Part shown: positions 1-41,316 of the stretch, one piece after another | Layout of the letters: the number at the start of each line of letters is the position of its first letter | Numbering within the stretch: position 1 is the stretch's first letter | Made by a program: the position numbers and the translations under genes | Virus record (IMG/VR): IMGVR_UViG_3300045988_047412 | Location: 1-41,316 of that record | Reading direction: 5' to 3' (one strand) | Length of the DNA: 41,316 bases | Source of the DNA: a virus | The notes under the pieces: model-generated | The model's input: only the letters and a program-made list of their open reading frames with translations | Databases searched by the model: none | What the model was told of the DNA's origin: nothing

Positions 1-119
1 TGAATGGCTGTCCTCGCTTGGCTAAAACTCCAAAATATTATGCACAGTGAAACAGAGTAAAATGCTCTGTTTCACTGCTTTTTATGGAGGTGCTATACAT
101 AATTGATTTCTGTTCATAA
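1..119. repeat. Terminal direct repeat: 1..119 is identical to 41198..41316 (circular-contig overlap or terminal redundancy)
   Basis: Read directly: both copies run tgaatggctgtcc...gatttctgttcataa. Unique length is 41197 bp, and features that reach 41316 continue at position 120. Confidence 0.95.
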
Positions 120-147
120 TGTACCTTATGTGTTGAAGTGCATAAAT
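1..147 (+). mobile_element. Right end of the RIT element (continuation of 37892..41316 across the circular junction)
   Basis: Holds the last 25 nt of the third recombinase CDS (1..25), terminator hairpin 45..77, inverted-repeat module CATAATTGATTTCTGTTCATAAT 98..120 and CATAAAT 141..147. The methyltransferase frame resumes at 148. Confidence 0.7.
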
Positions 148-393
148 GACGTTTTCCCAGACCATATACCGAGGTCGCAGAAACTCACCTGTTCTCCCGC
201 TTGCCATGTCATGTTCTCTCATCTCCTTCACGACCCTGATCTGTTCCATGTATAGGCCGGAGCGCGCCCCGGCCAGCCCTGCCCGCTTTCCGGCAATAGA
301 AAGGTCCTGACACGGACTGCCGCCGATCACCACATCCACAACGGGGGCCTCCGCTCCATTGATCTTCGTTATGTCACCAAGATGGAGCATCAT
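148..393 (-). pseudogene. C5 DNA-cytosine methyltransferase, upstream segment (motif III GDI, motif IV GGSPCQDLS, motif VI WENV), interrupted after ENV by the RIT element
   Basis: ORF-track ORF 82..393: MMLHLGDITKING...VVIGGSPCQDLSIAGKRAG...RPRYMVWENV, then unrelated IYALQH... read-through into the element (82..147). RBS GGAGGTGGA; ATGA start/stop overlap with the upstream gene at 390-393. Confidence 0.85.
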
Positions 394-704
394 TCCACCT
401 CCGCAAGCCAGAACGCCTTTTTACACTCAAAGCAAGTTCGCTTGTTGCAGTCGATACCCGTATTGCCGAATACATCCATTGGGCAAGCATTAAGGCATCC
501 CGAATCAGTTTGTGCGTTCGGAAACAGCTTCAAGAACTCGCTCTGCCTGGTTTTGACGTGGTGCTCGGCGTCCCATCGCTCGACAAACTTCACCGCCCCC
601 GTGTTATCTCCTGCTACCCTATAAACGTTGTAGCGCATTTTTTCTTCGGTAGATCCTCTTTTGCTGAGACGGTCAACCTTGTCCAAAAACTCCACAGCGT
701 CCAT
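390..704 (-). CDS. Cys-rich phage protein, unknown function
   Basis: 104-aa ORF tightly coupled to both neighbours (overlaps at 704 and 390-393). Cys pattern CLNACP...CNKRTCFEC. Confidence 0.7.
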   Translation of the reverse strand: MDAVEFLDKVDRLSKRGSTEEKMRYNVYRVAGDNTGAVKFVERWDAEHHVKTRQSEFLKLFPNAQTDSGCLNACPMDVFGNTGIDCNKRTCFECKKAFWLAEVE

Positions 705-1111
705 TACTTTTCCCCCTCAATGGTGACCTCCACGCGGGAGGCTCCGGTTGTCTGATACTTCCACACCGTCAAAGCTGCGATTGCGCTATCGTCGTTGTAG
801 GCGTGGCCGTTCAGCGCGTCTAGAATGGCCTTCGCCACGTTGTCAGCGTCAGGGCGTTTGGTGTGGGGCGTCCCGTCCATCGCAGCGGCCTTTTTCTTTG
901 ACGTGCTTTTCGGCACCGTGAAGAACGCCGTGACGGTGGCCCTGAGCGGAATGCCGCCCGCAAAGCCCTTCCCGCTCTGGCACTGCCAGCACTGGACCAC
1001 CTTGTCCTCGTAGTCTTGCGTTTTCTGCGGAGTGTAGGTATTGCCGTCTTTCTTAAACCGGGGACGGCCCTTGCCTATCGGAATACCTGGGACCGTAAAT
1101 TCAACCTTCAT
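704..1111 (-). CDS. rusA: RusA-family Holliday junction resolvase
   Basis: 135 aa; GKGRPRF near the N-terminus and KRPDADNVAKAILDALNGHAYNDDS, typical RusA signatures. Confidence 0.85.
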   Translation of the reverse strand: MKVEFTVPGIPIGKGRPRFKKDGNTYTPQKTQDYEDKVVQCWQCQSGKGFAGGIPLRATVTAFFTVPKSTSKKKAAAMDGTPHTKRPDADNVAKAILDALNGHAYNDDSAIAALTVWKYQTTGASRVEVTIEGEK

Positions 1112-1242
1112 CGTTTTTCTTCCTTTCCATCAATGATGATCTGCACCACGCGGACGCGGCCCAGAGGCTCCAATAGCATCGCTACTGCCTCCTTCGTGCC
1201 CTGCGTGTCCTCGCCGTAAATATCAACTACGATCCGCATCAT
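1108..1242 (-). CDS. Small hypothetical protein (start uncertain, 1242 or 1257)
   Basis: Only the C-terminal part of ORF 1108..1383 looks protein-like (MMRIVVDIYGEDTQGTKEAVAMLLEPLGRVRVV). The upstream part overlaps the better ORF 1223..1474. Confidence 0.4.
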   Translation of the reverse strand: MMRIVVDIYGEDTQGTKEAVAMLLEPLGRVRVVQIIIDGKEEKR

Positions 1243-1474
1243 TTCCCAGACCACCATCCAATTCCAGGTATGGCTGGAAGGAGCGCATTTTTTTACCGCA
1301 CCTTGCGCACTTGTAGTTATACATGGCATCACAACCGCCTGCTCCATCGTAGCTGTAATCAACTCCGGTGCGCTTCCAGTCATGCTGCTCGCATGGACAA
1401 AGCCGCTCTTCCAGCTCTGCTACTCGATAACTCAGCCGGACTATTTCTGCTTTCAAGCGCTTATTTCCAAACAT
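1223..1474 (-). CDS. Hypothetical coiled-coil / zinc-finger-like protein
   Basis: 83 aa; N-terminal helical LKAEIVRLSYRVAELEERL followed by CPCEQHDW...YKCARCGKK. Confidence 0.6.
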   Translation of the reverse strand: MFGNKRLKAEIVRLSYRVAELEERLCPCEQHDWKRTGVDYSYDGAGGCDAMYNYKCARCGKKMRSFQPYLELDGGLGNDADRS

Positions 1475-1481
1475 TTTTCAA

Positions 1482-1736
1482 TCATCCCCTCCTGAATTTT
1501 GGGCAGGCATGGACGCTGAAAGATTTCTCTACAAACTTCCCGCTGACCGTCCGTGTTGTTGGAATTGCATCCCATCCCGGAACCGGCTCAAACCGCGCCG
1601 ACCACTCGCAGCCGCCGTATACATTGGCGCAGTTCCAACAAAGCTGCTGAGACTGGTACGTCACATCCGGCGTCCTTGCCGCCTTCCATCTCCGGCATGG
1701 GCGCAACAGCTCGGCCAGCTTAAAATCTCCCGCCAT
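1482..1736 (-). CDS. Cys-rich hypothetical protein
   Basis: Internal start MAGDFKLAELL at 1736 overlaps the stop of the replisome organizer (TGATG). Contains CWNC...GGCEW. Confidence 0.6.
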   Translation of the reverse strand: MAGDFKLAELLRPCRRWKAARTPDVTYQSQQLCWNCANVYGGCEWSARFEPVPGWDAIPTTRTVSGKFVEKSFSVHACPKFRRG

Positions 1737-2476
1737 CACACATACCCCCAAGCGTCCTCGCATTTGTTGCCGTGGCCTTTCGCGCCCTTGCGGCCACCGC
1801 GATCCTGTTCTTTCGCCAGCCAACGGGTAATGAATCCGCGCACACCACGCACCGTTTTCCGCTTCGCCGGGTTATTCAGGCACCATTCCCGCATCTCCCG
1901 CAACTGCTGTATCACGTCGACAGCAGGGTACACGCCTGCCCATTCCTGGCATTGCTCCTGCGACACCGGATATTCAGTGCCGTCATTGAGGGGGATGGAA
2001 ACCACCGGCGGGGATGCCGTTTGCGGCTCGCCGCCTACTTCTTCTGGATTCTGGATTCTGGATTCTGGATTCTGGATTGGATTACGGGCGCATTTGCTTT
2101 CACCTGCTTGCAATTGATTGCAATTGATTTCAGATGTAATCAATCCGTCAGCAGGTGCCGGGAATTTGCTTACTTTGTTCCTCACCGTCTGGTGCTCGCT
2201 CCAGTTTGGAAAACATAGGTACGGTTCTCCGTCAACTTCATAGAGGATCACAGAGCCTATGGTCGCCAATTCTGCAAGCGTCTTACTGATCGTTCCCTCA
2301 GTCACACCTTTTCTGCGGGGGAATACAAAGCCTTTGAGCAATTCCGGGTCTGCGCTGCCGCGCCCATAATCATCAACGTAGGTGATCAGGTACGCCCACA
2401 ATCGGAATTGAAAATCCGACATTGCGTTGATGCTTTTGCTCGTCCTGATGCTATCCTTGATGATCCTGTTCGGCAT
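1736..2476 (-). CDS. Phage replisome organizer / DnaD-like replication initiation protein
   Basis: 246 aa; N-terminus FQFRLWAYLITYVDDYGRGSADPELL resembles the replisome-organizer N-domain and the C-terminus resembles a DnaD-like domain (REWCLNNPAKRKT..GFITRWL). Carries an internal DNA repeat cluster. Confidence 0.75.
   Translation of the reverse strand: MPNRIIKDSIRTSKSINAMSDFQFRLWAYLITYVDDYGRGSADPELLKGFVFPRRKGVTEGTISKTLAELATIGSVILYEVDGEPYLCFPNWSEHQTVRNKVSKFPAPADGLITSEINCNQLQAGESKCARNPIQNPESRIQNPEEVGGEPQTASPPVVSIPLNDGTEYPVSQEQCQEWAGVYPAVDVIQQLREMREWCLNNPAKRKTVRGVRGFITRWLAKEQDRGGRKGAKGHGNKCEDAWGYV
2042..2144. repeat. Iteron-like repeat cluster inside the replisome organizer gene (candidate ori)
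   Basis: Five perfect tandem TTCTGGA units at 2042..2076 plus a partial unit. TGCAATTGAT x2 at 2109..2128, with inverted AATCAAT at 2138..2144. Confidence 0.8.
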
Positions 2477-2488
2477 TCGCCCACCGCC

Positions 2489-2887
2489 TTAGAACGGGAG
2501 GTCCCCATCAGCCTCGATCTCGCTGAAACCGCCCTGCGGTTCACTCTGCGCTGTGTCCCCGCCGTCCCGCTTGGAATCGCCAAAGTACACGCTATCGGCC
2601 ACGATCTCGGCGGTACGGCGTTTATTGCCATCCTTGTCGGTCCAGTCACGCAGCTGCAAGCGGCCCTCCACAACGGCCATGCGGCCCTTGGTAAAGTATT
2701 TGCTCACAAATTCGGCGGTATTGCGCCAGGCCACGATGTCGATGAAGTCCGTTTCCTTTTCGCCGGACTGGGACTTGAAGTCCCGGTCAACAGCCAGAGA
2801 GAAGGACGCCACCGCCGTGCCGCTGTTGGTGCGGCGCAATTCAGGGTCACGGGTCATCCGGCCCATCACAATAATTCTGTTCAGCAT
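2489..2887 (-). CDS. ssb: Single-stranded DNA-binding protein
   Basis: MLNRIIVMGRMTRDPELRRT..., OB-fold pattern and acidic tail DGDLPF. Start taken at the internal Met (2887). Confidence 0.9.
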   Translation of the reverse strand: MLNRIIVMGRMTRDPELRRTNSGTAVASFSLAVDRDFKSQSGEKETDFIDIVAWRNTAEFVSKYFTKGRMAVVEGRLQLRDWTDKDGNKRRTAEIVADSVYFGDSKRDGGDTAQSEPQGGFSEIEADGDLPF

Positions 2888-3189
2888 GAAATAGCTCCCT
2901 TTCTGTAAATCATGTCCTCCCGGTTCCAATCCGGGTAAAATGCTTTCATGTGCGCCACCAGCCGCACATAGATGCGCTCGCGGTCTCGTAATGGACCCTC
3001 GTCAAACAGGCGGTGGCAGCGGGGGCAGAGGGTGGCAATGTTCTGCTCGATTCCTCTGCCGCCCTGCGAACGCCGTACCACATGGGCCACCGGCGCGCCT
3101 GCGGGAGACCCGCAGATCACGCACTGGTGATTGTCTCGTGCCCATACAACAACCTTCACGGATTGTGGGATGGACGTGGCCTTTGTCAT
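2881..3189 (-). CDS. HNH endonuclease
   Basis: CVICG...HVVRRSQGG...NIATLCPRCH. ATGA overlap with the upstream gene at 3186-3189. Confidence 0.8.
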   Translation of the reverse strand: MTKATSIPQSVKVVVWARDNHQCVICGSPAGAPVAHVVRRSQGGRGIEQNIATLCPRCHRLFDEGPLRDRERIYVRLVAHMKAFYPDWNREDMIYRKGAISC

Positions 3190-3710
3190 TTTGTGCATCC
3201 CCATTCCTCCATCATCCCTGCCAGCTTGTCCGGAGACAGGGTCTCAATGCCTTGCTCCTGGCAGTCCTGCACCGCCATATCGATCAAATGTGACATTTGC
3301 CGGGTGTTGTAGGTGCTGGAGCCGTAATACAAAATCACGTTGGTGCAGCCGGGGATCCTGCTTGCCATGGTATCCGTCTGCCAGCCAAGCCCATTGTGTT
3401 CCCACCCGTTCCGCAGCTTTTCCACGGCTGAATCGATCACGCAGACCATTTCATGATTGCCGCCGATCTCCCGAATGTATCTCCGGTAAATATCCGTCTT
3501 GGGAATCCGGGTCTTTTCGGCCAGCCGGTCAACCAGAACCCAGAAGTACGCATTCGCGTCGAGGCTCCGCTTCTCCCGGTGTTCCTTGATCTCCACGTCG
3601 TAGACCTTGCCGGGTTTCAGGCTGTCCAGCGTCCGCCGTGCGTCCTTGGTCTGGATGCAGAGCCAGTCCCCGGCACTGTCCATAGACCAGCGGAATGTAT
3701 CAGCCTGCAT
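3186..3710 (-). CDS. NinB / HNHc_6-like phage recombination-associated protein
   Basis: 174 aa; KRSLDANAYFWVLVDRLAEKT resembles the NinB/putative-HNHc family. Sits between the ERF and HNH genes. Confidence 0.5.
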   Translation of the reverse strand: MQADTFRWSMDSAGDWLCIQTKDARRTLDSLKPGKVYDVEIKEHREKRSLDANAYFWVLVDRLAEKTRIPKTDIYRRYIREIGGNHEMVCVIDSAVEKLRNGWEHNGLGWQTDTMASRIPGCTNVILYYGSSTYNTRQMSHLIDMAVQDCQEQGIETLSPDKLAGMMEEWGCTK

Positions 3711-4290
3711 GATCCTGCTCCTTCTTCGCCAACTTCATGCAGTCGCCGCACAGCTGGGCGCCGAACATCTTCCGGCTGTAAGTCACCATATCCTCCACTT
3801 CCCACGGCTTCCCGTCCCGCTTCTTCACGGGGTAGATGGGCTTCTGACACCGTTCACAGATACACTCCTGCTGGGTCTTGGCCTTGTATTCCAGTTCCTC
3901 CGTGGAGATTTTGTCCGGGTCCTCTCCGGTGGGCAAAGCAAAGGTCCGCAGCCACATATACTTGAACGCATAGGTCATGGCCTTACCGGAACCCTTGTCC
4001 TGTGTGTCTGCGCCATCCCCGCAGGAGGCAATCTCAATGGATTCCTCCGGGTTCTCCACGTTGACCATCCGGTACACCACGTCCACATGGGTAATGTTGC
4101 CGGTGCGGTTGGTGGCCTGAGAGATGGGGAACACCACAAGGTTGTATTTCAGCAGCTCCGCCCGCATGATGGAGGTGACCTTTTCCTCCGACAGCGCCTT
4201 ATAGCTGGTAGAACCGAAGGACACGTGGTCATCCTTGGCCAAGTACTGCACATCCGTCATGATGGCGGCGATTTTCTCATAGATATTCAT
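3700..4290 (-). CDS. ERF-family single-strand annealing protein
   Basis: KGSGKAMTYAFKYMWLRTFALPTGEDPD core typical of the ERF superfamily. C-terminal CxxC...CxxC. Confidence 0.8.
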   Translation of the reverse strand: MNIYEKIAAIMTDVQYLAKDDHVSFGSTSYKALSEEKVTSIMRAELLKYNLVVFPISQATNRTGNITHVDVVYRMVNVENPEESIEIASCGDGADTQDKGSGKAMTYAFKYMWLRTFALPTGEDPDKISTEELEYKAKTQQECICERCQKPIYPVKKRDGKPWEVEDMVTYSRKMFGAQLCGDCMKLAKKEQDHAG

Positions 4291-4772
4291 CACTTCACCC
4301 CCACGCTATAACCATCCACCAGCTCCGCGCCGGGGACGGCTTCTGTTTTCAGGATCTTGGCAAGCTCCGCCTTGCTGATGGTCGGCTCCGCATACTGGAT
4401 GCAGTCCTCATGTGCGTGGTCCTGCAGCCATGCCAGAACAGTGTCAGGATCAGCCACATTCACGCTGGTAGTCTTGCGGAAGATCACCGCGCAGCGGGGG
4501 GATTCAAATTTCTGACCCTGCAAGGCATACGCCAGATAGTCCTTGAGGCGCTTGGCCTTGTTCTCCGCCGCCTTCTGCCGTTCGGCAAAGGCGAGCTTCT
4601 CAGCCTTGTAGGCAGCGGCATCCGCCACCAAATTCTTGTAATATAGCGCGATGTTCTCGATCTTCTGATCTCGCGCCATGCTCAGCCGATCAAATGCGTC
4701 AAAGTCGCTGACCTCACCGGTCTCCGGGTCTACCAGGGCCGTAATGGCTGCGTCAATTTCGTAAAGGTTCAT
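4290..4772 (-). CDS. Siphovirus Gp157-family protein
   Basis: 160 aa, MNLYEIDAAITALVD...ENIALYYKNL...; helical. Lies immediately upstream of the annealing protein, as is usual for Gp157. Confidence 0.65.
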   Translation of the reverse strand: MNLYEIDAAITALVDPETGEVSDFDAFDRLSMARDQKIENIALYYKNLVADAAAYKAEKLAFAERQKAAENKAKRLKDYLAYALQGQKFESPRCAVIFRKTTSVNVADPDTVLAWLQDHAHEDCIQYAEPTISKAELAKILKTEAVPGAELVDGYSVGVK

Positions 4773-4978
4773 TCTTTCCTCCTATATCTCGCAAACCGCA
4801 CGGTCTCGCCGTAGCGGTTCTTCTGTGCGATCGTCTCCACGTCCAGCGCCACGCCGTCCCGCCGCAAGTCGGAGACCCGCGCCGTGAAATTGGCGATGCC
4901 GCACTCGCTCATGGCCTCGGCCCATGTGATGCTGCCGTGTTCATCCAGATACTTCAAGATCCGCTCACACTGGTTCAT
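4769..4978 (-). CDS. Winged-helix DNA-binding protein
   Basis: MNQCERILKYLDEHGSITWAEAMSECGIANFTARVSDLRRDG; RBS GGAGGA upstream of the ATG at 4978. Confidence 0.65.
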   Translation of the reverse strand: MNQCERILKYLDEHGSITWAEAMSECGIANFTARVSDLRRDGVALDVETIAQKNRYGETVRFARYRRKE

Positions 4979-4979
4979 A

Positions 4980-5183
4980 TCAGTCCTCCGGGATGTCGAT
5001 GATCGCGATCCCCATGGCCCGCGCCACGGCTTCCGGATCGCTGTCAACTTCATCCTTGAGCCAATCTTTCGCGCACTCCGGGCAGTAGCACTCGCCGTTG
5101 ATCAAAAACCCCGGAGCCACATCGTCAAACGCATTGGGGTTCATAACGATGGAACATCTTGCGCACACCGGATAGATCTTCAT
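4980..5183 (-). CDS. Small Cys-rich hypothetical protein
   Basis: MKIYPVCARCSIV...CYCPEC; ATGA overlap with the upstream Lar-like gene. Confidence 0.55.
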   Translation of the reverse strand: MKIYPVCARCSIVMNPNAFDDVAPGFLINGECYCPECAKDWLKDEVDSDPEAVARAMGIAIIDIPED

Positions 5184-5380
5184 TTCCACGCATCCCCTCT
5201 CTTCCACGCTTTCGTGGCGTTGGATTGCTGGGCGTAACCCGCTGTGATAGCGCCGCAGGTGGAACACCGTACATAGTGCTTAAACGGTGCGTCCGTGGAC
5301 TGCACCCGCTCACCGCTGTCCATGCCGCAGACCGGGCAGAGATCCAGCGGAAAGCGCTCATGCCGGTTCTTTCTGTTCAT
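5180..5380 (-). CDS. Lar-family restriction alleviation protein (paralog 1)
   Basis: CPVCG...YVRCSTCGA...ATKAW pattern of the Lar_restr_allev family. Start at the internal Met (5380). Confidence 0.55.
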   Translation of the reverse strand: MNRKNRHERFPLDLCPVCGMDSGERVQSTDAPFKHYVRCSTCGAITAGYAQQSNATKAWKRGDAWK

Positions 5381-5502
5381 CGCGCGCTCACCACCATATA
5401 CGCAATGGTGATCAGCAGCAGGGCCAGAAAACTCATAAAGCCCATCCATGCGGAGGCGTCCGCCTTCCGCTGCTCTCTGGTGCGCCGGTCATGCTTTCTC
5501 AT
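5377..5502 (-). CDS. 41-aa membrane peptide
   Basis: Not in the ORF track (<60 aa). ATG at 5502 is preceded by AAGGAGG. Sequence MRKHDRRTREQRKADASAWMGFMSFLALLLITIAYMVVSAR; ATGA overlap with the next gene. Confidence 0.5.
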   Translation of the reverse strand: MRKHDRRTREQRKADASAWMGFMSFLALLLITIAYMVVSAR

Positions 5503-5596
5503 GCGGATTCCCTCCTTCGATGAAATCTACGATCTTGAATACCCAAGTGGCCGCATACGCCACGCCCAGGATCATAAAAAACAGGTTCCAGCTCAT
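5489..5596 (-). CDS. 35-aa hydrophobic peptide
   Basis: MSWNLFFMILGVAYAATWVFKIVDFIEGGNPHEKA; RBS AGAGGGGGA; ATGA overlap with the upstream ORF. Confidence 0.45.
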   Translation of the reverse strand: MSWNLFFMILGVAYAATWVFKIVDFIEGGNPHEKA

Positions 5597-5745
5597 TGTT
5601 TGATGTCCCCCTCTTTGGTGTAAACACCGTCAAACTCAAGGCCATGCTCCCTCGACCAGATCTTGCCGAACTCCGTCATGATCTTCACCGGGTCAGGCGG
5701 AGACACCCAGATCACCCGGTATTCGATTTTTCGTTTCTTCGCCAT
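5593..5745 (-). CDS. 50-aa hypothetical protein
   Basis: MAKKRKIEYRVIWVSPPDPVKIMTEFGKIW...; purine-rich RBS; first gene after the Cro-like gene. Confidence 0.5.
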   Translation of the reverse strand: MAKKRKIEYRVIWVSPPDPVKIMTEFGKIWSREHGLEFDGVYTKEGDIKQ

Positions 5746-5813
5746 TGCCTTTTCCTTTCCCCTGTGCTAAAATAGCGACAGGATACATATCTGAGCCTAA
5801 GATTTGTTCCGCC

Positions 5814-5851
5814 GCCCTGCCCGGTCTGCAACACCGGACGGGGCATTTTTT
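5814..5851. promoter_or_regulatory. GC-rich hairpin with a CTGCAAC loop (GTTGCAG on the minus strand) directly after the Cro-like gene
   Basis: GCCCTGCCCGGT-ctgcaac-ACCGGACGGGGC followed by ATTTTTT on the plus strand. Loop core is shared with hairpins at 6131, 6188 and 8843. Confidence 0.6.
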
Positions 5852-6077
5852 ATTCCCCATCGCTGGATTCGAACAGTTCGTCCACCGTCACGCCGTACAT
5901 CCTCGCCAGCTTCTTGTGGTACTTCCGTGCCGGTCGCCAGTCACCCAGCTCCCAATGCGTCACACAGGACAAGTCCACATTCAGTTTCTTCGCTACCTGT
6001 GCACGGGTCAGGCTGGAACGTTCTCGAAGTTCCTTCAATGCCAAGTCATGTGCCCTCCTTTCGGTGTGAGAATTCAT
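5850..6077 (-). CDS. Cro-like XRE-family HTH regulator
   Basis: LKELRERSSLTRAQVAKKLNVDLSCVTHWELG. The ATG at 6077 has no SD; an in-frame TTG at 6044 sits 9 nt after AGGAGG and may be the true start. Confidence 0.8.
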   Translation of the reverse strand: MNSHTERRAHDLALKELRERSSLTRAQVAKKLNVDLSCVTHWELGDWRPARKYHKKLARMYGVTVDELFESSDGE

Positions 6078-6105
6078 TGACTGCGGCAGAAATATGTGGT
6101 ATGGT
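6077..6105 (+). promoter_or_regulatory. Sigma-70-type promoter TTGACT-N17-(TGg)TATGGT
   Basis: -35 at 6077..6082, 17-nt spacer, extended -10 TGgTATGGT ending at 6105. Divergent from the Cro-like gene and overlaps its ATG. Confidence 0.55.
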
Positions 6106-6111
6106 AAGCAT

Positions 6112-6230
6112 GGGAGTTAAACTACGCGCCAAATGGCGTACTCTGTTGCAGAGGGGTATTCCATTTAGCAAACGAGTTCGCTTCCAACCGCTCCGAAGTT
6201 TGTTGCAGAGACTTCGGGGCGGTTTTTTAT
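6112..6230 (+). ncRNA. Candidate small RNA (about 115 nt) with two hairpins that both show a UGUUGCAGAG loop; the second is an intrinsic terminator
   Basis: Promoter at 6077-6105. Hairpin 6131..6166 (AAATGG..TACTC-tgttgcagag-GGGTA..CCATTT). Hairpin 6188..6222 (CCGAAGT-ttgttgcagag-ACTTCGG) followed by T6 at 6223-6228. Confidence 0.45.
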
Positions 6231-6258
6231 CTCTGCCGCAGTCAATGTGAGTTTTCAC

Positions 6259-6287
6259 TTGACAAACGAAACCGCCGCCGCTATCAT
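6259..6287 (+). promoter_or_regulatory. Near-consensus promoter TTGACA-N17-TATCAT for the plus-strand immunity operon
   Basis: -35 at 6259..6264, exact 17-nt spacer, -10 at 6282..6287. Confidence 0.6.
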
Positions 6288-6481
6288 GTAAGTGTCAGCC
6301 AACAAAATATCGTCTATGGAACCCGCAAAAAGGATTTTTCTTTGGGGGTCTGGTTTTTTGTTGTCTCTATGATAACTCACGAGATTATTATAGCTTACAT
6401 TTTGTGTGTTGTAAAGCCAAACACGACCATTTTGTTGGTTTTTGTGGAATTGCACAAAAATACATCTATTTTTTGGTAGAT

Positions 6482-7183
6482 ATGCTTTTAGACATTGACT
6501 TAATTCTTGCGCGGCCTAAAGGGCCGAATAACCCGTATGCCTATTATCCAGAACAGTATGAACAAAATTCATCACAAAGCATTATTGCGGCGAACTACAA
6601 ATATGATTTAACTCGTTTTTCGCAACATGAAGCGGATGTCGTCAGGAAAGTGCTGTCTATCGTTAAAACAAAGTACCCTGCGGAATTTCAGTCTCTTGGG
6701 CTTGTGAACGAGGCGTATGTAATAAAGTACAAGCCCCGATACGTACTTTTTGAAATTGCCGTAACAAAATATAGAAATTCGGCATCGGCTTTTGATAAAT
6801 TCGCGGTTGCTTATGCGTTTGCGAACAAAGGAGCTGATTTTAGGCTTGCTGCAATCGGAGCGTTTGAAGAAGCAATCGGAAAAATACCATTTACTGTTTT
6901 AGATAAATTTGCATCGTTAGACTTTACATTTACATGCAATATGTTTTCCAAGTTATACGAGCAAGAGTGGGAATTTGACAACGCCATATTTTGGTTAAAA
7001 AAGGCGATTCGCCGTGGTGGATTAAACAGCAAGTATTTCGCTGAGAGAATCAATAAAATAAAGAAAAGAAAAATTGACGTAATCAGGAACAACAAGCACA
7101 AGCGGAATAGACGGATATCTGTTGAAAACGAAAAATTTGAGCATGACGTACACGCTGCTGCATTACGATTTATTCAGGAGTAG
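6482..7183 (+). CDS. Hypothetical protein, first gene of the low-GC immunity island
   Basis: 233 aa counted from MLLDIDLILARPKG (the ORF track starts at an alternative codon at 6404). No motif recognised; basic KKRK-rich C-terminus. Confidence 0.6.
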   Translation: MLLDIDLILARPKGPNNPYAYYPEQYEQNSSQSIIAANYKYDLTRFSQHEADVVRKVLSIVKTKYPAEFQSLGLVNEAYVIKYKPRYVLFEIAVTKYRNSASAFDKFAVAYAFANKGADFRLAAIGAFEEAIGKIPFTVLDKFASLDFTFTCNMFSKLYEQEWEFDNAIFWLKKAIRRGGLNSKYFAERINKIKKRKIDVIRNNKHKRNRRISVENEKFEHDVHAAALRFIQE

Positions 7184-7185
7184 AT

Positions 7186-7623
7186 ATGCCAAAAAGAGAT
7201 ACAGTCCAACCAAACGTAGATTCGATAGCAGAAAAAGTTTCGGCTAAAAGCTGGAGCGAAGCATCATTTTCGAAAATGATCGGGAAACACAAGAGGTGGT
7301 TAAGTGAAGTAAGGCGTGGGAAAAATCTCCCATCCCCAGAAGAAGCCGCACGGATATGTCAGCTTCTTAAAGCTACTCCCGACGAAATTTTGTTGTGCGA
7401 GGGGGAAACCCCAGAAGCAACCGCAAAGTGCTTAGAGAATATTGAGACGGTGCGGAAACTGGTCGAGGCTGAGGGCATAAAAGAAACCCCCGATCCGAAG
7501 ATCGAGGGTGTGAGCGCGGAAGCGCAGGAAATATTAGATTATATCCGGGATGCGACACCCGCCGAACTGGCGGAAGTCTGCCGGTATATCGGGTATCTGA
7601 AAAGCAAGAGGGGCACGGAATGA
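7186..7623 (+). CDS. HTH DNA-binding protein, candidate CI-like repressor
   Basis: 145 aa; SFSKMIGKHKRWLSEVRRGKNLPSPEEAARICQLL HTH; RBS CAGGAG. Confidence 0.65.
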   Translation: MPKRDTVQPNVDSIAEKVSAKSWSEASFSKMIGKHKRWLSEVRRGKNLPSPEEAARICQLLKATPDEILLCEGETPEATAKCLENIETVRKLVEAEGIKETPDPKIEGVSAEAQEILDYIRDATPAELAEVCRYIGYLKSKRGTE

Positions 7624-8063
7624 AACTGAACCCAGATTGCTTGCGGGATATTATGCTTTTGGTCGAAGATCGTATTTCCGTTGAAACTGCGATTGAAAAT
7701 CCAAATGGGCTAAGAAAATTTAGCTATGTCAGCATTCCCTGTTTGGTGCGCTTGCTTCCTGACAGCTATTCAAAAGAAGAGATCATATATCATATTGTGC
7801 AGCTTTCAGAAAGCGGATACTTAAAAACAGATTTTTCCTTTGCAACAAGCGAAATGTTTGGATACTTTTACTTGAATACAATTTATCACATCACGCCAAA
7901 AGGCCATGACTTTATCGCAAACATCGGGGGAAAAGAAAGCTGGGCAAAAACAAACGCTGTTTTAAAATCCTTGAAGTCAATATCTCTATCGGTAATTGAA
8001 ACGGTGGCAAAGGGTATCACTTCGGCCATAGTAGATCAATACATTGCAGGCTTTCAGGCATAA
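7620..8063 (+). CDS. DUF2513-like protein
   Basis: MKLNPDCLRDIMLLVEDR... N-terminus typical of DUF2513 prophage proteins. ATGA overlap with the upstream gene. Confidence 0.55.
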   Translation: MKLNPDCLRDIMLLVEDRISVETAIENPNGLRKFSYVSIPCLVRLLPDSYSKEEIIYHIVQLSESGYLKTDFSFATSEMFGYFYLNTIYHITPKGHDFIANIGGKESWAKTNAVLKSLKSISLSVIETVAKGITSAIVDQYIAGFQA

Positions 8064-8286
8064 TACTGTACCCGCCGTCATTATTGGCGGTTACAGAAAT
8101 GGGAGCGCTCTTGAATGCTCCTTGCTTTAGCGTTTCATAATTGCTGCATTTAATAGCCTCCGCCAAACAGCCTGGAACAAGCGTAGCGCATTCCGCCGAA
8201 ATGCCAGACGCTTCTAATACGTTGAGACACGCGTTTACAGCTTTAAGGACGTTGGGATTTTCATACCACAATTGATTATACACCAT
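8017..8286 (-). CDS. Hypothetical protein
   Basis: 89 aa with a strong RBS (AAAGGAGGAAACG ATG). Convergent with 7620..8063 and overlaps it by 47 nt. Confidence 0.55.
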   Translation of the reverse strand: MVYNQLWYENPNVLKAVNACLNVLEASGISAECATLVPGCLAEAIKCSNYETLKQGAFKSAPISVTANNDGGYSIMPESLQCIDLLWPK

Positions 8287-8393
8287 CGTTTCCTCCTTTA
8301 ATCATTCGCAGCAATTCTACCTGTTCCTCTTGCGGCAAAAGCAGTACGGCATGCATCAGTTTGTTGCGAATTTCTTCAAGCTGTTCTGTTGCC

Positions 8394-8422
8394 ATTATAT
8401 CACAGTTTGCCGGTAAATCCAA
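8394..8422 (-). promoter_or_regulatory. Near-consensus promoter TTGGAT-N17-(TGa)TATAAT
   Basis: Minus strand reads TTGGATttaccggcaaactgtgaTATAAT; -35 = 8417..8422, -10 = 8394..8399. Drives gene 8017..8286. Confidence 0.6.
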
Positions 8423-8584
8423 CATCTATGTATCCTCCGTTCATCATTTGCGAATAGAACGTCTGTTCGATTATTATAGCACACCACCATGATTTTGCAA
8501 CCGAAAGATATGGGGGCATGACGGTTGCCCGCGCATATTGAATATTTACATATACGCATATAAAAGAATGAAAGGAGCTTTACT

Positions 8585-8833
8585 ATGGTTTGCCCTAATT
8601 GCGGAAGCGAAAATGTAACAATCTCTATGGAGCAAGTGTCAAGTAAAACCAAAAAGCACGGGAACGGCATCGGAGGCCATATCAACAATGCTGCTCGCGG
8701 CTTGATGGCGGTATCAACCCTTGGCATGTCTAATCTCGTGTGGAAGAAAAGCAAAGGTGGCGAAAAGACCGTTGTAAAAAATCAAAAGATTTGCCTTTGC
8801 CAGAATTGCGGAAACTCTTGGGAAATAAAGTAA
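8585..8833 (+). CDS. Zinc-ribbon protein
   Basis: MVCPNCGSENV...CLCQNCGNSWEIK; RBS GAAAGGAG. Confidence 0.7.
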   Translation: MVCPNCGSENVTISMEQVSSKTKKHGNGIGGHINNAARGLMAVSTLGMSNLVWKKSKGGEKTVVKNQKICLCQNCGNSWEIK

Positions 8834-8836
8834 GTG

Positions 8837-8879
8837 AAAAACCCGGCCCCGCCGCCTCTGCAACAAACGGCGGAGCCGG
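8837..8879 (-). terminator. Intrinsic terminator on the minus strand, an inverted homolog of the 6188 hairpin
   Basis: Minus strand: CCGGC-u-CCGCCGU-uuguugcagag-GCGGCGG-g-GCCGG then GTTTTTC. The U-G pair exists only on the minus strand. Confidence 0.6.
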
Positions 8880-9037
8880 AAGCAAGCCGGGGGACGTCGG
8901 CTTGCCGTAATCAAAGCGTAGCAAAAACAGGGTTGGGTGGGCAAGTCCCAAAGCTTGGTTTTTGGCATTTTCAGCCGTTTAAAAGTTTGTGCCGCCTTTA
9001 CCCATATTTTGATTTTGGGGGTAAGGAGGCACTTTTT

Positions 9038-9472
9038 ATGACAATTCAGGAAGTTTGTAAGGCGAAACGTAACGCTTTGGGTATGACCATTCAGGACATA
9101 GCTGAAGCATCGGGAATTCCGCCGTCTACCGTCAACAATTTCTTTACCCATGCTTCCAAGGCCCCCTATATCTCCACGGTTGGGCCAATATGCGCCGTCC
9201 TTGGCGTGTCGCTGGATGAATTTTACGGCATCGGAGATCATCTGACGGCCAGTGAGGAAACGTTGCAAGCGGAAAAGGACGGACTAGAACACCGCCTTGA
9301 GAATAAGCGGCAGACCATCGGCCTGATGGACACAGAACTGTGCAATCTTTGGCACTCCGTGAAGCTATACAGGTGGATCATACTCGGTTTGTCACTATTG
9401 ATCATCGGGCTTTTTGCCTGGTGCGTTTGGGTTGACATCCATTGTGCTAACTATGGATTTTGGAGGGGATAA
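9038..9472 (+). CDS. XRE-family HTH protein with a C-terminal transmembrane helix
   Basis: 144 aa; LGMTIQDIAEASGIPPSTVNNF HTH, coiled segment, then WIILGLSLLIIGLFAWCVWV. RBS TAAGGAGG; stops 2 nt before the integrase start. Confidence 0.75.
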   Translation: MTIQEVCKAKRNALGMTIQDIAEASGIPPSTVNNFFTHASKAPYISTVGPICAVLGVSLDEFYGIGDHLTASEETLQAEKDGLEHRLENKRQTIGLMDTELCNLWHSVKLYRWIILGLSLLIIGLFAWCVWVDIHCANYGFWRG

Positions 9473-9473
9473 C

Positions 9474-10814
9474 ATGTGCCAAAAAATAGTGGTCACTCTA
9501 CCAAAGAATCTACGCATCCGTGTAGCACTGTACATCAGGGTATCGACCGAAGAACAGGCGAAGCACGGACTGTCACTGGCAGACCAGCGGGAGGCCCTGA
9601 CGGCCTATGCCGCAGCACACAACATGGAGGTGGTGGGCATTTACGAGGACGCCGGAATTAGCGCCAGAAAGCCGTATAAAAAGCGTCCGGCCTTGATGCG
9701 CCTACTCGATGATTGCAACGCTGGGAAAGTCGACACCATCCTTTTTGTCAAGCTGGATAGGTGGTTTCGGAATGTGGCAGGGTACTACGCCGTGCAAGAG
9801 GTTCTCGACAAAAATCATGTGGCTTGGCAGGCCATCAGAGAGGACTACGAAACTCGGACTGCATCAGGGCGATTGAAGGTCAATATTATGTTGTCGGTAG
9901 CGCAGGACGAAGCTGACCGCACATCGGAGCGCATTAAGGCCATCAACGAGGGCAAGAGGGCAAAGGGTCAGCCCACCAACGGGAAAACTCCCATCGGCAT
10001 CTGCGTGAAGAATCGGCACTACGCCATTGATAAAGAAACCGCAGATGCGGCGCGAGATATGTTCCCAGCCTTTATACGGCTGCAAAGCATCCTTGCATTA
10101 AGGCGGTATATGGCAACGGAGTGGGGAATCAAACGCTCGTACAACAAATACAAGGATGCTTTGGGAAACCGGTTGTACTTGGGTGAGGCGTTCGGCGTGG
10201 AAAACGCATTGCCAGCACTCATCGATCAAGAAACCTTTGACCTTGCCGGAAAAATCCTTGAACGGCGAAGCCAGCGGAACGCCAGTGCGGATCGAATATA
10301 TTTGTTTACCGGGATTCTCCGCTGCCGGGAGTGCGGGAGAAACATGCAGCCGGAAACTGTAAAACAGGTGTACAAGTACTACCGATGCAGAACGCACACA
10401 CTCGACCCAGCCGACTGTCCGCACATTCTCAGGATCCGGGAAGATGTGCTGGAGGATTACCTTCTGCGGGAATTTGAGGGGATCGCAAAAAAGTATTACT
10501 CCAAATCAAAAACCGCAGAAAAAAAGCCGCCCAAAACGGCGGAGCAAATCAAGCGGAAAATGCAAAAACTGAAAGACCTGTATTTGTCGGATTTGATTGA
10601 AATCGAAGAATACAAAAAAGACTATACGGAATTGAAACAGCAGCTCGCGGCAATAAACCCAGAGCCTATAAAAGAATTTGACCTTGAAACATTACGGCGA
10701 GAGTTGAAGGAATATCCTGATTTAGACCGGCAGGCAAAAAAGGAATTCTGGGTACGCACAATCCAGCGCATCGACGCAGACAATGATGGTGCGTTTTTTA
10801 TAACGCCAAGTTAG
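9474..10814 (+). CDS. int: Large serine recombinase (phage integrase)
   Basis: 446 aa; ALYIRVSTEEQ...GLSLADQ resolvase catalytic domain, recombinase domain, zinc ribbon CRECG...YYRCRTH, C-terminal coiled coil. RBS GGAGGGGA. Confidence 0.9.
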   Translation: MCQKIVVTLPKNLRIRVALYIRVSTEEQAKHGLSLADQREALTAYAAAHNMEVVGIYEDAGISARKPYKKRPALMRLLDDCNAGKVDTILFVKLDRWFRNVAGYYAVQEVLDKNHVAWQAIREDYETRTASGRLKVNIMLSVAQDEADRTSERIKAINEGKRAKGQPTNGKTPIGICVKNRHYAIDKETADAARDMFPAFIRLQSILALRRYMATEWGIKRSYNKYKDALGNRLYLGEAFGVENALPALIDQETFDLAGKILERRSQRNASADRIYLFTGILRCRECGRNMQPETVKQVYKYYRCRTHTLDPADCPHILRIREDVLEDYLLREFEGIAKKYYSKSKTAEKKPPKTAEQIKRKMQKLKDLYLSDLIEIEEYKKDYTELKQQLAAINPEPIKEFDLETLRRELKEYPDLDRQAKKEFWVRTIQRIDADNDGAFFITPS

Positions 10815-10856
10815 TCTTATTTTCATGTCGCAACGCCTACGTTAAAATATAACTAA
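10811..10856. other. Candidate attP for the serine integrase
   Basis: 46-bp imperfect dyad right at the integrase stop: TTAGTCTTATTTTCATGTCGC-AA-CGCCTACGTTAAAATATAACTAA. Outer TTAGT/ACTAA and ATTTT/AAAAT match. Confidence 0.3.
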
Positions 10857-10881
10857 CCCCCCGGCATTTGCCGAGGGGGTT
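10855..10881. terminator. Bidirectional hairpin terminator between the convergent integrase and cargo operon
   Basis: AACCCCC-CGGC-attt-GCCG-a-GGGGGTT, with an A-rich run upstream and a T-rich run downstream. Confidence 0.7.
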
Positions 10882-10885
10882 AAGT

Positions 10886-11188
10886 TTAGTTTTCCAATTT
10901 CCGCATGACGCTATTATAAACCCGCTCGTTGACCACTTTCAAGCTGTCCATCAGCTCGTCCATGACCTCCCACGCACGGGCTGTGTCAACGTTAGACACC
11001 GCCCGGAGGAAATCGCTGTCAGGCGCGGGAGCCGCAGAATACGCCTCAGCCATACGGCTTTCCCTCACCGGCTCTCGGTTCTGGTTTTGGATGGTATACA
11101 GTGCCGCCAGTCTTTCATAGTTCGCCCAGCTGGACTCTTCTGTTTCTAACCGCTTGATCCATAGCGCCAATTCTCGCTCGTCAATCAT
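10886..11188 (-). CDS. Hypothetical helical protein (last gene of the cargo operon)
   Basis: 100-aa ORF, MIDERELALWIKRLETEESSW...; no motif recognised. Confidence 0.6.
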   Translation of the reverse strand: MIDERELALWIKRLETEESSWANYERLAALYTIQNQNREPVRESRMAEAYSAAPAPDSDFLRAVSNVDTARAWEVMDELMDSLKVVNERVYNSVMRKLEN

Positions 11189-11202
11189 TGGGGCCTACCC
11201 CC

Positions 11203-11568
11203 TTAGTCCTCCATCATGTCCATTGCACGGCGCAGGGCGTCCTTGATGCGGTCATCGTCGGTCTCGCGCATCATATCGTTGATCTGATCGCGCAGATGCT
11301 CAGTTGCGTCCGTGCGGCTGTAATGACCACGGACATAATGTCTCCGGGCATAGGAGCTGCCACGGCTGTAGCCACGCAGATCATCGTCCAGATAGCGCCC
11401 GGAATATCCACGCTCGTCCATCGCCTCGATCTTGTCGATATTTTTGATGGTGTCCGTCAGCTTGTGGGCAATGTCCAGATCCCCGGCACCCAGCTCGCCC
11501 TTGCGGATCAGCTCGTCAAGCTCTTTGCAAAGCATATCCCGCAGTTCATACATAGATTTCATTCCCAT
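11203..11568 (-). CDS. Hypothetical protein with a helical N-domain and a basic Tyr/Arg/Ser/Gly-rich segment
   Basis: MGMKSMYELRDMLCKELDELIRKGELGAGDLDIAHKLTDTIKNIDKIE...GYSGRY...YSRGSSYARRHYVRGHYSR; RBS AAAGGAG. Confidence 0.65.
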   Translation of the reverse strand: MGMKSMYELRDMLCKELDELIRKGELGAGDLDIAHKLTDTIKNIDKIEAMDERGYSGRYLDDDLRGYSRGSSYARRHYVRGHYSRTDATEHLRDQINDMMRETDDDRIKDALRRAMDMMED

Positions 11569-11582
11569 TGTGTTCTCCTTTC

Positions 11583-12008
11583 TCAGCAAACTCTGGTAAT
11601 GATAAGGTTCGCGTTGCTCACGTCAATAGACTCGTCGCTAACGTTGCGGATGGACAGCGACGCGCAGCAGCCCTTTGTAACGTCAACGTACTCGGACGCC
11701 GCCACGTTGAAAAATGCCCCCGCAACCGTGGGCGTCACCGTCGCAACGGAGGACGGGAGCGGCTCACCGTCAACCGCAATGGCAACGGAGATGGGGCCGG
11801 GGGTCCCGCCGGTGCTTACGGCAATATTGCCGATAAAGTCCACCTTATAGCGGACGCGGCACTGGGAGCAGTTACCACGGAGGTTAAACAGGCCGGAGCC
11901 TGCGCGGTGCGTCACAAGGCCCTTAGTGCAGGGGATCGGTGCTTCCGTAAAAAGCACGTTCTGGTTTGCCGCTACGGTCTGTGCGGCAATGGCAGTGTAT
12001 TCAGGCAT
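11583..12008 (-). CDS. BclA-C-terminal-like (C1q/TNF jelly-roll-like) domain protein
   Basis: 141 aa. The pattern Q.V..NQNVLF...G..H..GSGLFNL.G...Y.V.F...V...G..ISVAIAVDG..LP.S......A...N.....V.....SLSIRN.S...I.V..ANL.I.R resembles exosporium BclA C-terminal domains. Six Cys, including the terminal C. Confidence 0.5.
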   Translation of the reverse strand: MPEYTAIAAQTVAANQNVLFTEAPIPCTKGLVTHRAGSGLFNLRGNCSQCRVRYKVDFIGNIAVSTGGTPGPISVAIAVDGEPLPSSVATVTPTVAGAFFNVAASEYVDVTKGCCASLSIRNVSDESIDVSNANLIITRVC

Positions 12009-12124
12009 AGAAATCTCCTTTCATAAAATCAGCGGCAGGGCTACTGCCCCGCCGCTTTGTCATCAGTATCGGCATGGGGCCGACCATTTCCCCGACATGG
12101 AGGAAAAGCTACGTTATGCAGTTG

Positions 12125-12841
12125 TCAGCAACCGCATCCGGCAAACTGGTTGCAGCAATAGGGGTTCTGCACCGTGTAGGCCGGAATGGGAGAAGGCCGG
12201 AGCTGAGAAACCAGATAGCTGTTCTGTGCCGCCTGAGATGCGGCCAGCTTCAAGCCCTGGTTCTCGCTCTGGAGATCCTGCAGCTTGCTCTGGGTCAGGA
12301 AATCCAAAATGGCGCGGCTGTTGCTGTTGGCATTGTCGATAATGTCCCGGGTGGCGTTCTGCACCGTGTTCCGGGTATCGCACGCCTGCGCGGCCATGTC
12401 ATAGCGCACGCCCTCGATGCTGCGCTGGGTGTTGCAGCAGCACTCAGCGGCCTGCATCTGCATGGCAGTCAACTGCTGCATGAGAGCCGCCTGCTGGTTA
12501 CTGCGGGAAAGCTCAGCCTGCCCAAAGCCGTTTGCCATCGCCATGTTGGTGCCGTTGATAAGCTGCGCCTGCTGGTAAAATCCGTCGCAAAGCCCCTGAT
12601 TTACACTGTCGATCTTGCGCTCGACATTGGCAAAATCAGAGGTCAGGACATAACCGTCCATCACGCCGTTGCCGCCGCCACCGAAACCAAAGCCGTTACC
12701 CCAGCCACCGAACGCAGCGAAAATGAGGAACAGCACGATCCACCATGCGCCATCGCCGCCCCAGCCGAAGCCGTTACCGTTTCCGGTGTTGGCAGGAGCC
12801 ACAGGCATAGTCAGCATGGTGCCGTCAGAGGAAAGAGACAT
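12125..12841 (-). CDS. Gly-rich membrane protein with a Gln-rich coiled region and a Cys-rich C-terminus
   Basis: 238 aa; GNGNGFGWGGDGAWWIVLFLIFAAFGGWGNGFGFGGGGNG (YjcZ-like tiny-TM composition); AAECCCNTQ; C-terminal NPYCCNQFAGCGC. RBS AAAAGGAG. Confidence 0.7.
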   Translation of the reverse strand: MSLSSDGTMLTMPVAPANTGNGNGFGWGGDGAWWIVLFLIFAAFGGWGNGFGFGGGGNGVMDGYVLTSDFANVERKIDSVNQGLCDGFYQQAQLINGTNMAMANGFGQAELSRSNQQAALMQQLTAMQMQAAECCCNTQRSIEGVRYDMAAQACDTRNTVQNATRDIIDNANSNSRAILDFLTQSKLQDLQSENQGLKLAASQAAQNSYLVSQLRPSPIPAYTVQNPYCCNQFAGCGC

Positions 12842-12894
12842 AGTATCACTCCTTTTGAAAAAATATTTATATCAAACCGTGGCCACGATTTTGA

Positions 12895-13116
12895 TTACTT
12901 GAAAAGCCCCTGAAATTGGTTTGCCATTGACTGTATCTTGTTCAACTGATCTTGTGAGATTTTGCCGCTTTGCAGCATCTTCTCCACTTCCGCTTTTGGG
13001 TCGCCTTTAAAACTTGCCTTGAACTGCTTGAACTGCTGTAAAAGCTGAGGAAAGCCGCTCATCGACCCCGGCATCTGTCCGCCACCTAACGCATTGAAAA
13101 ACGGATTGTTACTCAT
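12895..13116 (-). CDS. Small hypothetical protein
   Basis: 73 aa, MSNNPFFNALGGGQMPG...; overlaps the upstream gene by 8 nt. Confidence 0.6.
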   Translation of the reverse strand: MSNNPFFNALGGGQMPGSMSGFPQLLQQFKQFKASFKGDPKAEVEKMLQSGKISQDQLNKIQSMANQFQGLFK

Positions 13117-13543
13117 CGTCCTCTTCCTCCTCTACCTTGCGCTTCTTCTTGCCCTTCAATTCGCCCACAAGCGCCGCTAGTGCGTCGAATTCTTTTCTGG
13201 TGACAAACTCCACGCCCTTTTCCTGCGTGGCTGTACGGGGCGTTTCTGTGCGTTCTACGAGGTCATAAATCGTGAGGGACGGTTTACCGCTGGCATCCGC
13301 CTTCTTGAGGTACACCGTAGGCGCGGAGCTGTCCCACAAAGCCACGGCGGCATTGGGCGCAATCATCCAGTTCCGGGCCTCCTGTTCGCCGCTGACCCAC
13401 TGCACACCGCTCTGCGCCACCGGATTCTGAGGAGGCTGTGGTGCCATCATTGGAGGCATCTGCTGTTGACGGAGTTGTGCCAGATTATCCGGCATGGGCT
13501 GTGCATAATAAGGGTTTTGCCATCCGTAAGGTGTGTAAGCCAT
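13109..13543 (-). CDS. Pro/Gln-rich hypothetical protein
   Basis: Start taken at the second ATG, 9 nt after AAGGAGG. P/Q/M-rich N-terminus, conserved-looking core VQWVSGEQEARNWMIAPNAAVALWD, acidic-basic tail. Confidence 0.65.
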   Translation of the reverse strand: MAYTPYGWQNPYYAQPMPDNLAQLRQQQMPPMMAPQPPQNPVAQSGVQWVSGEQEARNWMIAPNAAVALWDSSAPTVYLKKADASGKPSLTIYDLVERTETPRTATQEKGVEFVTRKEFDALAALVGELKGKKKRKVEEEEDDE

Positions 13544-13544
13544 T

Positions 13545-13925
13545 TTAGTCATCCTCCTTGACCCAGTAATACAAGATGTTCTCGTTGCTGCTGTCCCAGC
13601 TGTCCCAGATCATGCCGTCGCAGACGCAGACCACATGGCCGGACAGAGCCAGAATATAGGTGCCTTTTGGGTGATCCTCCGCAAATTGGCCCACCGTGTA
13701 GCAGTCTGGGCAGGTGTCCGGCACGATGTACCGCCGATATCCGATGCTGCGGAGATACCGCCCCCAACAGGCGTTTGCCGACGGCATATCCCCGTCCAGA
13801 TACCCTTGGATACAGAGCCGCAAATAAATTTCGCCCCAATCCATCCCGGTAGCCTTGACGATTGCCCGCACGGTGCAGTCCCCTACATTTTTCCCGCAGG
13901 GGTTGGGGTTGAAATGGTTATACAT
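13545..13925 (-). CDS. Hypothetical protein with a papain-like Cys/His arrangement
   Basis: MYNHFNPNPCGKNVGDCTVRAI ... LSGHVVCVCDGMIWDSWDS. The Cys...His...Asp order is compatible with a cysteine-peptidase fold (inference only). Confidence 0.5.
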   Translation of the reverse strand: MYNHFNPNPCGKNVGDCTVRAIVKATGMDWGEIYLRLCIQGYLDGDMPSANACWGRYLRSIGYRRYIVPDTCPDCYTVGQFAEDHPKGTYILALSGHVVCVCDGMIWDSWDSSNENILYYWVKEDD

Positions 13926-14055
13926 ACTCCCTCCGGTCATCGTAGATCAGCTCAATCATGCGCACACAGCGTTCCAGCTCCGCTGGATCGGTCTGCGCAA
14001 CAATATCTCGCGCCAACTCCACCGGATACCCGCAGGCCAAAAGCCGCTCGTACAT
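13918..14055 (-). CDS. 45-aa hypothetical protein, first gene of the cargo operon
   Basis: MYERLLACGYPVELARDIVAQTDPAELERCVRMIELIYDDRREYV; RBS AAAGGAGG 8 nt upstream. Confidence 0.5.
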   Translation of the reverse strand: MYERLLACGYPVELARDIVAQTDPAELERCVRMIELIYDDRREYV

Positions 14056-14102
14056 TGTGTGCGCCTCCTTTACACTTCTATGATACAAAAAATCCGGACA
14101 GC

Positions 14103-14145
14103 CAAACTGCCCGGAAACTGCCTGTATTCTGCCCTCAAACTGCCC
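14103..14145. repeat. Three helically phased direct repeats CAAACTGCCC / GAAACTGCCT / CAAACTGCCC
   Basis: Copies at 14103, 14114 and 14136 (11- and 22-bp spacing), between the terminator at 14150 and the cargo operon start. Confidence 0.8.
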
Positions 14146-14149
14146 AAAG

Positions 14150-14180
14150 AAAAGCCGTGTCCGAATCGGACACGGCTTTT
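14150..14180. terminator. Perfect palindromic bidirectional terminator
   Basis: AAAAGCCGTGTCCGA-a-TCGGACACGGCTTTT, immediately after the stop of gene 14183..14419. Confidence 0.8.
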
Positions 14181-14182
14181 CT

Positions 14183-14419
14183 CTATCCCTGCATATCATC
14201 CGCAATTTTTGCGTAGGCCCTTCGTCTGATCTTGGCCAACCCATCTACGCTGACGTGGAGCAGCGCCGCCGCTTGCAGGCAGCTCTGGCCGTGGACGTCC
14301 ACCGCCAGCACCGCCGCTTCCTCGTCAGGCGGCAAGCCTACCAGCCGGACGGCCTGCGCCGCCCGGGCCGGGGCCATGGATGACAACAGCGCCCGGATCT
14401 CTCGGTTTGTTTTTTCCAT
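14183..14419 (-). CDS. Small sigma-70 region-4-like HTH protein
   Basis: 78 aa; LPPDEEAAVLAVDVHGQSCLQAAALLHVSVDGLAKIRRRAYAKI resembles sigma region 4 / LuxR-type HTH. Confidence 0.6.
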   Translation of the reverse strand: MEKTNREIRALLSSMAPARAAQAVRLVGLPPDEEAAVLAVDVHGQSCLQAAALLHVSVDGLAKIRRRAYAKIADDMQG

Positions 14420-14487
14420 AGGTTCCCCAGACTTGCAGAGCGCTAAAAAGCGTGGATGTTGCCATCTTCTGGCCCTCCTTTCAGATT

Positions 14488-14889
14488 TTAGCCTGTCCAG
14501 TCGGCTTTTGCTTCCCTCACATCAATGTGCGTGAAGCCTTTCTTGGCGTAGATGCCGACGCCGCCCCAGTCTGGCATGATCGACCGGGCGAAGGCCGCCA
14601 CCGTCTCCGGCTTCTGGCCGCTGACGGAGATATCCGCCGCCATGCCATAGCAGTGCTGGCTATGGGCCACGCCGCCAACCTTGGCATTGTACTGCGGCGT
14701 GCGATAGGCGCTTTGGATCACCACCGGAGCGCCGAAGTGGGCGCGGATGGTCTCCAGCACCATCACCAGCCGGGGAGCCACCAAAACAGCGTCACTGCCG
14801 TCTCCACACGCAAACTCCCGCTCCTTGAAATGGGCGGATAGCTGCTTGCCCCCGGAGGCGGCTTTGCTGTAAGCGTGGATCTCAACCAT
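14488..14889 (-). CDS. Peptidase M15A-family cell-wall hydrolase (endolysin candidate)
   Basis: FKEREFACGDG...IQSAYRTPQYNAKVGGVAHSQHCYGMAADI: Zn-ligand pattern of M15 D,D/L,D-peptidases. Confidence 0.75.
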   Translation of the reverse strand: MVEIHAYSKAASGGKQLSAHFKEREFACGDGSDAVLVAPRLVMVLETIRAHFGAPVVIQSAYRTPQYNAKVGGVAHSQHCYGMAADISVSGQKPETVAAFARSIMPDWGGVGIYAKKGFTHIDVREAKADWTG

Positions 14890-15562
14890 GGTTATCCCCC
14901 CAGATCTGATACAGCGCCCGGACCATGTCGGCTCGGGTCACCGTCTCACCGGCGTTGGCGTCCGTCAGCAGGCGGTGAGACTTGCCCCATACGAGGGCTT
15001 GATCTTCCGGTTTTGCCGACCGCTCCCAGAACAACAGCAGCGTGGGCACCTTCCGGCTGCTAACCACCTTCCCGCCGGGGAAAATGCCCTGCGTGGAGCC
15101 GCCGCCGTCCAGCATGAGGGCGTCCATCACGCCCAGCCCCAGCAGCTTGTTCTGGAGCTGTTCACGGGTCAGGCTTGTCTTGTCGCACCACAGACAGACT
15201 TTGCCGTTAGCCAGCCAGCCCACCGCCGTCCGGGCGGCAGGCCGGGCCACGTCCGGCGTCAGCTCCCGGTACAACTTGGAGCCGCCCTTGAGGATCGAGA
15301 CGCCGGAGAGGAAGGATCCTCCCCGGTCCGTCAGCATCTTTGGCAATCCGTCAGTGCCGATGGACACGCCCCAGTCTTGGTATTTGTCCCGGCTGATGAC
15401 CTTGCCGTCAATCACCGTCCAGCCCACCGGCTGGAACTTGCCGTTAAACAGGTATCCGTTGATGATGTGGGTGCAGCCGGTCTTTGCCTTGATTTGCGCC
15501 GGGGTCAGCTTGCCGGTGTTGTGGTAGATCTGCGCTCTTGCGCAATCAAACGTATCAACCAT
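14882..15562 (-). CDS. Phosphodiester glycosidase (NAGPA/DUF2233)-family protein
   Basis: IINGYLFN...RTAVGWLANGKVCLWCD...LGVMDALMLDGGGSTQ, typical of the family. Start at the internal Met (15562). Confidence 0.6.
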   Translation of the reverse strand: MVDTFDCARAQIYHNTGKLTPAQIKAKTGCTHIINGYLFNGKFQPVGWTVIDGKVISRDKYQDWGVSIGTDGLPKMLTDRGGSFLSGVSILKGGSKLYRELTPDVARPAARTAVGWLANGKVCLWCDKTSLTREQLQNKLLGLGVMDALMLDGGGSTQGIFPGGKVVSSRKVPTLLLFWERSAKPEDQALVWGKSHRLLTDANAGETVTRADMVRALYQIWGDNHG

Positions 15563-15881
15563 GGCGCACGCGGGAAGCCTTGATGAAGTAGCCGTCCTCG
15601 TCATAAGTCACCTCATAGGTGGCTCCGACGATCCGCTGGATCTGGACGGTGCCCGCCAGATCCTCCCGGCGACGGGTATCCAGCGTCTGAGGAAGCGCCT
15701 CCGGCTCCTTCTCAGCGGGGACGAAGCCCTCCGCCATCTCGGCATCCGTCCAGCCCGCTACCTTACCGTCCGGATTCAGGTGGAAGTTTGCCCCCGCCGC
15801 TTTCAGTTCGGCGTTGATAGCTTCCACGGGCGCGCCCTGCTTCTTGCCCTCGTTGATGATATTCTCGTAGATCTTTTCCAT
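15555..15881 (-). CDS. Hypothetical protein
   Basis: 108 aa from MEKIYENIINEGKKQG; lies within the lysis region. Confidence 0.55.
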   Translation of the reverse strand: MEKIYENIINEGKKQGAPVEAINAELKAAGANFHLNPDGKVAGWTDAEMAEGFVPAEKEPEALPQTLDTRRREDLAGTVQIQRIVGATYEVTYDEDGYFIKASRVRHG

Positions 15882-15924
15882 GGTATGTACCCCTTTCAAA
15901 TTTTCGGTTGATTTTCAACCGGTT

Positions 15925-16116
15925 TCAACTGTTTTTGTCCTCGTTGACTCTCTGGGTGCCAAAGTAGAAGCCGATGACCACCGTGAAGATGGTCAGGAAC
16001 TCGCTGCCGCTGATGGTCTCCCGCAGCGCCAGCACCGAAAATACCCCCGTCAGGGTGATGGTCACCAGCGACTTCACCGCCAGCAGATTGCCCAGCCGTT
16101 TCTTGATGTTCTCCAT
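15925..16116 (-). CDS. Holin candidate (two predicted TM helices)
   Basis: 63 aa; LLAVKSLVTITLTGVFSVLAL and FLTIFTVVIGFYFG; RBS AAAGGAGAAAAAC. Confidence 0.6.
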   Translation of the reverse strand: MENIKKRLGNLLAVKSLVTITLTGVFSVLALRETISGSEFLTIFTVVIGFYFGTQRVNEDKNS

Positions 16117-16128
16117 GTTTTTCTCCTT

Positions 16129-16434
16129 TCACTCTTTTCGGATCGGCAGCTCGCCGACCTCGGACATAATGATTTTCAGGTGTCCGTTGCCGCCAAGGGA
16201 TTTGTACGCCTGGTGCATCTCGTCAAGCGTTTCCCTGTCCGACAGGCTTACGCTGCCGTCAGAGATGTACTTCTGGCCCAGATAGAGCACCCGGTCGATC
16301 AGCAGCACTTTCAGCGCGTCCACGATGGCGTCCCGCTTGTCATCTTTGGCCCACTTCCGCTGGAGCAGGGCCAAAACAATGGCCGTGACCCCGGAGCCGG
16401 TGGCGGCAGTTAATACAATTTGTAAAATTTCCAT
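16129..16434 (-). CDS. N-terminally membrane-anchored phage protein (holin-associated?)
   Basis: 101 aa from MEILQIVLTAATGSGVTAIVLALLQRKW; RBS AAGGGGGTG. Confidence 0.55.
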   Translation of the reverse strand: MEILQIVLTAATGSGVTAIVLALLQRKWAKDDKRDAIVDALKVLLIDRVLYLGQKYISDGSVSLSDRETLDEMHQAYKSLGGNGHLKIIMSEVGELPIRKE

Positions 16435-16495
16435 TTCACACCCCCTTAAAAAGTTGCAGTTTTTAGGGTAGTTCCGACTTGCTTTCGTGCAGTTA

Positions 16496-16579
16496 AAATT
16501 CCGGCCATTGTCTCTCGCACAAAGGGCAAACCCACCGCCCCTCCGGCACAATGGCTCCGCATATCACGCAATAGTCCAT
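16496..16579 (-). CDS. 27-aa zinc-ribbon mini-protein (tentative)
   Basis: MDYCVICGAIVPEGRWVCPLCERQWPEF; starts 2 nt after the fibre stop. No clear SD. Confidence 0.3.
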
Positions 16580-16581
16580 GG

Positions 16582-18036
16582 TCAGTCGGTGGTCTTGGTG
16601 TATTTAAGCGTCGCATCAACACCATTTGTGTATTCTTTGATTCGAGCTAAGGCGTTAGAGCCAAGCTCAAATTTTATAACAGACGAATTTAACATATACT
16701 GAGCCGACCATGCAGTTGAATCAAAGTACGACCACGGGAGTATCCTGATCCAATCAGCTCTGCAATACACGCGTGCATCTACTAGGCGGTCCAGATGATC
16801 GATTCCATGGCTATACGATGGAAGCTGATTTTCAAAAGCGGATACTGGAATATTAAAGGTCTTTGTGTACACCGGCTTTCCGAGATACCGCTCCGTGGTG
16901 CGGTACTCAGTGCCAAGCGTCATGGGCGGGTTGATCCATTCGACGGGCTGCCAATTCCCGTTATCCTTCAGCATTCGCCACAATCCGTTGGTAGTGCCTC
17001 TCGGGTCGGGCGAAAGGCCGATCAGTGATGCGCTCGTCCCCAATATTTTTGATAGAACGGCAACGATATTCCCGGCCCCAGAATATTGGCCCGTTGAAAC
17101 TGGGCCACGTGTATAAATAAGTTGCGATGTTCCGTCGGGCATATCGGCAAGCAACATATCAAGCTTGCCACAGTATGTTTCATAGGTGTCTTCGGCATCA
17201 GATGCGAGCACATCTTTCATCGCTTCACCCCACCCAAACCCGCCGGGGGCGGAGTTGATATTTTTCCGCGCCTGCGCCTTCTGCGCATCGCTGAGCGTCT
17301 GCGGCGTGTAGAGCACCGCACCCTGTACGGTGTCCGCGCCGATGTTCGTCCGCGCCTGCGCCTTCTGCTCGTCTGTGAGGTTCTGGGGCGCATCGTAGCG
17401 GACGAAGTTGCTGGAACCGCCCACGGGGCCTTCCGGGCCTTGCTTGCCCTCCGGCCCCTGCTTTCCCTCAGGGCCTTGGATGCCCTGCTTGCCCTGCGGG
17501 CCTTGCAGGTTGCCGTTGGCCACCCACTTGCCGTGGACAGAATCCCAGATGTAGATGTTGTACGGAGGCGCGGTGCCCACGCCGTACACGTCACCGGCCT
17601 TGGGATTAGGGACGGCTGCCTTGAGGTCGGCCAGCGTGTCAAAGTAGCCCAGAATGGCGAAGCTGGCCCCGGCCTCGCCGGGATCGCCCTGGTCGCCCTT
17701 TTTGCCGGGAGGGCCAATGGGGCCTTTAATGGACGTCAGCGTCGTCAGCTTGAAGGCGTACACCCAGTTGGCCGTGCCCTTGAGGTACACCTTGCCGTAG
17801 TCCGCGGAGGCCGTGATGTCCGGCAGGATCAGGACGAACTGGCCGCGCTGGACGTCCGTACCGGTGAAGTCCTGGTTCATTTCGGTCACGCTCTTGTACT
17901 CCTTTGTAATGCCGATAGGCACACCGGCGGACGCCAGCCGCGCGTCGATTTCCTCGCCGGAGTAGGCGGATGTGTAGTAGTCTTGCAGTTTGGCAAAAAT
18001 TTCCTCCAAAGCTGCGACTCTCTGTTCAATCGTCAT
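16582..18036 (-). CDS. Tail fibre / receptor-binding protein with collagen-like repeats
   Basis: 484 aa; G-X-Y runs at 17668..17727 and 17416..17505; two copies of PQ.L(T/S)D.QKAQAR.NI (17254..17388). The C-terminal about 170 aa lie in visibly lower-GC DNA. Confidence 0.8.
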   Translation of the reverse strand: MTIEQRVAALEEIFAKLQDYYTSAYSGEEIDARLASAGVPIGITKEYKSVTEMNQDFTGTDVQRGQFVLILPDITASADYGKVYLKGTANWVYAFKLTTLTSIKGPIGPPGKKGDQGDPGEAGASFAILGYFDTLADLKAAVPNPKAGDVYGVGTAPPYNIYIWDSVHGKWVANGNLQGPQGKQGIQGPEGKQGPEGKQGPEGPVGGSSNFVRYDAPQNLTDEQKAQARTNIGADTVQGAVLYTPQTLSDAQKAQARKNINSAPGGFGWGEAMKDVLASDAEDTYETYCGKLDMLLADMPDGTSQLIYTRGPVSTGQYSGAGNIVAVLSKILGTSASLIGLSPDPRGTTNGLWRMLKDNGNWQPVEWINPPMTLGTEYRTTERYLGKPVYTKTFNIPVSAFENQLPSYSHGIDHLDRLVDARVYCRADWIRILPWSYFDSTAWSAQYMLNSSVIKFELGSNALARIKEYTNGVDATLKYTKTTD

Positions 18037-18046
18037 GTTTCACACC

Positions 18047-20266
18047 TCACACGATGAAAAGTTTGTTCAGGCGGTCGAAAAATAAGCCGCCGCCACGCTG
18101 GACCAACGGCCCTGCTTTTGCTTGCCCAAATTTGCGGTAGTACAAGATAACACAGCCGTCCGCGCTTGGGCCGCCCGGCCCGCCTAAACCGCCGGATCCG
18201 GGTGTGCCGGGGGTAATGGTGCCGTTTCCGTTCTTCACGGCAATGCCGCCGGAGCCGGCGCCGCCGCCTCCGTAGCCGCCACGTCCGCCCCTGCCGTACC
18301 GCCTCGGCTTGGAGGGGGTGAGCGTGGCCGTCATGCCGTCCGCACCGGAGCCGCCGGTCACATTAACGGTTGTATCGCTCGGCAGGCCGCGTCCGGAGGA
18401 TCCGGCTTTGCCGTTGGCTCCCGCCGCCGGTCCGCCGCCCAGACCGGAGCTGTACCAGCCGAAACTGCGCGGGGTGCTTGTTGATGCGATTCTGGTCATG
18501 CTGACTTTCCCATCGCTGCCAGCCACAGGGCCGGGGGTGAATGCGTTCCCGTCCTCGTCATAAGCAATCGTGCCATTGACGTATTGCTGGACGCTATCAT
18601 CTGTGTACTCACTCACAGCCGGATCGCGGCCAGCGCCGTTTCCGCCAGGGAGGCCGTCCTCGCCGACGCCGCCGAACTGCTCGCCGGTGATGGGATCCGT
18701 GAAGCCAAAATCGGGAGCAGACGCGCCCGCCGTAGTCATGCCGTAAAACACCGTATCCGTGCCGTTTGTCCCGGGAAGATCGTCCGTGCTGAATTCAGCG
18801 CCCTTTCCGCTTTTCCCGCAATCATAGGCAAGGCTTTTCAGCTGGGACACGTCGAGATCGCCCTCTACGATTCTGCCGCCCTTGCCGCCCTTGCCGCCGG
18901 GACCGCCCTTGCCACCCAGCGCCAACGCGTAGCCGTCTACCCGATCCTCAAAAACCGGGTCCGTCCACGAGAACTTAGGCCCCGATTGGGTATCTTCGCC
19001 CTTTTCGCCGCAGCGCCCGCCCTGCCCGGCGGAGATCATCACATAGTGGATCGTTGTGGTGCCTTCCGGGATATCGAACTCGCCGGATCCGGTGAGGACT
19101 ACCCGCTCGTCCAGATACTCCGCAGATTCCGGCTGCGCCGGGGTGAAGCCCACCAATGCTTCCATGCTGCTTTTAAGCGTCGCGCTCATGGTGGTGTCCA
19201 AAGACTGGATACACGCAGAAACCATTTTCTTGTCATACGGATGATATACGCTTACAACGTGGCCCGGTTTCTCGTGCCCGCTTACAATGTCATTGGTGAT
19301 AGTTTCGCGGCATCGGTAATAGTCCGCAAGACGCTTCGCCACGGCGTAGGAATTCACCAGAGATACCAGCGTGGCGTCTGTAACTGATTTGATGTTTTCC
19401 ACAGCACCAGCCGTCACAGGCTGCGTGATTAAGCGGGTGTTGTGAATATACGCCTTGCCAGTCAGTGCGCCAGCGCCAGCGGAGATCTTGGCGTAGTTCG
19501 CGCCGCTTTCCAAGATTGTGAAGCCAGTCGCAGAGAGGGAGTGCATCGGCTCGGAGAATGTGATGATATCGCCATTCTGCGCCGTGCCGGAGAATAGCTC
19601 CTTTACTTCCGTTCCCGCAACGTATTGATGCTCCGTCACCGTCACAGCAGAGATGGGGTCGCTATACCCAACCTTTCCACCGCTCAAATACATTCTGTTG
19701 CCTTGAATCACAGACGCCGTTCCGTCCCACAGGGAATCAATGTGCAAAACGCCGTTTAGGTCGGTTGTCAAATATGCGCCAATTGCAAAAAGCACTTGCG
19801 CCAGGTTGTCCCTTGCGCTTTTGCCTTGCCCGTTTGTTTTCGGCTGGCAATACGGGAGCCAGCCGTATAGTTTAACGTTTGCAAAAACGCTCTTGACCAC
19901 AACCGGAACCGCACCGCAAATATCGGAAATTACCTCAGAAACGGTTTGTCCTGTATAAATGCCGCCTTTATGCGGGATCGTTGCCAATAAACCGACCGCA
20001 GACCACGCTACAATTTTATATGCGGTTGCGCCTGTTCGCTCAATCGACCGTAAATAGTAAGTCTGCATTGATGCGTTAGAATCGTTTTCCCAGAAACGAA
20101 TAGCGTCATTCTTCTGAAATGACATAATCGAAGGATCGTCGCATCGCACAACAACTGTCAGTGTATCGGCAGAAATACTTTCACAGCTTAATGACTGCTC
20201 TCGTGTGGGCGCAGCTTTTTCTGTTCGGGAAGAATCAAACATCCAATTTTTGTAGGTGATCTTCAT
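18047..20266 (-). CDS. Tail tip / Tal-like protein with a Gly-rich C-terminal region
   Basis: 739 aa from MKITYKNWMFD. Position is right for Tal after the Dit-like gene. C-terminal third is full of GGKGGPGGKGGKGG, GRGGRGGYGGGGAGSGG. Confidence 0.7.
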   Translation of the reverse strand: MKITYKNWMFDSSRTEKAAPTREQSLSCESISADTLTVVVRCDDPSIMSFQKNDAIRFWENDSNASMQTYYLRSIERTGATAYKIVAWSAVGLLATIPHKGGIYTGQTVSEVISDICGAVPVVVKSVFANVKLYGWLPYCQPKTNGQGKSARDNLAQVLFAIGAYLTTDLNGVLHIDSLWDGTASVIQGNRMYLSGGKVGYSDPISAVTVTEHQYVAGTEVKELFSGTAQNGDIITFSEPMHSLSATGFTILESGANYAKISAGAGALTGKAYIHNTRLITQPVTAGAVENIKSVTDATLVSLVNSYAVAKRLADYYRCRETITNDIVSGHEKPGHVVSVYHPYDKKMVSACIQSLDTTMSATLKSSMEALVGFTPAQPESAEYLDERVVLTGSGEFDIPEGTTTIHYVMISAGQGGRCGEKGEDTQSGPKFSWTDPVFEDRVDGYALALGGKGGPGGKGGKGGRIVEGDLDVSQLKSLAYDCGKSGKGAEFSTDDLPGTNGTDTVFYGMTTAGASAPDFGFTDPITGEQFGGVGEDGLPGGNGAGRDPAVSEYTDDSVQQYVNGTIAYDEDGNAFTPGPVAGSDGKVSMTRIASTSTPRSFGWYSSGLGGGPAAGANGKAGSSGRGLPSDTTVNVTGGSGADGMTATLTPSKPRRYGRGGRGGYGGGGAGSGGIAVKNGNGTITPGTPGSGGLGGPGGPSADGCVILYYRKFGQAKAGPLVQRGGGLFFDRLNKLFIV

Positions 20267-20267
20267 A

Positions 20268-20639
20268 TCATTTCTCCGTAAACGCAAGCACCATGCCCGT
20301 CCAATATTCTGCAGCGTTCGTTCCGGTTCCTCTGTCAACGCCCTCTGGAGGATCGCACGTCATGTTTGCCGTGCGATATCCTCCGCTTTGAGTGTCGAAA
20401 AAATATACGCTCAGATTTCCACTGTACAGTTGCTCGAGTAACGTGTTCAGCTGTGTTTCCGTTAGAGGCATACACGTACAGGTAATAACTGCCTTGATTG
20501 CAAGCACGTCCTCCGTGAAGCTGCCGTCCAGCATGTATCCCTCGTTTGGCCCCTTAATTTTCTTGTGTCCCACCTTGTAGCCGACCGGCGTAAAGTAGGA
20601 TGTAAAATCAATACCGTTGATCTTGATCGTTTTACTCAT
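20268..20639 (-). CDS. Distal-tail-protein-position small tail component
   Basis: 123 aa, immediately after the tape measure (4-nt overlap). Confidence 0.55.
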   Translation of the reverse strand: MSKTIKINGIDFTSYFTPVGYKVGHKKIKGPNEGYMLDGSFTEDVLAIKAVITCTCMPLTETQLNTLLEQLYSGNLSVYFFDTQSGGYRTANMTCDPPEGVDRGTGTNAAEYWTGMVLAFTEK

Positions 20640-22429
20640 GCGCCGCTCCTTAATGTCTCCGCTGCGTTGTACGGCACCATTTTTCGCGCCAATACTGCGC
20701 CGTCAAGTTCGGTTGTCAAATTGATTACAATACTTCCCACACCGCCGGTCGCCAATGCACCAACACCGGATGCAATAGAGTTGCCGATCGCCGCGACGCC
20801 GGAGGCTCCAAAATCGACTGATGCCGTTCCAAAGTCCATGCCAGATGCAATGCTACGCTTGATATTGCCGTATTCGTTATCCCAGCCCTCACCCAAGCCA
20901 AGCGCCATGTTCTCACCGATCCCGGCGAAGACGCGGGACGGGGAGTGAATCCCAAGAACGCCCTTTACTCCATCCACAATACCGTCGAAGAAACCCTTTA
21001 CCATGCCTGTTAGCCAATCGCCCATTCTCTTGATACCTTCCCAAATTCCTTTGACAAGGGCTATTCCGATTTCGATGGCGGCTTCGCCGATATAGCCTAT
21101 GGACTGGATAAACGCGGATGCAAGGTTTTTGATAATCTCGGGGGCTGCATCCAAAAGCTTTGGCAGATTATCACTTAGGCCCTCTGCAAGCGCAACAATA
21201 AACATCGCGCTTGCTTCAATAAGGGCAGCAAGCGTATCTGGCTGAGTCAATATTTCTGCAATCTGTACCACGCAATCAACCAACTGCGGTGCGATTTCCG
21301 GCATGGCCGAAGCAATACCTTGCACCAAAGCAATCAGCATTTGCACGCCTGCGTCTAACAATTGCGGTATAACAGACAAAATTGCTCCCGTAATTTCAGG
21401 GGCCATATCCGCAAGTGCCGTAACAATTCCGGGAGCTGCGTCTACAACTCCCTGCACTAAAGCAGTGGCAGCACTCACAAGCGACGGCAAAACAGAGCTA
21501 ACAAGCGACGGTAATTGCTCGGAAATAACCGGAGCAAGCCGTGTAATTAAATCTCCAAACCCGGTAAAAATCTTTTCAATACGCGGGATAATGTTTTCTG
21601 CTGCCTTACTGACAGAATAGGTGAAGTTTTCAATCAGCTGGTCAAGGTCTGCGTTATCGTCTGCAATACCGGTTACAAGGTTTGACCAGGCGGATTTCAT
21701 CATGTTAACGCTGCCTTCGATAGTGCTTGCCGCTTCCTCCGCCGTTGTCCCGGTAATTCCCATCTGGTCTTGGATCACATGGATTGCTTCGATCATTTTG
21801 TCAAACGAAACACTATTGACTGTGTCCGCTGTGACTTCAACGGTGTCTCCCAACACCCCAGAATCGTTAATGAGCCGCGCCATTTCTGTCGCCGTGCCAC
21901 CATAACCGAGTTTGAGGTTATCAAGCATGGTATAGTTTTGCTTTGCGAAGCCTTGATAGGCGTTCTGGATCATCTCCATGCTTGTGCCCATCTTGTTCGC
22001 GTTATCCGCCATATCAATGACGGCCTGGTTCGCAACCTCCGCCGCCTTTTCTGTATCGCCGCCGAGGCCCTGCAACAGCGAGGCAGAAAATGACGTAACC
22101 GTGTCCATATACTCATTAGCGGAAAGCCCTGCGGTTTCATACGCGCGGTTTGCGTATTCTATGAATTGATCGGCAGAGCTTTTGAACAGTGTCTCTACGC
22201 CTCCGACAAGCTGCTCGTATTCTGCGTATCCGTCAATGGATTTTTTTGTCAATATGGAGATGCCGGTTGCAGCTGCCGTTAAAGCAGCTGCACCAGTCTT
22301 CGCCGCCGTTGCAAGCCCGCCTTTCAGTTTGCTTGCCAACGCATCCGCTTTTTGTCCTGTCTCGGAAAACCCACTGTCCACGCCGCTGTCGTCCACAGTG
22401 ACCTTGATAAACAGGTCCATTAAATTCAT
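20636..22429 (-). CDS. Tape measure protein
   Basis: 597 aa from MNLMDLFIKVTVDD; long Ala/Gly/Ile-rich helical repeats; NAYQGFAKQNYTMLDNLKLGYGGT motif; position between the chaperones and Dit. Confidence 0.9.
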   Translation of the reverse strand: MNLMDLFIKVTVDDSGVDSGFSETGQKADALASKLKGGLATAAKTGAAALTAAATGISILTKKSIDGYAEYEQLVGGVETLFKSSADQFIEYANRAYETAGLSANEYMDTVTSFSASLLQGLGGDTEKAAEVANQAVIDMADNANKMGTSMEMIQNAYQGFAKQNYTMLDNLKLGYGGTATEMARLINDSGVLGDTVEVTADTVNSVSFDKMIEAIHVIQDQMGITGTTAEEAASTIEGSVNMMKSAWSNLVTGIADDNADLDQLIENFTYSVSKAAENIIPRIEKIFTGFGDLITRLAPVISEQLPSLVSSVLPSLVSAATALVQGVVDAAPGIVTALADMAPEITGAILSVIPQLLDAGVQMLIALVQGIASAMPEIAPQLVDCVVQIAEILTQPDTLAALIEASAMFIVALAEGLSDNLPKLLDAAPEIIKNLASAFIQSIGYIGEAAIEIGIALVKGIWEGIKRMGDWLTGMVKGFFDGIVDGVKGVLGIHSPSRVFAGIGENMALGLGEGWDNEYGNIKRSIASGMDFGTASVDFGASGVAAIGNSIASGVGALATGGVGSIVINLTTELDGAVLARKMVPYNAAETLRSGA

Positions 22430-22644
22430 GCTTTCACCACCAATCCGCACCGCGCGACCACATCGGCGGTGATCTCTTCACATGTCCTGTTGTCCTGCTT
22501 CTTCGGCTCAATAATGTCCGCGTATCGCGCCTTGATGTAGTTCCCGCCCGCGTATCGTGCCGTGTTTTCGGCCACAATTCGCAGCGCGTCGGTCACATAG
22601 ATGCGGTATGCCTCGGTTTTTGCTCTCTCTTTGGCCCGCGCCAC
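22426..22644 (-). CDS. Tail assembly chaperone, downstream (T-like) ORF
   Basis: 72-aa ORF in the -1 frame relative to 22665..23060. The -1 frame is open across the last 27 codons of the upstream gene. Confidence 0.5.
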   Translation of the reverse strand: MARAKERAKTEAYRIYVTDALRIVAENTARYAGGNYIKARYADIIEPKKQDNRTCEEITADVVARCGLVVKA

Positions 22645-22664
22645 ACAGTACCACAGGAAAGGCT

Positions 22665-23060
22665 TTACTTGTTTTCGCCCTCGGTATTCTCCTGCGCAGA
22701 GCCAGAGGATCTCCCGCTCTGCGCTGAGATAAAAAGTTCTCCAAACGCCTCATCCGTCAGAAGTTCTGTTGCGTCCCGCATCAGTTTTGCGAGATTCAGC
22801 GTCCCCTTGTAGGCTTCTGCACTCACGCCTTCGATAGCAGAAAGGATATCGATGATATCCCCCTTATGCTGCTTGAGCAGTGCAGGGAGCGCTTTACGCG
22901 CCCGCTGCATTGCAAACTCCTTCGCCGTCATTCCCTCTGGGATCTTTTCACGCCGAAACATGGCGGAAGCCTTCTCGTCCTCTGCGATGTTGGCAATGGG
23001 GTCAATGATATCTGCGATAACATCAAACACCCGCTCGCCATGAATGTCGGAAAGTTTCAT
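22665..23060 (-). CDS. Tail assembly chaperone (G-like)
   Basis: 131 aa from MKLSDIHGERVFDVIADIIDP; acidic; between the major tail and tape measure genes. Confidence 0.65.
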   Translation of the reverse strand: MKLSDIHGERVFDVIADIIDPIANIAEDEKASAMFRREKIPEGMTAKEFAMQRARKALPALLKQHKGDIIDILSAIEGVSAEAYKGTLNLAKLMRDATELLTDEAFGELFISAQSGRSSGSAQENTEGENK

Positions 23061-23061
23061 A

Positions 23062-23646
23062 TTAGCCCTCCGCCGTACCGGCCTTAATGTAGATCTCAAA
23101 GGGGACCGTGTCCTGTGTCGCCATGGAGTAGTGGGCGGTATACTCAAATGCAAACTGCCCCTTTGCCTTGTCGCTGGTCTGCAGCTGGAAGCCGCCGGTG
23201 GACAGTGCATTCATCAGGTGGATGGCGATGAAGCCGCCATTTTTATCGCCGTTCTTGTCGGAATAGTCGCCCACCAGCCAGATGTCGGCAAAGTCGGCGT
23301 CCGACAGATCGTTTCGAGGTGTGACCTTCCCGTCGCTGGTACTCACATCGGCAGCACCGCAAAGGCTCTTTGCGATCTTGGTGTCTGCGTTGATGAACGT
23401 ACCCGCCATCTTCGCCTCCCAGGAATCCAGCCGTTTCAGCTCCTTCATGTTTTTCGGGCAGTTGTCAATGTCCTCGCCAAAGTCCGAATAGGTCGGCGTT
23501 GCGGTAAAATTCACGCCGCCGGTAGTCGCGCCGATCTGTCCCGCCTCTCCGATGGTTCCGGTGGCCGGGGTAAAATCGGTGGTCAGAATACCGGCGTTGA
23601 TCTGTAATTTCTGAAATGCGTCGGAGGGAATTTTTGTAAATCTCAT
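23062..23646 (-). CDS. Major tail protein
   Basis: 194 aa, position and size are right; MRFTKIPSDAFQKLQINAGIL... Confidence 0.7.
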   Translation of the reverse strand: MRFTKIPSDAFQKLQINAGILTTDFTPATGTIGEAGQIGATTGGVNFTATPTYSDFGEDIDNCPKNMKELKRLDSWEAKMAGTFINADTKIAKSLCGAADVSTSDGKVTPRNDLSDADFADIWLVGDYSDKNGDKNGGFIAIHLMNALSTGGFQLQTSDKAKGQFAFEYTAHYSMATQDTVPFEIYIKAGTAEG

Positions 23647-23661
23647 AGTTTCGTCCTTTCA

Positions 23662-24030
23662 TCAGTTTTGCGACAGATATTCCACCGTGATGTTGAGATA
23701 CCGCCGCTTGATGTTCTTATCGCTCTCGTCCGCGATGTTCTGGCACCACGGGGACCCGCGCTTGATCCACATCGCCCCTCCGTCATAGGGCACGAACGCG
23801 CCGCCCATGCCGATGGCGTCAGAGATTTCCTGTGCCTTGGCGTTGGGGATTGCCTCGCTTTCCGTGTAATACCAAAGGTTTACCGTCAGAGCGATTCCCC
23901 CGCTCTCCCATGACCCGGTAATCAGTTCATAGGTCAGCCACGGGAACGTCGCGTCCTCCGGCACATTAGATGTTGGGAATGCCGGAAGAAATTGAGAAAA
24001 CCACGCATGGAGCGCCTTGTCCTTTGTCAT
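23662..24030 (-). CDS. Tail completion / head-tail joining protein
   Basis: 122 aa, assigned by order in the connector gene set. Confidence 0.5.
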   Translation of the reverse strand: MTKDKALHAWFSQFLPAFPTSNVPEDATFPWLTYELITGSWESGGIALTVNLWYYTESEAIPNAKAQEISDAIGMGGAFVPYDGGAMWIKRGSPWCQNIADESDKNIKRRYLNITVEYLSQN

Positions 24031-24386
24031 TTCGGCAGCTCCTTTCGCTCCGCAGTGAAGAATTTCAGTGCCTTAATGATTGCACCTGCAGACCTCGGCG
24101 CGGCCTTTTCCTCCGGGTTTGAGGTCACGCGGTAGGTGTTGCCGGTGGACGTGTCGCGAAAATAGTCGTTATACTCGATGGGAACGGTCTTGTTGACCAG
24201 TGCGGAATACACCGAGGTCACACCCTCCTTTTCCGCCCTGCGGGCCTCCATCGAGGTGTCAAGCGCTTGATAGTTGAGGAATTCCGCGCCCTCGGCCCAC
24301 GCAACGATGTAGCCGCCTGCGCCGTCCGGAGTTCGCGTCTTTTCCATCAGCACGCATTTGCTCGCGAAATCGTCAAGTAAACTCAC
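24027..24386 (-). CDS. Head closure protein (start GTG at 24386)
   Basis: 119 aa; RBS AAGGGGGTGG; GTGA overlap with the upstream gene. Confidence 0.5.
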   Translation of the reverse strand: MSLLDDFASKCVLMEKTRTPDGAGGYIVAWAEGAEFLNYQALDTSMEARRAEKEGVTSVYSALVNKTVPIEYNDYFRDTSTGNTYRVTSNPEEKAAPRSAGAIIKALKFFTAERKELPK

Positions 24387-24817
24387 GGTTCCACCCCCTT
24401 GAGCTTCCGCCAATCATTCAATTGGCCTTTAAAAGCCCCCTGCCAGCCGTTTAACGCGTTGCCGTCGCTTCCCGCGCTGCGTTTGGTGTAAGAATAGCCC
24501 CCGAAGCTCTCGCTTTGATACGGGCTTGCAACGGCATCCCCGTTCTTTTCTTCCCACGCGGCGATATCTTCGGCAAGGGAAACAACAGCCTTTGGCACCG
24601 CCAGCACCCACACCGTCCCGGTAAAGGTTTCATCCGTCAGGTCATCCGCCGGATACTGGTGCAGGCCATCGTTGAACACGGAACCGCAGATTCGGAAATA
24701 TTGATTGGTTTGGAGAAAGGGCAGCGTAATGCTGCCATTCTCCACGGTGAACGTGCCCTCGTGAATGTCCACAAGGAACCAGTTGTTCAAGTGCCGTAAG
24801 ACCTGTTCAAGCATCAC
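24383..24817 (-). CDS. Head-tail connector / adaptor protein
   Basis: 144 aa, directly downstream of the major capsid gene. Confidence 0.5.
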   Translation of the reverse strand: MMLEQVLRHLNNWFLVDIHEGTFTVENGSITLPFLQTNQYFRICGSVFNDGLHQYPADDLTDETFTGTVWVLAVPKAVVSLAEDIAAWEEKNGDAVASPYQSESFGGYSYTKRSAGSDGNALNGWQGAFKGQLNDWRKLKGVEP

Positions 24818-24830
24818 GCTGCCCCCCTAT

Positions 24831-25733
24831 TTAGCCCGCACCGGCCACCGAAACGGTAGCCACGGCAATGCCGTCCAGATACTCAGCCCACAGCTTCATG
24901 CCCATGATGGCGTACATATCGCCGGTGGCGCGGCTGTAATCGCCGTCCACGTGGACGCCGATCAGATTGGTCTCGCCCTTCACGGTGTAGTTCAGGCCCA
25001 GCTTGGCAAAGTCGCTGTCGCTGGGGTCCACATAGTACAGGTCGATGTTTTCCACGGGCAGAGCAATCACCTTCTTGGAGGCAATGTACTTCTCAGGCAG
25101 CAGGAACAGAGTGCGGTAGCCCATGAAGTTCTCCACGTAGTTGATGCCGAACATGGTCTGCACGGTGATCTCCTTGTCGCCCAGGTAATCGTAAGCGTCG
25201 ATGATGTTGGCAAAGCCCACAACCTCGGTCACGTCCTTGTCCAGACCGGCAAACTTGTCCAGCACCTTGCCCTTAGCCATGGCCAGAGCGCGCTGCCACG
25301 TCTTCTCGGTCACCTTCAAAGTGCCGGTACCGAGGAAGGTGTAGAAGTCGGTCAGGACCTTGTTCTGCAGGGCCACGAGGAAAGCCTCGTCAGTCTTCTC
25401 CACGGCAACATCAGCGCCGTACTTTGCCACGCTCTCGATGGTCACGCTCTTGGCATACTTGTCAATGTCGATATCGCCATAGGCAACAGGCTCCACCTTC
25501 ATCTTGGTGAAGGGGATCTCGTCACCCTCAGCCACAGTGCCGCCCTTGAGACCGCCGTCCACGCTGGCCTTGTAGGAAACCAGCTTCGTGCCGGGGGCCT
25601 TGCGGATGGGACGCATGATGCCCATGATGTTCCGCAATGCGTCCCAGTTATCGGCGAAGCGGGACACGAAATCCACCTCACGGGCGGAAGTGGTAAACTG
25701 TGCAGAAGTTGTTACGTTAGTTTTCGCAGCCAT
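24831..25733 (-). CDS. Major capsid protein
   Basis: 300 aa; follows the scaffold gene; composition and length are typical of SPP1-like HK97-fold capsids. Confidence 0.8.
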   Translation of the reverse strand: MAAKTNVTTSAQFTTSAREVDFVSRFADNWDALRNIMGIMRPIRKAPGTKLVSYKASVDGGLKGGTVAEGDEIPFTKMKVEPVAYGDIDIDKYAKSVTIESVAKYGADVAVEKTDEAFLVALQNKVLTDFYTFLGTGTLKVTEKTWQRALAMAKGKVLDKFAGLDKDVTEVVGFANIIDAYDYLGDKEITVQTMFGINYVENFMGYRTLFLLPEKYIASKKVIALPVENIDLYYVDPSDSDFAKLGLNYTVKGETNLIGVHVDGDYSRATGDMYAIMGMKLWAEYLDGIAVATVSVAGAG

Positions 25734-25753
25734 AAATAGCTCCTTTCAAAAAA

Positions 25754-26377
25754 TCAGTTGTTTTCGCTTGCCATCAGATCGGCAAGTGCTTTCTGGCGCT
25801 CCGCCGTAGACATTACATAGCGGCCCTTATCGTCCTTCTTGTAAATGTCCTCGCGGGTCTTTGCGCCGCCGGTGTTTGCCGGGGGATTGGCGGGATTCGC
25901 GCCCTTTGTCTGCGTGGTGGAGACCAGCCCCTTGTAGGTGCCGTCTACGAGCGCATCAAGGGCCTTGGTGTCCTTGATCTTCTCGCCGTCCAGCTCCAAT
26001 GCGGCCATTTCCTCGCCGCAGCCACGCATGGCAAGGTCCAAATTCGCGCCGGTAATGTTTTTGCTCTCAAAGTAAGCGCGCACGGCCTTTTCCTTTGCCG
26101 CCTTGCTTTCCTTTGCCGTGACGTCGGATTTGTAAGTTTCAAAGGCCGAGTGTTCCTTCTCGTACTTTTCCTTATAGCCGCCGTCACCCGCTGCCTTGAG
26201 GTCGTCCAATTCCTTCTGGACGCTGGGCAGCTTTTCCGCGTCCGCCTTGTACTTCGTGAGATCGTCCTTGAGGGGGTCAACCACGCCCAGATGCAGCGCA
26301 ACCAAGCGATTTTCGATCTCTTCGGTGCAAGCTTCACCGAGAATATTTCTAATTTCCGCTCTCGTAAATTTCGCCAT
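25754..26377 (-). CDS. Scaffolding protein
   Basis: 207 aa from MAKFTRAEIRNILG; highly charged helical KE-rich sequence; immediately upstream of the capsid gene. Confidence 0.7.
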   Translation of the reverse strand: MAKFTRAEIRNILGEACTEEIENRLVALHLGVVDPLKDDLTKYKADAEKLPSVQKELDDLKAAGDGGYKEKYEKEHSAFETYKSDVTAKESKAAKEKAVRAYFESKNITGANLDLAMRGCGEEMAALELDGEKIKDTKALDALVDGTYKGLVSTTQTKGANPANPPANTGGAKTREDIYKKDDKGRYVMSTAERQKALADLMASENN

Positions 26378-26460
26378 GTTTTTCGTTCTCCTTTTCCTTG
26401 GCCCCAATTCTTCGGGGGCGAACGTTGTATAAAAACCGCTGTACCTCGCGGGTTTTACCT

Positions 26461-26504
26461 AAAACAAAAGAGCCAACCACCGAGAAAAACTCGGTAGCTG
26501 GCTC
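26461..26504 (-). terminator. Intrinsic terminator inside the head module
   Basis: Minus strand: GAGCCA-gcta-CCGAG-ttttt-CTCGG-tggt-TGGCTC then TTTTGTTTT. Confidence 0.6.
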
Positions 26505-26527
26505 CTATTGCCCTTTCCCGCGCCCTA

Positions 26528-26659
26528 TTACGCGGAAGTTGAATATTTGATTGTCTTTTTTACCTCTAATACGATATACCCGTCGCCCTTGCGCCGGATC
26601 TCCGCGTCATTGCCGCGCCGTATAATGGCCTCGATGGCCTTGATGGTCTCGTTATCCAT
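26528..26659 (-). CDS. 43-aa hypothetical protein
   Basis: MDNETIKAIEAIIRRGNDAEIRRKGDGYIVLEVKKTIKYSTSA; overlaps the stop of the gp10-like gene by 8 nt. Confidence 0.45.
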   Translation of the reverse strand: MDNETIKAIEAIIRRGNDAEIRRKGDGYIVLEVKKTIKYSTSA

Positions 26660-27056
26660 TTTTCAGCTCGCTTTCCAGAATGTCCCGATACTGTCCCACA
26701 TGGTCGGCGGCAGCAGGTTTCAGAAATGGTTTTGCCTTGTTGCCGCGCGTGTAATGCCAGTTGCCTTTCGCATCCTGATACACCCACGGCGTAGGCCGTC
26801 CTCCTCCGCCTTCGGCGTAAATGCCCGTGCCAAGTTCAACGTAAGGCGCATACTCAACATTTGTCCCAATATATACCGCAGGTTCATCTTCGTCCACAAC
26901 ATGAGTAATGCTATTCCTAAGATTGCCCGTATCTGGTATTTGCAGTTTTTTCGCATATCCCTCTGCCACCAGCCCGATCTTTTCAAGGCCCCGCAGCAGT
27001 GCCGCCTTGATTTCAGCGGAAACCTCCGCACTGTGGTCTTGGATCTCAATGTTCAT
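26652..27056 (-). CDS. HK97 gp10-family protein
   Basis: 134 aa from MNIEIQDHSAE; IPDTGNLRNSITHVV...VYIGTNVEYAPYVELGTG matches the gp10-family signature. Confidence 0.65.
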   Translation of the reverse strand: MNIEIQDHSAEVSAEIKAALLRGLEKIGLVAEGYAKKLQIPDTGNLRNSITHVVDEDEPAVYIGTNVEYAPYVELGTGIYAEGGGGRPTPWVYQDAKGNWHYTRGNKAKPFLKPAAADHVGQYRDILESELKNG

Positions 27057-27057
27057 A

Positions 27058-27234
27058 TTACGCCTGTCTACTCTGTGTCTCCAATATTTTCTTGGCAATT
27101 GTTGCCATCATGCGGTCGTTATCACATTCACCGTCAAAGTCATGCATTATGGGATCGTTTTCGTCATATGGCTCATGATGCTTTAAATACTCCAAAAGTT
27201 CCTCACATTCTGTATCTGACAAAATGTGTGCCAT
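27058..27234 (-). CDS. 58-aa acidic hypothetical protein
   Basis: Not in the ORF track. MAHILSDTECEELLEYLKHHEPYDENDPIMHDFDGECDNDRMMATIAKKILETQSRQA; RBS GAGAGGAG; overlaps the MuF 3' end. Confidence 0.45.
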   Translation of the reverse strand: MAHILSDTECEELLEYLKHHEPYDENDPIMHDFDGECDNDRMMATIAKKILETQSRQA

Positions 27235-28789
27235 ATTTTTCGCTCCTCTCTAAAAAACTTGCTATTTCCGACACATATTCATTTGGCTTGTTTTCTTCTG
27301 CCAACCGCTTTAGTCTCGTCTGCACTTCCAAAAAGTCTTTTAAAAATAGGAACCCATCATAATCTTCCGTGCGTTGCAAGATGTAAATCGCTCCGTCATG
27401 CCCCACCACTGACATCATCTGCATATTCAAATTTGCGGCAAATATCTGCAAATCTTTTTCGGAGAATATTAGGCTATCTGGGTGGCTATGGATCGAAATG
27501 TACGGCTCATTCGGTGATAGCAGGCAAATATGATTGCGCCCGCCAACCGTGACCTCCGAAATCCTTTGCATTCGCATGTTGAAGACCGCTCCCACTTCTG
27601 TCTGAATGTCTTCCTGCTCCATTGCCTCGGTCAATATATCTTGATATGCCTCTTGCAATCGATCCGCCATTTCCTTAGTAAAACCCTGCGGTACTATTTC
27701 AGGTACGCTATCTATTGTTGTTTGTGTAATTGGGTCGACTATAACTTTCCAGCTATTATTTTCCCTTATTATACTACTATGCGGCGCAGTTTTAAAGTCT
27801 TTCCACTGTGCATAGGTCATATTAGAAACAACCTCTGTTTCGCCCGTAGACGCGTTTCTGGCGCGCCGTTGCGCGGTAGAGGTATCTACCCCGCCCACGT
27901 CCGCAATCACCGTACAGCGGCATTTATACACGAGGTAGCCGGGTGCGGAAGTGTCACCGGGGAACATGATCTCGTTACCATCGACCTTAAACGGCTTGTC
28001 AATGTCCACCGTCTGACCGTCTAACATTGCGTGGGCGTGTCTCGTTCTGCCGTCCAGCGTCGCAAGCCATTGTTTCTTGAGCTTAATGCCCATCTTCTCC
28101 GCCGCCGCGTAGCTGTCCATGCGTCCGGCGTTCTTCGCTCCGGTCACGGCAGTTCTGGCCGTGCGGATGGCGGAATCGCGGCTCATGGTGGTGATCCGCT
28201 TTTGCAGGTCATCCGCCATGTGCTTGATGCTCTTACCCTGCAAGATGGAGCTTGTGACACTGGCCGTAATTTGCTTCTTGCCGTATGCGAGATCGATCCC
28301 GCGTTTCAGTGCTCTGTCCTTTGGATAGTACGGCATCAACCCCGGCTGCTCCACGATTAGGCGTTTCACCGTCTGCTCGTCCCACAGGTCAAAGCCCACG
28401 TCCCCAGCTACACTCTCGATGGTATACGCCGCATAGTTGCGGTTGAGGGAATAGATACCAGGAGTAGCATCATTGGTGTAAGACACCGCCACAGCGTTTG
28501 CATCAGTCACGCGGTGCGCCACCTTGTCACGCATGGCTTGATAGCGTTCCCCGCGCCCGATCTGATTTAGCCGCCATTGCTTATAGTCGGCCTCCGTCCA
28601 TTCCTTACCGTTCTGCACGGTGCCGATCAGCGCCTTCATTTCCTCATCACGCTTGGCAAACTGCTCAAAATATGCGTCGATGGTCACCTGCAGCTCTTTC
28701 CCAGCCTCACGGTACAGCTTCGCAATGCGCCGTTCCAACTTCGCAAGCTCCTTGTCGGTCAGTTGATGCCCAAGATCACTGGTCGCCAT
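27203..28789 (-). CDS. Head morphogenesis protein (SPP1 gp7 / Mu F family) with a C-terminal JAB/MPN-like extension
   Basis: 528 aa; MuF core WLATLDGRTRHAHAMLDGQTV...FPGD...YKCRC. Residues about 335-528 are extra and contain E398...H434-S-H-P-x5-S-x2-D446. Confidence 0.8.
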   Translation of the reverse strand: MATSDLGHQLTDKELAKLERRIAKLYREAGKELQVTIDAYFEQFAKRDEEMKALIGTVQNGKEWTEADYKQWRLNQIGRGERYQAMRDKVAHRVTDANAVAVSYTNDATPGIYSLNRNYAAYTIESVAGDVGFDLWDEQTVKRLIVEQPGLMPYYPKDRALKRGIDLAYGKKQITASVTSSILQGKSIKHMADDLQKRITTMSRDSAIRTARTAVTGAKNAGRMDSYAAAEKMGIKLKKQWLATLDGRTRHAHAMLDGQTVDIDKPFKVDGNEIMFPGDTSAPGYLVYKCRCTVIADVGGVDTSTAQRRARNASTGETEVVSNMTYAQWKDFKTAPHSSIIRENNSWKVIVDPITQTTIDSVPEIVPQGFTKEMADRLQEAYQDILTEAMEQEDIQTEVGAVFNMRMQRISEVTVGGRNHICLLSPNEPYISIHSHPDSLIFSEKDLQIFAANLNMQMMSVVGHDGAIYILQRTEDYDGFLFLKDFLEVQTRLKRLAEENKPNEYVSEIASFLERSEKYGTHFVRYRM

Positions 28790-30131
28790 CGCCGCTCACC
28801 CCCGGCGCGTCCGGTTCTTCAAAGCTCCGGTCAAGTTCTTCTGCTGCCTTCCGCTTTGCCATGTCCTCGTACTGGTCAATGTCACCGTTGATCGTCAACA
28901 GCTTCTTTGTGATGTACTCGTCATCGTAATACGCCGCGCCCAGCAGAATGTTCTGCGTTTCCTCGCTCTTGTTGATAATCTGATTGCGCGTATAGCTCGG
29001 CTGATCCTCAATGCCTGCCAAACGCAGGATTTCAACAATAAACCGCGTTACCTCGGATTCAAACTTGTCCGTCTTCAAATCCAACGGCACATAGCTGGCC
29101 TTGATCGCGGTCGCCGTCTGGTTCCCTGCGGATACCGCCGCAGCGTCAAAGCACTGGAAATCTTCGTACAGCTTTTTCTTGAGCATATCAATGGTGCTGC
29201 TGGTGCCCTCATAGGGAGCCTCGATAGTTTTACTCTCTACCTTTGCGCCATCATCGCCATTGGCGTGGGCGACATGGGTGGTTTTCAGACGCTCAATAAA
29301 CTTTGCATCGTCCAGATCCGTCATGCCCTCGCAATTGGAAATCACCCAATAGATCAGATTGCCCTCGTCCACGTTGTTTACCATATTGGAGGACGCCAAA
29401 TCCAGCGCGTCAATGGTATTGCGCTTGCCGACGATCTCGGAGAGACACCGCTTGTTGTTTTTCAGCGGCACGATTGGGAAACTCGGATAATTCCCGCCGT
29501 CATAGATTTCGGTTTCGCCGACCTCCGCCTTGCGCTCGATCAGCTTATAACTGCGCTTCGGCTGCATGACGTCCATATCCTCGCCGCTGGGCTGGAAATA
29601 CTCGGTAAAGCCGTCAATCTCATACAGCGTCGCTCTCAACGGCTTATCCTGTGCCACCTGCCAGAACCGGATACCTGCTTTCATTGCACCGTCTTCCTCA
29701 TCGTAGAGAGGGACAAACTCAAGCAGGGAGAACACCCGCAAATGCGTCAGATCCCAGAAGCCGAAAGACACGCCTGCGATTTTCGCCTCACGCGCCGCAT
29801 CCATGACTTCCTGGTCGAAGTCCGGGCATAGCTTGTTCGGCGTTTCCTTCTCCGCGAAGGTCACGCCGTTGCCCAGAAGATACGATACCTCCTGATCCAC
29901 CGCCAGACCGAAGAACCGGCTGGCCAGCTTGTGGTTTGCCGTCCACATATCCGCGTGGGCGCGGCCCTGCATATCATAGATGATCTTTTCATAGCGGTTG
30001 ATTGTCGGATTCAGGCCGTTGTAATATTCCTCAGCATCCGCCGCCGTCTTATATGCATGGGATTCACGATGTGCGTTGATCGCACTGCGGATAAACTCCA
30101 TCCGCGCCTTTTCGTCCTCGCCCACCGCCAC
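28776..30131 (-). CDS. Portal protein
   Basis: 451 aa between terminase and MuF; SPP1 gp6-like N-terminal pattern AEEYYNGLNPTI... Confidence 0.85.
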   Translation of the reverse strand: MAVGEDEKARMEFIRSAINAHRESHAYKTAADAEEYYNGLNPTINRYEKIIYDMQGRAHADMWTANHKLASRFFGLAVDQEVSYLLGNGVTFAEKETPNKLCPDFDQEVMDAAREAKIAGVSFGFWDLTHLRVFSLLEFVPLYDEEDGAMKAGIRFWQVAQDKPLRATLYEIDGFTEYFQPSGEDMDVMQPKRSYKLIERKAEVGETEIYDGGNYPSFPIVPLKNNKRCLSEIVGKRNTIDALDLASSNMVNNVDEGNLIYWVISNCEGMTDLDDAKFIERLKTTHVAHANGDDGAKVESKTIEAPYEGTSSTIDMLKKKLYEDFQCFDAAAVSAGNQTATAIKASYVPLDLKTDKFESEVTRFIVEILRLAGIEDQPSYTRNQIINKSEETQNILLGAAYYDDEYITKKLLTINGDIDQYEDMAKRKAAEELDRSFEEPDAPGVSGDGDQ

Positions 30132-30165
30132 AAGGTCATTATATGTCTTAATCTCCGCTCACCCC

Positions 30166-31431
30166 TTATCTCAGAATGGAAACATAATCAGAGCTGTTGC
30201 GTTTGTTCCACAACCGCTTTACGATGCTGGCCGCGCTGTCCGGCGCGTCATCATGCTCCACGTTTTCGTTGTAATCGCAAATCTGGTCGATATACGCATC
30301 ATCCGTACCGGCCACAAAAACCACATTGCGCCATTCCGCTTTGAGATAGCTTGTGATTTTAAGGAACTTGTTCATGTTTTCGTGATAGGTAACGGCCCGT
30401 TCTCCCTTCGCGCGCAACGCTTTTGCCAAATAGCCCTTGTCGGCGTTGGTCTCGCAGTAAATCTCCCCAGCATTGAAGGATTTCCGAAGCCGGATAATCT
30501 CATCCATGCAATCGTCCACATGCTTGTGCCAAAGCCGCCCATAGAGGTAATATGTTGTTCCCTTCTTTCGGGCAATCGTGAACGCCGTGTAGTCATCGCC
30601 GCCGTATGCCGCGTCGATATGGCAAATGCCCTGCTCTGCAAGGCAAGGCTCCGCGCCCATTTGCGGCGTGTCAAAGATCACATCATCACTGGCAATGTGC
30701 CGCAGCTCGTAGTTTGCTGCAAACAGGGATGACGTCATAGACGATTTAATGGTTTGCAACTCATCCCCGGAGATCAACCCAGTTGAATAGCAATCGTACT
30801 TTTCGATATTCGGCATCATGGAAAACGCGTCTTCCTTGTGCCAGGGCGTTCCGGTGTTAAAAATGCGCCCGCCACGATTGCGGATATTCTGTAACTCCTG
30901 ATAGATCGTTTTTGTATGGTCTCGCTCTGCGCGGGAAATGCGATCCTGCACGTTTACAATATCGTCCGTAAATATGCGGTCAAAATGCTTGCCGGTCAAG
31001 GACCCGTTCACGCCGCACGCCACAAGCTGGCTCGTGCCCTTGTTGTCCGCTGCCAGATTCGTGGAAATCTCCGTCGCGGATACCGTTGTCAGGATCAGCG
31101 GTTTTCCGTGGATCTTCTCGCACAGTGCCTCCATGTATGGCGATAGCAGCAGATTTCGCACCTGCCGCACAACCTCTTTCACGTCCGCATCCGTTTTTCG
31201 CATAAACAGCGTTTTGAGATTCGGCAGAAGGACGATGATCTCCGCCAGCGCAATCGAAACGCACGTTGTTTTGTAGCTGCCACGATGCGCCTGCAAGGTT
31301 TTGTCCTCACTACCGCGCACCATATCCTGTATCCATGCGTTGTGCAGCGCGCCCAGCTTATCAAACCCAACGGCATGGCCGAACGCAATGGGATTATGTA
31401 TCAGCAGTTCCGCCGCTTGTATCCGCGTCAT
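30166..31431 (-). CDS. terL: Terminase large subunit
   Basis: 421 aa; LQAHRGSYKTT Walker-A-like, FMRKTDAD, C-terminal nuclease domain. Overlaps the small subunit. Confidence 0.9.
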   Translation of the reverse strand: MTRIQAAELLIHNPIAFGHAVGFDKLGALHNAWIQDMVRGSEDKTLQAHRGSYKTTCVSIALAEIIVLLPNLKTLFMRKTDADVKEVVRQVRNLLLSPYMEALCEKIHGKPLILTTVSATEISTNLAADNKGTSQLVACGVNGSLTGKHFDRIFTDDIVNVQDRISRAERDHTKTIYQELQNIRNRGGRIFNTGTPWHKEDAFSMMPNIEKYDCYSTGLISGDELQTIKSSMTSSLFAANYELRHIASDDVIFDTPQMGAEPCLAEQGICHIDAAYGGDDYTAFTIARKKGTTYYLYGRLWHKHVDDCMDEIIRLRKSFNAGEIYCETNADKGYLAKALRAKGERAVTYHENMNKFLKITSYLKAEWRNVVFVAGTDDAYIDQICDYNENVEHDDAPDSAASIVKRLWNKRNSSDYVSILR

Positions 31432-31774
31432 TCTGCATCACCATCTTCTCCAACTCGTCCAATGCAATGCCCTTCGCGTCCGTCACCGCCACGTCCACGC
31501 TGTCGCGCTGCCCCAAAAACTGTTTGCCGAGGAAGATCGCCATTGTAGCGTTCTTTTCAGCCAATCGCCATTGGCTCCGACGCAGTGAAATTTTACCCGC
31601 GCCGCGCTTTTGCTTAAATACCTCGGAGAAACTGGCATGATAGGTGCGTTTACACCAACCATCCAGTGTTTTATCGGTCACATCAAACCAACCGCAGATT
31701 TCCTCAAGCGTGCATTGCAGGCCGCAGAGGTTTTCGAACTGCTTCTGGTCTATTTCCTTTCTTGGCCTTGCCAT
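31394..31774 (-). CDS. terS: Terminase small subunit
   Basis: MARPRKEIDQKQFENLCGLQCTLEEICGWFDVTDKTLDGW HTH; RBS AAAGGAGGG. Confidence 0.8.
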   Translation of the reverse strand: MARPRKEIDQKQFENLCGLQCTLEEICGWFDVTDKTLDGWCKRTYHASFSEVFKQKRGAGKISLRRSQWRLAEKNATMAIFLGKQFLGQRDSVDVAVTDAKGIALDELEKMVMQNDADTSGGTADT

Positions 31775-31949
31775 ACGCGCCCTCCTTTCTCGCAGTCAGC
31801 TTTCTCGCCACCAATGTATGCAGGCCATTCATGGCCCCTGTAATATCGCCGGACTTAATCAGCCCGTTCAGTGTTTTCATTTGCTGTGTGGATAAATACT
31901 GCTGGTTTTTCTTCAACATCCTCCGCGCAGTCGCCTGAGCATCAGTCAT
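31704..31949 (-). CDS. Small hypothetical protein (81 aa)
   Basis: MTDAQATARRMLKKNQQYLSTQQMKTLNGLIKSGDITGAMNGL. The ATG overlaps the methylase stop; the 3' end overlaps the terS start, so the extent is uncertain. Confidence 0.4.
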   Translation of the reverse strand: MTDAQATARRMLKKNQQYLSTQQMKTLNGLIKSGDITGAMNGLHTLVARKLTARKEGAYGKAKKGNRPEAVRKPLRPAMHA

Positions 31950-33132
31950 GCAGAAGCACCGCCTTCTTCCCGGTGAACTTCTCCCACCGGTCAACAATGA
32001 CGTCGGCATACTTTGGATCATACTCCATGCAGAAAGCGTGTCTGCCATTCTGCTCCGCCGCCATAATCGTGGTGCCGGAGCCAGCGAACAGATCAAGCAC
32101 ATTCTCACCCGGCTTACTGGAGCACTGCATCTGGTAATCAAACAGCTTAATCGGCTTCATGGTCGGATGCTCCGCAGACTTGACAGGCTTATCGAAATTC
32201 AATACAGTTGTCTGTCTGCGGTTTTTGAAGAAGTAGTGCTTCTTGCCTTCCGTCCATCCGTAAAGGCAAGGCTCGTGCGCGTCCTCTTCAATTTCGCTCT
32301 CACCGTACAGGCAAGGTTCATGTTTCCACTGGAAATCCTGTCTCCCCATTACGAGGGAATTCTTCACCCAAATCAGGCACTGCCGGACGCGCAGCATCGA
32401 ATCTTTACACGCACCACGGAAGTTATAACCTTCGCTGTCGGCGTGCCAAATGTAAAATGGAGCGCCTGGTTTCATGACCATCGCCGCATTGGAGAAAGCA
32501 TCCGTCAGGAACTGCCTAAAGGCTGCATCTTCCATGTTATCGTTCTTGATTTTACCGGCGGTGCCCTGATAGTCCACATTGTACGGAGGATCGGTGAGAA
32601 GAAGATCGATTTGTGCCCCCCCCACAAGCTTCTGTACGTCTGTCAAAGACGTGCTGTCTCCGCACATAAGGCGATGGTCTCCAAGCTGGTACACATCGCC
32701 CAGCTTGCTCTTCGGCTCCGCCGGAATGACAGGTTCATAATCATCCTCGACAACGGAATCGTTCAGTTCGTCACGCAGACCCCATTCAAAGTCAAACGCC
32801 GACAGGTCGAGACCGGGCAGCTCATCAGCCAGGAGGTCAAAATCCCAGTCGCTCTCGTTGCTCTTGTTATCCACCAGCCGCAGGGCGTTCACCTGCTCCG
32901 GTGTAAGATCGTCTACGCAGACGCACGGTACTTCTTCCATGCCCAGCTTTTTTGCCGCCAAAGCGCGGCAGTGACCGATTACGATCACGCCGTCACGGTC
33001 AATCACAATCGGCTGTACAAATCCGTACTGCTTGATGCTCTCCGCAACGTTGTTGATTTGCCGCTTATCATGCTTTTTTGCATTTGCGGCATACGGAACA
33101 ATATCCGCAAGCCGCCGTTTTGTGATTTCCAT
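31942..33132 (-). CDS. ParB-like N-terminal domain fused to an N6-adenine/N4-cytosine DNA methyltransferase
   Basis: 396 aa; ParB-N KQYGFVQPIVIDRDGVIVIGHCR; motif IV TDPPYN; motif I VLDLFAGSGTT. RBS CAGGAGGA. Confidence 0.9.
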   Translation of the reverse strand: MEITKRRLADIVPYAANAKKHDKRQINNVAESIKQYGFVQPIVIDRDGVIVIGHCRALAAKKLGMEEVPCVCVDDLTPEQVNALRLVDNKSNESDWDFDLLADELPGLDLSAFDFEWGLRDELNDSVVEDDYEPVIPAEPKSKLGDVYQLGDHRLMCGDSTSLTDVQKLVGGAQIDLLLTDPPYNVDYQGTAGKIKNDNMEDAAFRQFLTDAFSNAAMVMKPGAPFYIWHADSEGYNFRGACKDSMLRVRQCLIWVKNSLVMGRQDFQWKHEPCLYGESEIEEDAHEPCLYGWTEGKKHYFFKNRRQTTVLNFDKPVKSAEHPTMKPIKLFDYQMQCSSKPGENVLDLFAGSGTTIMAAEQNGRHAFCMEYDPKYADVIVDRWEKFTGKKAVLLHD

Positions 33133-33313
33133 GCCATCCTCCTGTTTTGCTACCGGCCCCCACCCCTTGGCCTTACATAGCAGACTTTACCCGCCCTAAC
33201 GGGCATACACATCTTGCGTGTCCGGCTCTCCCCGAGCCAAACATGGTACGCAAGATCTTTTTTATCGGCTCCCGGCTGCGCTGCGTCTTCCTACCAGCCA
33301 TCAGGAACTTGGC

Positions 33314-33322
33314 AATTATACC
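33314..33322 (-). promoter_or_regulatory. Extended -10 promoter element TGgTATAAT facing the late operon
   Basis: Minus strand reads ggcTGGTATAATtgcc. No good -35. Confidence 0.4.
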
Positions 33323-33329
33323 AGCCGCC

Positions 33330-33810
33330 TGATACTTAGCTTTTTACGCTTCCTCGCCCGCTGGCCGGGATGGTACGGCATTGCAGTCCTGCCCTGCTTT
33401 AGCGCTTCAGGAAAAGTCCCCGTCACTCGCTGTGGTCTCCCCTTACGGGGCACCTATGCCGCATATCTCCGCAGTGAGCCGGTCGGCGCTCCGGCATCTC
33501 CAACAATGCGAGTATTTGCGGTCTCGCCTCCGGGCGGCAGATTGCCTTTCTGCCCTCCACTGCGGTACTGCCGTCTAAAACTGCTGCCACCGTGCGCAAT
33601 CACAGTGACCTGCTGGAACTTCGGCAGCGTAGTTTGTCCAAATGTCCCCTCTGGGACACATCGTTGAGAGGTGCGAGGGGTCCTATACCCAACCGGAATT
33701 GCACCGGGGCATCAAGGGCAAGTACCAGTTGCCGGAGATGAGCTGCTTTTACAGGCCGCAGCTTATATATTCTTGGAGCGAGGACGCATCACCCGAAACG
33801 CTCCCCGCCA
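33330..33810 (-). ncRNA. Candidate large structured non-coding RNA (ROOL/GOLLD-like class; boundaries and strand uncertain)
   Basis: No minus-strand ORF of 60 aa or more between 33133 and 34028. Dense local hairpins include CCCC-GUAA-GGGG (33439..33450, GNRA only on the minus strand), 33643..33658, 33717..33733 and 33478..33495. Long-range 8-bp pairing 33469..33476 with 33558..33565. Adjacent tRNA-like element. Confidence 0.4.
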
Positions 33811-33882
33811 TGGTGCAGACGGCTGGACTTGAACCAGCGCATACCTCCTGGCGCGGTGCTCTGCCTACTGAGCTACGTCTGC
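33811..33882 (-). tRNA. tRNA-like element with an encoded CCA but no anticodon stem (pseudo-tRNA or processing handle)
   Basis: GCAGACG-TA-GCTC-AGTAGGCA-GAGC-[19 nt ACCGCGCCAGGAGGTATGC]-GCTGG-TTCAAGT-CCAGC-CGTCTGC-ACCA. Acceptor, D and T arms are perfect. Confidence 0.55.
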
Positions 33883-33988
33883 ATATCCCCGGCATCCGCC
33901 GGGGTCAGGAGGAAAGAAAGGATGGATGGAAAGAATGAGGATACGGATATAACCCCGCACCCTCATTCTGACACATATTTTTCTACGC

Positions 33989-34022
33989 TTGCCCCGAATT
34001 GGGGGCAAAGACCAATTTTTTT
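33989..34022 (+). terminator. Hairpin plus T7 run oriented as a plus-strand terminator
   Basis: TTGCCCC-gaattg-GGGGCAA then agaccaaTTTTTTT. Lies just beyond the stop of minus-strand gene 34029..34259. Confidence 0.5.
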
Positions 34023-34028
34023 GCGATA

Positions 34029-34259
34029 CTATAAAGGTTTACTCTCTCGCTCGCCCTCGTCCCATGCAAGCTCATCCAAGCTGACGTGGTAATGATTCGC
34101 TATCAGCTTCAATTGGCTGAGAGCCGGTTCGTTCTCCCCGGTTTCATACTTCCGCAGCGTATCATGCCCAATCCCAATCAGCTCCGCTTTCACTCTCATG
34201 CTTTTAGCAGGCCGCTCAGATTCCCTTAATTTCCGCAGCCGTTCCGGGAATGTACTCAC
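34029..34259 (-). CDS. XRE-family HTH regulator
   Basis: 76 aa; ERLRKLRE...AELIGIGHDTLRKYETGENEPALSQLKLIANHYHVSLDEL. Confidence 0.75.
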   Translation of the reverse strand: MSTFPERLRKLRESERPAKSMRVKAELIGIGHDTLRKYETGENEPALSQLKLIANHYHVSLDELAWDEGERESKPL

Positions 34260-34268
34260 GTAACCACC

Positions 34269-34574
34269 TCACATAGCCGGAAATTCTCTACCACGGGTCC
34301 TCCCGCCGTCCTTTCTCTCGCCGTGACTGCAAAAGCCTTCATTTGGCATGGCACAATTAAACAGTCCGCAGCCGCCAATCTCTCCGATTTCATCACCCAT
34401 GTTTTTGTATATCCGATGCTTGCAGTCCTTGCACCGTGTCACGATCACGGCATCCACGGTGGGGGCTTTTTCGACCAAGCCAAGTAAGCCGTTCCAACCA
34501 GCACAATACGCCGCAGGGAGAACATCTTTGCTGCACCGGCCCACGCCCAAATCATCAACATCAATCAGCCTCAT
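34269..34574 (-). CDS. Cys-rich hypothetical protein (CKDCKH family, paralog B)
   Basis: MRLIDVDDL...APTVDAVIVTRCKDCKH...FCSHGERKDGG. Shares its pattern with 34561..34857. Confidence 0.6.
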   Translation of the reverse strand: MRLIDVDDLGVGRCSKDVLPAAYCAGWNGLLGLVEKAPTVDAVIVTRCKDCKHRIYKNMGDEIGEIGGCGLFNCAMPNEGFCSHGERKDGGRTRGREFPAM

Positions 34575-34857
34575 GGTCAGCACCTCCGTCCATTATCGCC
34601 CCGCGGCTGCAAAATTCGGCTGGTGCGACCTCCATGCCGCTCATTCGACAGGTGGGAATTCCTTTCCCCTTGACGTTGACCGCGACGAGGTGCTTACAGT
34701 CCTTGCACCGCACCACCGGGGCCACGTCGGCGGCAGAAATGCGAATGACAGCCGCTTTCAGACAGTCAAGCATCCGATTTTGTGCAGGGCTTCGGCATGG
34801 GCTACGCTGTCCATGCACAGCTCTAAGCACTGCTTCCCGCTCAATGTATTCAGCCAT
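34561..34857 (-). CDS. Cys-rich hypothetical protein (CKDCKH family, paralog A)
   Basis: MAEYIEREAVL...AADVAPVVRCKDCKH...FCSRGAIMDGG; RBS AGGAGGG. Confidence 0.6.
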   Translation of the reverse strand: MAEYIEREAVLRAVHGQRSPCRSPAQNRMLDCLKAAVIRISAADVAPVVRCKDCKHLVAVNVKGKGIPTCRMSGMEVAPAEFCSRGAIMDGGADHEAD

Positions 34858-34859
34858 TT

Positions 34860-35057
34860 TCAACCCTCCTGTTCCACGCTTCCGGCAGTTTGGATAATTC
34901 TCCACTCCTCCGGCCTTTTCTGCGCGGCCCTAATTTGTTCCAGTGGCCCGCGCTCCTCACACACAGCGTACTGCTTCCACCGGTAGCTTTGGAACGTGCG
35001 GTTTTTAGTCAGCTCTTCGTGTGGAATGTAGAGCGATTTGTACTCAAGGACATACAT
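34860..35057 (-). CDS. Hypothetical protein
   Basis: 65-aa ORF, MYVLEYKSLYIPHEELTK...; RBS GAGGGGG. Confidence 0.45.
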   Translation of the reverse strand: MYVLEYKSLYIPHEELTKNRTFQSYRWKQYAVCEERGPLEQIRAAQKRPEEWRIIQTAGSVEQEG

Positions 35058-35095
35058 CGCCGCTTCGCCCCCTCAGTGCTTCTCGCTTAATGTAT

Positions 35096-35290
35096 TCAGT
35101 CATTTTCAGCCCTCCTGTTCCATGCCTCTTTAGCTTTTTGGGGCGTATACGTAAGCCCTGACGTCGCACAACATCTAATGCACACGGCATTATACGCCCA
35201 ACGTCGACCTTGCGTGTCCTCCACTGCATCCGGGTCGACGCTTATGACCGCTTCACCTCCGCAGAACGGGCACGATTTTAACTCATTCAT
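35096..35290 (-). CDS. Lar-family restriction alleviation protein (paralog 2)
   Basis: MNELKSCPFCGGEAVI...AVCIRCCATSG...AKEAWNRR, a good match to the Lar_restr_allev pattern. Confidence 0.7.
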   Translation of the reverse strand: MNELKSCPFCGGEAVISVDPDAVEDTQGRRWAYNAVCIRCCATSGLTYTPQKAKEAWNRRAEND

Positions 35291-35858
35291 CCTTCATCGC
35301 CTCCACATAGCACCAGCTCTGGGGCGGGCGGCGAAGATATAGCCGCCCGTTTGTGTTGCAGTCCGTTTCGTCGCCATCTCCGCAAACATTTTCGCAAGAC
35401 CAACAGTTTGTGCTAAGCTCCGAGTATTCCAAACAGTCTCGCCAAAACTCCCCCAGCTTTTTCGGCGCATCGTAGATTTTCAGGTTGGAGATATGCCAAC
35501 CGTAAATATAGTGTTTTCCCTCTTCGGAATATTTGAAATAGATATCTTCGCGGCGAACACAGGATTGCTGTTCGGCAATGTCTGCATTTGCCATCTCACA
35601 TCGTTGTAGGATGTAGTCGCACACAAACTCGCCGATAACCTTGCCGTTGCATCTGCCGACCGTATTGGTCCGGACGGTATCCCTGTCCAGATTTCCACCC
35701 TTTACGGAGATATACGGATGACCACTTGTGCAGTAGATATAGCACTTAAACGGTACCTCCAGTTTCGGCACGGACTTGCGCAATTCCATAGTTTTTCTGC
35801 CAATGATGATTTTCGCGCACCACTTCGGGCGGATGCTCAGCATAACAGCTTTACTCAT
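35283..35858 (-). CDS. ASCH-domain-like protein
   Basis: 191 aa from MSKAVMLSIRPKWCAKIIIGRKTMELRK (ASCH-type N-terminus). Confidence 0.55.
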   Translation of the reverse strand: MSKAVMLSIRPKWCAKIIIGRKTMELRKSVPKLEVPFKCYIYCTSGHPYISVKGGNLDRDTVRTNTVGRCNGKVIGEFVCDYILQRCEMANADIAEQQSCVRREDIYFKYSEEGKHYIYGWHISNLKIYDAPKKLGEFWRDCLEYSELSTNCWSCENVCGDGDETDCNTNGRLYLRRPPQSWCYVEAMKDE

Positions 35859-36351
35859 CCTTCTTCGCCTCCAATGCACGCTCCGCCTCCTCGCGGGTGA
35901 GGAATACGGTCTTGCCGATGTCTGCACCATCATTACGCAGACGATACGCGCAGAACCCGTCCGGCTTGCGATTGCACGTTGACATACACAGATTATCCTC
36001 ATCCGTGCAAACAGTTCTGATGTCCGGGGCTTCAAGCTCCATTTCTCGCGGCACATTGTCACGGCCAGTCACCCATAGCGTATCGCCCACTTTGCACGGC
36101 AGCACCACCACGCGGCCTTCTTTGTCAGCTTTGAGCAGTTCTGCCGCTCTATCAACAGTCCATCCAATGGAGGACAATGCCGCCTCCGCTTTTGCCGCAA
36201 TCTCGCAGGCTCCCGGGGAAAAGCCCGTTTGCTCGTAGGCTTTTAGCCTTTCCCACACTTTCCGCTGGGTACAGCTGCCGTTGTAGGGACAGGGGTTTTC
36301 CCGGCACTGCGCAATGTCGCAGAAATTGCCATCAAAAGTCAATCGTTCCAT
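35851..36351 (-). CDS. Cys-rich hypothetical protein
   Basis: 166 aa from MERLTFDGNFCDIAQCRENPCPYNGSC; TGATG overlap with the upstream gene. Confidence 0.6.
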   Translation of the reverse strand: MERLTFDGNFCDIAQCRENPCPYNGSCTQRKVWERLKAYEQTGFSPGACEIAAKAEAALSSIGWTVDRAAELLKADKEGRVVVLPCKVGDTLWVTGRDNVPREMELEAPDIRTVCTDEDNLCMSTCNRKPDGFCAYRLRNDGADIGKTVFLTREEAERALEAKKDE

Positions 36352-36725
36352 CACTTCACCTCCGGCGGTTCCGGCAGCGGCATCCACGCCAAAGCACGAG
36401 CATTTGTTCCATTGGCAACTTCACCGCCCCAGCTTCCATTGTTTTGATATCCGAGTGCGTAATTTACAAACATTCCATTAAAGTCTCCATAGCGGAAATA
36501 CTCACCCCAACACAGCACTTTCCGAAAATTCTCCGGCAGCCGCTCCTCCACCGGTATCCACCGGGGCAGCTGCGCCCGCAGCTTCTCGATCTCTTTCTCC
36601 TGCGCCTCAATCCGGTCGGCGGCTTCCGCCAGATCATCGCCCAAGGTAATGGGCGTTTCCCACTGGTTCCCCTCCGCCCATTCTGCGTGCTCACGCAGAG
36701 CATTTACGAGGTTTGTATCTCTCAT
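36351..36725 (-). CDS. DUF551-domain protein
   Basis: RWIPVEERLPENFRKVLCWG...ALAWMPLPEPP; ATGA overlap with the methyltransferase stop. Confidence 0.65.
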   Translation of the reverse strand: MRDTNLVNALREHAEWAEGNQWETPITLGDDLAEAADRIEAQEKEIEKLRAQLPRWIPVEERLPENFRKVLCWGEYFRYGDFNGMFVNYALGYQNNGSWGGEVANGTNARALAWMPLPEPPEVK

Positions 36726-37891
36726 AATTCATCCTTTCCGTATGGGAACAAAAAGCGCCCCATGTCTCCTGGTTTCTCTACCGTGCCGAACCGCCGTTTG
36801 GTCACTGCGATGGGAAACTCTTCAATCTCGCTGGCCCATAGGCACGTTCCGCGTCCGTTCAACTGCTCCCAGATCAGCGGGAAACCACCTATTCCATCGA
36901 ACAAACTTGCCATAGTCGCGTCCCGCTCGTAGTTGCCGCACAGCCGTTTCAACAGCCATTTCCACGGCGGCAGGGCGATGGAGTTGCCCAGTGCCTTATA
37001 CCGGGGGCTGTCCGCGTCCTTATGGCGCTTGCCCTTGCTGTCCGTCCACTCGCCCAAGTCGGTCCAGTGGTCAGGGAATCCCTGAAGCCGTTCGCACTCC
37101 AACGGGGTCAGACGGCGAACAACACGGTTCTGCACCGGGTATGTCTCCGAATCCTCCCGGAAATCGCAGTTTGCTTTTGCCTTTAGCGTGTGTGCGATAT
37201 CCGGTACAGCCGCTCCGCATACCAGCATATCGTTATAGGCATCCTGCCCATTATAGCTCCCTGCGTGTGCTCCGGGCGATAAAGTCCCGGTGGTTTTCTG
37301 GTACGTCAGCGGGATTTGGTTGCCGCCGGTTCCCATACGGGCTTGCAGACTGGGAGCTACCTCACCGCAGTCTCGGATGACATCGCAGGCGTGGCTCATA
37401 TCCAGAATGGCGCACGGCACATGGGCGTTGGCGTTCAGCGTGTGACAGGGTTTCCCAAAATCAGGAATACTCCCATTCTGCTTGCTGGTGATCTGCGTAG
37501 TATCAAACTCCGTCGCATCTCCCCGGATTCGGACTGCGTAAGCAGCACCGCTTTCAGCACTGGCGGCAAGGCTTTCCCCCGCCGCTCCGCTCTCCGCAGG
37601 ATACCCTGACATGCTTTGCCGCTCAAACAATATTTCCCATGCGGTGTCGCCTCCAAAATCTGCGACAAGCGCGATTCTACGGCGACGTTGGGGGACTCCC
37701 CAGTGTTGCGCATCGAGCACTCGCCACGCAACGCTCCATCGTCCTCCCATTTCATCGTGGTATCCCCCCCAGGTGTTCCAACCTTTTTCAGGCACTTCAA
37801 TATCGGGGGCTTCCGGCTCTGCGACCCGGATGGCTTCTTCGAGGACGGCCGCAAAGTCTTTTCCTCCGTTGCTTGAGAAGGCTCCGGGAAC
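36722..37891 (-). pseudogene. C5 DNA-cytosine methyltransferase, downstream segment (motif VI remainder, VIII, TRD, IX, X, then motifs I and II at the C-terminus)
   Basis: ORF 36722..37909. From codon 37891: VPGAFSSNGG, GVPQRRRRIALVA, RRLTPLECERLQGFP, YKALGNSIALP, then in frame MASLFDGIGGF and WASEIEEF. The first 6 codons of the tracked ORF (37892..37909) are RIT-end sequence. Confidence 0.85.
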
Positions 37892-38018
37892 ATTATGAGT
37901 TGTAAGCAATTATGAAAAGACCTCCTTCCAAAATATTGAAATTTCTTTGAGAATTAAAAAGATGCTGTGCATAATTTCCCTTTATACTGTGAGCATCACA
38001 ATATAAAGGAGGCAAACT

Positions 38019-39251
38019 ATGCACAGCAGAAAGACAGTTCCAATCCCTGACTTGATGAGCGCAGCAAATATGGAGTTGATCCGTCTGGACTTCAAATCGT
38101 CAACCCTCAGTCGGCATAGCAAGGAGTTCCGTAGCTTCTCCAATTATTGCAGAGAAAACGAGATTACCGCTTATGACGCAGAAACCGGACCACAATACTT
38201 CCAACACTGTTATGGTTTGGACATCGGTAACTCCACCGCAAAACTGACCAAGCAACAACTGGACACACGCTGTTCGATTCGTTTTTTGGATGACATCTTT
38301 CAATTTGGGTATGCACTGCGATACAGCCACCATGACTACACAGTGCCACGGCAATATGTCGATTTACTGGAAGAATACCTTGCATGGTGCCACAGAAATA
38401 ATAGTTCTGATGGTACTATCCGTGTCAAGCGGACAAAGATACGGCAATTTTTTTGCTTTTTGGATGGGCGCGGAATAGAACTTTCAGATTTAACCGCTGC
38501 AGAAATTTCGGACTTCATGACCACCCTGTGCCGCTACCATCGTGCAACTATCCATGTATTCAGCAGCGTTTTACGTGATTTCTTCCGCTATCTCCATGAA
38601 AATGGGATATTGGACGATGACTTATCTTCAAGTGTTCCAAGGCCAAAGATCTACGTTGAAGAAAATATCCCCGAAACGTGGGCCCCAGAGGAAGTACGAC
38701 AATTATTGTCCGTTATTGACCGCAGCAATGCGATTGGAAAAAGAGATTACGCAATGCTTCTGCTTGCTATTCTGCTGGGCATGAGGGCTGGAGACATCTG
38801 TGCATTGAAATTCAAAAATCTGGACTGGCACCAGAAACTGATCACCTATACACAGCAAAAAACGCAAAAGGTCAATACACTGCCTCTGCTCCCTGTAATT
38901 GGAGATGCCATCATTGACTATCTGAAAAATGGGCGGTTGGATTCTGACTGTGATAATGTGTTTATCCGCCATATCCATCCTTACGGAGAATTCCAGTCCA
39001 GCACAACTCTTTCCGAAAACCTCAAGCGATATATGAAATATGCAGGTATGACAGTAAAGAAGCGCAAAGCAGCCCATTCACTGCGTCATACTCTGGCAAG
39101 CAGCCTCTTGTATGATGGTACACCGCTTATGACGATCTCCAACATCCTTGGGCACAACAGCCCAAAAACGACCTCCGTATATACCAAAGTAGACCTTCCG
39201 GCCTTGCGGAAATGTGCATTATCTTATGGAGAACGGAGGGAATTGATATGA
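38019..39251 (+). CDS. Tyrosine recombinase, first of trio (RitA-like)
   Basis: 410 aa; AHSLRHTLASSLL...ILGHNSPKTTSVYTKVD; RBS AAAGGAGG. Confidence 0.85.
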   Translation: MHSRKTVPIPDLMSAANMELIRLDFKSSTLSRHSKEFRSFSNYCRENEITAYDAETGPQYFQHCYGLDIGNSTAKLTKQQLDTRCSIRFLDDIFQFGYALRYSHHDYTVPRQYVDLLEEYLAWCHRNNSSDGTIRVKRTKIRQFFCFLDGRGIELSDLTAAEISDFMTTLCRYHRATIHVFSSVLRDFFRYLHENGILDDDLSSSVPRPKIYVEENIPETWAPEEVRQLLSVIDRSNAIGKRDYAMLLLAILLGMRAGDICALKFKNLDWHQKLITYTQQKTQKVNTLPLLPVIGDAIIDYLKNGRLDSDCDNVFIRHIHPYGEFQSSTTLSENLKRYMKYAGMTVKKRKAAHSLRHTLASSLLYDGTPLMTISNILGHNSPKTTSVYTKVDLPALRKCALSYGERRELI

Positions 39252-40222
39252 CTTCAAAAATGTTGTTGGAGCAGTATATGGCGGAACGTCATGCTCTTGG
39301 GTTCAGCCTGAAAACGGATGAGGGTTGTATCCGGCGCTTCCTCCAGGACTTTGCTGAGCCCGATGATGGAGAGATTTCGTTTACAAAAGAATATGTTTTA
39401 GACCATATTGGAAACAGACGGAACCTGCAAACCAATACCATCCTCAGAGATGTCAGCGCAATCAATGGATTTCTCGATTTTGTGATCCGCAAAGGCTATA
39501 CAGCATATAAGATCCCTCCTAAATCTCTCCCGAAAGAAAACCGCAATTTTAGAGCCTATATTTTTACGGACGACGAGATTGAGCGGATGCTGACTGCAGC
39601 GGATCATGTGCCATTTACGGAGCAGAACCCTGCACGAAAATACCAGATTCCTGTTATGTTCCGAATCTTATTCAACTGCGGATTGCGTACTTCTGAATTG
39701 CTTAAACTGCGCATGTGCGATGTAAACCTCAAAGGAAATGTGTTTACCATTTTGGATACGAAATTTCACAAAAACCGCTTGGTGCCATTCTCTGATACAG
39801 TTGCAGAATCCTTGACTCAATATCTGGAAATGTCCCCTCCAAAATCTACAGATTCCTTGCTTTTTCCAAGTTTGAACCCACGCAGCAACGGCGGAAGATA
39901 CGGGAACAGTTGGCTGCAAGCTCAATTTCGCCAGCTCCTCAGAACGGCGGGTATTCCTTACAATGGTTCAGGAAAAGGCCCTCGGCCTCATGATATCCGC
40001 CACACATTTGCGGTACACTGTCTTAACAACTGGGTCCTTTCGGGTGAAGATCTTACCGCTGCGCTACCCGTACTTTCACGGTATCTTGGACATAATGGAC
40101 TGACCGGCACGCAAAAATATCTTCAATTGACGGCGCAAATGTACCCAGATATTGTTGCCAAATTAGAAGTGCAATTTGGTGGTCTCATTCCCCAGATGGA
40201 GGTGTCCAATGAAAGCATCTGA
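39248..40222 (+). CDS. Tyrosine recombinase, second of trio (RitB-like)
   Basis: 324 aa from MTSKMLLEQY; ATGA overlap with the first gene; PHDIRHTFAVHCL...YLGHNGLTGTQKYLQLT. Confidence 0.85.
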   Translation: MTSKMLLEQYMAERHALGFSLKTDEGCIRRFLQDFAEPDDGEISFTKEYVLDHIGNRRNLQTNTILRDVSAINGFLDFVIRKGYTAYKIPPKSLPKENRNFRAYIFTDDEIERMLTAADHVPFTEQNPARKYQIPVMFRILFNCGLRTSELLKLRMCDVNLKGNVFTILDTKFHKNRLVPFSDTVAESLTQYLEMSPPKSTDSLLFPSLNPRSNGGRYGNSWLQAQFRQLLRTAGIPYNGSGKGPRPHDIRHTFAVHCLNNWVLSGEDLTAALPVLSRYLGHNGLTGTQKYLQLTAQMYPDIVAKLEVQFGGLIPQMEVSNESI

Positions 40223-41222
40223 CTTCTCCAAATTTTTGACGCAGTACCTTACACACTATCTGCCCGTCCAGAGAAATCTGAGCAGCAATACAATTCGTTC
40301 CTACCGGGATACGTTTAAACTCCTCCTGATTTTTTGCAGAGACGAGAAAGGCTTTAATATTGCAAAGCTGAATCTGTCCAAGTTGGACAAAAAGTGTATA
40401 GAGGACTTCCTTCTGTGGCTGACTAATACCAGAGGTTCTTCCCCATCTACTTACAACCAGCGCCTTTGCGCCATTCACGCTTTCTTTGATTATGTTATGA
40501 CCGAAGAACCGACGTATATGGAGCAGTGCATTTTAATCCTCAAAATTCCAAGCATGGTATCTCCCGACCCGCCCGCGCAGTACTTAACGCCAGAAAATTT
40601 GAAACATTTATTGTCTATGCCGGATACCTCTACTCCTAAAGGACGGAGGCATCTTGTCTTGCTAACTGTTTTGTATGATACAGCAGCTCGTGTTAGTGAA
40701 CTTGCGGATATTTGTATGCGGGATGTGCGATTAGATTTCCCAGCAGTTATTACTCTGCATGGAAAAGGCGGGAAGATTCGTACAGTGCCTCTCATGAAAC
40801 CGACTACTGAATTGTTACGTAGTTACCTTGAGGAAAACCACATTGATTTGCGACGAAACCCAGATATGCCCCTGTTTTGGAATGGAAGCAGACACAAACT
40901 GACCCGTTCTGGAATTACATACATCGTCCAGAAATATGCAGATATGGCACGGGAAACTGCCTCTGGGATGCCTACCAAAATCTCGCCTCATATTTTTCGC
41001 CATACGAAAGCCATGCATATGGTACAGGCCAATGTTAATCCGGTCTTTATTAAAGATTATCTGGGACACGCCGACATCTCTACCACTGAGGTCTATGCCA
41101 GAGCAGACAATGAAGCCAAGCGAGCTGCTTTGGAGAAGGCTACAGCCCATCTTGATCTACCGAAAGCATCTCAGTGGGAACAGGATGCTGAGTTGATTGA
41201 ATGGCTGTCCTCGCTTGGCTAA
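40209..41222 (+). CDS. Tyrosine recombinase, third of trio (RitC-like)
   Basis: 337 aa from MKASDFSKFL; RBS GGAGGTG; 14-nt overlap with the second gene; PHIFRHTKAMHMV...YLGHADISTTEVYARAD. Confidence 0.85.
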   Translation: MKASDFSKFLTQYLTHYLPVQRNLSSNTIRSYRDTFKLLLIFCRDEKGFNIAKLNLSKLDKKCIEDFLLWLTNTRGSSPSTYNQRLCAIHAFFDYVMTEEPTYMEQCILILKIPSMVSPDPPAQYLTPENLKHLLSMPDTSTPKGRRHLVLLTVLYDTAARVSELADICMRDVRLDFPAVITLHGKGGKIRTVPLMKPTTELLRSYLEENHIDLRRNPDMPLFWNGSRHKLTRSGITYIVQKYADMARETASGMPTKISPHIFRHTKAMHMVQANVNPVFIKDYLGHADISTTEVYARADNEAKRAALEKATAHLDLPKASQWEQDAELIEWLSSLG

Positions 41223-41241
41223 AACTCCAAAATATTATGCA

Positions 41242-41281
41242 CAGTGAAACAGAGTAAAATGCTCTGTTTCACTGCTTTTTA
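41242..41281 (+). terminator. Intrinsic terminator of the recombinase trio
   Basis: CAGTGAAACAGAG-taaaatg-CTCTGTTTCACTG (perfect 13-bp stem) followed by CTTTTTAT. Confidence 0.8.
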
Positions 41282-41316
41282 TGGAGGTGCTATACATAAT
41301 TGATTTCTGTTCATAA

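Follow-up and report, generated by a model that had tools for sequence, protein, structure and literature searches.

At least five hairpins with different stems display the heptaloop GUUGCAG or its exact complement in a gut prophage and suggest an undescribed RNA recognition code

The window (the whole stretch of 41,316 nt that was analysed) carries a lysis-lysogeny switch and an inferred lysis cassette. The phage carrying the hairpins is an abundant gut prophage, and its host appears to be Clostridia-type, judging from the spo0A neighbourhood. The features are as follows:

5745-5773 (+), promoter-like site (TTGCCT-17-TAAAAT, TG extension) of a putative short rightward RNA, sRNA-4, which would end at H4
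5814-5844 (+), H4, intrinsic terminator of the putative sRNA-4, RNA loop CUGCAAC (GTTGCAG on the minus strand)
5850-6077 (-), cro-like XRE HTH gene, 75 aa, divergent from sRNA-1
6075-6094, left arm of a 20-bp operator-like inverted repeat, 95% complementary, overlapping the -35 of the sRNA-1 promoter
6077-6105 (+), sRNA-1 promoter-like site (TTGACT-17-TATGGT, TG extension)
6112-6228 (+), sRNA-1, putative small RNA with two GUUGCAG hairpins, running antisense to the cro mRNA (leftward) within its long leader
6131-6166 (+), H1, internal hairpin of sRNA-1, motif in the loop (P unpaired 0.98)
6186-6224 (+), H2, sRNA-1 terminator hairpin, loop GUUGCAG, followed by T6
6228-6247, right arm of the same operator-like inverted repeat
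6259-6287 (+), P_R, rightward promoter-like site (TTGACA-17-TATCAT), followed by the conserved leader AAGTGTCAGCCAACAAAATATCG
6387-6415 (-), P_L, strong leftward promoter-like site (TTTACA-17-TATAAT), convergent with P_R
8842-8880 (-), H3, loop GUUGCAG, followed by T5, at the left edge of the conserved HTH-TM module
8881-8906 (-), second hairpin of a putative sRNA-2 (CAAGCC..GGCUUG, C-rich loop)
9038-9472 (+), HTH-TM, XRE HTH protein of 144 aa with a C-terminal hydrophobic (transmembrane-like) segment
16132-16434 (-), first gene of the inferred lysis cassette, 101 aa, with an N-terminal hydrophobic segment
16443-16468 (-), Shine-Dalgarno (SD)-masking hairpin, mRNA CCCUAAAAA-CUGCAAC-UUUUUAAGGG, in the leader of that gene

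Each of the four hairpins (H1 to H4) reported in the first-pass annotation was predicted to fold where it had been placed. Exact copies of the 10-mer TGTTGCAGAG lie at 6144-6153 (+), 6201-6210 (+) and 8856-8865 (-), with a one-mismatch copy at 5824-5833 (-), and the 9-mer TGTTGCAGA has four copies against 0.51 expected (four copies were reached in 0 of 100 shuffles), all of them in predicted hairpin loops. The loop had been described as 10-11 nt long, but it is the 7-nt GUUGCAG with a U-A closing pair: the UU and AG(G) beside the heptamer pair as U-A and U.G. The T and G taken for bulges in fact form a U.G wobble pair, which is C-G in relatives. When all sites combining a 7-nt loop with a stem of 6 bp or more were listed over the whole window, with no motif preset, CTGCAAC/GTTGCAG was the sole loop seen more than twice among 259 hairpin sites (n = 4; positions 5826, 6202, 8858 and 16453). 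Among 100 Markov shuffles, the most frequent loop occurred twice in 94 and three times in 4, and four occurrences were seen in none. The GC-rich motif hairpins, just four in the 41-kb phage, all lie within the switch region; the family as a whole is not limited to the switch, as a further hairpin, new here and with the complementary loop, is found at the lysis cassette (16443-16468). The partial copy TTTGTTGC near 8360, which had been counted with the motif, lies outside any hairpin and inside ORF 8276-8425 (minus), and an 8-mer is expected about once; it is treated as chance.

The unit 6112-6230, corresponding to the putative sRNA-1, was predicted to fold at -54.5 kcal/mol (z = -7.45), and H2 (segment 6184-6230) at -26.6 kcal/mol (z = -6.5). 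The sRNA-1 sequence is nearly identical across 57 viral contigs, and diverged homologues occur in the related loci L088 and L356, with the promoter-like sites TTGACT-17-TATACT and TTGACT-17-TATATT, respectively. In L088 the loop of H1 is unchanged on a different stem, and the diverged sRNA-1 of L303/L356 bears four GUUGCAG loops. Inverted repeats of different sequence but equivalent placement flank the sRNA in L088 and L356. P_L reads TTGACA-17-TATAAT in L088, L130 and L356; a transcript from it would run through sRNA-1 in antisense on its way to cro. The P_R transcripts of two further immunity types carry the motif in a small 5'-terminal hairpin. The occurrence of the motif across different Cro/immunity types argues against Cro/CI-type binders; no evidence was found for the three phage HTH proteins (5850, 7186, 9038) that had been put forward as partners of the loop.

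H3 (segment 8836-8884, minus strand) was predicted to fold at -31.5 kcal/mol (z = -5.3), and it is a paralogue of H2 (39-nt inverted repeat, 79%). It may form the end of a small leftward RNA, sRNA-2, upstream of the HTH-TM gene; the second hairpin of this putative RNA is present in L187-L201 in a compensatory version (CAGGCAGA..TCTGCCTG). H3 is constantly linked to the HTH-TM gene, about 185 nt upstream of it, and the conservation set was collected via this neighbouring gene, which avoids circularity (53 distinct upstream regions, 53-100% amino acid identity). In these 53 regions, the stems vary with compensatory changes around an unvarying 12-mer, TTGTTGCAGAGG, and CCTCTGCAACAA, 100% invariant, is the longest invariant run. 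Among 33 distinct hairpins, 91.9% of the cells are paired and double changes are found in 9 of the 12 pairs; the observed covariation score was reached by 0 of 500 shuffles. The compensatory stem changes proposed from the window alone are thus borne out, as is a constraint on the loop far beyond that of ordinary terminator loops, and the motif is seen in loops in the homologous regions of the relatives compared. The L088 HTH-TM homologue shares just 38% identity with the protein of the window, and the clade related through it keeps the heptamer on a wholly different stem.

The strand on which the motif acts was read from wobble pairs. G.U pairs favour the GUUGCAG strand in H2 (9:3) and H3 (32:5) and the opposite, plus strand in H4 (4:12). 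Together with the T-runs and the promoter-like sites, this pattern points to a function at the RNA level. H2 (+, T6) and H3 (-, T5) were found as intrinsic terminators by scan, and the T-run of H4 is on the plus strand; a U-tract is missing from H1, from the hairpin of the lysis leader and from certain versions of H3 (L088, L359 clade), so termination alone does not define the family.

For H4, the first-pass annotation was right about the hairpin but gave a 7-nt core on the minus strand: H4 shares the whole 9-mer and, as a terminator, belongs to the plus strand. Its T-run (5846-5851) overlaps the stop codon of the cro-like gene and lies on the plus strand in every variant. Since H4 would terminate the rightward sRNA-4, its RNA loop would be the complement, CUGCAAC. 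Transcription of sRNA-4 is suggested by the promoter-like site, and a plus-strand extended -10 promoter also lies ahead of the H4-position terminator in L088, L170/L169/L172/L150, L356 and L365. In relatives the sRNA-4 loop is CUGCUAC (L356) or CGUCUAC (L088, L365); the CUGCAAC form of sRNA-4 and the lysis-leader hairpin are found in the window's clade only.

The 3' arm of the lysis-leader hairpin is the SD of the 101-aa gene. This gene has a tail-fibre gene on one side and, on the other, genes for a 63-aa protein with two hydrophobic segments and for endolysins (NAGPA/Peptidase_M15), and its position suggests that it may be holin-like. Of 53 unique sequences preceding the 101-aa gene, 50 keep the hairpin, which exists in at least four stem versions and also precedes a different 74-aa gene that has no evident sequence similarity. 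The lysis hairpin is AU-rich and has the loop alone in common with the other motif hairpins, the variant loops CUGUAAC and CUGCAAU could still pair with the motif via G.U, and in L273 the loop match is lengthened to 10 nt. The co-occurrence of H3 with the lysis hairpin is confounded by shared ancestry: an H3-type hairpin is present in 9 of 11 loci as compared with none of 18, and some other motif hairpin is found in 2 of those 18 loci (L303 and, weakly, L340). L205 has all the GUUGCAG hairpins, but it carries another holin cassette without the lysis hairpin. The chance that one further hairpin of the window would show the loop or its complement is about 0.03, which is not negligible for a post-hoc find.

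We give a probability of roughly 40% to the reading that the hairpins are RNA elements displaying one conserved heptaloop as a trans-recognition module through kissing pairing. Three units may be deduced from promoter-like sites and terminators: sRNA-1 (H1, H2), sRNA-2 (H3) and sRNA-4 (H4). GUUGCAG would then be displayed twice on sRNA-1 and once on sRNA-2, and its complement CUGCAAC on the sRNA-4 terminator and the lysis mRNA leader. All loops have a predicted probability of being unpaired of 0.92-0.99, and complementary accessible loops on separate RNAs are predicted for H1, H2 and H3 against H4 (+) and the lysis leader, with loop-loop duplex energies of -8.7 to -12.2 kcal/mol; over all the duplexes computed, the energies run from -8.7 (7 bp) to -12.8 kcal/mol. 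Kissing of 7-9 bp, in which small RNAs of the immunity region pair with the leader of the lysis gene, may keep the SD hairpin shut or obstruct the ribosome, which would guard against untimely lysis; sRNA-4 could serve as a competing decoy, and the cro-like repressor may control sRNA-1 via the flanking inverted repeats. A protein site or kissing had been offered as the two choices, and it is kissing that gains support from the complementary heptaloops on the H4 terminator (+) and on the SD-masking hairpin, neither of which had been recognised in the first pass as belonging to a transcription unit.

A protein site retains its place through the H3 clades. If the GUUGCAG heptaloop were bound sequence-specifically by an RNA-binding protein, whether from the host or a conserved one of the phage, small RNAs with several loops would serve as decoys or sponges; alternatively, the protein would influence termination or stability at the hairpins. 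The complementary loops would then be coincidental or secondary. We regard this as unlikely, yet it is a serious rival because some clades keep the H3 loop while no CUGCAAC-loop hairpin was found in about 20 kb of their sequence, lysis regions included; a conserved trans factor would explain this. The 12-nt invariant block in the window's H3 clade, which includes the closing pairs, likewise fits a protein and exceeds what a 7-bp kiss requires. Two to four identical loops in tandem on one sRNA resemble protein-titrating sRNAs, and the recurrence of the motif across Cro types is also in keeping with a protein. However, the L359 clade drops the flanks of the heptamer and keeps the heptamer, and the exact complement on two hairpins, with the strand fixed by an SD or by T-run and wobble, is left unexplained. 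A candidate protein was not found: the sole gene always linked to H3 encodes the XRE HTH-TM protein, which has a DNA-binding fold.

It is improbable that the hairpins are ordinary terminators and a translational hairpin derived from one duplicated sequence, the loop reflecting ancestry or module-boundary recombination rather than recognition. The clear paralogy of H2 and H3 would agree with this, as would the graded loops at the H4 position (CUGCAAC, CUGCUAC, CGUCUAC), the location of the hairpins at mosaic junctions and the recombinant appearance of some H3 copies (left arm of one type, right arm of another). Yet the loop is invariant though the stems, the flanks and the adjacent protein (to 53% identity, lower elsewhere) have diverged, the reverse of what is expected of terminators; the AU-rich lysis hairpin shares nothing but the loop, and the motif also sits on small hairpins of 4-5 bp that are unable to terminate. 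Least probable is an action in DNA, as a protein site (e.g., for HTH-TM) on the duplex or an extruded cruciform: the fixed spacing of H3 from the HTH-TM gene and the GCAG-containing operator-like boxes CTGCTATG..CATAGCAG between them in some clades are compatible with it, but a dimeric HTH operator would show the reverse of an asymmetric conserved centre set between palindromic arms that vary, the strand-specific G.U pairs and SD masking point to RNA, and the motif orientation is fixed relative to the transcription units.

The proposed loop-loop pairing was compared with known systems. In E. coli, OxyS reportedly represses fhlA through kissing loops (Argaman and Altuvia, 2000). As here, sRNA loops, including a terminator loop, pair with the loop of an RBS hairpin over 7-9 bp and through loops only. 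Such OxyS kissing is mentioned in PMC5793797. Unlike OxyS-fhlA, one heptaloop is reused here on several phage RNAs and modules, with its complement also on another sRNA; no Hfq-type context is known in the Clostridia-type host, and the pairing is predicted from sequence. The C4 RNA of P1/P7, with a/b target sites, and the CI RNA of P4, with seqA/seqC, are phage immunity antisense RNAs. There too, loops of immunity-region sRNAs match repeated complementary sites elsewhere in the phage; here, by contrast, the loops are on terminators and the proposed target is a lysis-gene leader, not an antirepressor or early operon. Curated RNA families (Rfam), the C4 clan included, gave no match at the gathering threshold, in line with the first-pass view that no such motif had been described; a weak c4-a1b1 match (13.9 bits, E = 5.3) at 7542-7587 is unrelated to the hairpins, and membership in the C4/CI family was set aside for want of a covariance-model match.

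The sdi stem-loop of the lambda S gene acts in cis, choosing between two start codons. Both it and the lysis-leader hairpin lie where translation of the first lysis gene begins, a step that sdi controls; the hairpin here instead masks the SD, and its loop is complementary to trans-encoded RNAs. AgvB of EHEC is a prophage-encoded anti-sRNA or sponge, and the proposed sRNA-4 would resemble it as a phage sRNA complementary to the seed of another sRNA and a possible decoy, although its complementarity is loop-to-loop between terminator hairpins and confined to the window's clade. CsrB/RsmZ are protein-titrating sRNAs, and the boxB of lambda nut sites, which flank the switch on both sides, is recognised by N. 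Those systems, too, repeat a short conserved loop on differing stems, and there a protein recognises it; the present loops differ in having exact-complement partners and no GGA motif, GNRA-like pentaloop or boxA. An N-like or CsrA-like partner was not identified among the neighbouring genes checked, whose family matches were HTH, DUF2513 and zinc-ribbon only. A lambda-type nut site was rejected given the 7-nt loop, the stems of 12-16 bp and the termination of short units by H2/H3 rather than read-through; no boxA-like conserved block was seen in the sRNA-1 and H3-region alignments. ANTAR dual hairpins (hexaloops, A1/G4) were also rejected, as the loops here are heptamers and the hairpins lie 57 nt apart, start to start. 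CRISPR repeats beginning GTTGCAGAGGGG occur in Thermogemmatispora and a Myxococcota MAG, but a CRISPR repeat or solitary repeat unit (RNA anti-CRISPR) was rejected because only those 12 nt are common and the phage stems vary freely.

A repeat scattered through the host chromosome had been named as the finding that would speak against phage specificity. In a scan of one genome per species, the two-hairpin pattern was found in one 4-kb phage-like contig only, and about 8.6 kb of host flank around four integrated copies held no motif hairpin.

The earlier interpretation is partly supported, and the observation beneath it is confirmed and stronger than first reported. The display of GUUGCAG or its exact complement on at least five hairpins with different stems suggests an RNA recognition code not described so far, in which the shared heptaloop is probably recognised by loop-loop pairing.

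With its 41.3 kb, the window appears to be the complete genome of a temperate siphovirus-type phage. The hairpins that carry the shared loop or its complement (H1 to H4 and the lysis-leader hairpin) and the genes around them are arranged as follows.

5814-5844, plus strand: hairpin H4
5850-6077, minus strand: cro-like XRE gene, from which the early genes run leftward
6131-6166, plus strand: hairpin H1
6186-6224, plus strand: hairpin H2
6340-8440: variable AT-rich cargo region
8842-8880, minus strand: hairpin H3
9038-9472, plus strand: gene for HTH-TM, an XRE HTH protein with a C-terminal hydrophobic (transmembrane-like) segment; a large serine recombinase gene comes next, also on the plus strand
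16132-16434, minus strand: gene for a 101-aa protein
16443-16468, minus strand: lysis-leader hairpin
about 37.9 kb down to 10.9 kb: late genes, running leftward

The host was taken to be a Clostridia-type bacterium because spo0A, spoIVB and ftsZ adjoin the recombinase gene in metagenome contigs. In the integrated copies (L204, L206, L208 and L210, about 11780-20435; window, 9474-10886), the serine recombinase gene is directly followed by spo0A (210-223 aa), and then by NUDIX, a spoIVB-type peptidase, ftsZ and a murG-type gene; the prophage appears to use the 3' end of spo0A as its insertion site in this Clostridia-type host. Phages of this family are very common in metagenomes from the human gut, and the index of the assembly collection lists exactly this HTH-TM protein in 3237 blocks. 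No DNA match to the window was found in the isolated-phage collection in near or distant mode, and a protein-pattern scan of species-representative genomes found nothing. The cargo region, which lies between the leftward promoter-like site P_L and H3, has a GC content of 41-46% as against about 55%. Comparison of the window with L088, L130 and L208 showed it to be swapped in near-identical phages for unrelated genes, such as those for DUF2513 and zinc-ribbon proteins or, in L088, for a 403-aa protein whose C-terminal sequence looks restriction-endonuclease-like. It is a cargo hotspot, with its right boundary exactly at H3. Elsewhere in the genome, a tRNA-like gene (33814-33882, minus strand; Rfam, 51 bits; not called by ARAGORN) with a truncated anticodon arm of 9 nt instead of the expected 13 lies 250 nt from a skipping-rope RNA (33470-33564, minus strand; Rfam, 45 bits). 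A 238-aa protein (12125-12841, minus strand; phrog_16490, unknown function) is Gly-rich at its N-terminus, has repeats of CCN/CGC motifs close to its C-terminus and is kept in all related clades beside the attachment end.

The sequence TGTTGCAGAG was located exactly at 6144 (+), 6201 (+) and 8856 (-), and with one mismatch at 5824 (-). The 9-mer TGTTGCAGA was present in four copies against 0.51 expected in the window, a number reached by none of 100 shuffles, and at all four sites a hairpin was predicted with the motif unpaired. The first-pass annotation had described a 10-nt loop core at three of these positions; the hairpins are real and the motif does lie in the loop, but the real loop is the heptamer GUUGCAG closed by a U-A pair. 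The bulged T and G drawn in the stems are in fact a U.G wobble pair, and the partial match reported near 8360 is due to chance. The heptamer was taken as the core because in a further clade, reached via the L088 homologue (38% identical to the window protein), GUUGCAG is retained on a wholly different stem, GGCCCCUCUGCCG/CGGCAGGGGGGCC, while the flanks are lost. In a survey of all 259 hairpin sites in the window (stem, 6 bp or more; loop, 7 nt), GUUGCAG or its complement was the sole loop recurring more than twice; it occurred four times (shuffle maximum, three), and the fourth site, 16453 in the late region, was absent from the earlier list.

To avoid circularity, 80 viral loci were gathered via the HTH-TM protein alone (53-100% identity) and the 260 nt upstream of the gene were aligned. 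Leftward of this gene, homology starts exactly at H3, and unrelated cargo lies beyond. The first pass had proposed looking for the motif in the loops of homologous regions, and it was found there: the 12-mer CCTCTGCAACAA (minus strand, TTGTTGCAGAGG) was invariant in 53 of 53 distinct upstream sequences. This was the region's longest invariant run, exceeding that around the ribosome-binding site, and the surrounding stems occurred in at least six versions. The view that compensatory stems surround a conserved loop was borne out by 33 distinct GC-rich hairpins of the H2, H3 and H4 types, in which 91.9% of cells were paired, two-sided changes were seen in 9 of 12 pairs and the loop columns showed no variation at all, pairing falling to 43-60% in slid controls. 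An in-frame ORF (8834-9472) runs through H3, which is nevertheless not coding, since relatives carry indels that are not multiples of 3.

Because a G.U pair on one strand is a C.A mismatch on the other, wobble pairs were counted across distinct variants. The ratio of the GUUGCAG strand to the opposite strand was 9:3 for H2, 32:5 for H3 and 4:12 for H4. The U-tracts (plus strand for H2, mostly minus for H3, always plus for H4) agree with the wobble strand, as do promoter-like sites with TG-extended -10 boxes. TTGACT-17-TATGGT, conserved in L088 and L356, stands ahead of H1/H2, and a plus-strand promoter-like site precedes H4 in several different sequence contexts. As judged from these sequence features, a putative RNA, sRNA-1 (6112-6228, plus strand), would carry two GUUGCAG loops; a short leftward RNA, sRNA-2, would end at H3 and also hold a second covarying hairpin (8881-8906); and a short rightward RNA, sRNA-4 (about 5780-5851), would have the complement CUGCAAC as its terminator loop.

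A 20-bp inverted repeat has one arm on each side of the putative sRNA-1 (6075-6094 and 6228-6247), and this arrangement is kept in L088 and L356 with a different sequence, as would be expected of operators for a divergent cro-like protein. A GCAG-core likeness between the motif and the operator-like repeats was too short to be meaningful. sRNA-1 would be antisense within the ~300-nt leader of the leftward cro transcript, for which a strong promoter-like site is present at 6415-6387. A diverged sRNA-1 (L303/L356 type) contains four GUUGCAG loops in 110 nt, and such multi-copy display fits recognition in trans. In two other immunity types, the predicted rightward transcript opens with a small hairpin that holds the motif. 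In L356 (4960-5700), the four-loop sRNA-1 lies between a tandem pair of cro-like HTH genes on the leftward strand and has a covarying inverted repeat of its own around it, TTGACTTCGGCGGGG / CCCCGCCGAAGCCAA. Window positions 6259-6415 are a convergent-promoter switch core: the rightward P_R (TTGACA-17-TATCAT) and the leftward P_L (TTTACA-17-TATAAT) face each other there with a predicted transcript overlap of ~90 nt, which holds a conserved leader, AAGTGTCAGCCAACAAAATATCG ... GGTTTTTTGTTG, common to several immunity types (L088, L130, L179 and L356).

At 16443-16468, the late mRNA (minus strand) has the sequence CCCUAAAAA-CUGCAAC-UUUUUAAGGG, followed by GG-UGUGAA-AUG; this places an exact complement of the motif in the loop and the Shine-Dalgarno (SD) sequence in the 3' arm. 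The 101-aa product encoded downstream has an N-terminal hydrophobic segment. Its gene is probably the first of the lysis cassette, given its place between the tail-fibre gene and the genes for a 63-aa protein with two hydrophobic segments and for NAGPA/Peptidase_M15 endolysins; its role in lysis is called putative because no holin family was matched. Just downstream (window-left) of the endolysin genes, a 78-aa protein (14183-14419, minus strand) with a weak sigma-70 region 4 match may be a late-gene regulator. Among loci gathered via the 101-aa protein, hairpin and loop were kept in 50 of 53 distinct upstream sequences, and in other relatives the hairpin also stands ahead of a different first gene (74 aa) that shows no evident similarity in sequence. 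The stem occurs as CCCUAAAAA/UUUUUAAGGG, CCUUAAAA/UUUUAAGG, CCUAAU/AUUAGG and CCUUAAU/AUUAAGG. Rare loop variants (CUGUAAC and CUGCAAU) preserve pairing with GUUGCAG through G.U, and a larger loop in L273 matches the invariant block over 10 nt. All loops had a predicted unpaired probability of 0.92-0.99, and the calculated loop-loop duplex energies were -8.7 kcal/mol (7 bp), -12.2 (9 bp, with sRNA-4) and -12.8 (L273). Homotypic kissing via the UGCA palindrome of the loop, at just -4.5 kcal/mol, was rejected as weak.

In the putative sRNA-2, the loop of the second hairpin (8881-8906, minus strand) is C-rich (CCCCC) and lies 5' of the GUUGCAG loop, an order that would suit pairing with the G-rich SD (GGGGG) 3' of CUGCAAC as a possible second contact; no covariation between this loop and the SD type was observed. 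In L215-L272, two or three tandem copies of a ~27-nt unit, TTGCACGAAAGCAAGTCGGACTTTTGAC, lie upstream of the lysis-leader hairpin, and the window has one full copy (16471-16500, minus strand); the repeat may serve as a late promoter or as an array of activator-binding sites.

No matching family was found in Rfam 15 at either threshold. The covariance model that the first pass had suggested was built from the hairpins; it recovered only H2, H3 and H4 and, weakly, H1 and one site within a coding region. The latter (12419-12451) coincides with one of two GTTGCAG sites, 12149 and 12431, which were placed outside the family as Cys-Cys-Asn codons of a Cys-rich protein. In its working, the element is most like kissing-loop regulators such as OxyS-fhlA, with pairing here predicted, and also like the phage immunity RNAs C4 (P1/P7) and CI (P4), without being a member of these families. 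It is not a nut/boxB site, nor an ANTAR element or a mimic of CRISPR repeats, and the scans gave no sign of a host REP element. About half of the 109 matches in a two-motif scan of viral contigs were irrelevant coding tandem repeats, all with periods in multiples of 3. A DNA-pattern scan of species-representative genomes gave CRISPR repeats and one phage-like contig; the arrays, from Thermogemmatispora and a Myxococcota MAG (L110, L111, L116-L118 and L121), have repeats starting GTTGCAGAGGGG, a coincidental 12-nt match to H1. Mimicry of the tRNA-Cys anticodon loop by CUGCAAC was set aside as speculation, as it leaves the conserved flanks unexplained and the anticodon arm of the phage tRNA-like gene is truncated. 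A limited literature search on holins, kissing and small RNAs found nothing equivalent, and searches by sequence strings returned only primer noise.

These results suggest that the RNA hairpins serve recognition in trans by presenting a single heptaloop or its complement, with loop-loop pairing as the most likely mechanism (probability about 0.4). In this view, the GUUGCAG loops of immunity-region small RNAs would pair with CUGCAAC on two partners: the SD-masking hairpin of the lysis cassette and the terminator loop of sRNA-4, which is possibly a decoy. More tentatively, such contacts may form a phage-wide "address code", a kissing-loop network between the immunity-region RNAs and CUGCAAC on the lysis SD hairpin and the decoy, coupling the lysogeny switch to lysis translation in very abundant gut Clostridia prophages. 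Candidates for the kissing partners considered in the first-pass annotation exist, as complementary loops predicted to be accessible, but only in the window's clade, and confidence in pairing is held down for several reasons. The sRNA-4 loop is CUGCUAC in L356 and CGUCUAC in L088 and L365. H3 still has its GUUGCAG loop in the L359 and L365 clades and in the L088 phage, yet no CUGCAAC-loop hairpin was found in the ~15-20 kb seen of them, lysis genes included. In L205, every GUUGCAG hairpin is present, but the holin cassette is a different one and lacks the lysis-leader hairpin. Among loci with enough flank, the H3-type hairpin was present in 9 of 11 with the lysis hairpin and 0 of 18 without it, an association confounded by relatedness; two of the 18 have some other motif hairpin (L303 and, weakly, L340).

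A further reason is the main rival, that a conserved protein reads the loop. It would account for the wider conservation of H3 and for the 12-nt invariant block, and we consider it somewhat less likely than loop-loop pairing. A site acting at the DNA level is disfavoured, being countered by the strand-specific wobble pairs and by SD masking. Simple paralogy of terminators, although H2 and H3 are clearly paralogues, does not explain a loop that is better conserved than its stems and that recurs on an unrelated AU-rich hairpin.

Ordinary termination does not explain why one heptaloop stays invariant on freely varying stems in different modules, immunity types and clades. Its shortness, its invariance and its separability from the stems make the element open to direct testing under either reading. 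If the loops pair, RNA would link the immunity region in trans to the translation of lysis genes, and a decoy RNA would be part of the system; the limited literature search gave no described example of such a link. If the loop is read by a protein, the two would represent a new RNA-protein recognition pair in Clostridia phages.

Follow-up and report, generated by a model that had tools for sequence, protein, structure and literature searches.

What is encoded by the minus-strand genes that lie between the lysis genes and the integrase of this phage, and for which part of its life cycle, is the question raised by positions 10886-14055 of the window, by which we mean the whole 41,316-nucleotide stretch of DNA that was analysed (IMG/VR record IMGVR_UViG_3300045988_047412). 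An earlier note had read them as a separate, terminator-bounded operon of seven or eight genes, set after the lysis genes and ending beside the integrase in the position typical of lysogenic-conversion cargo, whose products resemble no virion or lysis protein and might alter the surface of the host's spores or cells. The layout is borne out. All eight open reading frames are present in the expected place, co-oriented and tightly packed, with 8-nt overlaps at three junctions and gaps of 11-116 nt at the others, and they are preceded by the genes for a holin, NAGPA and an M15 lysin. Matches to PHROG families, all of unknown function, were obtained for six products (five with E-values from 6e-49 to 8e-23, and a 121-aa protein weakly, at 1e-08); these matches, together with a gene order kept in about 20 independent loci, indicate that the reading frames are real genes. 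None of the products matched a family in Pfam, NCBIfam or PADLOC, sequence and profile searches of the PDB were negative for the module components, and no known virion, lysis or spanin product was matched in Pfam, PHROG, NCBIfam or PADLOC. Together the genes form a self-contained accessory cassette that is conserved and widespread among gut phages, and the searches run gave no family from which a function could be assigned to any component.

The cassette has its own control elements, as judged from the helix-turn-helix (HTH) gene and hairpin that stand before it in many loci and from a repeat array unique in the window. The HTH gene (14183..14419, minus strand; the last gene before the hairpin) travels with the module and is the ninth member of the unit. 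Its 78-aa product resembles sigma-70 region 4 (Pfam Sigma70_r4_2, E 1.2e-4 and 22.1 bits, under the 25.7 cut-off; NCBIfam SigM, E 7e-5) and is a candidate regulator of the module; a small HTH gene, homologous or analogous, precedes the module in loci L014, L019, L020, L022, L026, L029, L036 and L040, in Dulem virus 33 and in Butyrivibrio virus Ceridwen. Between the lysis and HTH genes and the module lies a perfect 19-bp hairpin flanked by A- and T-runs (14145..14185; dG -30.6 kcal/mol, z -7.8, with none of 200 shuffles as stable), which confirms the bidirectional terminator that had been proposed upstream, and a hairpin occupies the equivalent position in Dulem 33, Ceridwen, L040, L014/L022 and L026. 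Adjoining it are four GGCAG repeats (14107..14144, minus strand), three of them GGCAGTTT, at a spacing of exactly 11 nt, which form a candidate operator array. The window holds six copies of GGCAGTTT against 1.6 expected, three of them in this array; the array is the only run of at least two GGCAG at that spacing in the window, it recurs in the close relative L020, and its last repeat overlaps a second hairpin (14093-14115). The regulatory scheme is uncertain, since in Ceridwen and Dulem 33 there is hardly space for a promoter beside the hairpins.

A terminator hairpin (10857..10878, minus strand; dG -24, z -4.9) closes the module, and between it and the stop codon of the serine integrase gene (9414-10814, plus strand) lies the attP crossover region (10828..10845). 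Read from the module side, the window matches an integrated copy, on the 169,936-bp contig L006, perfectly as far as about 10842, and the identity is lost by about 10828; in the integrated form the module is the last gene block of the prophage and host genes then follow. These include genes for a SleB-like Hydrolase_2 protein and a Germane-domain protein, from which a spore former is the likely host of the window phage. The module also contains an internal hairpin that the earlier note did not mention, 3' of the 238-aa gene in the 116-nt gap before the next gene (12031..12056, minus strand; dG -25.3, z -6.0). In L003-L008 a 218-aa endonuclease-like reading frame is inserted at the site of this hairpin, and the cassette is a hot spot for homing-endonuclease insertion.

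By tblastn of the module proteins, about 20 of 30 GTDB loci keep the order of the 126-, 147- and 73-aa proteins, the 238-aa protein (here called T), the TNF-like protein and the 121- and 100-aa proteins, and the ordered module with an upstream sigma-region-4-like HTH gene is found in about 20 loci of gut Bacillota phages; in phages of Oscillospiraceae, Lachnospiraceae and Clostridium alike, its genes are passed on together and in order. The complete set occurs in the same order in Ceridwen and is complete also in Dulem 33, CPD1 has 147-, 73-, T- and 100-like genes, and T has analogous partners in crAss-like and Bacteroides phages, those of the crAss-like phages being a beta-rich Cys protein, a coiled-coil protein, an R/D/Y-rich protein and a metallopeptidase. 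The cassette moves between genome positions, and its presence or absence differs among close relatives. In most genomes it has a regulator of its own and is set off by a strong terminator from the lysis genes that precede it, and in Ceridwen and Dulem 33 it follows the lysin. In cr116_1 it comes after holin and L,D-carboxypeptidase genes and just before the scaffold and major capsid protein (MCP) genes, a junction that is empty in phiCrAss001; in L036 it lies between the MCP and major tail genes, adjoining an XhlA-like gene. It lies within head-tail morphogenesis genes in L036, L035, L032 and L040, whereas in C3_41T2LP it follows recombination genes and in CPD1 it sits between KilA and a recombinase. 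Ceridwen has been observed in the lytic cycle only, lacks lysogeny genes and was judged probably virulent (PMC7372960). In the TAG-recoded relatives L024, L027, L028 and L034, the genes for the 147-aa protein, T and the TNF-like protein contain in-frame TAG codons; recoded stops mark late structural and lysis genes and are avoided by integrases (bioRxiv 10.1101/2021.08.26.457843), which argues for late lytic expression of the module.

The core of the module is T (12125..12841, minus strand; phrog_16490, E 5e-45), in which an MPVxP motif, a Gly-rich hydrophobic segment, a Q/N/A-rich coiled coil carrying an invariant CCC, an LRPxPxPxY motif and a C-terminal GCxC cluster follow one another from the N to the C terminus. 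Both Cys clusters are invariant in an alignment of Bacillota, crAss-like and Bacteroides phage members. The homologue search gave 7933 hits among 8000 candidates, in 1734 clusters at 50% identity, all of about 220-300 aa and with no fusions, and a profile search gave weak matches only, to coiled coils, HA2 and S2 HR1. The hydrophobic segment is the sole strongly hydrophobic one in the module (maximum 19-residue hydropathy 1.68) and has no charged flanks by which to orient it. T and the Cys-bearing beta protein next to it form an obligate pair; in most of the 30 loci this partner is TNF-like, and in L025, L030 and L038 it is a Cys-rich protein of the CPD1 type.

In the window this partner is a stand-alone 141-aa jelly roll of the TNF/C1q/BclA-CTD type (11583..12008, minus strand; phrog_20016, E 6e-49; AF2 model with pLDDT 91.6 and pTM 0.85). 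The top PDB matches in Foldseek are F-BclA (9h38), BxpB (8d02), ExsFA (7r1m) and BclA (1wck), at E about 1e-7 to 1e-5 and TM about 0.7; a cyanophage short tail fibre and a portal-tail complex are also matched, and in BFVD the top matches are stand-alone 130-145-aa proteins of gut Caudoviricetes, with many viral collagen/C1q proteins besides. The BclA-like fold suspected in the earlier note is thus supported, but the terminal Cys that it had pointed out is not conserved and is mostly Ala in homologues; the vicinal pair C114-C115, between strands E100-111 and E115-122 of the model, is invariant, and C27 is nearly so. In L003/L006/L007 the TNF-like gene is 49% identical whereas its neighbours are 96-100% identical, and the gene is exchanged independently of the rest of the module.

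The 126-aa protein (13545..13925, minus strand; phrog_3754, E 3e-34) is a predicted small cysteine peptidase, Cys17-His97-Asp108; its length follows from an inner ATG chosen from homologues and the ribosome-binding site, the listed reading frame having 131 aa. It has 1736 homologues, and all 40 sequences compared carry D16, C17, H97 and D108, so that the papain-like order Cys...His...Asp noticed earlier holds across them. A Foldseek search with its AF2 model (pLDDT 93.5) returned nothing significant, the best weak matches being papain-like (AvrPphB, Josephin-2, Tae4 and staphopain; E at least 0.25). The protease slot is kept with other folds elsewhere, namely a metalloprotease (phrog_87) in L036 and a PolyVal metallopeptidase in C3_41T2LP. 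In the genomes of Geobacillus GBK2 and Bacillus Tsamsa the peptidase has lone homologues in early regions, which we count against the late function that we favour below. The other products are a 45-aa helical protein encoded by the first gene (13918..14055, minus strand; homologues in L003, L007, L019, L020, L026 and Ceridwen), for which Pfam and PHROG gave no family match; a 147-aa protein (13109..13552, minus strand; phrog_21718, E 6e-33) with a P/Q/Y-rich low-complexity N terminus, a conserved core of about 50 aa, a helix and a charged tail, which has 33 homologues in the fetched loci and no relative in Pfam or, profile search included, in the PDB; a 73-aa protein (12895..13116, minus strand; phrog_22984, E 8e-23) with a G/M/P-rich N terminus and a Q/K-rich helical C terminus, with syntenic homologues in 29 loci; a 121-aa protein (11203..11568, minus strand; phrog_28802) with helical ends around an R/Y/S/G/D-rich low-complexity centre, which has 22 syntenic homologues differing in the length of the repeat region and is listed with 128 aa from a TTG, its relatives using an ATG after AAGGAG; and a 100-aa helical protein encoded by the last gene (10886..11188, minus strand), whose 20 syntenic homologues, including those of Ceridwen, Dulem 33 and CPD1, share the C terminus ...V(M/I)DELM(D/E)...N.R.Y..V(M/L)(R/K)KL. 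The compositional features described earlier (Gly-rich hydrophobic segment, CCC, C-terminal CC..GCGC, R/Y/S/G-rich stretch and P/Q-rich N terminus) are all present, and inspection of the translated N termini found no signal-peptide-like sequence among the eight products.

The spore-remodelling proposal, in which disulfide-cross-linked exosporium- or appendage-like proteins alter the surface of a sporulating host, draws on real resemblances: among solved structures the 141-aa protein is matched best by Bacillus exosporium and appendage proteins, exosporium proteins are likewise made without signal peptides, the module proteins carry Cys clusters and Tyr/Arg-rich low-complexity regions, and the likely host forms spores. 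Nevertheless, we consider it highly improbable. The genus Butyrivibrio is not known to form spores, and the same module is present in a lytic phage of one of its species, Butyrivibrio fibrisolvens; T occurs with analogous partners in phages of the crAss-like group and of Bacteroides; viral proteins adopt the TNF-like fold just as commonly; of the defining features of BclA only the fold is found, with no collagen repeats, exosporium leader or BclA_C, DUF3992 or DUF4183 sequence signal in the module; other prophages have the module inside head-tail gene blocks; and phage genes are present in every context inspected. A lysogenic-conversion cargo for spore remodelling is therefore rejected in favour of a widespread phage cassette found also in lytic phages of non-sporulating bacteria. 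A classical moron, expressed from the prophage and altering the membrane or surface of the lysogen, for example by superinfection exclusion or receptor masking, would suit a terminator-bounded unit at the very end of the prophage, beside attP and host DNA, with its own HTH gene and repeat array, a membrane protein, a variable binding domain and a patchy presence among relatives. A standard-code lysogen cannot translate in-frame TAGs, however, so that the recoded relatives could not express the module from a prophage, which counts against both proposals; the moron is also at odds with the complete cassette of Ceridwen, with the crAss-like phages, with the size of eight genes, which is large for an exclusion function, and with a PADLOC search that found no match, and we regard it as improbable.

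The main rival is a virion accessory, with T as the shaft and the TNF-like trimer as the knob of a head or tail fibre or decoration, the peptidase and scaffold-like proteins helping assembly and the knob binding glycans of the host cell or gut. Viral fibres commonly carry TNF/C1q-like jelly rolls as distal domains, and the Foldseek matches of the 141-aa protein include a cyanophage short tail fibre; its gene is hypervariable or swapped, as receptor-binding genes are; virulent phages carry the cassette, absence of signal peptides is expected of virion parts, and in-frame TAGs are consistent with late structural genes. The head-tail loci and cr116_1 also suit this rival, and for four Lachnospiraceae prophages with the cassette among head genes a virion role fits equally well. 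We nevertheless hold it to be somewhat unlikely, since a membrane-like hydrophobic segment is unusual for a tailed-phage fibre, a capsid-linked gene would not vary so much in position and most cassettes follow the lysis genes behind a terminator with their own regulator. Moreover, phiCrAss001 makes complete virions without the cassette, the window phage is already equipped with a tail fibre that carries collagen repeats and is unrelated to the TNF-like protein, and no sequence or profile match to any solved virion protein was obtained.

We tentatively favour, as a possibility still short of an even chance, a late cassette under its own control, whose products would assemble a coiled-coil stalk that is anchored in the membrane and bears an exchangeable, Cys-linked knob, and would work at the cell envelope around the time of lysis and egress. 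A lytic-cycle function is indicated by the module of Ceridwen, the T set of crAss-like phages and the in-frame TAGs of the recoded relatives, and a link to lysis by its place beside lysis genes in unrelated architectures (the window, Ceridwen, Dulem 33, cr116_1 and L036). This link is weakened by C3_41T2LP and CPD1, in which lysis genes are not adjacent, and a single envelope target is hard to name because the hosts include both monoderm and diderm bacteria. In the proposed scheme, the HTH protein, whose gene closes the late operon, would switch on the eight translationally packed genes very late. T may enter the cytoplasmic membrane by its Gly-rich segment and oligomerise through its long coiled coil, and its Pro-rich linker and terminal Cys cluster could couple, by disulfide or metal, to C114-C115 of a TNF-like trimer; this pair would lie in the F-G turn, which the TNF/C1q strand order places on the stalk-proximal face with both termini. 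The peptidase, or the metallopeptidase of other versions, and three low-complexity or helical proteins would process or scaffold the assembly.

Lacking signal peptides, as canonical endolysins do, the soluble module proteins would presumably reach the wall only after holin action. With BclA the 141-aa protein shares the fold, whereas collagen repeats, the exosporium leader and membership of the sequence family are absent here. The putative product would be a two-piece stalk and knob whose assembly logic is analogous to that of BclA, C1q and viral fibres, but which is divided here between two polypeptides and provided with a membrane anchor.

The cassette at 10886-14055 is real, conserved, mobile and self-contained, and the description of it in the earlier note as a terminator-bounded operon of eight genes is confirmed, as all eight open reading frames, the bounding hairpins and the listed compositional features (a Gly-rich segment, Cys clusters and low-complexity stretches) are present. 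The genes lie on the minus strand and encode, from the upstream end, products of 45 aa (g45, 13918-14055), 126 aa (g126, 13545-13925), 147 aa (g147, 13109-13552), 73 aa (g73, 12895-13116), 238 aa (hereafter T, 12125-12841), 141 aa (the TNF-like protein or knob, 11583-12008), 121 aa (g121, 11203-11568) and 100 aa (g100, 10886-11188). The ORF list gives g126 131 aa; we place its start at the inner ATG on the basis of the ribosome-binding site GGAGGGAG and of homologues, and that of g121 at an ATG after AAGGAG, matching calls in relatives. Genes overlap by 8 nt at three module junctions. A perfect hairpin at 14145-14185 (dG -30.6 kcal/mol, z -7.8) forms the upstream boundary and a terminator at 10857-10878 (dG -24, z -4.9) the downstream one; a third hairpin (12031-12056, dG -25.3, z -6.0) lies 3' of the T gene.

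The genes are already public, in PHROGs as families of unknown function, to which six of the eight products were matched (five with E-values of 6e-49 to 8e-23; g121 weakly, at 1e-08). Pfam, NCBIfam and PADLOC scans of all module products assigned no family, and PDB sequence searches with the 141-, 126-, 238- and 147-aa proteins gave nothing significant. T alone among the products has a strongly hydrophobic segment, and inspection of the translated N-termini revealed no signal-peptide-like sequence in any of the eight. In the literature we found no paper that treats these genes as one unit or gives them a function; searches on Ceridwen (a Butyrivibrio phage) and module-bearing Clostridium perfringens phages, covering virion proteomics and function, and on the 'spike protein' label of crAss homologues and decoration proteins of the TNF-like type, yielded nothing bearing on them. 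We regard the cassette as an autonomous phage accessory unit of undescribed content.

The module is not confined to the relatives of the window. A scan of GTDB species genomes with T gave 30 loci, about 20 of which keep the order g126-g147-g73-T-TNF-g121-g100 in tblastn searches with all module proteins. Dulem virus 33 carries the complete set in the same order as the window, and so does Ceridwen, after its lysin and a terminator, as genes for 68, 125, 121, 66, 275, 151, [endonuclease], 128 and 108 aa. The isolation host of Ceridwen was B. fibrisolvens DSM 3071; the phage showed only a lytic cycle and was judged virulent (PMC7372960). The C. perfringens phage CPD1 has four of the eight genes (g147-, g73-, T- and g100-like) and a different Cys-rich beta protein after T; a CPD1-type protein also stands in place of the TNF-like protein in three of the comparison loci (L025, L030 and L038). 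T is further carried by Bacteroides phage C3_41T2LP and by no fewer than seven crAss-like phages. Two of these Bacteroidota carriers, cr116_1 and C3_41T2LP, were inspected closely; in both, the genes after T encode a beta-rich Cys protein, a protein with beta and coiled-coil parts, a small protein rich in R, D and Y, and a metallopeptidase. As hhalign gave no signal (probability < 1%) between the T partners of CPD1, cr116_1 and C3_41T2LP and the TNF-like family, a common origin of the beta partners is unproven.

Phage genes were found in every module context inspected, and among these contexts there was no free-standing chromosomal copy of the kind that the earlier note suggested looking for outside prophages. 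Among the loci, L040 (5364-13180) lies in the complete Lachnospiraceae chromosome CP143549 and L032 (6690-11731) in an Eisenbergiella MAG; in L040 a C5 DNA methylase is inserted between T and the TNF-like gene, and no same-strand ORF of at least 100 aa follows the module until about 15.4 kb. Defective prophages, or else an unusual element, may be what these two represent. Among the GTDB representatives, phage-size contigs with the Bacillota-type module are also binned to Alloprevotella, Bacteroidales and Methanobrevibacter MAGs (L015/L016, L019 and L034); these are most likely mis-binned phage contigs and not indications of true hosts.

The position of the module in the genome varies. In the window and its group it follows the lysis genes, and in cr116_1 it has an L,D-carboxypeptidase lysis gene on one side and scaffold and MCP genes on the other; the corresponding junction is empty in phiCrAss001, which still makes complete virions. 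In L036 it lies between the major capsid and major tail genes, preceded by XhlA-like and HTH genes and ending in a metalloprotease, whereas L040 and L032 carry it directly after the minor capsid protein 2 gene (Phage_min_cap2) and L035 downstream of a MuF-like gene (4245-5600). Its content is mosaic as well. Compared with L003, L006 and L007, the module genes of the window are 96-100% identical and the TNF-like gene alone 49%; in L019 the TNF-like protein is 89% identical and T 70%, and in L014 T is 97% identical and the TNF-like protein 46%. These discordant identities indicate that the knob is an exchangeable cassette within a conserved frame. Endonuclease-like insertions, some of them annotated 'endonuclease', occur at the T/TNF junction in L003-L008 (10903-11559), at the g73/T junction in CPD1 and Dulem 33, and in Ceridwen downstream of the TNF-like gene; inserts of this kind were located at 7017-7667 in L002, at 7280-7831 on the minus strand in L001 and at 10860-11723 in L009. 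Insertion beside the TNF-like gene coincides with its replacement (49% identity). The T/TNF junction of the window contains a hairpin only, without an endonuclease gene.

The window itself is a siphovirus-type phage genome, with terminase (30166-31431), SPP1-type portal (28776-30131) and MuF-like (27203-28789) genes on the minus strand. The last structural gene before the holins (16582-18036, minus) encodes a presumed tail fibre of 484 aa, in which two short GXX stretches are collagen-like (Pfam Collagen, E 4e-6); kinship of the TNF-like protein with this collagen-repeat protein was tested, and the two are unrelated. Holin-like genes stand beside those for a NAGPA-domain protein (14882-15604) and an M15 endolysin (14488-14889), all minus, and a serine integrase gene (9414-10814, plus) is convergent with the module. 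Near-identical phages are frequent as 38-43-kb contigs, and the closest genome match (97%) is an uncultured Oscillospiraceae MAG. In L006, a 169,936-bp contig, the last module gene is directly followed by host genes for TSCPD, SleB-like Hydrolase_2, PBP5 and Germane-domain proteins, and identity with the window ends at about 10842-10828. This loss of identity, together with the host genes, places attP at about 10828-10845, with the module terminator on one side and the stop codon of the integrase gene on the other. The window is the excised or circular form, and the module is the outermost block of the prophage.

Three further features of the genome lie apart from the module. At 38019-41222, on the plus strand and so opposite to the phage genes, lies a tandem of three genes for tyrosine recombinases (410, 336 and 348 aa), each with a Phage_integrase match, where GC content is about 45% versus 55-60% elsewhere; this looks like a mobile element of the recombinase-in-trio type that has inserted where the early region meets the methylase/packaging end. 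Two DNA methyltransferase genes on the minus strand (31942-33132 and 36722-37909) comprise a fusion of a ParB N-terminal domain to an N6_N4 methylase and a C5 cytosine methylase. A lower-GC block (41-46%) of plus-strand genes at 6000-9400 adjoins the integrase, includes genes for an HTH_3 protein (7186-7623) and a DUF2513 protein (7620-8063), differs among otherwise near-identical relatives and is probably a lysogeny or immunity module.

T, a predicted membrane, coiled-coil and Cys protein, is the universal core of the cassette. A homologue search with the 238-aa protein gave 7933 matches among 8000 candidates and returned near-identical sequences only; the family forms 1734 clusters at 50% identity, with lengths of 220-300 aa and no domain fusions among the best 150 representatives. 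An alignment of distant members displays an MPVxP motif, a Gly-rich hydrophobic segment, an invariant CCC, ASQxAQ...LRPxPxPxY and a terminal GCxC. The single hydrophobic segment lies near the N-terminus, and the composition is coiled-coil-like. The family profile matched coiled coils in the PDB weakly (E 0.05-1.4), repeatedly including influenza HA2 (fusion peptide and helix A) and the HR1 region of coronavirus S2 at non-significant E-values of 0.2-1.4; this resemblance is probably why crAss homologues are named 'spike protein' or 'glycoprotein' in databases. The likeness to YjcZ-type sporulation peptides that the earlier note saw in T is one of composition, since no model of Pfam or NCBIfam, those of YjcZ and tiny-TM peptides included, matched T at E <= 0.1 apart from a spurious match to MC5, and that reading was set aside.

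For the 141-aa protein, which has 154 homologues, most of them on phage-size contigs, the proposed BclA-like (C1q/TNF-like) fold was borne out by structure prediction. AlphaFold2 with a 45-sequence alignment gave a ten-strand model (pLDDT 91.6, pTM 0.85), for which the top Foldseek matches in the PDB were F-BclA-CTD (9h38), BxpB (8d02), ExsFA (7r1m, 7r5i and 9h3d) and BclA (1wck and 3tyj), at E-values of 1e-7 to 1e-5 and TM of about 0.65-0.73; 2r6q was also among the matches (E 1e-7 to 1e-5, TM about 0.67-0.70). Chlamydial Pgp3, TNF-family ligands, C1q and cyanophage tail proteins ranked lower. Against predicted viral structures, the best matches were stand-alone proteins of 130-145 aa encoded by uncultured sipho-, myo- and podoviruses of the gut; some of these proteins already bear the name 'BclA protein'. 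The other expected signs of BclA kinship did not appear: no Pfam or NCBIfam family was matched at E <= 0.1, Pfam gave no Collagen match and the protein contains no GXX repeats, and there is no N-terminal leader or hook, a beta-strand starting at residue 3. Identity in structural alignments with BclA-type structures is 12-17%, and 12% with 8d02 (E 4e-7, TM 0.73), and the knob has no counterpart of the N-terminal segment that targets ExsFA/BxpB to the basal layer. Pfam also matched neither DUF3992 nor DUF4183, the domains of Ena and F-ENA appendage subunits, in any module protein or in the Cys-rich beta protein of CPD1. On the predicted model, the likeness to TNF and BclA is therefore at the level of fold only. 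The terminal Cys, to which attention had been drawn, is not conserved across homologues; what is invariant in the family is a vicinal pair, C114-C115, and C27 is conserved too. In the model the pair lies between strands 100-111 and 115-122. By the strand order of TNF and C1q, this F-G turn shares its face with both termini, the side of stalk attachment in BclA and C1q.

The papain-like order of Cys, His and Asp noted earlier in g126 holds. Among its 1736 homologues, D16, C17, H97 and D108 are invariant in 40 sequences at 65-92% identity, and the catalytic-order residues C17, H97 and D108 are kept in Ceridwen and Dulem 33 (47-56%). The structural support is weaker: the model is of high confidence (pLDDT 93.5) and its best Foldseek matches are all papain-like, but none falls below E 0.25 (AvrPphB 0.25, Josephin-2 0.33, Tae4 0.83, staphopain 1.1), and there is no Pfam match. 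The protein is probably a Cys-His-Asp peptidase. Homologues of g126 occur alone in the early regions of Geobacillus phage GBK2, Tsamsa-like Bacillus phages and Lak megaphages. We infer that the module retains a peptidase slot in which the fold has been swapped, papain-like here and a metalloprotease in L036 and the Bacteroides versions. The g147, g73 and g121 proteins combine conserved helical or small beta cores with low-complexity stretches that are P/Q/M/G-rich or R/Y/S/G/D-rich; no relatives of known function were found for them, including by a PDB profile search with the g147 family and a Pfam scan of 16 g147 members.

Several observations bear on when the module is used. A 78-aa HTH gene, which we count as its ninth member (14183-14419), precedes the module in the window, L014, L019, L020, L022, L026, L029, L036, L040, Dulem 33 and Ceridwen, with a hairpin 3' of it in most loci whose intergenic region was read. 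Its product matches Sigma70_r4_2 below threshold (E 1.2e-4, 22.1 bits versus a cut-off of 25.7), and the L036 counterpart matches phrog_36 (E 2e-5) and phrog_1740 (E 9e-4), both assigned to transcription regulation. Between two hairpins, four GGCAG repeats at an exact spacing of 11 nt run from 14144 to 14107, the sole such run in 41 kb; the last supplies the 5' arm of the second hairpin (14093-14115), which is terminator-like and lies shortly before g45, so that the whole arrangement occupies 14093-14150 (minus). The array is shared with L020 and present in reverse orientation in L026. Its absence from Dulem 33, Ceridwen, L036 and L040 led us to drop the idea of an operator conserved across the module. 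The array could serve the 78-aa HTH protein as a set of DNA operators or act in the RNA as an attenuator. No convincing promoter for the module was identified. In four loci, L024 (9401-9664), L027 (744-1960), L028 (1168-2645) and L034 (1065-1376), in-frame TAG codons interrupt g147, T or the TNF-like gene. When TAG is read as sense, ORFs of at least 120 aa in L024 add up to 6972 aa instead of 4632, and these four look like TAG-recoded phages. One TAG-bearing contig is binned to Methanobrevibacter and one to Christensenella. In recoded phages, in-frame recoded stops are concentrated in late structural and lysis genes, and such codons, which integrases avoid, are unreadable before the code switch (bioRxiv 10.1101/2021.08.26.457843). 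The in-frame TAGs therefore argue for translation of the module at a late stage of the lytic cycle, and not from a resting prophage.

These results can be brought together in a reading that we favour tentatively. T would anchor in the cytoplasmic membrane and form an oligomeric stalk, the exchangeable knob would be joined, by the face that bears its vicinal Cys pair, to the C-terminal Cys cluster of T, the peptidase and low-complexity proteins would process or scaffold this stalk-and-knob, and the cassette would be switched on very late to act at the envelope around lysis and egress. Such a role fits the recurrence of the module beside lysis genes in unrelated architectures, as well as its soluble parts, which, like endolysins, lack signal peptides. 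That T and a Cys-linked beta-sandwich partner constitute a new and widespread phage membrane machinery, a split stalk-and-knob of the C1q/BclA or class-I-fusion kind, goes further, and we give it a small but real chance. The main rival holds that stalk and knob are a virion fibre or decoration, and is supported by the head-region locations of the cassette in some phages, the variability of the knob and the prevalence of the TNF-like fold in viruses. A hydrophobic anchor, a variable genome position, separate regulation and a cassette that is dispensable in phiCrAss001 speak against this rival, which is possible but on the improbable side.

The remaining two rivals concern the prophage state. 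The position of the module, terminator-bounded and near attP, is indeed that of a moron, as the earlier note recognized, and a prophage-expressed exclusion moron would be in keeping with it; a lysogenic-conversion role, however, sits badly with carriage by a lytic phage and with the in-frame TAGs of recoded relatives, so that we regard this explanation as quite improbable. The proposal that the module remodels the spore surface drew on the BclA-like fold and the Cys-rich composition. Butyrivibrio is a non-spore-forming genus, and Ceridwen, judged virulent, carries the complete module in such a host; this distribution in lytic phages and phages of non-sporulating hosts argues against mother-cell expression or a spore location of the TNF-like protein, whose likeness to exosporium proteins is one of fold. 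Remodelling of the spore is thus very improbable indeed, and neither a spore-surface nor a lysogenic-conversion role is supported.

In the gut virome, few blocks of genes of unknown function are larger than this module. It is a conserved, nine-gene, mobile and self-regulated unit common to phages of Oscillospiraceae, Lachnospiraceae and Clostridium, with a reduced form in crAss-like and Bacteroides phages; the T family alone exceeds 1,700 clusters at 50% identity, the variant of the window occurs on hundreds of phage-size metagenome contigs, many of them from gut samples, and none of the nine genes is functionally annotated. Because Ceridwen, with the whole set, and CPD1, with four of the eight genes, are isolated phages, the module is directly testable. 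If it acts at lysis or egress or forms a fibre of a new kind, the annotation of these genomes would change, and the exchangeable TNF-like knob would be a candidate specificity determinant. A machinery of T and knob, if real, would be under a very late regulator at the end of infection in phages of both Bacillota and Bacteroidota, might act on the envelope or on released membranes (in egress, fusion or vesiculation, or by masking receptors on debris), and would add a functional step to tailed-phage lysis and release.

In comparison with known systems, the module resembles the post-lysin morons of temperate Gram-positive phages as a terminator-bounded unit between lysin and attP that is mosaic and present or absent among relatives, but it differs in having nine genes in conserved order and in being kept in virulent phages and inside structural operons. 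With papain-like peptidases (C39, NlpC/P60, Tae4 and AvrPphB), g126 shares the Cys-His-Asp order and its invariance, the Cys on an N-terminal helix and the His on a beta-sheet, although at 126 aa it is smaller than characterized members. The knob has the ten-strand jelly-roll topology and size (about 135-150 aa) of the BclA and F-BclA C-terminal domains and of ExsFA/BxpB, and like the latter it is a stand-alone domain without a signal peptide; in contrast to these proteins it lacks a peptide for exosporium targeting or hooking and, in the contexts inspected, is encoded solely by phages, those of non-sporulating hosts among them, and the vicinal Cys pair is specific to its family. F-BclA-CTD itself is a TNF-like trimer that forms the knob of a stalk (PMC12357932).

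T recalls i-spanins of the lambda Rz type in its hydrophobic segment near the N-terminus, putative long coiled coil and conserved cysteines, and its gene likewise adjoins lysis genes, also in the crAss-like phages, whose hosts are diderm. However, inspection of the N-termini revealed no lipobox lipoprotein that could be an o-spanin partner, and the hosts are mainly monoderm Bacillota (Oscillospiraceae, Lachnospiraceae and Clostridium), for which reasons the spanin reading was set aside; Pfam, PHROGs and PDB profile searches also gave no sequence relation of T to spanins. With class I fusion proteins (HA2, S2 and retroviral TM) T may share the succession of a Gly-rich hydrophobic peptide, a long helical repeat and a Cys motif, but it has neither a C-terminal membrane anchor nor a cleaved receptor-binding subunit, and its phages are tailed and non-enveloped, with portal, MuF, terminase and tail-fibre genes. 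Homology of module proteins to the crAss001 head fibres gp21 or gp29 was not found. These two, like adenovirus fibre, reovirus sigma1 and SPP1 gp12, are trimeric and follow the logic of anchor, oligomeric stalk and variable beta-sandwich knob that is proposed for the module, in which, in contrast to such fibre-and-knob proteins, stalk and knob are separate polypeptides and the anchor is hydrophobic.

Follow-up and report, generated by a model that had tools for sequence, protein, structure and literature searches.

Small structured RNA modules arranged as an exchangeable chain in a temperate siphophage of gut Oscillospiraceae

In a temperate siphophage of gut Oscillospiraceae, comparison with more than 200 related loci resolves a non-coding block of 896 nt into a chain of modules of 40–110 nt that assort independently and have separate conservation boundaries. 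The block fills an accessory slot that has the early genes on one side and the packaging/late genes on the other. Rather than one giant RNA, it carries five or more distinct genes for small structured RNAs on the minus (gene-sense) strand. The modules and the two flanking genes are listed in Table 1, with positions in the window, which is the whole 41,316-nt stretch of DNA that was analysed.

Table 1. RNA modules, spacers and flanking genes of the block at 33133–34028, in gene-sense order.
Feature	Position	Strand	Description	Basis
Upstream flank	34259..34029		HTH_3 gene	
5′ part of block	33883..34028	-	Hairpins	MFE fold; conserved in 33/128 related slots
T1	33811..33882	-	tRNA-like RNA	Rfam tRNA RF00005, 51.1 bits vs gathering score 29
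X	33685..33810	-	Hairpin-rich spacer, four local hairpins, unclassified	Fold
abiF-like hairpin	33645..33680	-	Two nested stems	Rfam abiF RF03085, 21 bits vs gathering score 37, E = 0.87
Y	33565..33640	-	76-nt leader	Match in 16 related slots
Skipping-rope RNA	33470..33564	-	Rfam RF02924	45.3 bits vs gathering score 36.7, E = 1.1e-7
M3	33371..33462	-	92-nt cloverleaf RNA	Conservation runs G1 to ACCA
M4	33264..33370	-	107-nt rod-like RNA, begins at the base after the CCA of M3	Alignment A3
M5a	33206..33263	-	Long hairpin GAUCUUGCGU...ACGCAAGAU with a smaller one inside	Fold, alignment
M6	33133..33205	-	Conserved leader directly upstream of first late gene	Conservation
Downstream flank	33132..31942		ParB_N + N6_N4_Mtase gene	

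An initial annotation, made from the sequence, had stated that the block contains no minus-strand open reading frame of 60 aa or more, and this was borne out, the longest being 58, 48, 47 and 45 aa. The plus-strand ORFs (149, 98 and 87 aa) are antisense to all neighbouring genes and span modules that are present or absent among close relatives, with indels of +1, +2 and +4 nt. A protein gene hidden by frameshifts was considered and rejected, given the short minus-strand ORFs, the non-triplet indels and the presence or absence of whole cassettes in relatives. On a crude ORF map in which any ORF of at least 60 aa was counted, all other gaps are 288 nt or shorter, which is consistent with the block being the largest non-coding stretch of the genome. 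Its MFE z-scores over 896 nt are −5.2 for the minus strand and −4.5 for the plus strand (20 shuffles per strand). Neither promoters nor terminators were called on the minus strand by a consensus scan, and only three partial matches, all unannotated, were found among INPHARED phage records.

The architecture of the block was tabulated over 128 related slots. BLAST comparisons with relatives are mosaic: modules are gained, lost and swapped like cassettes, module boundaries coincide with conservation boundaries, and relatives with 95–97% identical flanks miss whole internal segments. The place of the skipping-rope RNA is taken in relatives by the drum RNA or by real tRNAs (Trp, Gln, Asn, Ser, Gly), and Tad2-like anti-Thoeris genes occupy the same slot. 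Next to the slot lies a gene for an orphan ParB-methylase, and Lar and a C5 methylase are encoded upstream. Within this phage group, the late leader usually has M3 as the final RNA unit ahead of it, and a skipping-rope RNA, a drum RNA or the abiF-like hairpin abuts the 5′-end of M3.

These exchanges bear on the initial proposal of one large structured RNA, for which GOLLD and ROOL had been named as candidates. GOLLD and ROOL are found in prophages near tRNA genes in Firmicutes (PMC5737381), and the context here is alike, with a big non-coding block in a prophage, a tRNA-like neighbour and a strong folding z-score. Structured RNA does lie on the minus strand beside a tRNA-like element, but it is not a single unit. 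A scan of the whole window at the gathering threshold and one of positions 32900–34300 at E ≤ 10 matched neither the GOLLD nor the ROOL model of Rfam 15, and raiA, OLE and other large RNAs likewise gave no match even at E ≤ 10. No conserved long-range helix exists outside single modules, and the internal segments missing between near-identical flanks also argue against a single large ornate RNA of GOLLD/ROOL type over the whole block, a reading that we consider extremely improbable. The initial annotation had also allowed for an undescribed RNA, and this was right for two modules, M3 and M4, which covary and have no Rfam match.

All the hairpins that had been listed initially were found exactly as given, and most of them are helices of the RNA modules. 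The 8-bp long-range pair (33469–33476 with 33558–33565) is the closing stem of the skipping-rope RNA, whose 3′ hairpin is GCCGG-n8-CCGGC (33478–33495). Two further elements belong to the M3 cloverleaf: GGCAT/ATGCC forms its acceptor stem and CCCC-GUAA-GGGG the arm with the GNRA cap, the GNRA loop being formed on the minus strand only. GGCAA-n7-TTGCC is one of the four local hairpins in spacer X; this spacer is confined to 17 closely related slots, in each of which it follows T1, and it varies too little for a structure test. TGTCCC-n4-GGGACA (33643–33658) is present too, but it competes with a stem that covaries in relatives. The 9-bp stem within 33932–33969 forms the central part of a longer, 16-bp hairpin with a U-rich run after it. 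This hairpin (33969–33932) belongs to the 5′ part of the block, where MFE folding also places hairpins at 34008–33989 and at 33905–33888, the latter stopping 5 nt before T1. In the predicted fold, the 16-bp hairpin and its U-rich run are terminator-like and possibly mark the end of the early operon.

The tRNA-like element T1 is real and lies on the minus strand, where the Rfam tRNA match extends over 33882..33814 with 51.1 bits. It comprises a 7-bp acceptor stem (GCAGACG/CGUCUGC), a D arm, a T arm (GCUGG-UUCAAGU-CCAGC), a discriminator A and an encoded CCA (ACCA). ARAGORN called no tRNA at T1. Its anticodon-arm region is 19 nt long (ACCGCGCCAGGAGGUAUGC), about 22 nt being needed, and an arm of 5 bp with a 7-nt loop (U33, purine 37) cannot form. 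Among relatives, the same scaffold carries 31 different anticodon-arm regions of 8–40 nt, four of them canonical and 27 non-canonical, so that this region looks unconstrained and the anticodon arm appears free to vary. The acceptor, D and T arms and the CCA are intact over 46 distinct copies, with compensatory changes that include the T-stem variants CTGG/CCAG, CAGG/CCTG, TTGG/CCAA and TGGG/CCCA. The tetranucleotide AUAU precedes both T1 and M3.

The block could be viewed as a decaying tRNA cluster with recombination scars, with T1 and M3 as tRNA pseudogenes amid neutral, functionless sequence. The unusable anticodon arm of T1, its seemingly unconstrained sequence and the true tRNAs in the slot of relatives would all fit such decay. 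However, the remaining arms and the CCA of T1 have been kept by compensatory changes, and M3, whose helices covary, is 87–92% identical over at least 120 contigs in which its flanks are scrambled, which indicates purifying selection. We therefore regard decay as very improbable.

M3 has a 7-bp acceptor stem (GCGGCAU/AUGCCGU), a discriminator A and an encoded CCA. Of its arms, one is capped by a GNRA loop, one is long and contains an invariant internal loop, and one has 4 bp and a 7-nt loop; the middle arm ends in a 3-nt loop, and the loop of the arm at the T position is GGCAGGA. Over 39 distinct copies, 96.7% of cells are paired and both sides have changed in 14 of the 28 pairs, a covariation reached by none of 500 shuffles, with slid controls at 33–46%. 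RNAalifold independently recovers the four-way junction, and the loop of arm 1 is always GNRA. Many G-U pairs occur on the minus strand only (for example, 14 at pair 1–96 and 17 at pair 45–62); since these would be A-C mismatches on the other strand, the minus strand is the RNA strand.

M3 is not a tRNA and is absent from Rfam 15. Its sole internal Rfam match is CRISPR-DR36 (E = 3.9), no tRNA-clan match was found at E ≤ 10, ARAGORN made no call, and there is no D-loop or T-loop consensus. Copies of M3 are present in 120 or more gut viral contigs and in three Oscillospiraceae/Clostridiales MAGs, the latter being the only true matches in the genome collection searched. It is a tight family, and a search of 68 loci lacking the exact pattern with the covariance model R1 found no further copies. 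Where the flanks of M3 were tabulated, the base at −1 is U or C in 90 of 90 copies and the tail reads NCCA in 71 of 90, with lengths of 92–96 nt. At least eight different downstream flanks were observed.

M4 is closed by a 7-bp stem (UCCCGGC/GCCGGGA), its internal loops (GGCGAGGAA and GGCUGGUAGGAAG) are conserved and its tip is variable; GCCG or RCCA comes after it. In alignment A3, which holds 20 copies of two subtypes, 97.1% of cells are paired and both sides have changed in 12 of 24 pairs, including swaps of whole helices between subtypes (CCCGGC/GCCGGG versus CCACAC/GUGUGG). Its covariation score was reached by 0 of 500 shuffles, and slid controls gave 23–44%. No match to M4 was found in Rfam. 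The near-identical relative L004 lacks 33370–33206, that is M4 together with M5a, and M4 thus behaves as a cassette. A candidate extended −10 late promoter at ~33310 (TGGTATAAT) was rejected: it falls within M4's variable tip, and the other subtype has unrelated sequence at that place.

The helices of at least four modules (T1, the skipping-rope RNA, M3 and M4) are kept through compensatory changes. For M3 and M4, the number of independent covariation events is modest because most of the covariation comes from a few divergent lineages. The block could also be read at the level of DNA, as a pac or cos site, a replication origin or recombination hot spots, with hairpins that would be cruciforms or single-stranded DNA structures. 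Pac sites are often found just upstream of terS, which is where the block sits; its mosaic junctions attest to frequent recombination, and the plus strand, too, folds better than its shuffles (z = −4.5). Nevertheless, the helices are kept by G-U pairs, which the opposite strand would render as A-C mismatches, the arm-1 loop of M3 is GNRA on the minus strand only, two modules are Rfam RNA families, and the tRNA-like T loop and CCA would be meaningless in DNA. A DNA-level explanation is thus quite improbable.

The skipping-rope match covers the full model (positions 1–80 of 80) and comprises a closing stem, two 5-bp hairpins, the conserved GAGAUGC segment and a 28-nt central insert. In eight distinct local copies of two subtypes, the closing stem covaries (CAGUG/CACUG versus CAACG/CGUUG); GCGAG/CUCGC forms the central hairpin of one subtype and GUGAG/CUCAU that of the other. 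All 18 copies tested are bona fide; canonical members score 65–78 bits, compared with 45 bits for the divergent copy in the block. Skipping-rope RNAs have a rho-independent terminator at their 3′-end (PMC5737381), and the canonical copies found elsewhere do carry one. The copy in the block differs from the family in being divergent and in lacking both a terminator and an adjacent nuclease gene: a consensus scan called no terminator 3′ of it, and M3 starts 7 nt downstream. In this phage group, the skipping-rope RNA stops 7 nt and the drum RNA 2–3 nt before M3, in place of the terminator that each has elsewhere. The 76-nt leader Y precedes the skipping-rope RNA. All 16 slots matching Y also carry a skipping-rope RNA, and Y is found in no slot without one. 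Its helix GCUGCC/GGCAGC shows a partly compensatory change (GCUACC/GAUAGC), and it is possible that Y is a 5′ domain of the skipping-rope RNA or a hairpin of its own.

A sophisticated biochemical function was considered likely for skipping-rope and drum in 2017, but none was assigned (Weinberg et al., 2017; PMC5737381). We found a PBECR3 gene (PF18812, E = 6e-22) immediately upstream of the skipping-rope RNA in 47 of 120 metagenomic loci, in all 47 on the same strand and in the order PBECR3, RNA, terminator. This link is our own neighbourhood count and possibly, but not necessarily, the protein association to which the supplement of PMC5737381 refers. About half of the metagenomic skipping-rope loci show no PBECR3, and in single loci a ToxN or PemK-like gene lies upstream, the ToxN copy 59 nt before the RNA. 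In six loci, PBECR4 (PF18813) lies after the drum RNA and its terminator. The colicin-like BECR RNases, a group that includes the PBECRs, are mostly tRNA cutters (bioRxiv 10.64898/2026.08.28.747851).

No such nuclease gene accompanies the RNA in this phage group. The PBECR3 HMM detected nothing in six-frame ORFs of the window or of any locus of the phage group; neither PBECR3 nor PBECR4 is encoded in the window or in these loci, which cover 2–21 kb around each slot of the relatives, and a Pfam scan of ~40 window ORFs found no DUF3800, Abi_2 or PBECR domains. DUF3800 was rejected as the missing partner, being absent from the scanned window ORFs and from the Pfam lists of the relatives; the partners found were PBECR3 and PBECR4. 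Two contigs that carry both PBECR3 and the RNA, L239 and L331, share stretches of DNA of 92–98% identity with this phage group. Carriers of the toxin and carriers of the RNA alone are therefore related phages, very likely with common hosts. Judging from gene order, skipping-rope and drum could be inhibitors of PBECR nucleases; alternatively, they could be substrates, cofactors or regulators. Whether the copy in the block would cross-react with a real toxin is uncertain because of its divergence from the canonical members.

The abiF-like hairpin has a nested two-stem architecture identical to that of the abiF RNA motif (RF03085). It consists of an outer stem CCCCUC/GAGGGG, an inner stem CAC/GUG and the 11-nt loop CUCUCAACGAU; the loop is identical to the Rfam abiF consensus. 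The outer stem covaries, with 13 variants in relatives (among them CCCCGC/GCGGGG, CCCUCC/GGAGGG and CUCCCC/GGGGAG). Unlike members of the abiF family, the hairpin in the block scores below the family threshold and is not followed by an abiF gene, and the relatives scanned yielded no abiF match at the gathering threshold. Hairpins of this type with the canonical loop are common in viral contigs, where 95 of 120 pattern matches fold into one. A role as an orphan antitoxin was rejected, since no neighbouring gene is constant (the top family is found at 17 of 95 loci). We treat the element as a phage hairpin; the idea of an orphan antidote is not supported for it.

The 3′ part of the block is formed by M5a and M6. 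M5a travels with M4. In M6, a hairpin (GCCC-GUUA-GGGC) is followed by UAAAGUCUGCUAUGUAAGGCC-AAGGGGUGGG-GGCC and then by a ribosome-binding site. It is the most widespread part of the block, with 85 of 128 related slots matching segment 33263–33133, mostly in its last stretch, and it is kept whichever gene comes next: ParB-Mtase, Tad2-like or terS. M6 is probably a promoter or leader element of the late operon.

A wider cis-acting role may be envisaged, in which M3, M4, M6 and perhaps the whole array serve as a structured 5′ leader through which read-through, processing or stability of the late/packaging transcript is controlled, the rest being passengers. Parallels exist in processive-antitermination RNAs and in tRNA genes within lambdoid late leaders. 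In most of the 120 contigs, M3 lies 63–300 nt upstream of terS, or of ParB-Mtase and terS; M6 is conserved directly before the first late gene regardless of its identity, upstream of the array stands a strong hairpin that ends in a U-rich tail, and all modules are on the sense strand. M3 always sits near terS or the late genes, which would suit a cis role just as well. Against a cis leader for the array, the modules assort independently, M3 is followed by many different flanks, L004 does without M4 and M5a, and many ParB-Mtase relatives have no M3. Moreover, the acceptor-type stems, the encoded CCA and the sharp boundaries suggest excised stable RNAs, and skipping-rope and drum are stand-alone sRNAs elsewhere. 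We consider the cis-leader explanation fairly unlikely.

The explanation that we favour, tentatively and at a little short of even confidence, is a tRNA-operon-like processing of the array that sets free accessory RNAs, some of them with a role as antidotes to RNase toxins. The array would be transcribed with or after the early operon and then cut up like a tRNA operon. RNase P would cut at the pyrimidine(−1)/purine(+1) junction before the 7-bp acceptor-type stems of T1, M3 and M4, and each unit would be trimmed back to its encoded NCCA; the 7-bp stems, the pyrimidine at −1 and the NCCA fit an RNase P substrate as far as sequence features can indicate. The same processing would create the 3′-ends of the RNAs abutting M3, which elsewhere depend on a terminator. 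The freed RNAs could then act in trans, as accessory cargo in conflicts with the host or with rival prophages. As skipping-rope and drum normally stand beside a PBECR3 or PBECR4 gene, yet the nuclease is absent here, the orphan skipping-rope RNA (or drum, in relatives) may be an antidote or decoy that silences PBECR toxins during infection. T1, M3 and M4 would be the processing punctuation, and possibly also decoys for tRNA-directed nucleases. Against this, the very high sequence conservation of M3 points to a specific partner, as a mere processing signal would not need it.

The proposed processing recalls plant mitochondrial t-elements, non-canonical cloverleaves that serve as RNase P/Z signals and define the ends of neighbouring RNAs (PMC1920247). 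T1 shares with tRNAs and t-elements its acceptor stem, D arm, T arm (GGUUCAAGUCC) and CCA, and M3 and M4 share 7-bp terminal stems, a discriminator and NCCA; by analogy, these units may likewise set RNA ends. They differ from tRNAs in that T1 has no functional anticodon arm and M3 no D-loop or T-loop consensus. A phage parallel is offered by RNAC and RNAD of T4, which lie beside that phage's tRNA genes, undergo processing by RNase P and carry a terminal CCA. These small stable RNAs (species 1 and 2) are of unknown function and are expressed late (PMC9697503). They have no similarity to the modules described here in sequence or structure, and the host phylum, phage type and genome position are different.

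The proposed antidote role resembles type III toxin-antitoxin systems in that an RNA stands beside a gene for a small endoRNase with a terminator between them (drum, terminator, PBECR4). In contrast to the type III antitoxins, skipping-rope and drum are single structured RNAs without tandem direct repeats; PBECR has the BECR fold rather than the ToxN fold, and the skipping-rope RNA lies downstream of PBECR3 rather than upstream. No type III antitoxin repeats were found in the window, where each RNA is single-copy, and no toxin gene was found there. Phage PhiTE carries a pseudo-ToxI, a phage RNA that mimics an RNA antitoxin (PMC3475682). A phage with the RNA alone could neutralise a toxin likewise, a comparison that here draws on gene adjacency alone.

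A more specific form of the antidote idea is possible, though on balance doubtful: the block would be an RNA-only counter-defence island, in which skipping-rope and drum act as RNA antitoxins or inhibitors against the PBECR3 and PBECR4 of rival prophages and M3, M4 and T1 form a new class of tRNA mimics. These mimics would punctuate the transcript for RNase P and at the same time sponge up nucleases or toxins that attack the acceptor end or the body of tRNAs. If true, this would assign a function to two RNA families orphaned since 2017 and define new RNA classes.

M3 and M4 are new covarying RNA motifs outside Rfam 15 and are specific to phages of abundant human-gut Clostridia. Skipping-rope and drum gain a testable function through their pairing with predicted RNase toxins and through a related lineage that carries the RNAs alone. 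The exchange of RNA cassettes in a slot that also receives Tad2-like genes suggests that non-coding counter-measures may have been overlooked by protein-centred screens. If confirmed, tRNA-like units that set the ends of neighbouring sRNAs would be a parallel, in bacterial viruses, to the t-elements of organelles.

The 896-nt block at 33133-34028 lies between an HTH_3 gene and a gene encoding ParB_N and N6_N4 methylase domains, which is followed by the genes for the terminase small subunit, terminase large subunit, and portal. The initial annotation had described this block as non-coding and hairpin-rich, and we could confirm both properties: no minus-strand ORF exceeds 58 aa, and the block folds better than dinucleotide shuffles on either strand (20 shuffles per strand; z = -5.2 for the minus and -4.5 for the plus strand). 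All of the listed hairpins were found in place, and two of the helices correspond to the closing stem and the 3′ hairpin of a skipping-rope RNA. When the whole window was scanned against Rfam at curated thresholds, there were two matches, both within the block and on the minus strand, namely this skipping-rope RNA and a tRNA match at the tRNA-like element noticed earlier near 33811-33882. ARAGORN called no tRNA over the window. A permissive Rfam search added a sub-threshold abiF motif with the same 11-nt loop as the family consensus. Neither search matched GOLLD, ROOL, or any other large RNA, the candidates that had been put forward for the block.

Features of the RNA block and of other regions of the window
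Feature	Position	Strand	Basis or remark
HTH_3 gene, 76 aa	34259..34029	minus	flanks block
T1, tRNA-like RNA	33882..33811	minus	alignment of the slot's tRNA-like genes
tRNA match	33882..33814	minus	Rfam, 51.1 bits
abiF motif, sub-threshold	33680..33645	minus	permissive Rfam search, 21 bits against 37
Leader of skipping-rope, 76 nt	33640-33565		
Skipping-rope RNA (RF02924)	33564..33470	minus	Rfam, 45.3 bits against threshold of 36.7
M3, new cloverleaf	33462..33371	minus	conservation and covariation
M4, rod-like RNA	33370..33264	minus	two-subtype alignment
Hairpin travelling with M4	33263-33206	minus	downstream of M4
Leader	33205-33133	minus	downstream of M4
ParB_N and N6_N4 methylase gene	33132..31942	minus	flanks block; likely anti-restriction
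Lar-like restriction-alleviation protein	35096-35290	minus	likely anti-restriction
C5 cytosine methylase	36722-37909	minus	likely anti-restriction
ORF, 259 aa	35283-36062	minus	no Pfam match
Mu F-like head protein, 528 aa	27203-28789	minus	Pfam covers residues 173-295 only
Lysogeny-type module	6404-10814	plus	lower GC
Large serine recombinase	9414-10814	plus	Resolvase and Zn_ribbon_recom
Three tandem tyrosine-recombinase genes	38019-41222	plus	all Phage_integrase

The block was compared with the upstream regions of 80 viral contigs encoding the same ParB-methylase. Among these contigs its segments are found independently of each other, and near-identical relatives differ by whole segments: locus L004 is without 33370-33206, and loci L005 and L011 are without ~170 nt carrying skipping-rope, the abiF-like hairpin there adjoining the next module directly. 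The proposal of a structured RNA on the minus strand stands, with two Rfam families and covarying modules, but not as one large unit, because its segments occur separately. Taken together, the data show a series of separate RNA modules on the minus strand, maintained by selection at the RNA level and exchanged like cassettes within an accessory slot. In other relatives the same slot contains drum RNA (RF02958, 73-81 bits) or ordinary tRNA genes. A Tad2-like gene (PF11195, anti-Thoeris sponge family) can be found in the slot of one relative and of at least seven further contigs, located between M3/M4 and the ParB-methylase gene in at least eight relatives, including L083 (9517-9969), L120, L134, L146, L170, L176, and L178. 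Likely anti-restriction genes also surround the block in the window, and residues 68-113 of the 259-aa ORF at 35283-36062 match the PADLOC candidate-defence model PDC-M11B (E = 3e-12).

In an alignment of the slot's tRNA-like genes, the T1-type scaffold keeps its acceptor stem, D arm, T arm, and encoded CCA, with compensatory changes in the T stem. The anticodon-arm region exists in 31 different versions of 8-40 nt, only four of which could form a 5-bp/7-nt arm; that of the window is 19 nt long and unable to decode. ARAGORN gave no call or conflicting "anticodons" for the scaffold in relatives. Since the arms are conserved and the anticodon-arm region is replaced, the parts recognised by tRNA-processing enzymes are constant while the rest drifts. 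To judge from its sequence, T1 behaves as a processing signal or mimic rather than a decoding tRNA.

M3 is the segment of the block most common among relatives, its conservation starting exactly at G1 of GCGGCAU and stopping at ...AUGCCGU-ACCA. A core-pattern search recovered it from at least 120 viral contigs and three Oscillospiraceae/Clostridiales MAGs. It folds as a four-way junction with a 7-bp acceptor stem; of the other arms, one is capped by a GNRA loop, a long one carries an invariant internal loop, and one of 4 bp ends in the loop GGCAGGA, although part of the "invariant" core was forced by the search pattern. Variants in L333, L337, L345, L358, and L367 read GUGGC where the pattern demanded GUGAC, so the core is not fully invariant and the copy count is a lower bound. 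Across 39 distinct copies, 96.7% of cells pair and both sides change in 14 of 28 pairs, most of these double-sided changes being contributed by a few divergent copies (L124, L109, L105, L207, and L210). None of 500 shuffles reached the observed values, slid partners pair in only 33-46%, and RNAalifold recovered the same fold independently. The abundance of G-U pairs, together with the GNRA loop, identifies the minus strand as the RNA strand, and the spread of copy lengths (92-96 nt) rules out coding. The base preceding G1 is a pyrimidine in 90/90 copies, and NCCA is encoded in 71/90. No Rfam family matches M3, and its covariance model found no diverged relatives in 68 other loci. Such strong sequence conservation implies a putative specific partner.

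M4 begins at the base immediately after the M3 CCA. Its 7-bp closing stem (CCCGGC/GCCGGG vs CCACAC/GUGUGG) and inner 6-bp helix (AUCAGG/CCUGAU vs CACAC/GUGUG) are fully swapped between two subtypes, while the internal loops are constant across both; pairing holds in 97.1% of cells, and both sides are altered in 12 of 24 pairs. After the stem comes GCCG, GCCA, or ACCA.

Across 128 slots, M3 usually stands last among the RNA units ahead of the late leader, though in a few it is followed by tRNAs or a T1-type unit. Immediately 5′ of M3 is one of skipping-rope (ending 7 nt away), drum (2-3 nt away), or the abiF-like hairpin, with T1-type elements and real tRNAs further upstream. The downstream genes include ParB-methylase, several terS families, Tad2-like, and others, and the stretch 33263-33133 matches in 85 of the slots, mostly over the leader, ahead of whichever late-operon gene is first. 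With moderate confidence, we infer that the array would be processed like a tRNA operon, T1, M3, and M4 supplying RNase P sites and CCA-defined 3′ ends; organellar t-elements (PMC1920247) provide the precedent. The main alternative is a cis-regulatory role in late-operon expression, which the constant position beside terS fits equally. Processing like a tRNA operon would also complete the 3′ ends of M3-adjoining RNAs that are without their usual terminator. Scanning for consensus promoters and terminators gave none on the minus strand.

According to Weinberg et al. (PMC5737381), skipping-rope and drum carry 3′ terminators and show a "compelling association" with a protein domain encoded close by, which may be related to DUF3800 genes. 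We derived their protein partners from our own neighbourhood counts. A pattern search for skipping-rope yielded 120 metagenomic loci (L213-L332), and all 18 copies re-tested were true family members (65-78 bits). In 47 of the 120 loci, a ~133-aa PBECR3 protein (a BECR-fold RNase family; PF18812, E = 6e-22) is encoded directly upstream, always on the same strand, with a terminator after the RNA (for example, L239 1795-1873 and L231 3302-3380). An integrase, an S24 repressor, and an ImmA-like peptidase are commonly encoded nearby, a combination indicative of a prophage lysogeny module. We found no statement of a PBECR3-skipping-rope link in the literature searched. A gene for the type III toxin ToxN (E = 3e-49) is located 59 nt upstream of skipping-rope in L272 (RNA 6408-6485), and a PemK/MazF-like gene is upstream in L245. 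L228 also carries a purine riboswitch (1894-1991) ~1.1 kb from its PBECR3 and skipping-rope module, probably as ordinary chromosomal context. Drum with its terminator is followed by a PBECR4 gene (PF18813) in six viral loci (L346, L349, L364, L365, L341, and L334; split into two frames in L341), the same gene order as in type III toxin-antitoxin loci. The colicin-like group to which PBECR3 and PBECR4 belong mostly cuts tRNAs (bioRxiv 10.64898/2026.08.28.747851).

The abiF-like hairpin was considered as an orphan antidote, a role that is not supported: it is widespread and has no constant neighbour gene among the viral loci examined. With its canonical loop GCCUCUCAACGAUGC it turns up frequently in viral contigs of diverse kinds (L368-L487; of 120 exact 15-mer matches, 95 fold properly), often with a T-rich run behind it, near holin-like genes and with the abiF gene absent. 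Possibly it is a general phage hairpin for regulation or termination that the abiF leader copies.

A near-identical copy of this phage region is embedded in contig L084 (134,801 bases), so the phage occurs integrated, as a prophage. The lysogeny-type module, on the opposite strand to the block, contains a 259-aa ORF without Pfam match, two HTH repressor-like genes, a DUF2513 gene, and the serine recombinase that is probably the phage integrase. The tyrosine-recombinase genes (410, 336, and 348 aa), in a low-GC segment (~45%) at the window end, look like a "recombinase in trio" element inserted in or beside the phage. MuF proteins often have C-terminal effector or PBECR domains (PMC5512222); the C-terminal ~230 aa of the Mu F-like protein are unannotated, and the PBECR3 and PBECR4 HMMs did not match this protein.

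No gene for PBECR3 or PBECR4 was found, either in the window or among the loci of the phage group (this temperate siphophage of gut Oscillospiraceae and its relatives), in which the 76-nt leader always accompanies skipping-rope. The skipping-rope copy of the window is divergent. Two human-gut contigs with PBECR3 and the RNA share 92-98% identical DNA stretches with the phage group, so the carriers of nuclease-plus-RNA modules and those of RNA-only arrays are related temperate phages, which from these sequences very likely share hosts. With lower confidence, we infer that skipping-rope here and drum in relatives could counter predicted RNase toxins of the PBECR type that rival prophages or hosts carry, acting as antidotes or decoys; the pseudo-ToxI of phage PhiTE (PMC3475682) offers a parallel. 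The tRNA look-alikes may also distract tRNA-directed nucleases.

Follow-up and report, generated by a model that had tools for sequence, protein, structure and literature searches.

In nature, circular permutation of DNA (cytosine-5) methyltransferases, or C5-MTases, was previously known from the M.BssHII group, which is broken in the variable region, and from the plant DRM enzymes. DRM2 has its break between motifs V and VI and carries VI-X ahead of I-V. Among phages, SPR, phi3T, rho11s and SPbeta of Bacillus encode orphan multispecific C5-MTases with tandem target-recognition modules in the variable region and a canonical motif order. Permutants of M.HaeIII have been generated by directed evolution, reportedly by Peisajovich, Rockah and Tawfik in 2006. 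As outlined in a later article, these permutants arose by duplication, fusion and truncation (ref. 14 in PMC5944983), and one active group had its starts in the II-III interval, inside III, or in the III-IV interval (PMC5944983).

That article also describes the permutants most relevant here (Albert et al., 2018, PLoS One, PMC5944983). Their engineered Type B starts between motifs II and III and has motif I fused behind motif X; it was the most active of all engineered permutants, monomeric and fully active. Every natural permutant among the C5-MTases on record in 2018 had its break in the variable region, and Type B was reported absent from natural enzymes (PMC5944983). The authors asked why nature avoids the II/III break and suggested weaker AdoMet binding (PMC5944983).

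Here, we describe a phage gene that very probably (roughly 0.85, judged from sequence comparison, and including the fold, role and origin proposed below) encodes a natural circularly permuted C5-MTase of Type B topology. A search of the literature, which covered few subscription journals, found no earlier report of a natural Type B permutant.

Gene structure and RIT insertion

The window, i.e. the whole stretch of 41,316 nt that was analysed, carries a 119-bp direct terminal repeat (1..119 = 41198..41316) and is therefore a circular assembly. The putative C5-MTase gene spans the contig junction on the minus strand and reads 393..152 followed by 37894..36722 once a RIT element is removed (Table 1). 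The range 36722-37891, under which the initial annotation had filed the gene, covers its 3' part; as a range for the whole gene it falls short, leaving out the 5' part at 152..393.

Table 1. Positions of the putative C5-MTase gene, its motifs, ORF B and the RIT element in the window.
Feature	Position	Strand	Remarks
RIT element, remaining end	1..151	+	1..119 = assembly overlap of circular contig
Permuted C5-MTase, 5' part (residues 1-81)	152..393	-	identical to L001 gene down to 152
Start ATG	393..391	-	second ATG at 390..388 (ATGATG)
MMLHLGDI	393..370	-	motif III HLGDI at 384..370
Motif IV GGSPCQ	324..307	-	
ORF B, start	152..212	-	ATG 212..210; AAGGAG 9 nt upstream, inside MTase K-E-M-R codons
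Motif VI WEN(V)	159..151	-	cut here by RIT
Permuted C5-MTase, 3' part (residues ~82-470 and stop)	36722..37894	-	identical to L001 from 37894 to stop; motif VIII, target-recognition region, IX, X, linker, I, II, tail
ORF B, 3' part, +1 frame	37435..37894	-	...MFPEPSQ...LSQILE...KACQGILRRAERRGKALP...
G7 homopolymer between motifs VI and VIII	37764..37770	-	in frame here
Motif VIII QRRRR	37676..37690	-	aligned to M.HhaI 146-170
Motifs IX-X region	36968..37117	-	columns invariant in alignment A1
Motif IX RRLTPLECERLQGFP	37117..37073	-	
Motif X YKALGNSIALP	37000..36968	-	
X-to-I linker PWKWLLKRLCGNYERDAT, 18 aa	36914..36967	-	
Relocated putative AdoMet-binding module (motifs I and II)	36815..36913	-	Pfam, M.HhaI and canonical-relative alignments; invariant in A1
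Motif I (M)ASLFDGIGGF	36913..36881	-	
Motif II WASEIEEF	36838..36815	-	
C-terminal tail PGDMGRFLFPYGKDEL and stop	36722..36772	-	PGDMGRF at 36772..36752; stop 36724..36722
RIT element, main part	37895..41316	+	inserted in ENV codons; runs over contig junction into 1..151
RIT tyrosine-recombinase ORFs (n=3)	38019-39251, 39212-40222, 40176-41222		

An intact copy of the permuted gene is present at 5001-6413 of a second contig (L001), where it is internal to a linear sequence. The interrupted flanks match this copy down to 152 and up to 37894 with an overlap of 2 nt (AA). Since the match stops at 152, it is the RIT element that supplies the final bases of the left-hand ENV codons; reading resumes after the element at 37894/37888 with PGAFSS. 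The rejoined gene differs from the uninterrupted one by two bases, both synonymous, and uninterrupted 470-aa proteins that are 100% identical (P0001 and others) were found on contigs of up to 38.9 kb. In the genome of the window, the MTase gene has lost its function to a RIT element that entered the ENV codons very recently.

Opening a circle at any single point cannot give back the order I-X, and therefore we rejected the reading that the gene is split by prophage or attP integration and whole in the other state; it is also ruled out by the intact permuted gene inside linear contigs. Both observations bear equally on the idea that the arrangement is an artefact of assembly and circularisation, or that two genes were misread as one after recent loss by point mutation of a stop between motif X and MASLFDGIGG, the outcome by which the initial annotation would have been refuted. 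The window gene crossing the contig junction raises this suspicion, for which no supporting evidence was found, whereas none of 261 proteins and none of the 80 genome loci kept has a stop at the X-I junction, and we give the explanation practically no credence.

The rejoined product has 470 aa and the motif order III-IV-VI-VIII-TRD-IX-X-I-II. FDGIGG, ASEIEE, HLGDI, GGSPCQ, WENV, QRRRR and LGNS each occur once, as had been noted for every canonical m5C motif, and are invariant or nearly so in alignment A1. The ATGA overlaps proposed for both gene ends were likewise seen (at 393 and 36724..36722): the start ATG overlaps the TGA of the upstream ORF, the stop overlaps the ATG of the next gene. GGAGGTGG stands ahead of the start at 393, in line with the good ribosome-binding site claimed for the new start.

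Alignment to canonical and permuted enzymes

Three lines of evidence bear out the permutation itself, with motifs I-II in frame after X and new termini at motif III: HMM profiles, alignment to PDB chains and canonical relatives. First, the Pfam profile PF00145 matched the 470-aa protein in three stretches with 128.4 bits (cut-off 22). Profile positions 46-129 fell on residues 4-100, and the C-terminal 76 aa alone matched positions 2-44 with an E-value of 1.6e-4 and 21.7 bits, just below the 22-bit gathering cut-off. Secondly, in a phmmer search against the PDB, residues 409-454 aligned to M.HhaI 15-56 and residues 6-60 to M.HhaI 59-113. Thirdly, the C-terminal piece matched residues 3-55 of a canonical relative (E 2e-14). 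By all three comparisons the C-terminal segment would represent the motif I-II unit, as the initial annotation had assumed.

The de-permuted sequence aligns collinearly with the two canonical relatives MT839819 and MT839299, with 65% identity over I-II and 63% over III-VIII. These closest canonical relatives (63-65% identical) are continuous over the permutation break (...RFPxM/xHxGDI...); because they read through it, the new start codon corresponds to a pre-existing internal Met. Judged from the alignment, the X-to-I linker corresponds to the canonical natural C-terminal tail joined to natural N-terminal residues. The Met at the fusion point, described initially as the retained old initiator, is probably not one. 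It aligns with the Leu of canonical M-P-T-L-G-S-L-F, the canonical initiator lies 3-6 residues upstream of the position aligned to Met in ...DAT-M-ASLF, and 40 of 261 family members carry Leu at this position. The resemblance between GGTGACAT and GGAGACAT carries no weight as a recombination footprint, since it is simply what coding for G-D-(I/M) produces.

The window protein begins between motifs II and III and has X joined to I, a topology identical to that of engineered Type B in Albert et al. (2018; PMC5944983). The engineered proteins are laboratory constructs of CG-specific Mollicutes enzymes, whereas the family described here is natural and phage-borne and has an unrelated specificity region; another difference is a short redundant motif III relic kept in some of its members. 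The Type H enzymes M.BssHII, M.Alw26I, M2.Eco31I, M.Esp3I and M2.BsaI are also natural permutants with X fused to I. However, their break is in the variable region with IX-X ahead of I-VIII, while IX-X come after VIII and the TRD in the window protein, which is broken between II and III. The proposal of a topology other than that of M.BssHII thus agrees with the literature, in which the natural permutants are broken in the variable region (PMC5944983). Another natural permuted C5-MTase is DRM2 of plants (domains rearranged methyltransferase), but it is eukaryotic, and in the phmmer search DRM2 chains matched motif IV of the window protein at the DRM2 C-terminal end. The DRM-type order, VI-X ahead of I-V, is not that of the window protein, in which III-IV-VI are contiguous at the N-terminus. 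The family, phage-encoded and with putative target-recognition modules whose number differs between relatives, may resemble the multispecific SPR, phi3T, rho11s and SPbeta enzymes, in which the motif order is canonical.

An AlphaFold2 model of the 470-aa protein, based on a 40-sequence alignment, was poor (mean pLDDT 47, about 20 in the target-recognition region, 51-72 in the I-II segment); within this low-confidence model, I-II has the expected strand-helix-strand structure. The polypeptide would start at motif III, i.e. strand beta3 of the AdoMet-binding Rossmann-like fold, continue with the catalytic motifs IV-VIII, the target-recognition region and IX-X, and run unbroken into I-II, which would supply beta1, the Gly loop and beta2 and is N-terminal in canonical enzymes. 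We propose that the relocated unit could insert in the same sheet and rebuild the cofactor pocket. This would be possible because the native termini of C5-MTases are adjacent in the large domain and because II and III are connected by a surface loop that tolerates change. The role of the intact relatives is most likely methylation of phage DNA against host restriction.

Conservation and selection in the family

A search for the same motif order, with the IX-X-I-II junction as query, returned 783 representatives of 50%-identity clusters at E<=1e-30; in 150 of 150 representatives among the matches listed, the match was one stretch at the protein C-terminus. Of 270 proteins fetched, 122 were full length with the order IV<X<I and nearly all began with M-x-HLGDITKI, the start M-x-H-L-G-D-I being common to the full-length relatives inspected. 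One in-frame 470-aa version (P0271, of the Toutatis type) stands for 3282 member sequences. Species-representative genomes and MAGs contained 140 matching loci, mostly in Clostridia, with the isolates Faecalibacterium tardum and Gemmiger sp. among them, and the X-to-I-II fusion also occurs in more than 595 stretches of IMG/VR. It is present, at ~44% identity, in two cultured Faecalibacterium phages, FP_Toutatis and Lelie. The order engineered in 2018 is, as far as can be read from predicted proteins, common to a large family of gut-phage enzymes. Family size, the identity of the start Met with a conserved internal Met of canonical enzymes, and the existence of a fully active engineered counterpart were absent from the initial annotation.

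The relocated module is conserved to the same degree as the catalytic motifs: between S410 and F449, 25 columns are invariant among sequences that are 43-57% identical overall (alignment A1). The entropy at 4-fold synonymous sites was 1.62 bits in IX-X-I-II, on a par with the 1.68 bits of the III-IV region. Because I-II is conserved while synonymous sites vary freely, purifying selection acts on the protein. Relatives differ in length, from ~426 to 800 aa, by what look like gains and losses of target-recognition modules, recurring blocks such as GGGKGALVQTEKSGTL... and FDTTQITSKQNG... are inserted or deleted, and the tail after motif II is variable or absent in other members.

These data also bear on whether the gene is mere debris, that is, a 5'-truncated MTase gene in frame with the 5' remnant of a second, deleted one, whose product would be inactive and unselected. 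The window gene is already broken by the RIT element, many relatives are frameshifted and the C-terminal tail resembles a decaying remnant. Yet hundreds of divergent relatives, cultured phages included, share the same start and the same fusion, and I-II is among the best-conserved parts of the protein though synonymous sites are saturated. The ORF, moreover, has a good ribosome-binding site and is coupled to its neighbours, and engineered enzymes of Type B topology are fully active. We consider debris highly improbable; a selected architecture, as argued initially and as kept by this large family with near-invariant I-II protein and free 4-fold sites, is strongly supported by the sequences.

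A large conserved phage-borne family with a II/III break would answer the question of Albert et al. (2018): nature does use such a break. The AdoMet-affinity hypothesis becomes testable on natural proteins with close canonical relatives (63-65% identity), and motif-order-aware annotation and the classification in REBASE would gain from the family. Its genes currently go under the label of an ordinary methyltransferase, a pair of genes or a hypothetical protein.

Origin of the permutation, ORF B and poly-G tracts

The permutation most likely originated from two copies fused in frame, head to tail. Copy 1 would then have been 5'-truncated to the pre-existing internal Met (canonical ...RFPxM-x-H-x-GDI...) and copy 2 3'-truncated just past motif II; in the subclade of the window gene, a motif III relic (GDM) would have been left to decay. 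The C-terminal tail and the motif III region both show RF-x6-GD, which marks the tail as a presumptive degenerate positional relic of motif III with GDM versus GDI. The M.HaeIII permutants, as outlined in PMC5944983, often had redundant peptides, similar to this relic; they are products of experimental evolution, while the present family is natural. Two contigs (L004 and L097) carry a sister, Type-H-like order with the same X-to-I fusion, and because this one fusion is common to both, Type B and the Type-H-like order could be survivors of a single fused-tandem intermediate. With the relic, the 65%/63% identity to the same canonical relatives and the sister topology, the duplication-fusion-truncation origin suggested initially is plausible. 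No tandem C5-C5 precursor pair was found beside canonical relatives at the two loci examined (L008 and L094), and the upstream 'DNA methyltransferase' genes there were rejected as C5 precursors, being ParB-N6/N4 enzymes. Re-use of an internal Met as start, decay of a motif III relic and the sister topology would make the family a natural test case for permutation by duplication.

A second, conserved reading frame, ORF B, is embedded in the +1 frame of the C5-MTase gene. The first 20 of its codons occupy 212..153 and the 21st is split by the RIT element (A at 152, TG at 37892..37891), so ORF B is interrupted as well. It had no match in Pfam or NCBIfam and only a weak one to PHROG 16143 (E about 1e-3), no PDB relative was found by sequence or profile, and its AlphaFold2 model was confident for a C-terminal helical hairpin only.

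Frameshifts at poly-G tracts occurred in ~40% of genomic loci; many copies are off, or their expression is more complicated than that of one ORF. At the shift site, all 14 loci frameshifted between VI and VIII carry G8-G14, compared with G7 in the window; pairs of the same sequence context differ by one G at the tract. There are two such tracts, and all four switch combinations were observed among the loci.

These frames also bear on the assembly of the protein. It could be real and selected but no self-contained monomer: either the C-terminal I-II module would complete the fold of a partner chain in a domain-swapped dimer, or the poly-G tracts and the embedded frame B would normally yield two polypeptides that assemble like M.AquI. 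III-VIII and B-TRD-IX-X-I-II are placed on separate ORFs in recurrent frame classes (~17 loci), the four switch combinations all exist and the I-II segment is modelled with low confidence; in addition, complementation is efficient in C5-MTases split between VIII and the TRD as well as in those split between II and III (PMC5944983). In the frameshifted variants, III-VIII and TRD-IX-X-I-II on separate ORFs reproduce the VIII/TRD split of M.AquI (alpha and beta). In contrast to the two subunits of M.AquI, the window gene and most relatives are single ORFs, with one in-frame ORF in 36 of ~78 loci and in the most populated clusters. Engineered Type B enzymes are active as monomers (PMC5944983), and the 18 aa that link X to I equal the natural termini, which lie next to each other in known structures. 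We therefore regard a non-monomeric enzyme as unlikely and favour the self-contained Type B protein.

A joint reading, which we put forward tentatively and at somewhat less than even odds, derives the abundant Type B and the Type-H-like order, which this clade contains beside the canonical one, from one fused-tandem intermediate, takes ORF B as overprinted and the poly-G tracts as a phase-variable dual-coding switch. ORF B would be a genuine overprinted gene of ~150 codons over motifs VI-VIII, under purifying selection and with its own Shine-Dalgarno sequence and ATG. The tracts flank the second half of B, and one-base slippage would re-assort MTase and B segments into four product sets. In the literature, of which few subscription journals were covered, we found no report of a phage C5-MTase gene that contains an embedded ORF or is switched by poly-G tracts. 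If real, ORF B would add to phages a long gene overlapping another on the same strand, a rare case, and the switches would add a phage methyltransferase that is phase-variable.

Motif order and distribution of the permuted methyltransferase

When rejoined across the inserted RIT element, the C5-methyltransferase (MTase) gene of the window encodes a 470-aa protein in the order III-IV-VI-VIII-target-recognition region (TRD)-IX-X-I-II, with each motif present once and the coordinates verified. The Pfam profile PF00145 matched this protein in three pieces (128 bits), residues 4-100 falling on profile positions 46-129, and the last 76 residues alone matched positions 2-44. A phmmer comparison with the PDB assigned residues 6-60 to M.HhaI 59-113 (motifs III-IV), 134-158 to 146-170 (VIII), 331-357 to 264-289 (IX) and 409-454 to 15-56 (I-II), and the C-terminal piece corresponded to residues 3-55 of a canonical relative (E 2e-14). 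The Pfam, PDB and canonical-relative alignments confirm the circular permutation with I-II after X that the initial annotation had proposed; its interpretation is correct in essentials, and the finding is real.

The proposed search for homologues of the same order revealed a large family to which the permuted order is common. Many full-length relatives of 470-730 aa were found by whole-protein search, sharing the N-terminus (M-x-HLGDITKI) and the C-terminal X-I-II fusion and varying chiefly in length between VIII and IX. Using only IX-X-linker-I-II as query against 1.84 billion 50%-identity representatives, we obtained 783 proteins at E<=1e-30; among the matches listed, 150 of 150 aligned in one stretch that reached the protein C-terminus. 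Full length with IV before X before I was found for 122 of 270 fetched proteins. In species-representative bacterial genomes the X-I junction is contiguous at 140 loci, most of them in MAGs of gut Clostridia (Oscillospiraceae, Christensenellales, Lachnospiraceae, Ruminococcaceae) and including the isolates Faecalibacterium tardum CLA-AA-H175 and Gemmiger sp. An87, and it is present in more than 595 IMG/VR stretches. Among cultured phages, a version that is ~44% identical is present in FP_Toutatis (a Faecalibacterium phage) and Lelie; the corresponding in-frame 470-aa database protein, P0271, stands for 3282 member sequences. No stop between motif X and motif I was found in any relative examined (fetched proteins and genome loci), which disposes of the possibility, raised at the outset, that homologues carry one ahead of MASLFDGIGG. 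Judged by these sequences, the permuted C5-MTase is a family and not an accident.

Natural permuted C5-MTases comprise M.BssHII, M.Alw26I, M2.Eco31I, M.Esp3I, M2.BsaI and 22 more from REBASE (Albert et al., 2018; PMC5944983). Among 21 engineered permutants of M.MpeI and M.SssI, those whose new N-terminus lies between motifs II and III, with X joined to I (Type B; cp62M.MpeI, cp58M.SssI), clearly surpassed all others in activity, cp62M.MpeI being comparable to the wild type, and fragments split between II and III also gave the best complementation (Albert et al., 2018). The same paper recounts a directed-evolution study in which duplicated and truncated M.HaeIII gave active enzymes whose start lay between II and IV and which often carried redundant peptides. 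By its motif order, the phage family is the natural Type B missing from Albert et al. (2018) and represents a new natural variant of the known circular permutation of C5-MTases. A literature search of incomplete coverage, with REBASE outside it, found no later report of a natural Type B permutant. The type is widespread in gut phages, which bears directly on a question posed in the literature.

The Type B member P0269 (734 aa) harbors an intein-like insertion of ~350 aa within motif IV (GGSP-CFPAGTLV...VVHN-CQNMS), in which the +1 extein residue would be the catalytic Cys of PCQ. Further relatives (P0017, P0039, P0062, P0108, P0259 and others) vary by gain or loss of recurring blocks in the recognition region, a pattern that recalls the multispecific methyltransferases of Bacillus phages; the window enzyme has one of the shortest versions of this region. 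Motifs VI-VIII are missing from a 243-aa variant in IMG/VR (L132), which passes from III-IV straight to the recognition modules followed by IX, X, I and II and probably arose by deletion.

Origin of the permutation

A 'de-permuted' query, in which I-II were placed ahead of III-VI, was searched in annotated phage genomes and yielded single-piece full-length matches. MT839819 (65%) and MT839299 (57%) ranked first, ahead of phages of Oscillospirales, Ruminococcus and Terrisporobacter and of Streptococcus Javan phages. These canonical relatives have the normal motif order and read ...WASEIE.FP..VT.KRFPxM(L/K)H(V/M/Y)GDITK... across the break. The start of the permuted ORF coincides exactly with a Met conserved inside the canonical enzymes, so that no new start codon needed to evolve. 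At the other end, RRFG-TVEKP-GDM-GRF aligns residue for residue with canonical KRFP-SMLHV-GDI-TKL; by this alignment the tail represents motif III in decay, as truncation of a second copy at this point would leave it. In other subclades the relic reads GDIQKYL, GDLYKFL or GDWWKF or has disappeared altogether. Compared with the same canonical relatives, the I-II part is 65% and the III-VIII part 63% identical, which indicates that both come from one lineage. The Met at the X-I junction had been taken for a retained old initiator, the one point of the initial annotation that the data do not support: in the alignment of ...DAT-M-ASLFDG with canonical M-P-T-L-G-S-L-F-D-G it lies opposite a Leu and not the initiator, and 40 of 261 family members have Leu at this position.

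A sister topology, TRD-IX-X-I-II-III-IV-VI-VIII, was found in a close relative encoded on two independent contigs, L004 (Logan SRR30827678) and L097 (IMGVR_UViG_2061766007_000057), which are 89% identical over a 174-aa query. Here, the X-to-I linker is the same as in the Type B family (...AQYDYDPTMASLFDGIGGF), II-III are contiguous (...FPYM.H.GDITKI), and the order is like that of M.BssHII (Type H). Canonical, Type B and Type-H-like genes are therefore present in one clade. The one fusion common to the Type B and Type-H-like forms is the pattern expected if a fused tandem intermediate had lost different ends by truncation; equally, the Type-H-like form could derive from a second round of duplication starting at Type B.

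Proposed working of the enzyme and selection on motifs I-II

The AdoMet pocket of C5-MTases is built from motifs I-III and X, the native termini are adjacent and the II-III loop lies on the surface. Given these positions of the termini and the loop, we infer that the C-terminal beta1-helix-beta2 unit would insert beside the N-terminal beta3 strand and rebuild the pocket. Such an enzyme would then serve the phage as an orphan methyltransferase that shields its DNA from restriction. In a low-confidence AlphaFold2 model (mean pLDDT 47, packing not readable), I-II are predicted as strand-helix-strand, as expected.

Outside the subclade of the window protein, the members of a 40-sequence alignment share only 43-57% identity with it; across this alignment, 25 columns of the I-II segment S410-F449 are invariant, comparable to motif IV. 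The 4-fold synonymous-site entropy of IX-X-I-II (1.62 bits) is the same as that of III-IV (1.68 bits), and since synonymous sites are equally variable in both, the conservation acts on the protein. The tail past ...RFG is variable, most clusters ending within 1-8 residues of it.

The interrupted gene, its embedded frame and poly-G tracts

Identical 119 bases begin and end the window, which is therefore a circular assembly of ~41.2 kb. Upstream of the MTase start ATG sits GGAGGTGG; this ATG shares an ATGA overlap with the stop of the preceding ORF, and the MTase stop is also ATGA-overlapped with the ATG of the next gene. The RIT element is inserted at the ENV codons. Comparison with the uninterrupted gene L001 defined the junctions: the flanks match it as far as 152 on one side and 37894 on the other, with a 2-nt overlap (AA). 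The rejoined ORF (1413 nt) differs from L001 by only two bases, both synonymous, indicating a very recent insertion and a conceptual product that exists as a real protein; along its full length this product is matched at 100% identity by P0001 and ~10 other database entries. Due to the RIT element the MTase gene is off in the window, and an embedded frame, ORF B, is split at the same point.

Features of the interrupted MTase gene and of compared loci
Feature	Position	Strand	Remarks
MTase ORF, 5' part	start 393 (ATGATG)	minus	MMLHLGDITKI...GGSPCQ...WEN, then interrupted
MTase ORF, 3' part	resumes ~37894, stop at 36722	minus	resumes with PGAFSS...
RIT element	37895..41316 + 1..151		~3.45 kb; three tyrosine recombinases; crosses contig junction
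Three tyrosine-recombinase ORFs of RIT	38019-41222	plus	
ORF B	212..152 + 37894..37435	minus	intact in L001; also L007-L009, L010-L094
Poly-G tract	37764-37770		G7, in frame; between VI and VIII
L004	1695-2876		Type-H-like ORF
L097	2692-3930		Type-H-like ORF
L132	2989-3717		243-aa variant

ORF B is a +1 frame within the MTase gene, open for ~140-175 codons over motifs VI-VIII, from just past the K-E-M-R codons (between IV and VI) to ~55 codons beyond VIII. It is open in almost all loci examined, the exceptions being those where a poly-G frameshift shortens it, and also in canonical relatives and the AT-rich Streptococcus phage Javan422, where the third frame reaches only 17 codons. In most loci an ATG follows 2-6 codons past the upstream stop, and in many AAGGAG lies 8-10 nt upstream of it. 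Synonymous shuffling of the MTase frame predicted ~65 open codons versus 151 observed, and the MTase-frame 4-fold-site entropy falls from ~1.65 bits outside to 0.99 and 0.75 bits within the overlap. Frame B shows 49% pairwise identity and the MTase frame 54%; for the third frame the value is 38%, with 6.7 stops. The conserved translation reads ...QVSLFD.D.WSGK.SPE.S..T.EKTS...PLFL.L...DASWE.DGALLGEYSM.SFGESP...ES.LSQILE..PHPKY.LSAKACQGIL.RA.RRGK.LP..L..AL. Stand-alone calls account for ~900 database proteins, and at loci L090 and L092 gene callers chose ORF B over an intact MTase ORF. No relatives were found in Pfam, NCBIfam or the PDB; disorder is predicted for most of the product, the confident part being a C-terminal helical hairpin. 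ORF B is a strong candidate for an overprinted gene.

The same frame arrangement occurs in a canonical-order relative from the betaproteobacterial Curvibacter phage PCA1 (L096, OP588919). Motifs I-VI lie in one frame and a frame-B-like N-terminus is fused to VII-VIII in another, while the +1 frame beyond motif VIII reads ...RYYLSQKACAGILARAERRGG.VPEEL.... Accordingly, the embedded frame may reach well beyond Clostridia phages.

A tract of G8-G14 marks the shift site in 14 of 14 loci whose frameshift was assigned to the stretch between VI and VIII; two cultured-phage records shifted at this position, Saumur (G12) and PCA1 (only G4), were kept unclassified. Tract lengths are G9 in L005, G14 in L006 and G12 in L095, and poly-G is present in many of the loci L010-L089. 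A second tract (G7-G11), ~165-190 nt past motif VIII where the first recognition module begins, accounts for most loci where frame B continues into the TRD-IX-X-I-II part, and all four combinations of the two switches were observed. Near-identical sequence pairs of the same context differ by one G (e.g. G8 in frame, G9 out). These patterns suggest phase-variable expression; the length differences may also be fixed mutations or homopolymer assembly errors. The frameshifts explain why the MTase gene is annotated as two CDS, as a hypothetical protein or as a truncated CDS starting inside frame B (FP_Toutatis, Lelie, Saumur).

Follow-up and report, generated by a model that had tools for sequence, protein, structure and literature searches.

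This study concerned a locus at which three tyrosine-recombinase genes interrupt a DNA C5-methyltransferase gene, and the question it raises is what kind of unit this is, how it came to lie there and whether it can leave again. The observation was made in a preliminary description and is confirmed here as real. The stretch of DNA analysed (the window; 41,316 nucleotides) is the circular genome, 41,197 bp long, of a tailed gut phage; bases 1-119 equal 41198-41316, so the contig is circular and the element runs on into 120-151. The molecule carries phage genes (large terminase, portal, major head and tape-measure) and encodes its own serine integrase. Another contig (L112) is 100% identical to the window across 11.2 kb, but was not counted as independent because it possibly comes from the same sample. 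The features of the locus are as follows.

1..119, no strand: assembly overlap, identical to 41198-41316
120..151, + strand: second core site and junction (O1, half-site c, 10-bp centre, half-site d, 6-bp overlap)
152..393, - strand: C5-methyltransferase 5' part (motifs III, IV and VI), from the empty-site comparison
36722..37892, - strand: C5-methyltransferase 3' part, from the Val-Pro codons of ENVPG, from the empty-site comparison
37893..37914, + strand: left end (core half-site e, 12-bp spacer, accessory half-site f)
37947..37975, + strand: promoter-like TTGAGA-N17-CATAAT upstream of ritA (10/12 matches)
38019-39251, + strand: ritA, 410 aa (Pfam match, pHG1 orthology, catalytic-residue alignment, structure model)
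39248-40222, + strand: ritB, 324 aa (Pfam match, pHG1 orthology, catalytic-residue alignment)
40209-41222, + strand: ritC, 337 aa (Pfam match, pHG1 orthology, catalytic-residue alignment)
41234..41274, + strand: subterminal repeat g' ATTATGCACAG (41234-41244) overlapping an intrinsic terminator
41295..41316, + strand: right end (accessory half-site a, 12-bp spacer, core half-site b)

The recombinase trio

The three genes are in tandem, ritA and ritB overlapping by 4 nt (ATGA) and ritB and ritC by 14 nt, and the element has a GC content of 0.45 against ~0.55 in the flanks. Each product matches Pfam Phage_integrase (PF00589; E 1e-24 to 4e-29) and, in an alignment with XerD as ruler, retains a complete R-K-H-R-H-Y catalytic hexad: R256, K281, H353, R356, H379 and Y388 in RitA; R147, K172, H248, R251, H282 and Y291 in RitB; R161, K186, H261, R264, H287 and Y296 in RitC. 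The XerD sequence served only to place alignment columns. The preliminary description, which had given the same gene lengths and overlaps, lower GC, and a C-terminal catalytic box in all three proteins, was thus accurate on these points.

Its assignment of the trio to the RIT (recombinase in trio) elements is also supported. The trio of Cupriavidus necator pHG1, which has been described as a RIT-rich replicon (PMC3414803), provides reciprocal and collinear best matches of RitA (31.5% identity, E 3e-61), RitB (36.9%, 6e-69) and RitC (49.4%, 2e-114), the off-diagonal matches being much weaker (E 1e-14 to 1e-10). A RitA with two sequential core-binding domains is a RIT feature (Smyshlyaev 2021), and the present RitA meets this criterion: its AlphaFold model (block-mean pLDDT mostly 70-93, with two blocks lower) places two N-terminal four-helix bundles (9-97 and 111-194) before the catalytic domain. 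Pfam detects a SAM-like domain in RitA only at 114-202, and a BLAST comparison of the two N-terminal halves with each other was not significant (E 0.09). An extra C-terminal helix is a RIT feature of RitC; the present RitC has a tail of ~40 residues after Tyr296 that aligns end to end with pHG1 RitC, a match in sequence only. RitA relatives occur in many phyla, and the A-B-C gene order is kept in ~80 genomes, likewise from many phyla, wherever the contig is long enough. An exact-protein look-up of RitA (P0001) returned a single contig, and its cluster has 2,383 members. NCBIfam holds no RIT-specific model, the matches there being sub-threshold ones to XerC/XerD and integron integrase.

The empty site, the element ends and the target

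The flanks had been interpreted as two halves of one C5-methyltransferase gene, and an uninterrupted homologue had been proposed as the check. Excision in silico gives a joined protein of 470 aa that is identical to a database protein (P0121), encoded on a near-identical phage (L024) that has the uninterrupted gene and flanks 99.5-99.9% identical to the window. In the 3' part the order is motif VIII, target-recognition domain, IX, X and then I-II; the last follow X because the methyltransferase is circularly permuted. The empty site sets the insertion at 3,456 bp (37893..41197 plus 1..151) rather than the roughly 3453 bp first estimated, and the break points chosen at that time would have duplicated the Val codon.

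In the 5' part, sequence from the target stops after GAAAA, which comprises the Glu codon of ENV and bases 1 and 2 of its Asn codon, and the target's own 6-bp overlap lies at 37887-37892 (GGAACA; reverse complement TGTTCC). The empty site (attB) reads TGGGAAAA-TGTTCC-CGGAGCC, and the filled junctions read TGGGAAAA-CGTCAT-TTATG and CATAA-TGTTCC-CGGAGCC. The target is not duplicated: TGTTCC is found at one junction and the donor-derived hexamer at the other (ATGACG at 146-151; reverse complement CGTCAT), on the ENV side. The same CGTCAT is the unused internal spacer in two other copies (L002 and L003). Target-site duplication was rejected as an explanation, since about half of the copies have two different junction hexamers, and of the two only one comes from the target, as judged by the empty site. 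The RAC match that had been noted on both flanks exists, but it is part of this 6-bp crossover region and not a duplication. The rule for which side receives the donor 6 bp comes from a single filled/empty pair, the only one available.

At the left end, half-sites e (37893-37897) and f (37910-37914) are both TTATG, and they are mirrored at the right end by CATAA at a (41295-41299, equal to bases 98-102) and b (41312-41316, equal to 115-119). Beyond b follow O1 (TGTACC, 120-125), half-site c (TTATG, 126-130), the 10-bp centre (131-140) and half-site d (CATAA, 141-145). Half-sites stand 0, 17 and 73 bp from each end, with equal spacing at both, and the internal CATAA-N6-TTATG (115-130) occurs once in the window, where 0.04 matches are expected by chance. 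Further in, repeat g (CTGTGCATAAT, 37965-37975) is mirrored by g' at 41234-41244; g contains the -10 hexamer, and the terminator (41242-41274) has a 13-bp stem and a T-run. The nested inverted repeats, promoter and terminator of the preliminary description were therefore all recovered. A third, ATTTATG-like copy that it placed at 141-147 is present as well, although not as a stray repeat: it is a half-site of the second core site.

Absence of conserved terminal repeats from relatives would have told against a mobile element, and was looked for; the terminal repeats are conserved, and the left-end layout is identical in all relatives. The repeats agree with the '47-51-bp imperfect palindromic repeats' of the literature (PMC5737581), the site layout of the pHG1 RIT is identical to that in the window, and all RITs examined have one layout, with two inverted core sites making a palindrome of ~76 bp. 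That the c-d unit belongs to the target gene was also considered and rejected: the unit is orientated with the element and is present in unrelated genes.

Copies 99.8% identical to the window element occupy three other methyltransferase genes, and the element with its relatives down to 55% RitA identity is found in at least 19 different C5-methyltransferase genes, in either orientation, on phages, conjugative-element-like regions and chromosomes. The junction architecture is conserved in isolate genomes, and Vescimonas sanitatis MH37-1 is one of the carrier strains. Across the occupied genes, which provide 19 distinct flanks on the ENV side and 20 on the PG side, the target GARAA-YGTNCC-NGG is invariant or nearly so. 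These sequence comparisons show the ENVPG codons to be the specific target of this whole RIT branch, rather than a chance hit. No second intact target site is present in the window, where two one-mismatch matches are at chance level. At least 11 further loci with a more distant RitA (31-36% identity) lie in group II intron reverse transcriptases, after PQGG, and the clades concerned share the same end layout.

Excision and the route of movement

An autonomous, recently mobile RIT element using this target, these ends and a 6-bp swap is, taken as a whole scheme, the reading in which we place high confidence. RitA, RitB and RitC would act as catalytically complete Xer-like recombinases on the TTATG/CATAA half-sites; that they bind these, and which protein goes to which site, is inferred. 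Joining of the ends would create the ~76-bp palindrome a-N12-[b-O1-c]-N10-[d-O2-e]-N12-f, containing two dif-like core sites in inverted orientation, either of which could recombine with GARAA-YGTNCC-NGG, the codons for E-N-V-P-G of motif VI. Use of O1 would leave the rit genes co-directional with the methyltransferase gene and use of O2 would leave them opposite to it, as in the window, and in both cases the 22-bp c-d unit comes to lie on the ENV side. Strand exchange would flank the 6-bp overlap without requiring its identity, so that one junction would keep the target 6 bp and the other receive those of the previous site, with no duplication. Excision would rejoin the gene in frame, with either exact restoration or a 6-bp footprint.

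The orientation data bear on the form that moves. Whichever way the rit genes point, the 10 bp inside the c-d unit point with them, and the unit itself stays on the ENV side; a circular form offering two alternative sites of crossover is the only one that fits this combination. In-situ inversion, by recombination of the internal core site with the far junction, would flip the genes and leave the c-d unit unflipped; it was rejected because at every junction examined that allowed the comparison these 10 bp have the orientation of the genes. That the circle is double-stranded is an inference. The complete b-O1-c-N10-d-O2-e junction was found in two metagenome contigs; these could represent tandem dimers instead of circles, and joins made by low-k assembly are not wholly ruled out, the two integrated states sharing only ~20-32 bp. 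Two other, short contigs (L029 and L030) stop where the element does, lack a terminal overlap and are uninformative on circles.

Excision appears to have left traces in intact alleles. One of these (L108) is identical to allele X (L111) over the 243 nt upstream of the change and, downstream, has the same differences from X as allele Y (L024) through gene position 500. Within the 6-bp window its sequence is TGTCGT, against TGTCCC in X and TGTTCC in Y; another allele (L110) has TTTCGT. These footprint-type alleles alter the catalytic motif, to ENVVG and ENFVG. Judged from sequence alone, such chimeric intact alleles, with junction changes confined to the 6-bp window, look like excision footprints; in principle, recombination plus clustered mutation could have produced them instead. 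Excision has evidently occurred in nature, but there is no read-level or experimental evidence from this phage.

The same element and target might instead be served by a single-stranded route, in which, as in the strand-biased circularizing elements (SEs), only one of the strands is exchanged or copied out, the palindrome folds as an ssDNA hairpin forming one core site, like CTX-phi attP(+) or integron attC, and a single strand exchange with the target is resolved by replication. In the study of Nielsen et al., circular RIT junctions went undetected and hairpin intermediates were proposed. The junction is strongly palindromic in three RIT clades (ssDNA folding z-scores -6.3, -12.1 and -12.5), perfectly or nearly so in pHG1 and in two further loci (L053/L066), and the recombinases are Xer-like and integron-integrase-like. 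SE and Tn554 elements share the one-sided 6-bp fingerprint, and the ENV-side position of the donor 6 bp in the window is what exchange of the first strand alone would give. However, O1 and O2 are often non-complementary in the methyltransferase clade (0-4 mismatches in 6), which would leave a bubble in the hairpin, both orientations are seen and would need both strands or both cleavage sites, and the junction-bearing contigs are compatible with double-stranded circles. CTX-phi tolerates such a bubble. The single-stranded route stays possible, and we consider it the less probable one.

It could also be speculated that the insertion is a domesticated switch, its regulated excision and reintegration controlling self-methylation of the phage in the manner of 'active lysogeny' or phase variation. 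The insertion is in frame and can be reversed, public data contain nearly the same phage in filled and empty versions, and the subterminal repeat overlapping the -10 hexamer could let recombinase level feed back on expression. Against this, at least 19 unrelated methyltransferase genes, carried by phages, conjugative-element-like regions and chromosomes, harbour the same element, and sister clades occupy group II intron reverse transcriptases; this distribution is that of a selfish site-specific transposon rather than of a host-specific regulator. The element also lacks a directionality factor and a sensor gene, and a dedicated switch should avoid footprints such as ENVVG and ENFVG that change the catalytic motif, so a switch is very unlikely. 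A resident phage module for integration or dimer resolution, or an assembly chimera, with the split gene a degraded pseudogene, can be dismissed even though tyrosine recombinases are frequent in phages and the contig is from a metagenome assembly, given the intact gene in the empty-site phage, the 99.8% identical element in other genes and records, the phage's existing serine integrase and the junction architecture conserved in isolate genomes.

Related systems and significance

With the RITs of Cupriavidus metallidurans CH34 and C. necator pHG1 (Van Houdt 2009/2012; Ricker 2013), the element shares the overlapping A-B-C trio, the duplicated RitA N-terminal helical domain, the RitC C-terminal extension and the palindromic terminal repeats. 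The clade in the window differs in its setting (gut Clostridia, their phages and conjugative-element-like regions), and in having a defined ENVPG target and a documented empty site, as well as alleles that resemble footprints and an exchange of the 6-bp coupling sequence. For RITs, the accessible literature gives target specificity, movement and the formation of empty sites as untested; some of the present findings may already be described in the main RIT paper (Ricker et al. 2013). Literature searches for recombinase trios targeting methyltransferases or introns found nothing relevant. Two candidate precedents were rejected: Tn6104-6106 are serine-recombinase elements, and 'Tyroviruses' have three dispersed recombinases, not a trio.

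Tn554 and the SEs also use several tyrosine recombinases, insert site-specifically in either orientation without target duplication, and carry a 6-bp sequence from the previous site to one junction. This is a mechanistic resemblance and not membership: there is no orthology to RitABC and the targets differ (radC att554 and others). Tn554 has two recombinases (TnpA and TnpB) and the non-recombinase TnpC, whereas the third protein here is a full tyrosine recombinase; SEs encode IntA, Tfp, IntB and Srap, and the SE/GInt group has four genes, including the catalytically dead Tfp/GinC and Srap/GinD, against three here, all complete. No description of a double inverted core site in Tn554 or SEs was found in the accessible literature. 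In Tn916-type elements, too, overlaps need not match, heteroduplex junctions segregate with one side donor-derived, and excision leaves the target or donor hexamer; Tn916, however, has a single integrase with Xis, AT-rich, loosely defined targets and conjugation genes. CTX-phi-type IMEX and integron attC sites likewise present two inverted core sites, or a foldable palindrome, to Xer-like recombinases, but IMEX use host XerCD at chromosomal dif while the present element brings its own recombinases to methyltransferase coding sequence, integrons have one IntI, and neither encodes three recombinases or targets a coding motif. Homing-endonuclease introns and inteins also target DNA for an invariant catalytic motif, which gives a wide range of host genes and pressure against escape mutations. 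They move by double-strand-break repair, in contrast to tyrosine recombination, and because RITs have no splicing the host gene is inactivated while occupied.

More generally, RITs may be site-specific 'hunters' of other mobile elements, with one shared attachment design, a ~76-bp palindrome in which two inverted dif-like core sites abut and accessory sites are added, with each clade recognising codons of a conserved catalytic motif in a gene characteristic of mobile DNA, and with the 6-bp swap at insertion and excision; the evidence inclines towards this generalisation, with considerable doubt remaining. One clade would then target C5-methyltransferases between ENV and PG and another group II intron reverse transcriptases after PQGG, and phages would exchange gene halves through recombination between copies. 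If true, this would be the first time that a target, an empty site, a footprint and a junction were defined for RITs, whose movement has been unresolved since 2009.

The locus supplies natural 'before', 'after' and 'after excision' states of an insertion. Given its target rule of 14 bp and its fully mapped binding sites, three proteins, one 76-bp site and a target of 30 bp should suffice to rebuild the reaction. Annotation pipelines will label such genes as split pseudogenes beside 'XerC/XerD' genes. The target codons are conserved and belong to a gene that phages and conjugative elements commonly carry, and since the element has no transfer genes it presumably spreads by riding on these carriers, a selective rationale that is inferred. 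The carrier's methyltransferase is knocked out for as long as the element is inserted. RITs are a widespread yet poorly understood family, and the one described here is a parasite of parasites, a transposon without transfer genes in a conserved motif of anti-restriction methyltransferase genes; it disables the methyltransferase of its carrier while resident and has apparently created chimeric methyltransferase alleles, and a second RIT clade does likewise to group II intron reverse transcriptases.

The interrupted methyltransferase gene and its phage

The C5-methyltransferase gene of this phage is divided by three tandem tyrosine-recombinase genes. These share ATGA at one junction and 14 nt at the other, and all three products match Pfam Phage_integrase. 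The catalytic hexad R-K-H-R-H-Y is kept in RitA, RitB and RitC. An NCBIfam search of the three proteins gave only sub-threshold matches to XerC/XerD and integron integrases. The other properties ascribed to the trio in the preliminary description were also recovered: a lower GC content (about 0.45, vs about 0.55 in the flanks), a promoter-like site, a terminator and each of the inverted repeats at the element ends.

Features of the interrupted gene and its recombinase-in-trio (RIT) element, with the junction sequences
38019-39251, plus strand: ritA, 410 aa
39248-40222, plus strand: ritB, 324 aa
40209-41222, plus strand: ritC, 337 aa
37947-37975: promoter-like site
41242-41274: terminator
36722-37892 and 152-393, minus strand: C5-methyltransferase gene in two parts, the flanking ORFs of the element
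Empty site (phage contig L024): TGGGAAAA-TGTTCC-CGGAGCC
Window, ENV side junction: TGGGAAAA-CGTCAT-TTATG...
Window, PG side junction: ...CATAA-TGTTCC-CGGAGCC

That the flanking minus-strand ORFs are parts of a single gene was borne out when the flanks were joined in silico, restoring a 470-aa protein with ENVPG that is an exact match to the public protein P0121. This uninterrupted methyltransferase is carried by the 38.9-kb phage contig L024, the DNA of which matches that of the window at 99.5–99.9% identity to either side of the insertion. Comparison of the filled and empty sites therefore defines the inserted DNA as 3,456 bp (37893..41197 plus 1..151). No target-site duplication is present; the PG side keeps the target hexamer TGTTCC, and a foreign hexamer, CGTCAT, lies on the ENV side. 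In two other copies (L002 and L003), CGTCAT recurs as the spacer of the internal site that was not used, which is to be expected if the element carries the hexamer along, as Tn916, Tn554 and SE elements do.

Bases 1-119 of the window are identical to 41198-41316, indicating a closed, circular assembly with a true length of 41,197 bp. PHROG matches include large terminase, portal, major head protein, tape-measure protein, tail fibre and a large serine integrase, and the genome is therefore that of a tailed temperate phage. A 41,309-bp ENA contig (L112) is 100% identical to it over 11.2 kb, insertion included. A second low-GC stretch (0.41-0.52) at about 6000-11000 contains the serine integrase gene (9414-10814) and is probably the lysogeny module.

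The phage methyltransferase (P0121) is circularly permuted, with motifs III-IV-VI-VIII, the target-recognition domain and IX-X coming first, and motifs I-II (FDGIGG...ASEIE) C-terminal; the N-terminus of canonical enzymes aligns to residues 408-461. Intact permuted relatives of 470-730 aa have the same motif order and differ in inserted specificity modules. A second phage methyltransferase, a ParB-N6/N4 fusion, is encoded at 31942-33132, so that loss of the C5 enzyme still leaves the phage with a DNA methylase.

A conserved target in many methyltransferase genes

The same element, at 99.8% identity, occurs in a 'Bacteriophage sp.' from human faeces (L001, MT838034), where it occupies a different, non-permuted C5-methyltransferase gene. 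Insertion is again between ENV and PG, but the rit genes are co-directional with the host gene. Two further methyltransferase genes are occupied in an IMG/VR contig (L002) and an ENA contig (L003). At almost every location returned for the RitA homologues P0035 and P0038 (79% identity), PF00145 fragments lie on the flanks, among genes of a kind typical of anti-restriction regions of conjugative elements, plasmids or phages. In a survey of RIT loci limited to one genome per species, insertion was at the ENV/PG motif wherever RitA reached 55% identity and the flank was long enough; the hosts were Vescimonas, Intestinimonas, Pseudoflavonifractor, Flintibacter, Oscillibacter, Ruminococcus and Pseudobacteroides. 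Vescimonas sanitatis MH37-1 (L027) carries a RitA with 100% identity. The distinct flanks, 19 on the ENV side and 20 on the PG side, give the target consensus G-A-R-A-A | Y-G-T-N-C-C | N-G-G.

Some copies carry additional genes. Loci L004-L013 have a 257-aa ORF without a Pfam match 3' of ritC (about 9276-10049 in L004), and in the isolate-genome locus L039 a 430-aa ORF (4330-5622) lies between the left end and ritA, and is radical-SAM-like as judged from its sequence without a family search. Directly upstream of the RIT-carrying methyltransferase 5' part in L039 is an ORF for a group II intron reverse transcriptase (1643-3864), and the mobile elements appear either to be nested or to lie side by side.

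Element ends and traces of movement

Every copy shares one layout, read in methyltransferase sense: ENV-O-TTATG(c)-N10-CATAA(d)-O2-TTATG(e)-N12-TTATG(f)...rit genes...CATAA(a)-N12-CATAA(b)-O-PG, where a to f are 5-bp half-sites and O and O2 are 6-bp overlaps. The 22-bp c-d unit occupies the ENV side in every case, and its inner 10 bp are always oriented with the rit genes, whichever direction these take. Simple inversion cannot produce this arrangement. It can be accounted for by a joined-end form, a-b-O1-c-d-O2-e-f, with two inverted core sites (b-O1-c and d-O2-e), either of which can recombine with the target. O2 was used for the window insertion; the O1 site left intact, CATAA-TGTACC-TTATG (115-130), occurs nowhere else in the window (0.04 chance matches expected). 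The spacer of the unused site is variable but usually fits YGTNCC, rather like a relic of an earlier target.

The predicted joined-end sequence was found in two metagenome contigs from different sets (L113 and L114), which run from the right end through b-O1-c-N10-d-O2-e to the left end, and fit either circles or head-to-tail tandems. In a mobilome study (Nielsen et al.), circular junctions of RITs were not detected. The joined ends of three clades are strongly palindromic (folding z-scores, -6.3 to -12.5).

Excision may also have left traces. Two alleles among the intact homologues are off at the motif, ENVVG (P0132) and ENFVG (P0144). The DNA of L108 equals allele X (L111) over 243 nt upstream of the change and, downstream through gene position 500, has exactly the differences of allele Y (L024) from X. 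At the 6-bp window, L108 reads TGTCGT, L110 TTTCGT, X TGTCCC and Y TGTTCC. Compared with L111 and L024, L108/L109 and L110 are thus intact chimeric alleles in which parentage switches exactly at the crossover window. Excision following an exchange between two occupied alleles would leave just such a switch, at a hexamer unlike that of either parent, and the chimeras suggest that the element may shuffle halves of methyltransferase genes between phages. Other copies have two ENV sides, i.e., 5' halves of different methyltransferase genes, and two c-d units (L016, L022 and L039), or two PG sides (3' halves) and no c-d unit (L023, the isolate-genome locus L033, and possibly L032); these are the expected reciprocal products of exchange between oppositely inserted copies.

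In the best-supported reading, tyrosine recombinases integrate and excise the element by crossing over at a 6-bp overlap in one or other of two inverted core sites. The data do not discriminate between a double-stranded circle as the intermediate and a folded single strand, for which a single strand exchange would be resolved by replication. A regulated methylation switch, in which excision would restore the enzyme, finds no support, since the distribution over hosts is that of a selfish site-specific transposon. The possibilities of a resident phage module and of an assembly artefact are excluded.

Relationship to other RIT elements

RitA, RitB and RitC are collinear reciprocal best matches of a trio on pHG1, a Cupriavidus necator plasmid and one of the replicons where RITs were described (PMC3414803), and the genes follow the order A-B-C in about 80 loci across many phyla, in every case where the contig is of sufficient length. 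The structure model of RitA has two four-helix bundles ahead of the catalytic domain, in agreement with the published description of RitA. The pHG1 copy (L107) has the same site layout, TAGCGC-AAATG-N10-CATTT-GCGCTA-TTACC-N12-TTATG ... CATAA-N12-GGTAA-TAGCGC, and its O2 is the exact reverse complement of O. It uses three types of half-site (AAATG/CATTT, TTACC/GGTAA and TTATG/CATAA), whereas the gut clade has TTATG/CATAA at all these positions. Three types would suit three proteins, a hint, by inference, of one recombinase per site type.

At RitA identities of 31-41%, insertions lie outside methyltransferase genes. In at least eleven of these loci (31-36%), the element interrupts a group II intron reverse transcriptase ORF immediately behind G-(T/V)-P-Q-G-G; its ends are arranged as in the methyltransferase clade, and the overlap is GGNGGA. 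In silico removal of the L052 copy restores a protein with RVT_1 plus GIIM.

RIT loci in group II intron reverse transcriptase genes
Genome contigs: L047, L048, L052, L053, L055, L065, L066, L068, L079, L080, L095

A 2023 comparison of tyrosine-recombinase transposons marked the target specificity, empty site and movement of RITs as 'not tested', and no report of methyltransferase or intron targeting by RITs was found in the searchable literature, which does not cover Ricker et al. 2013. The element therefore belongs to a known kind, the RITs, but its behaviour as resolved in the present analysis appears to be new.
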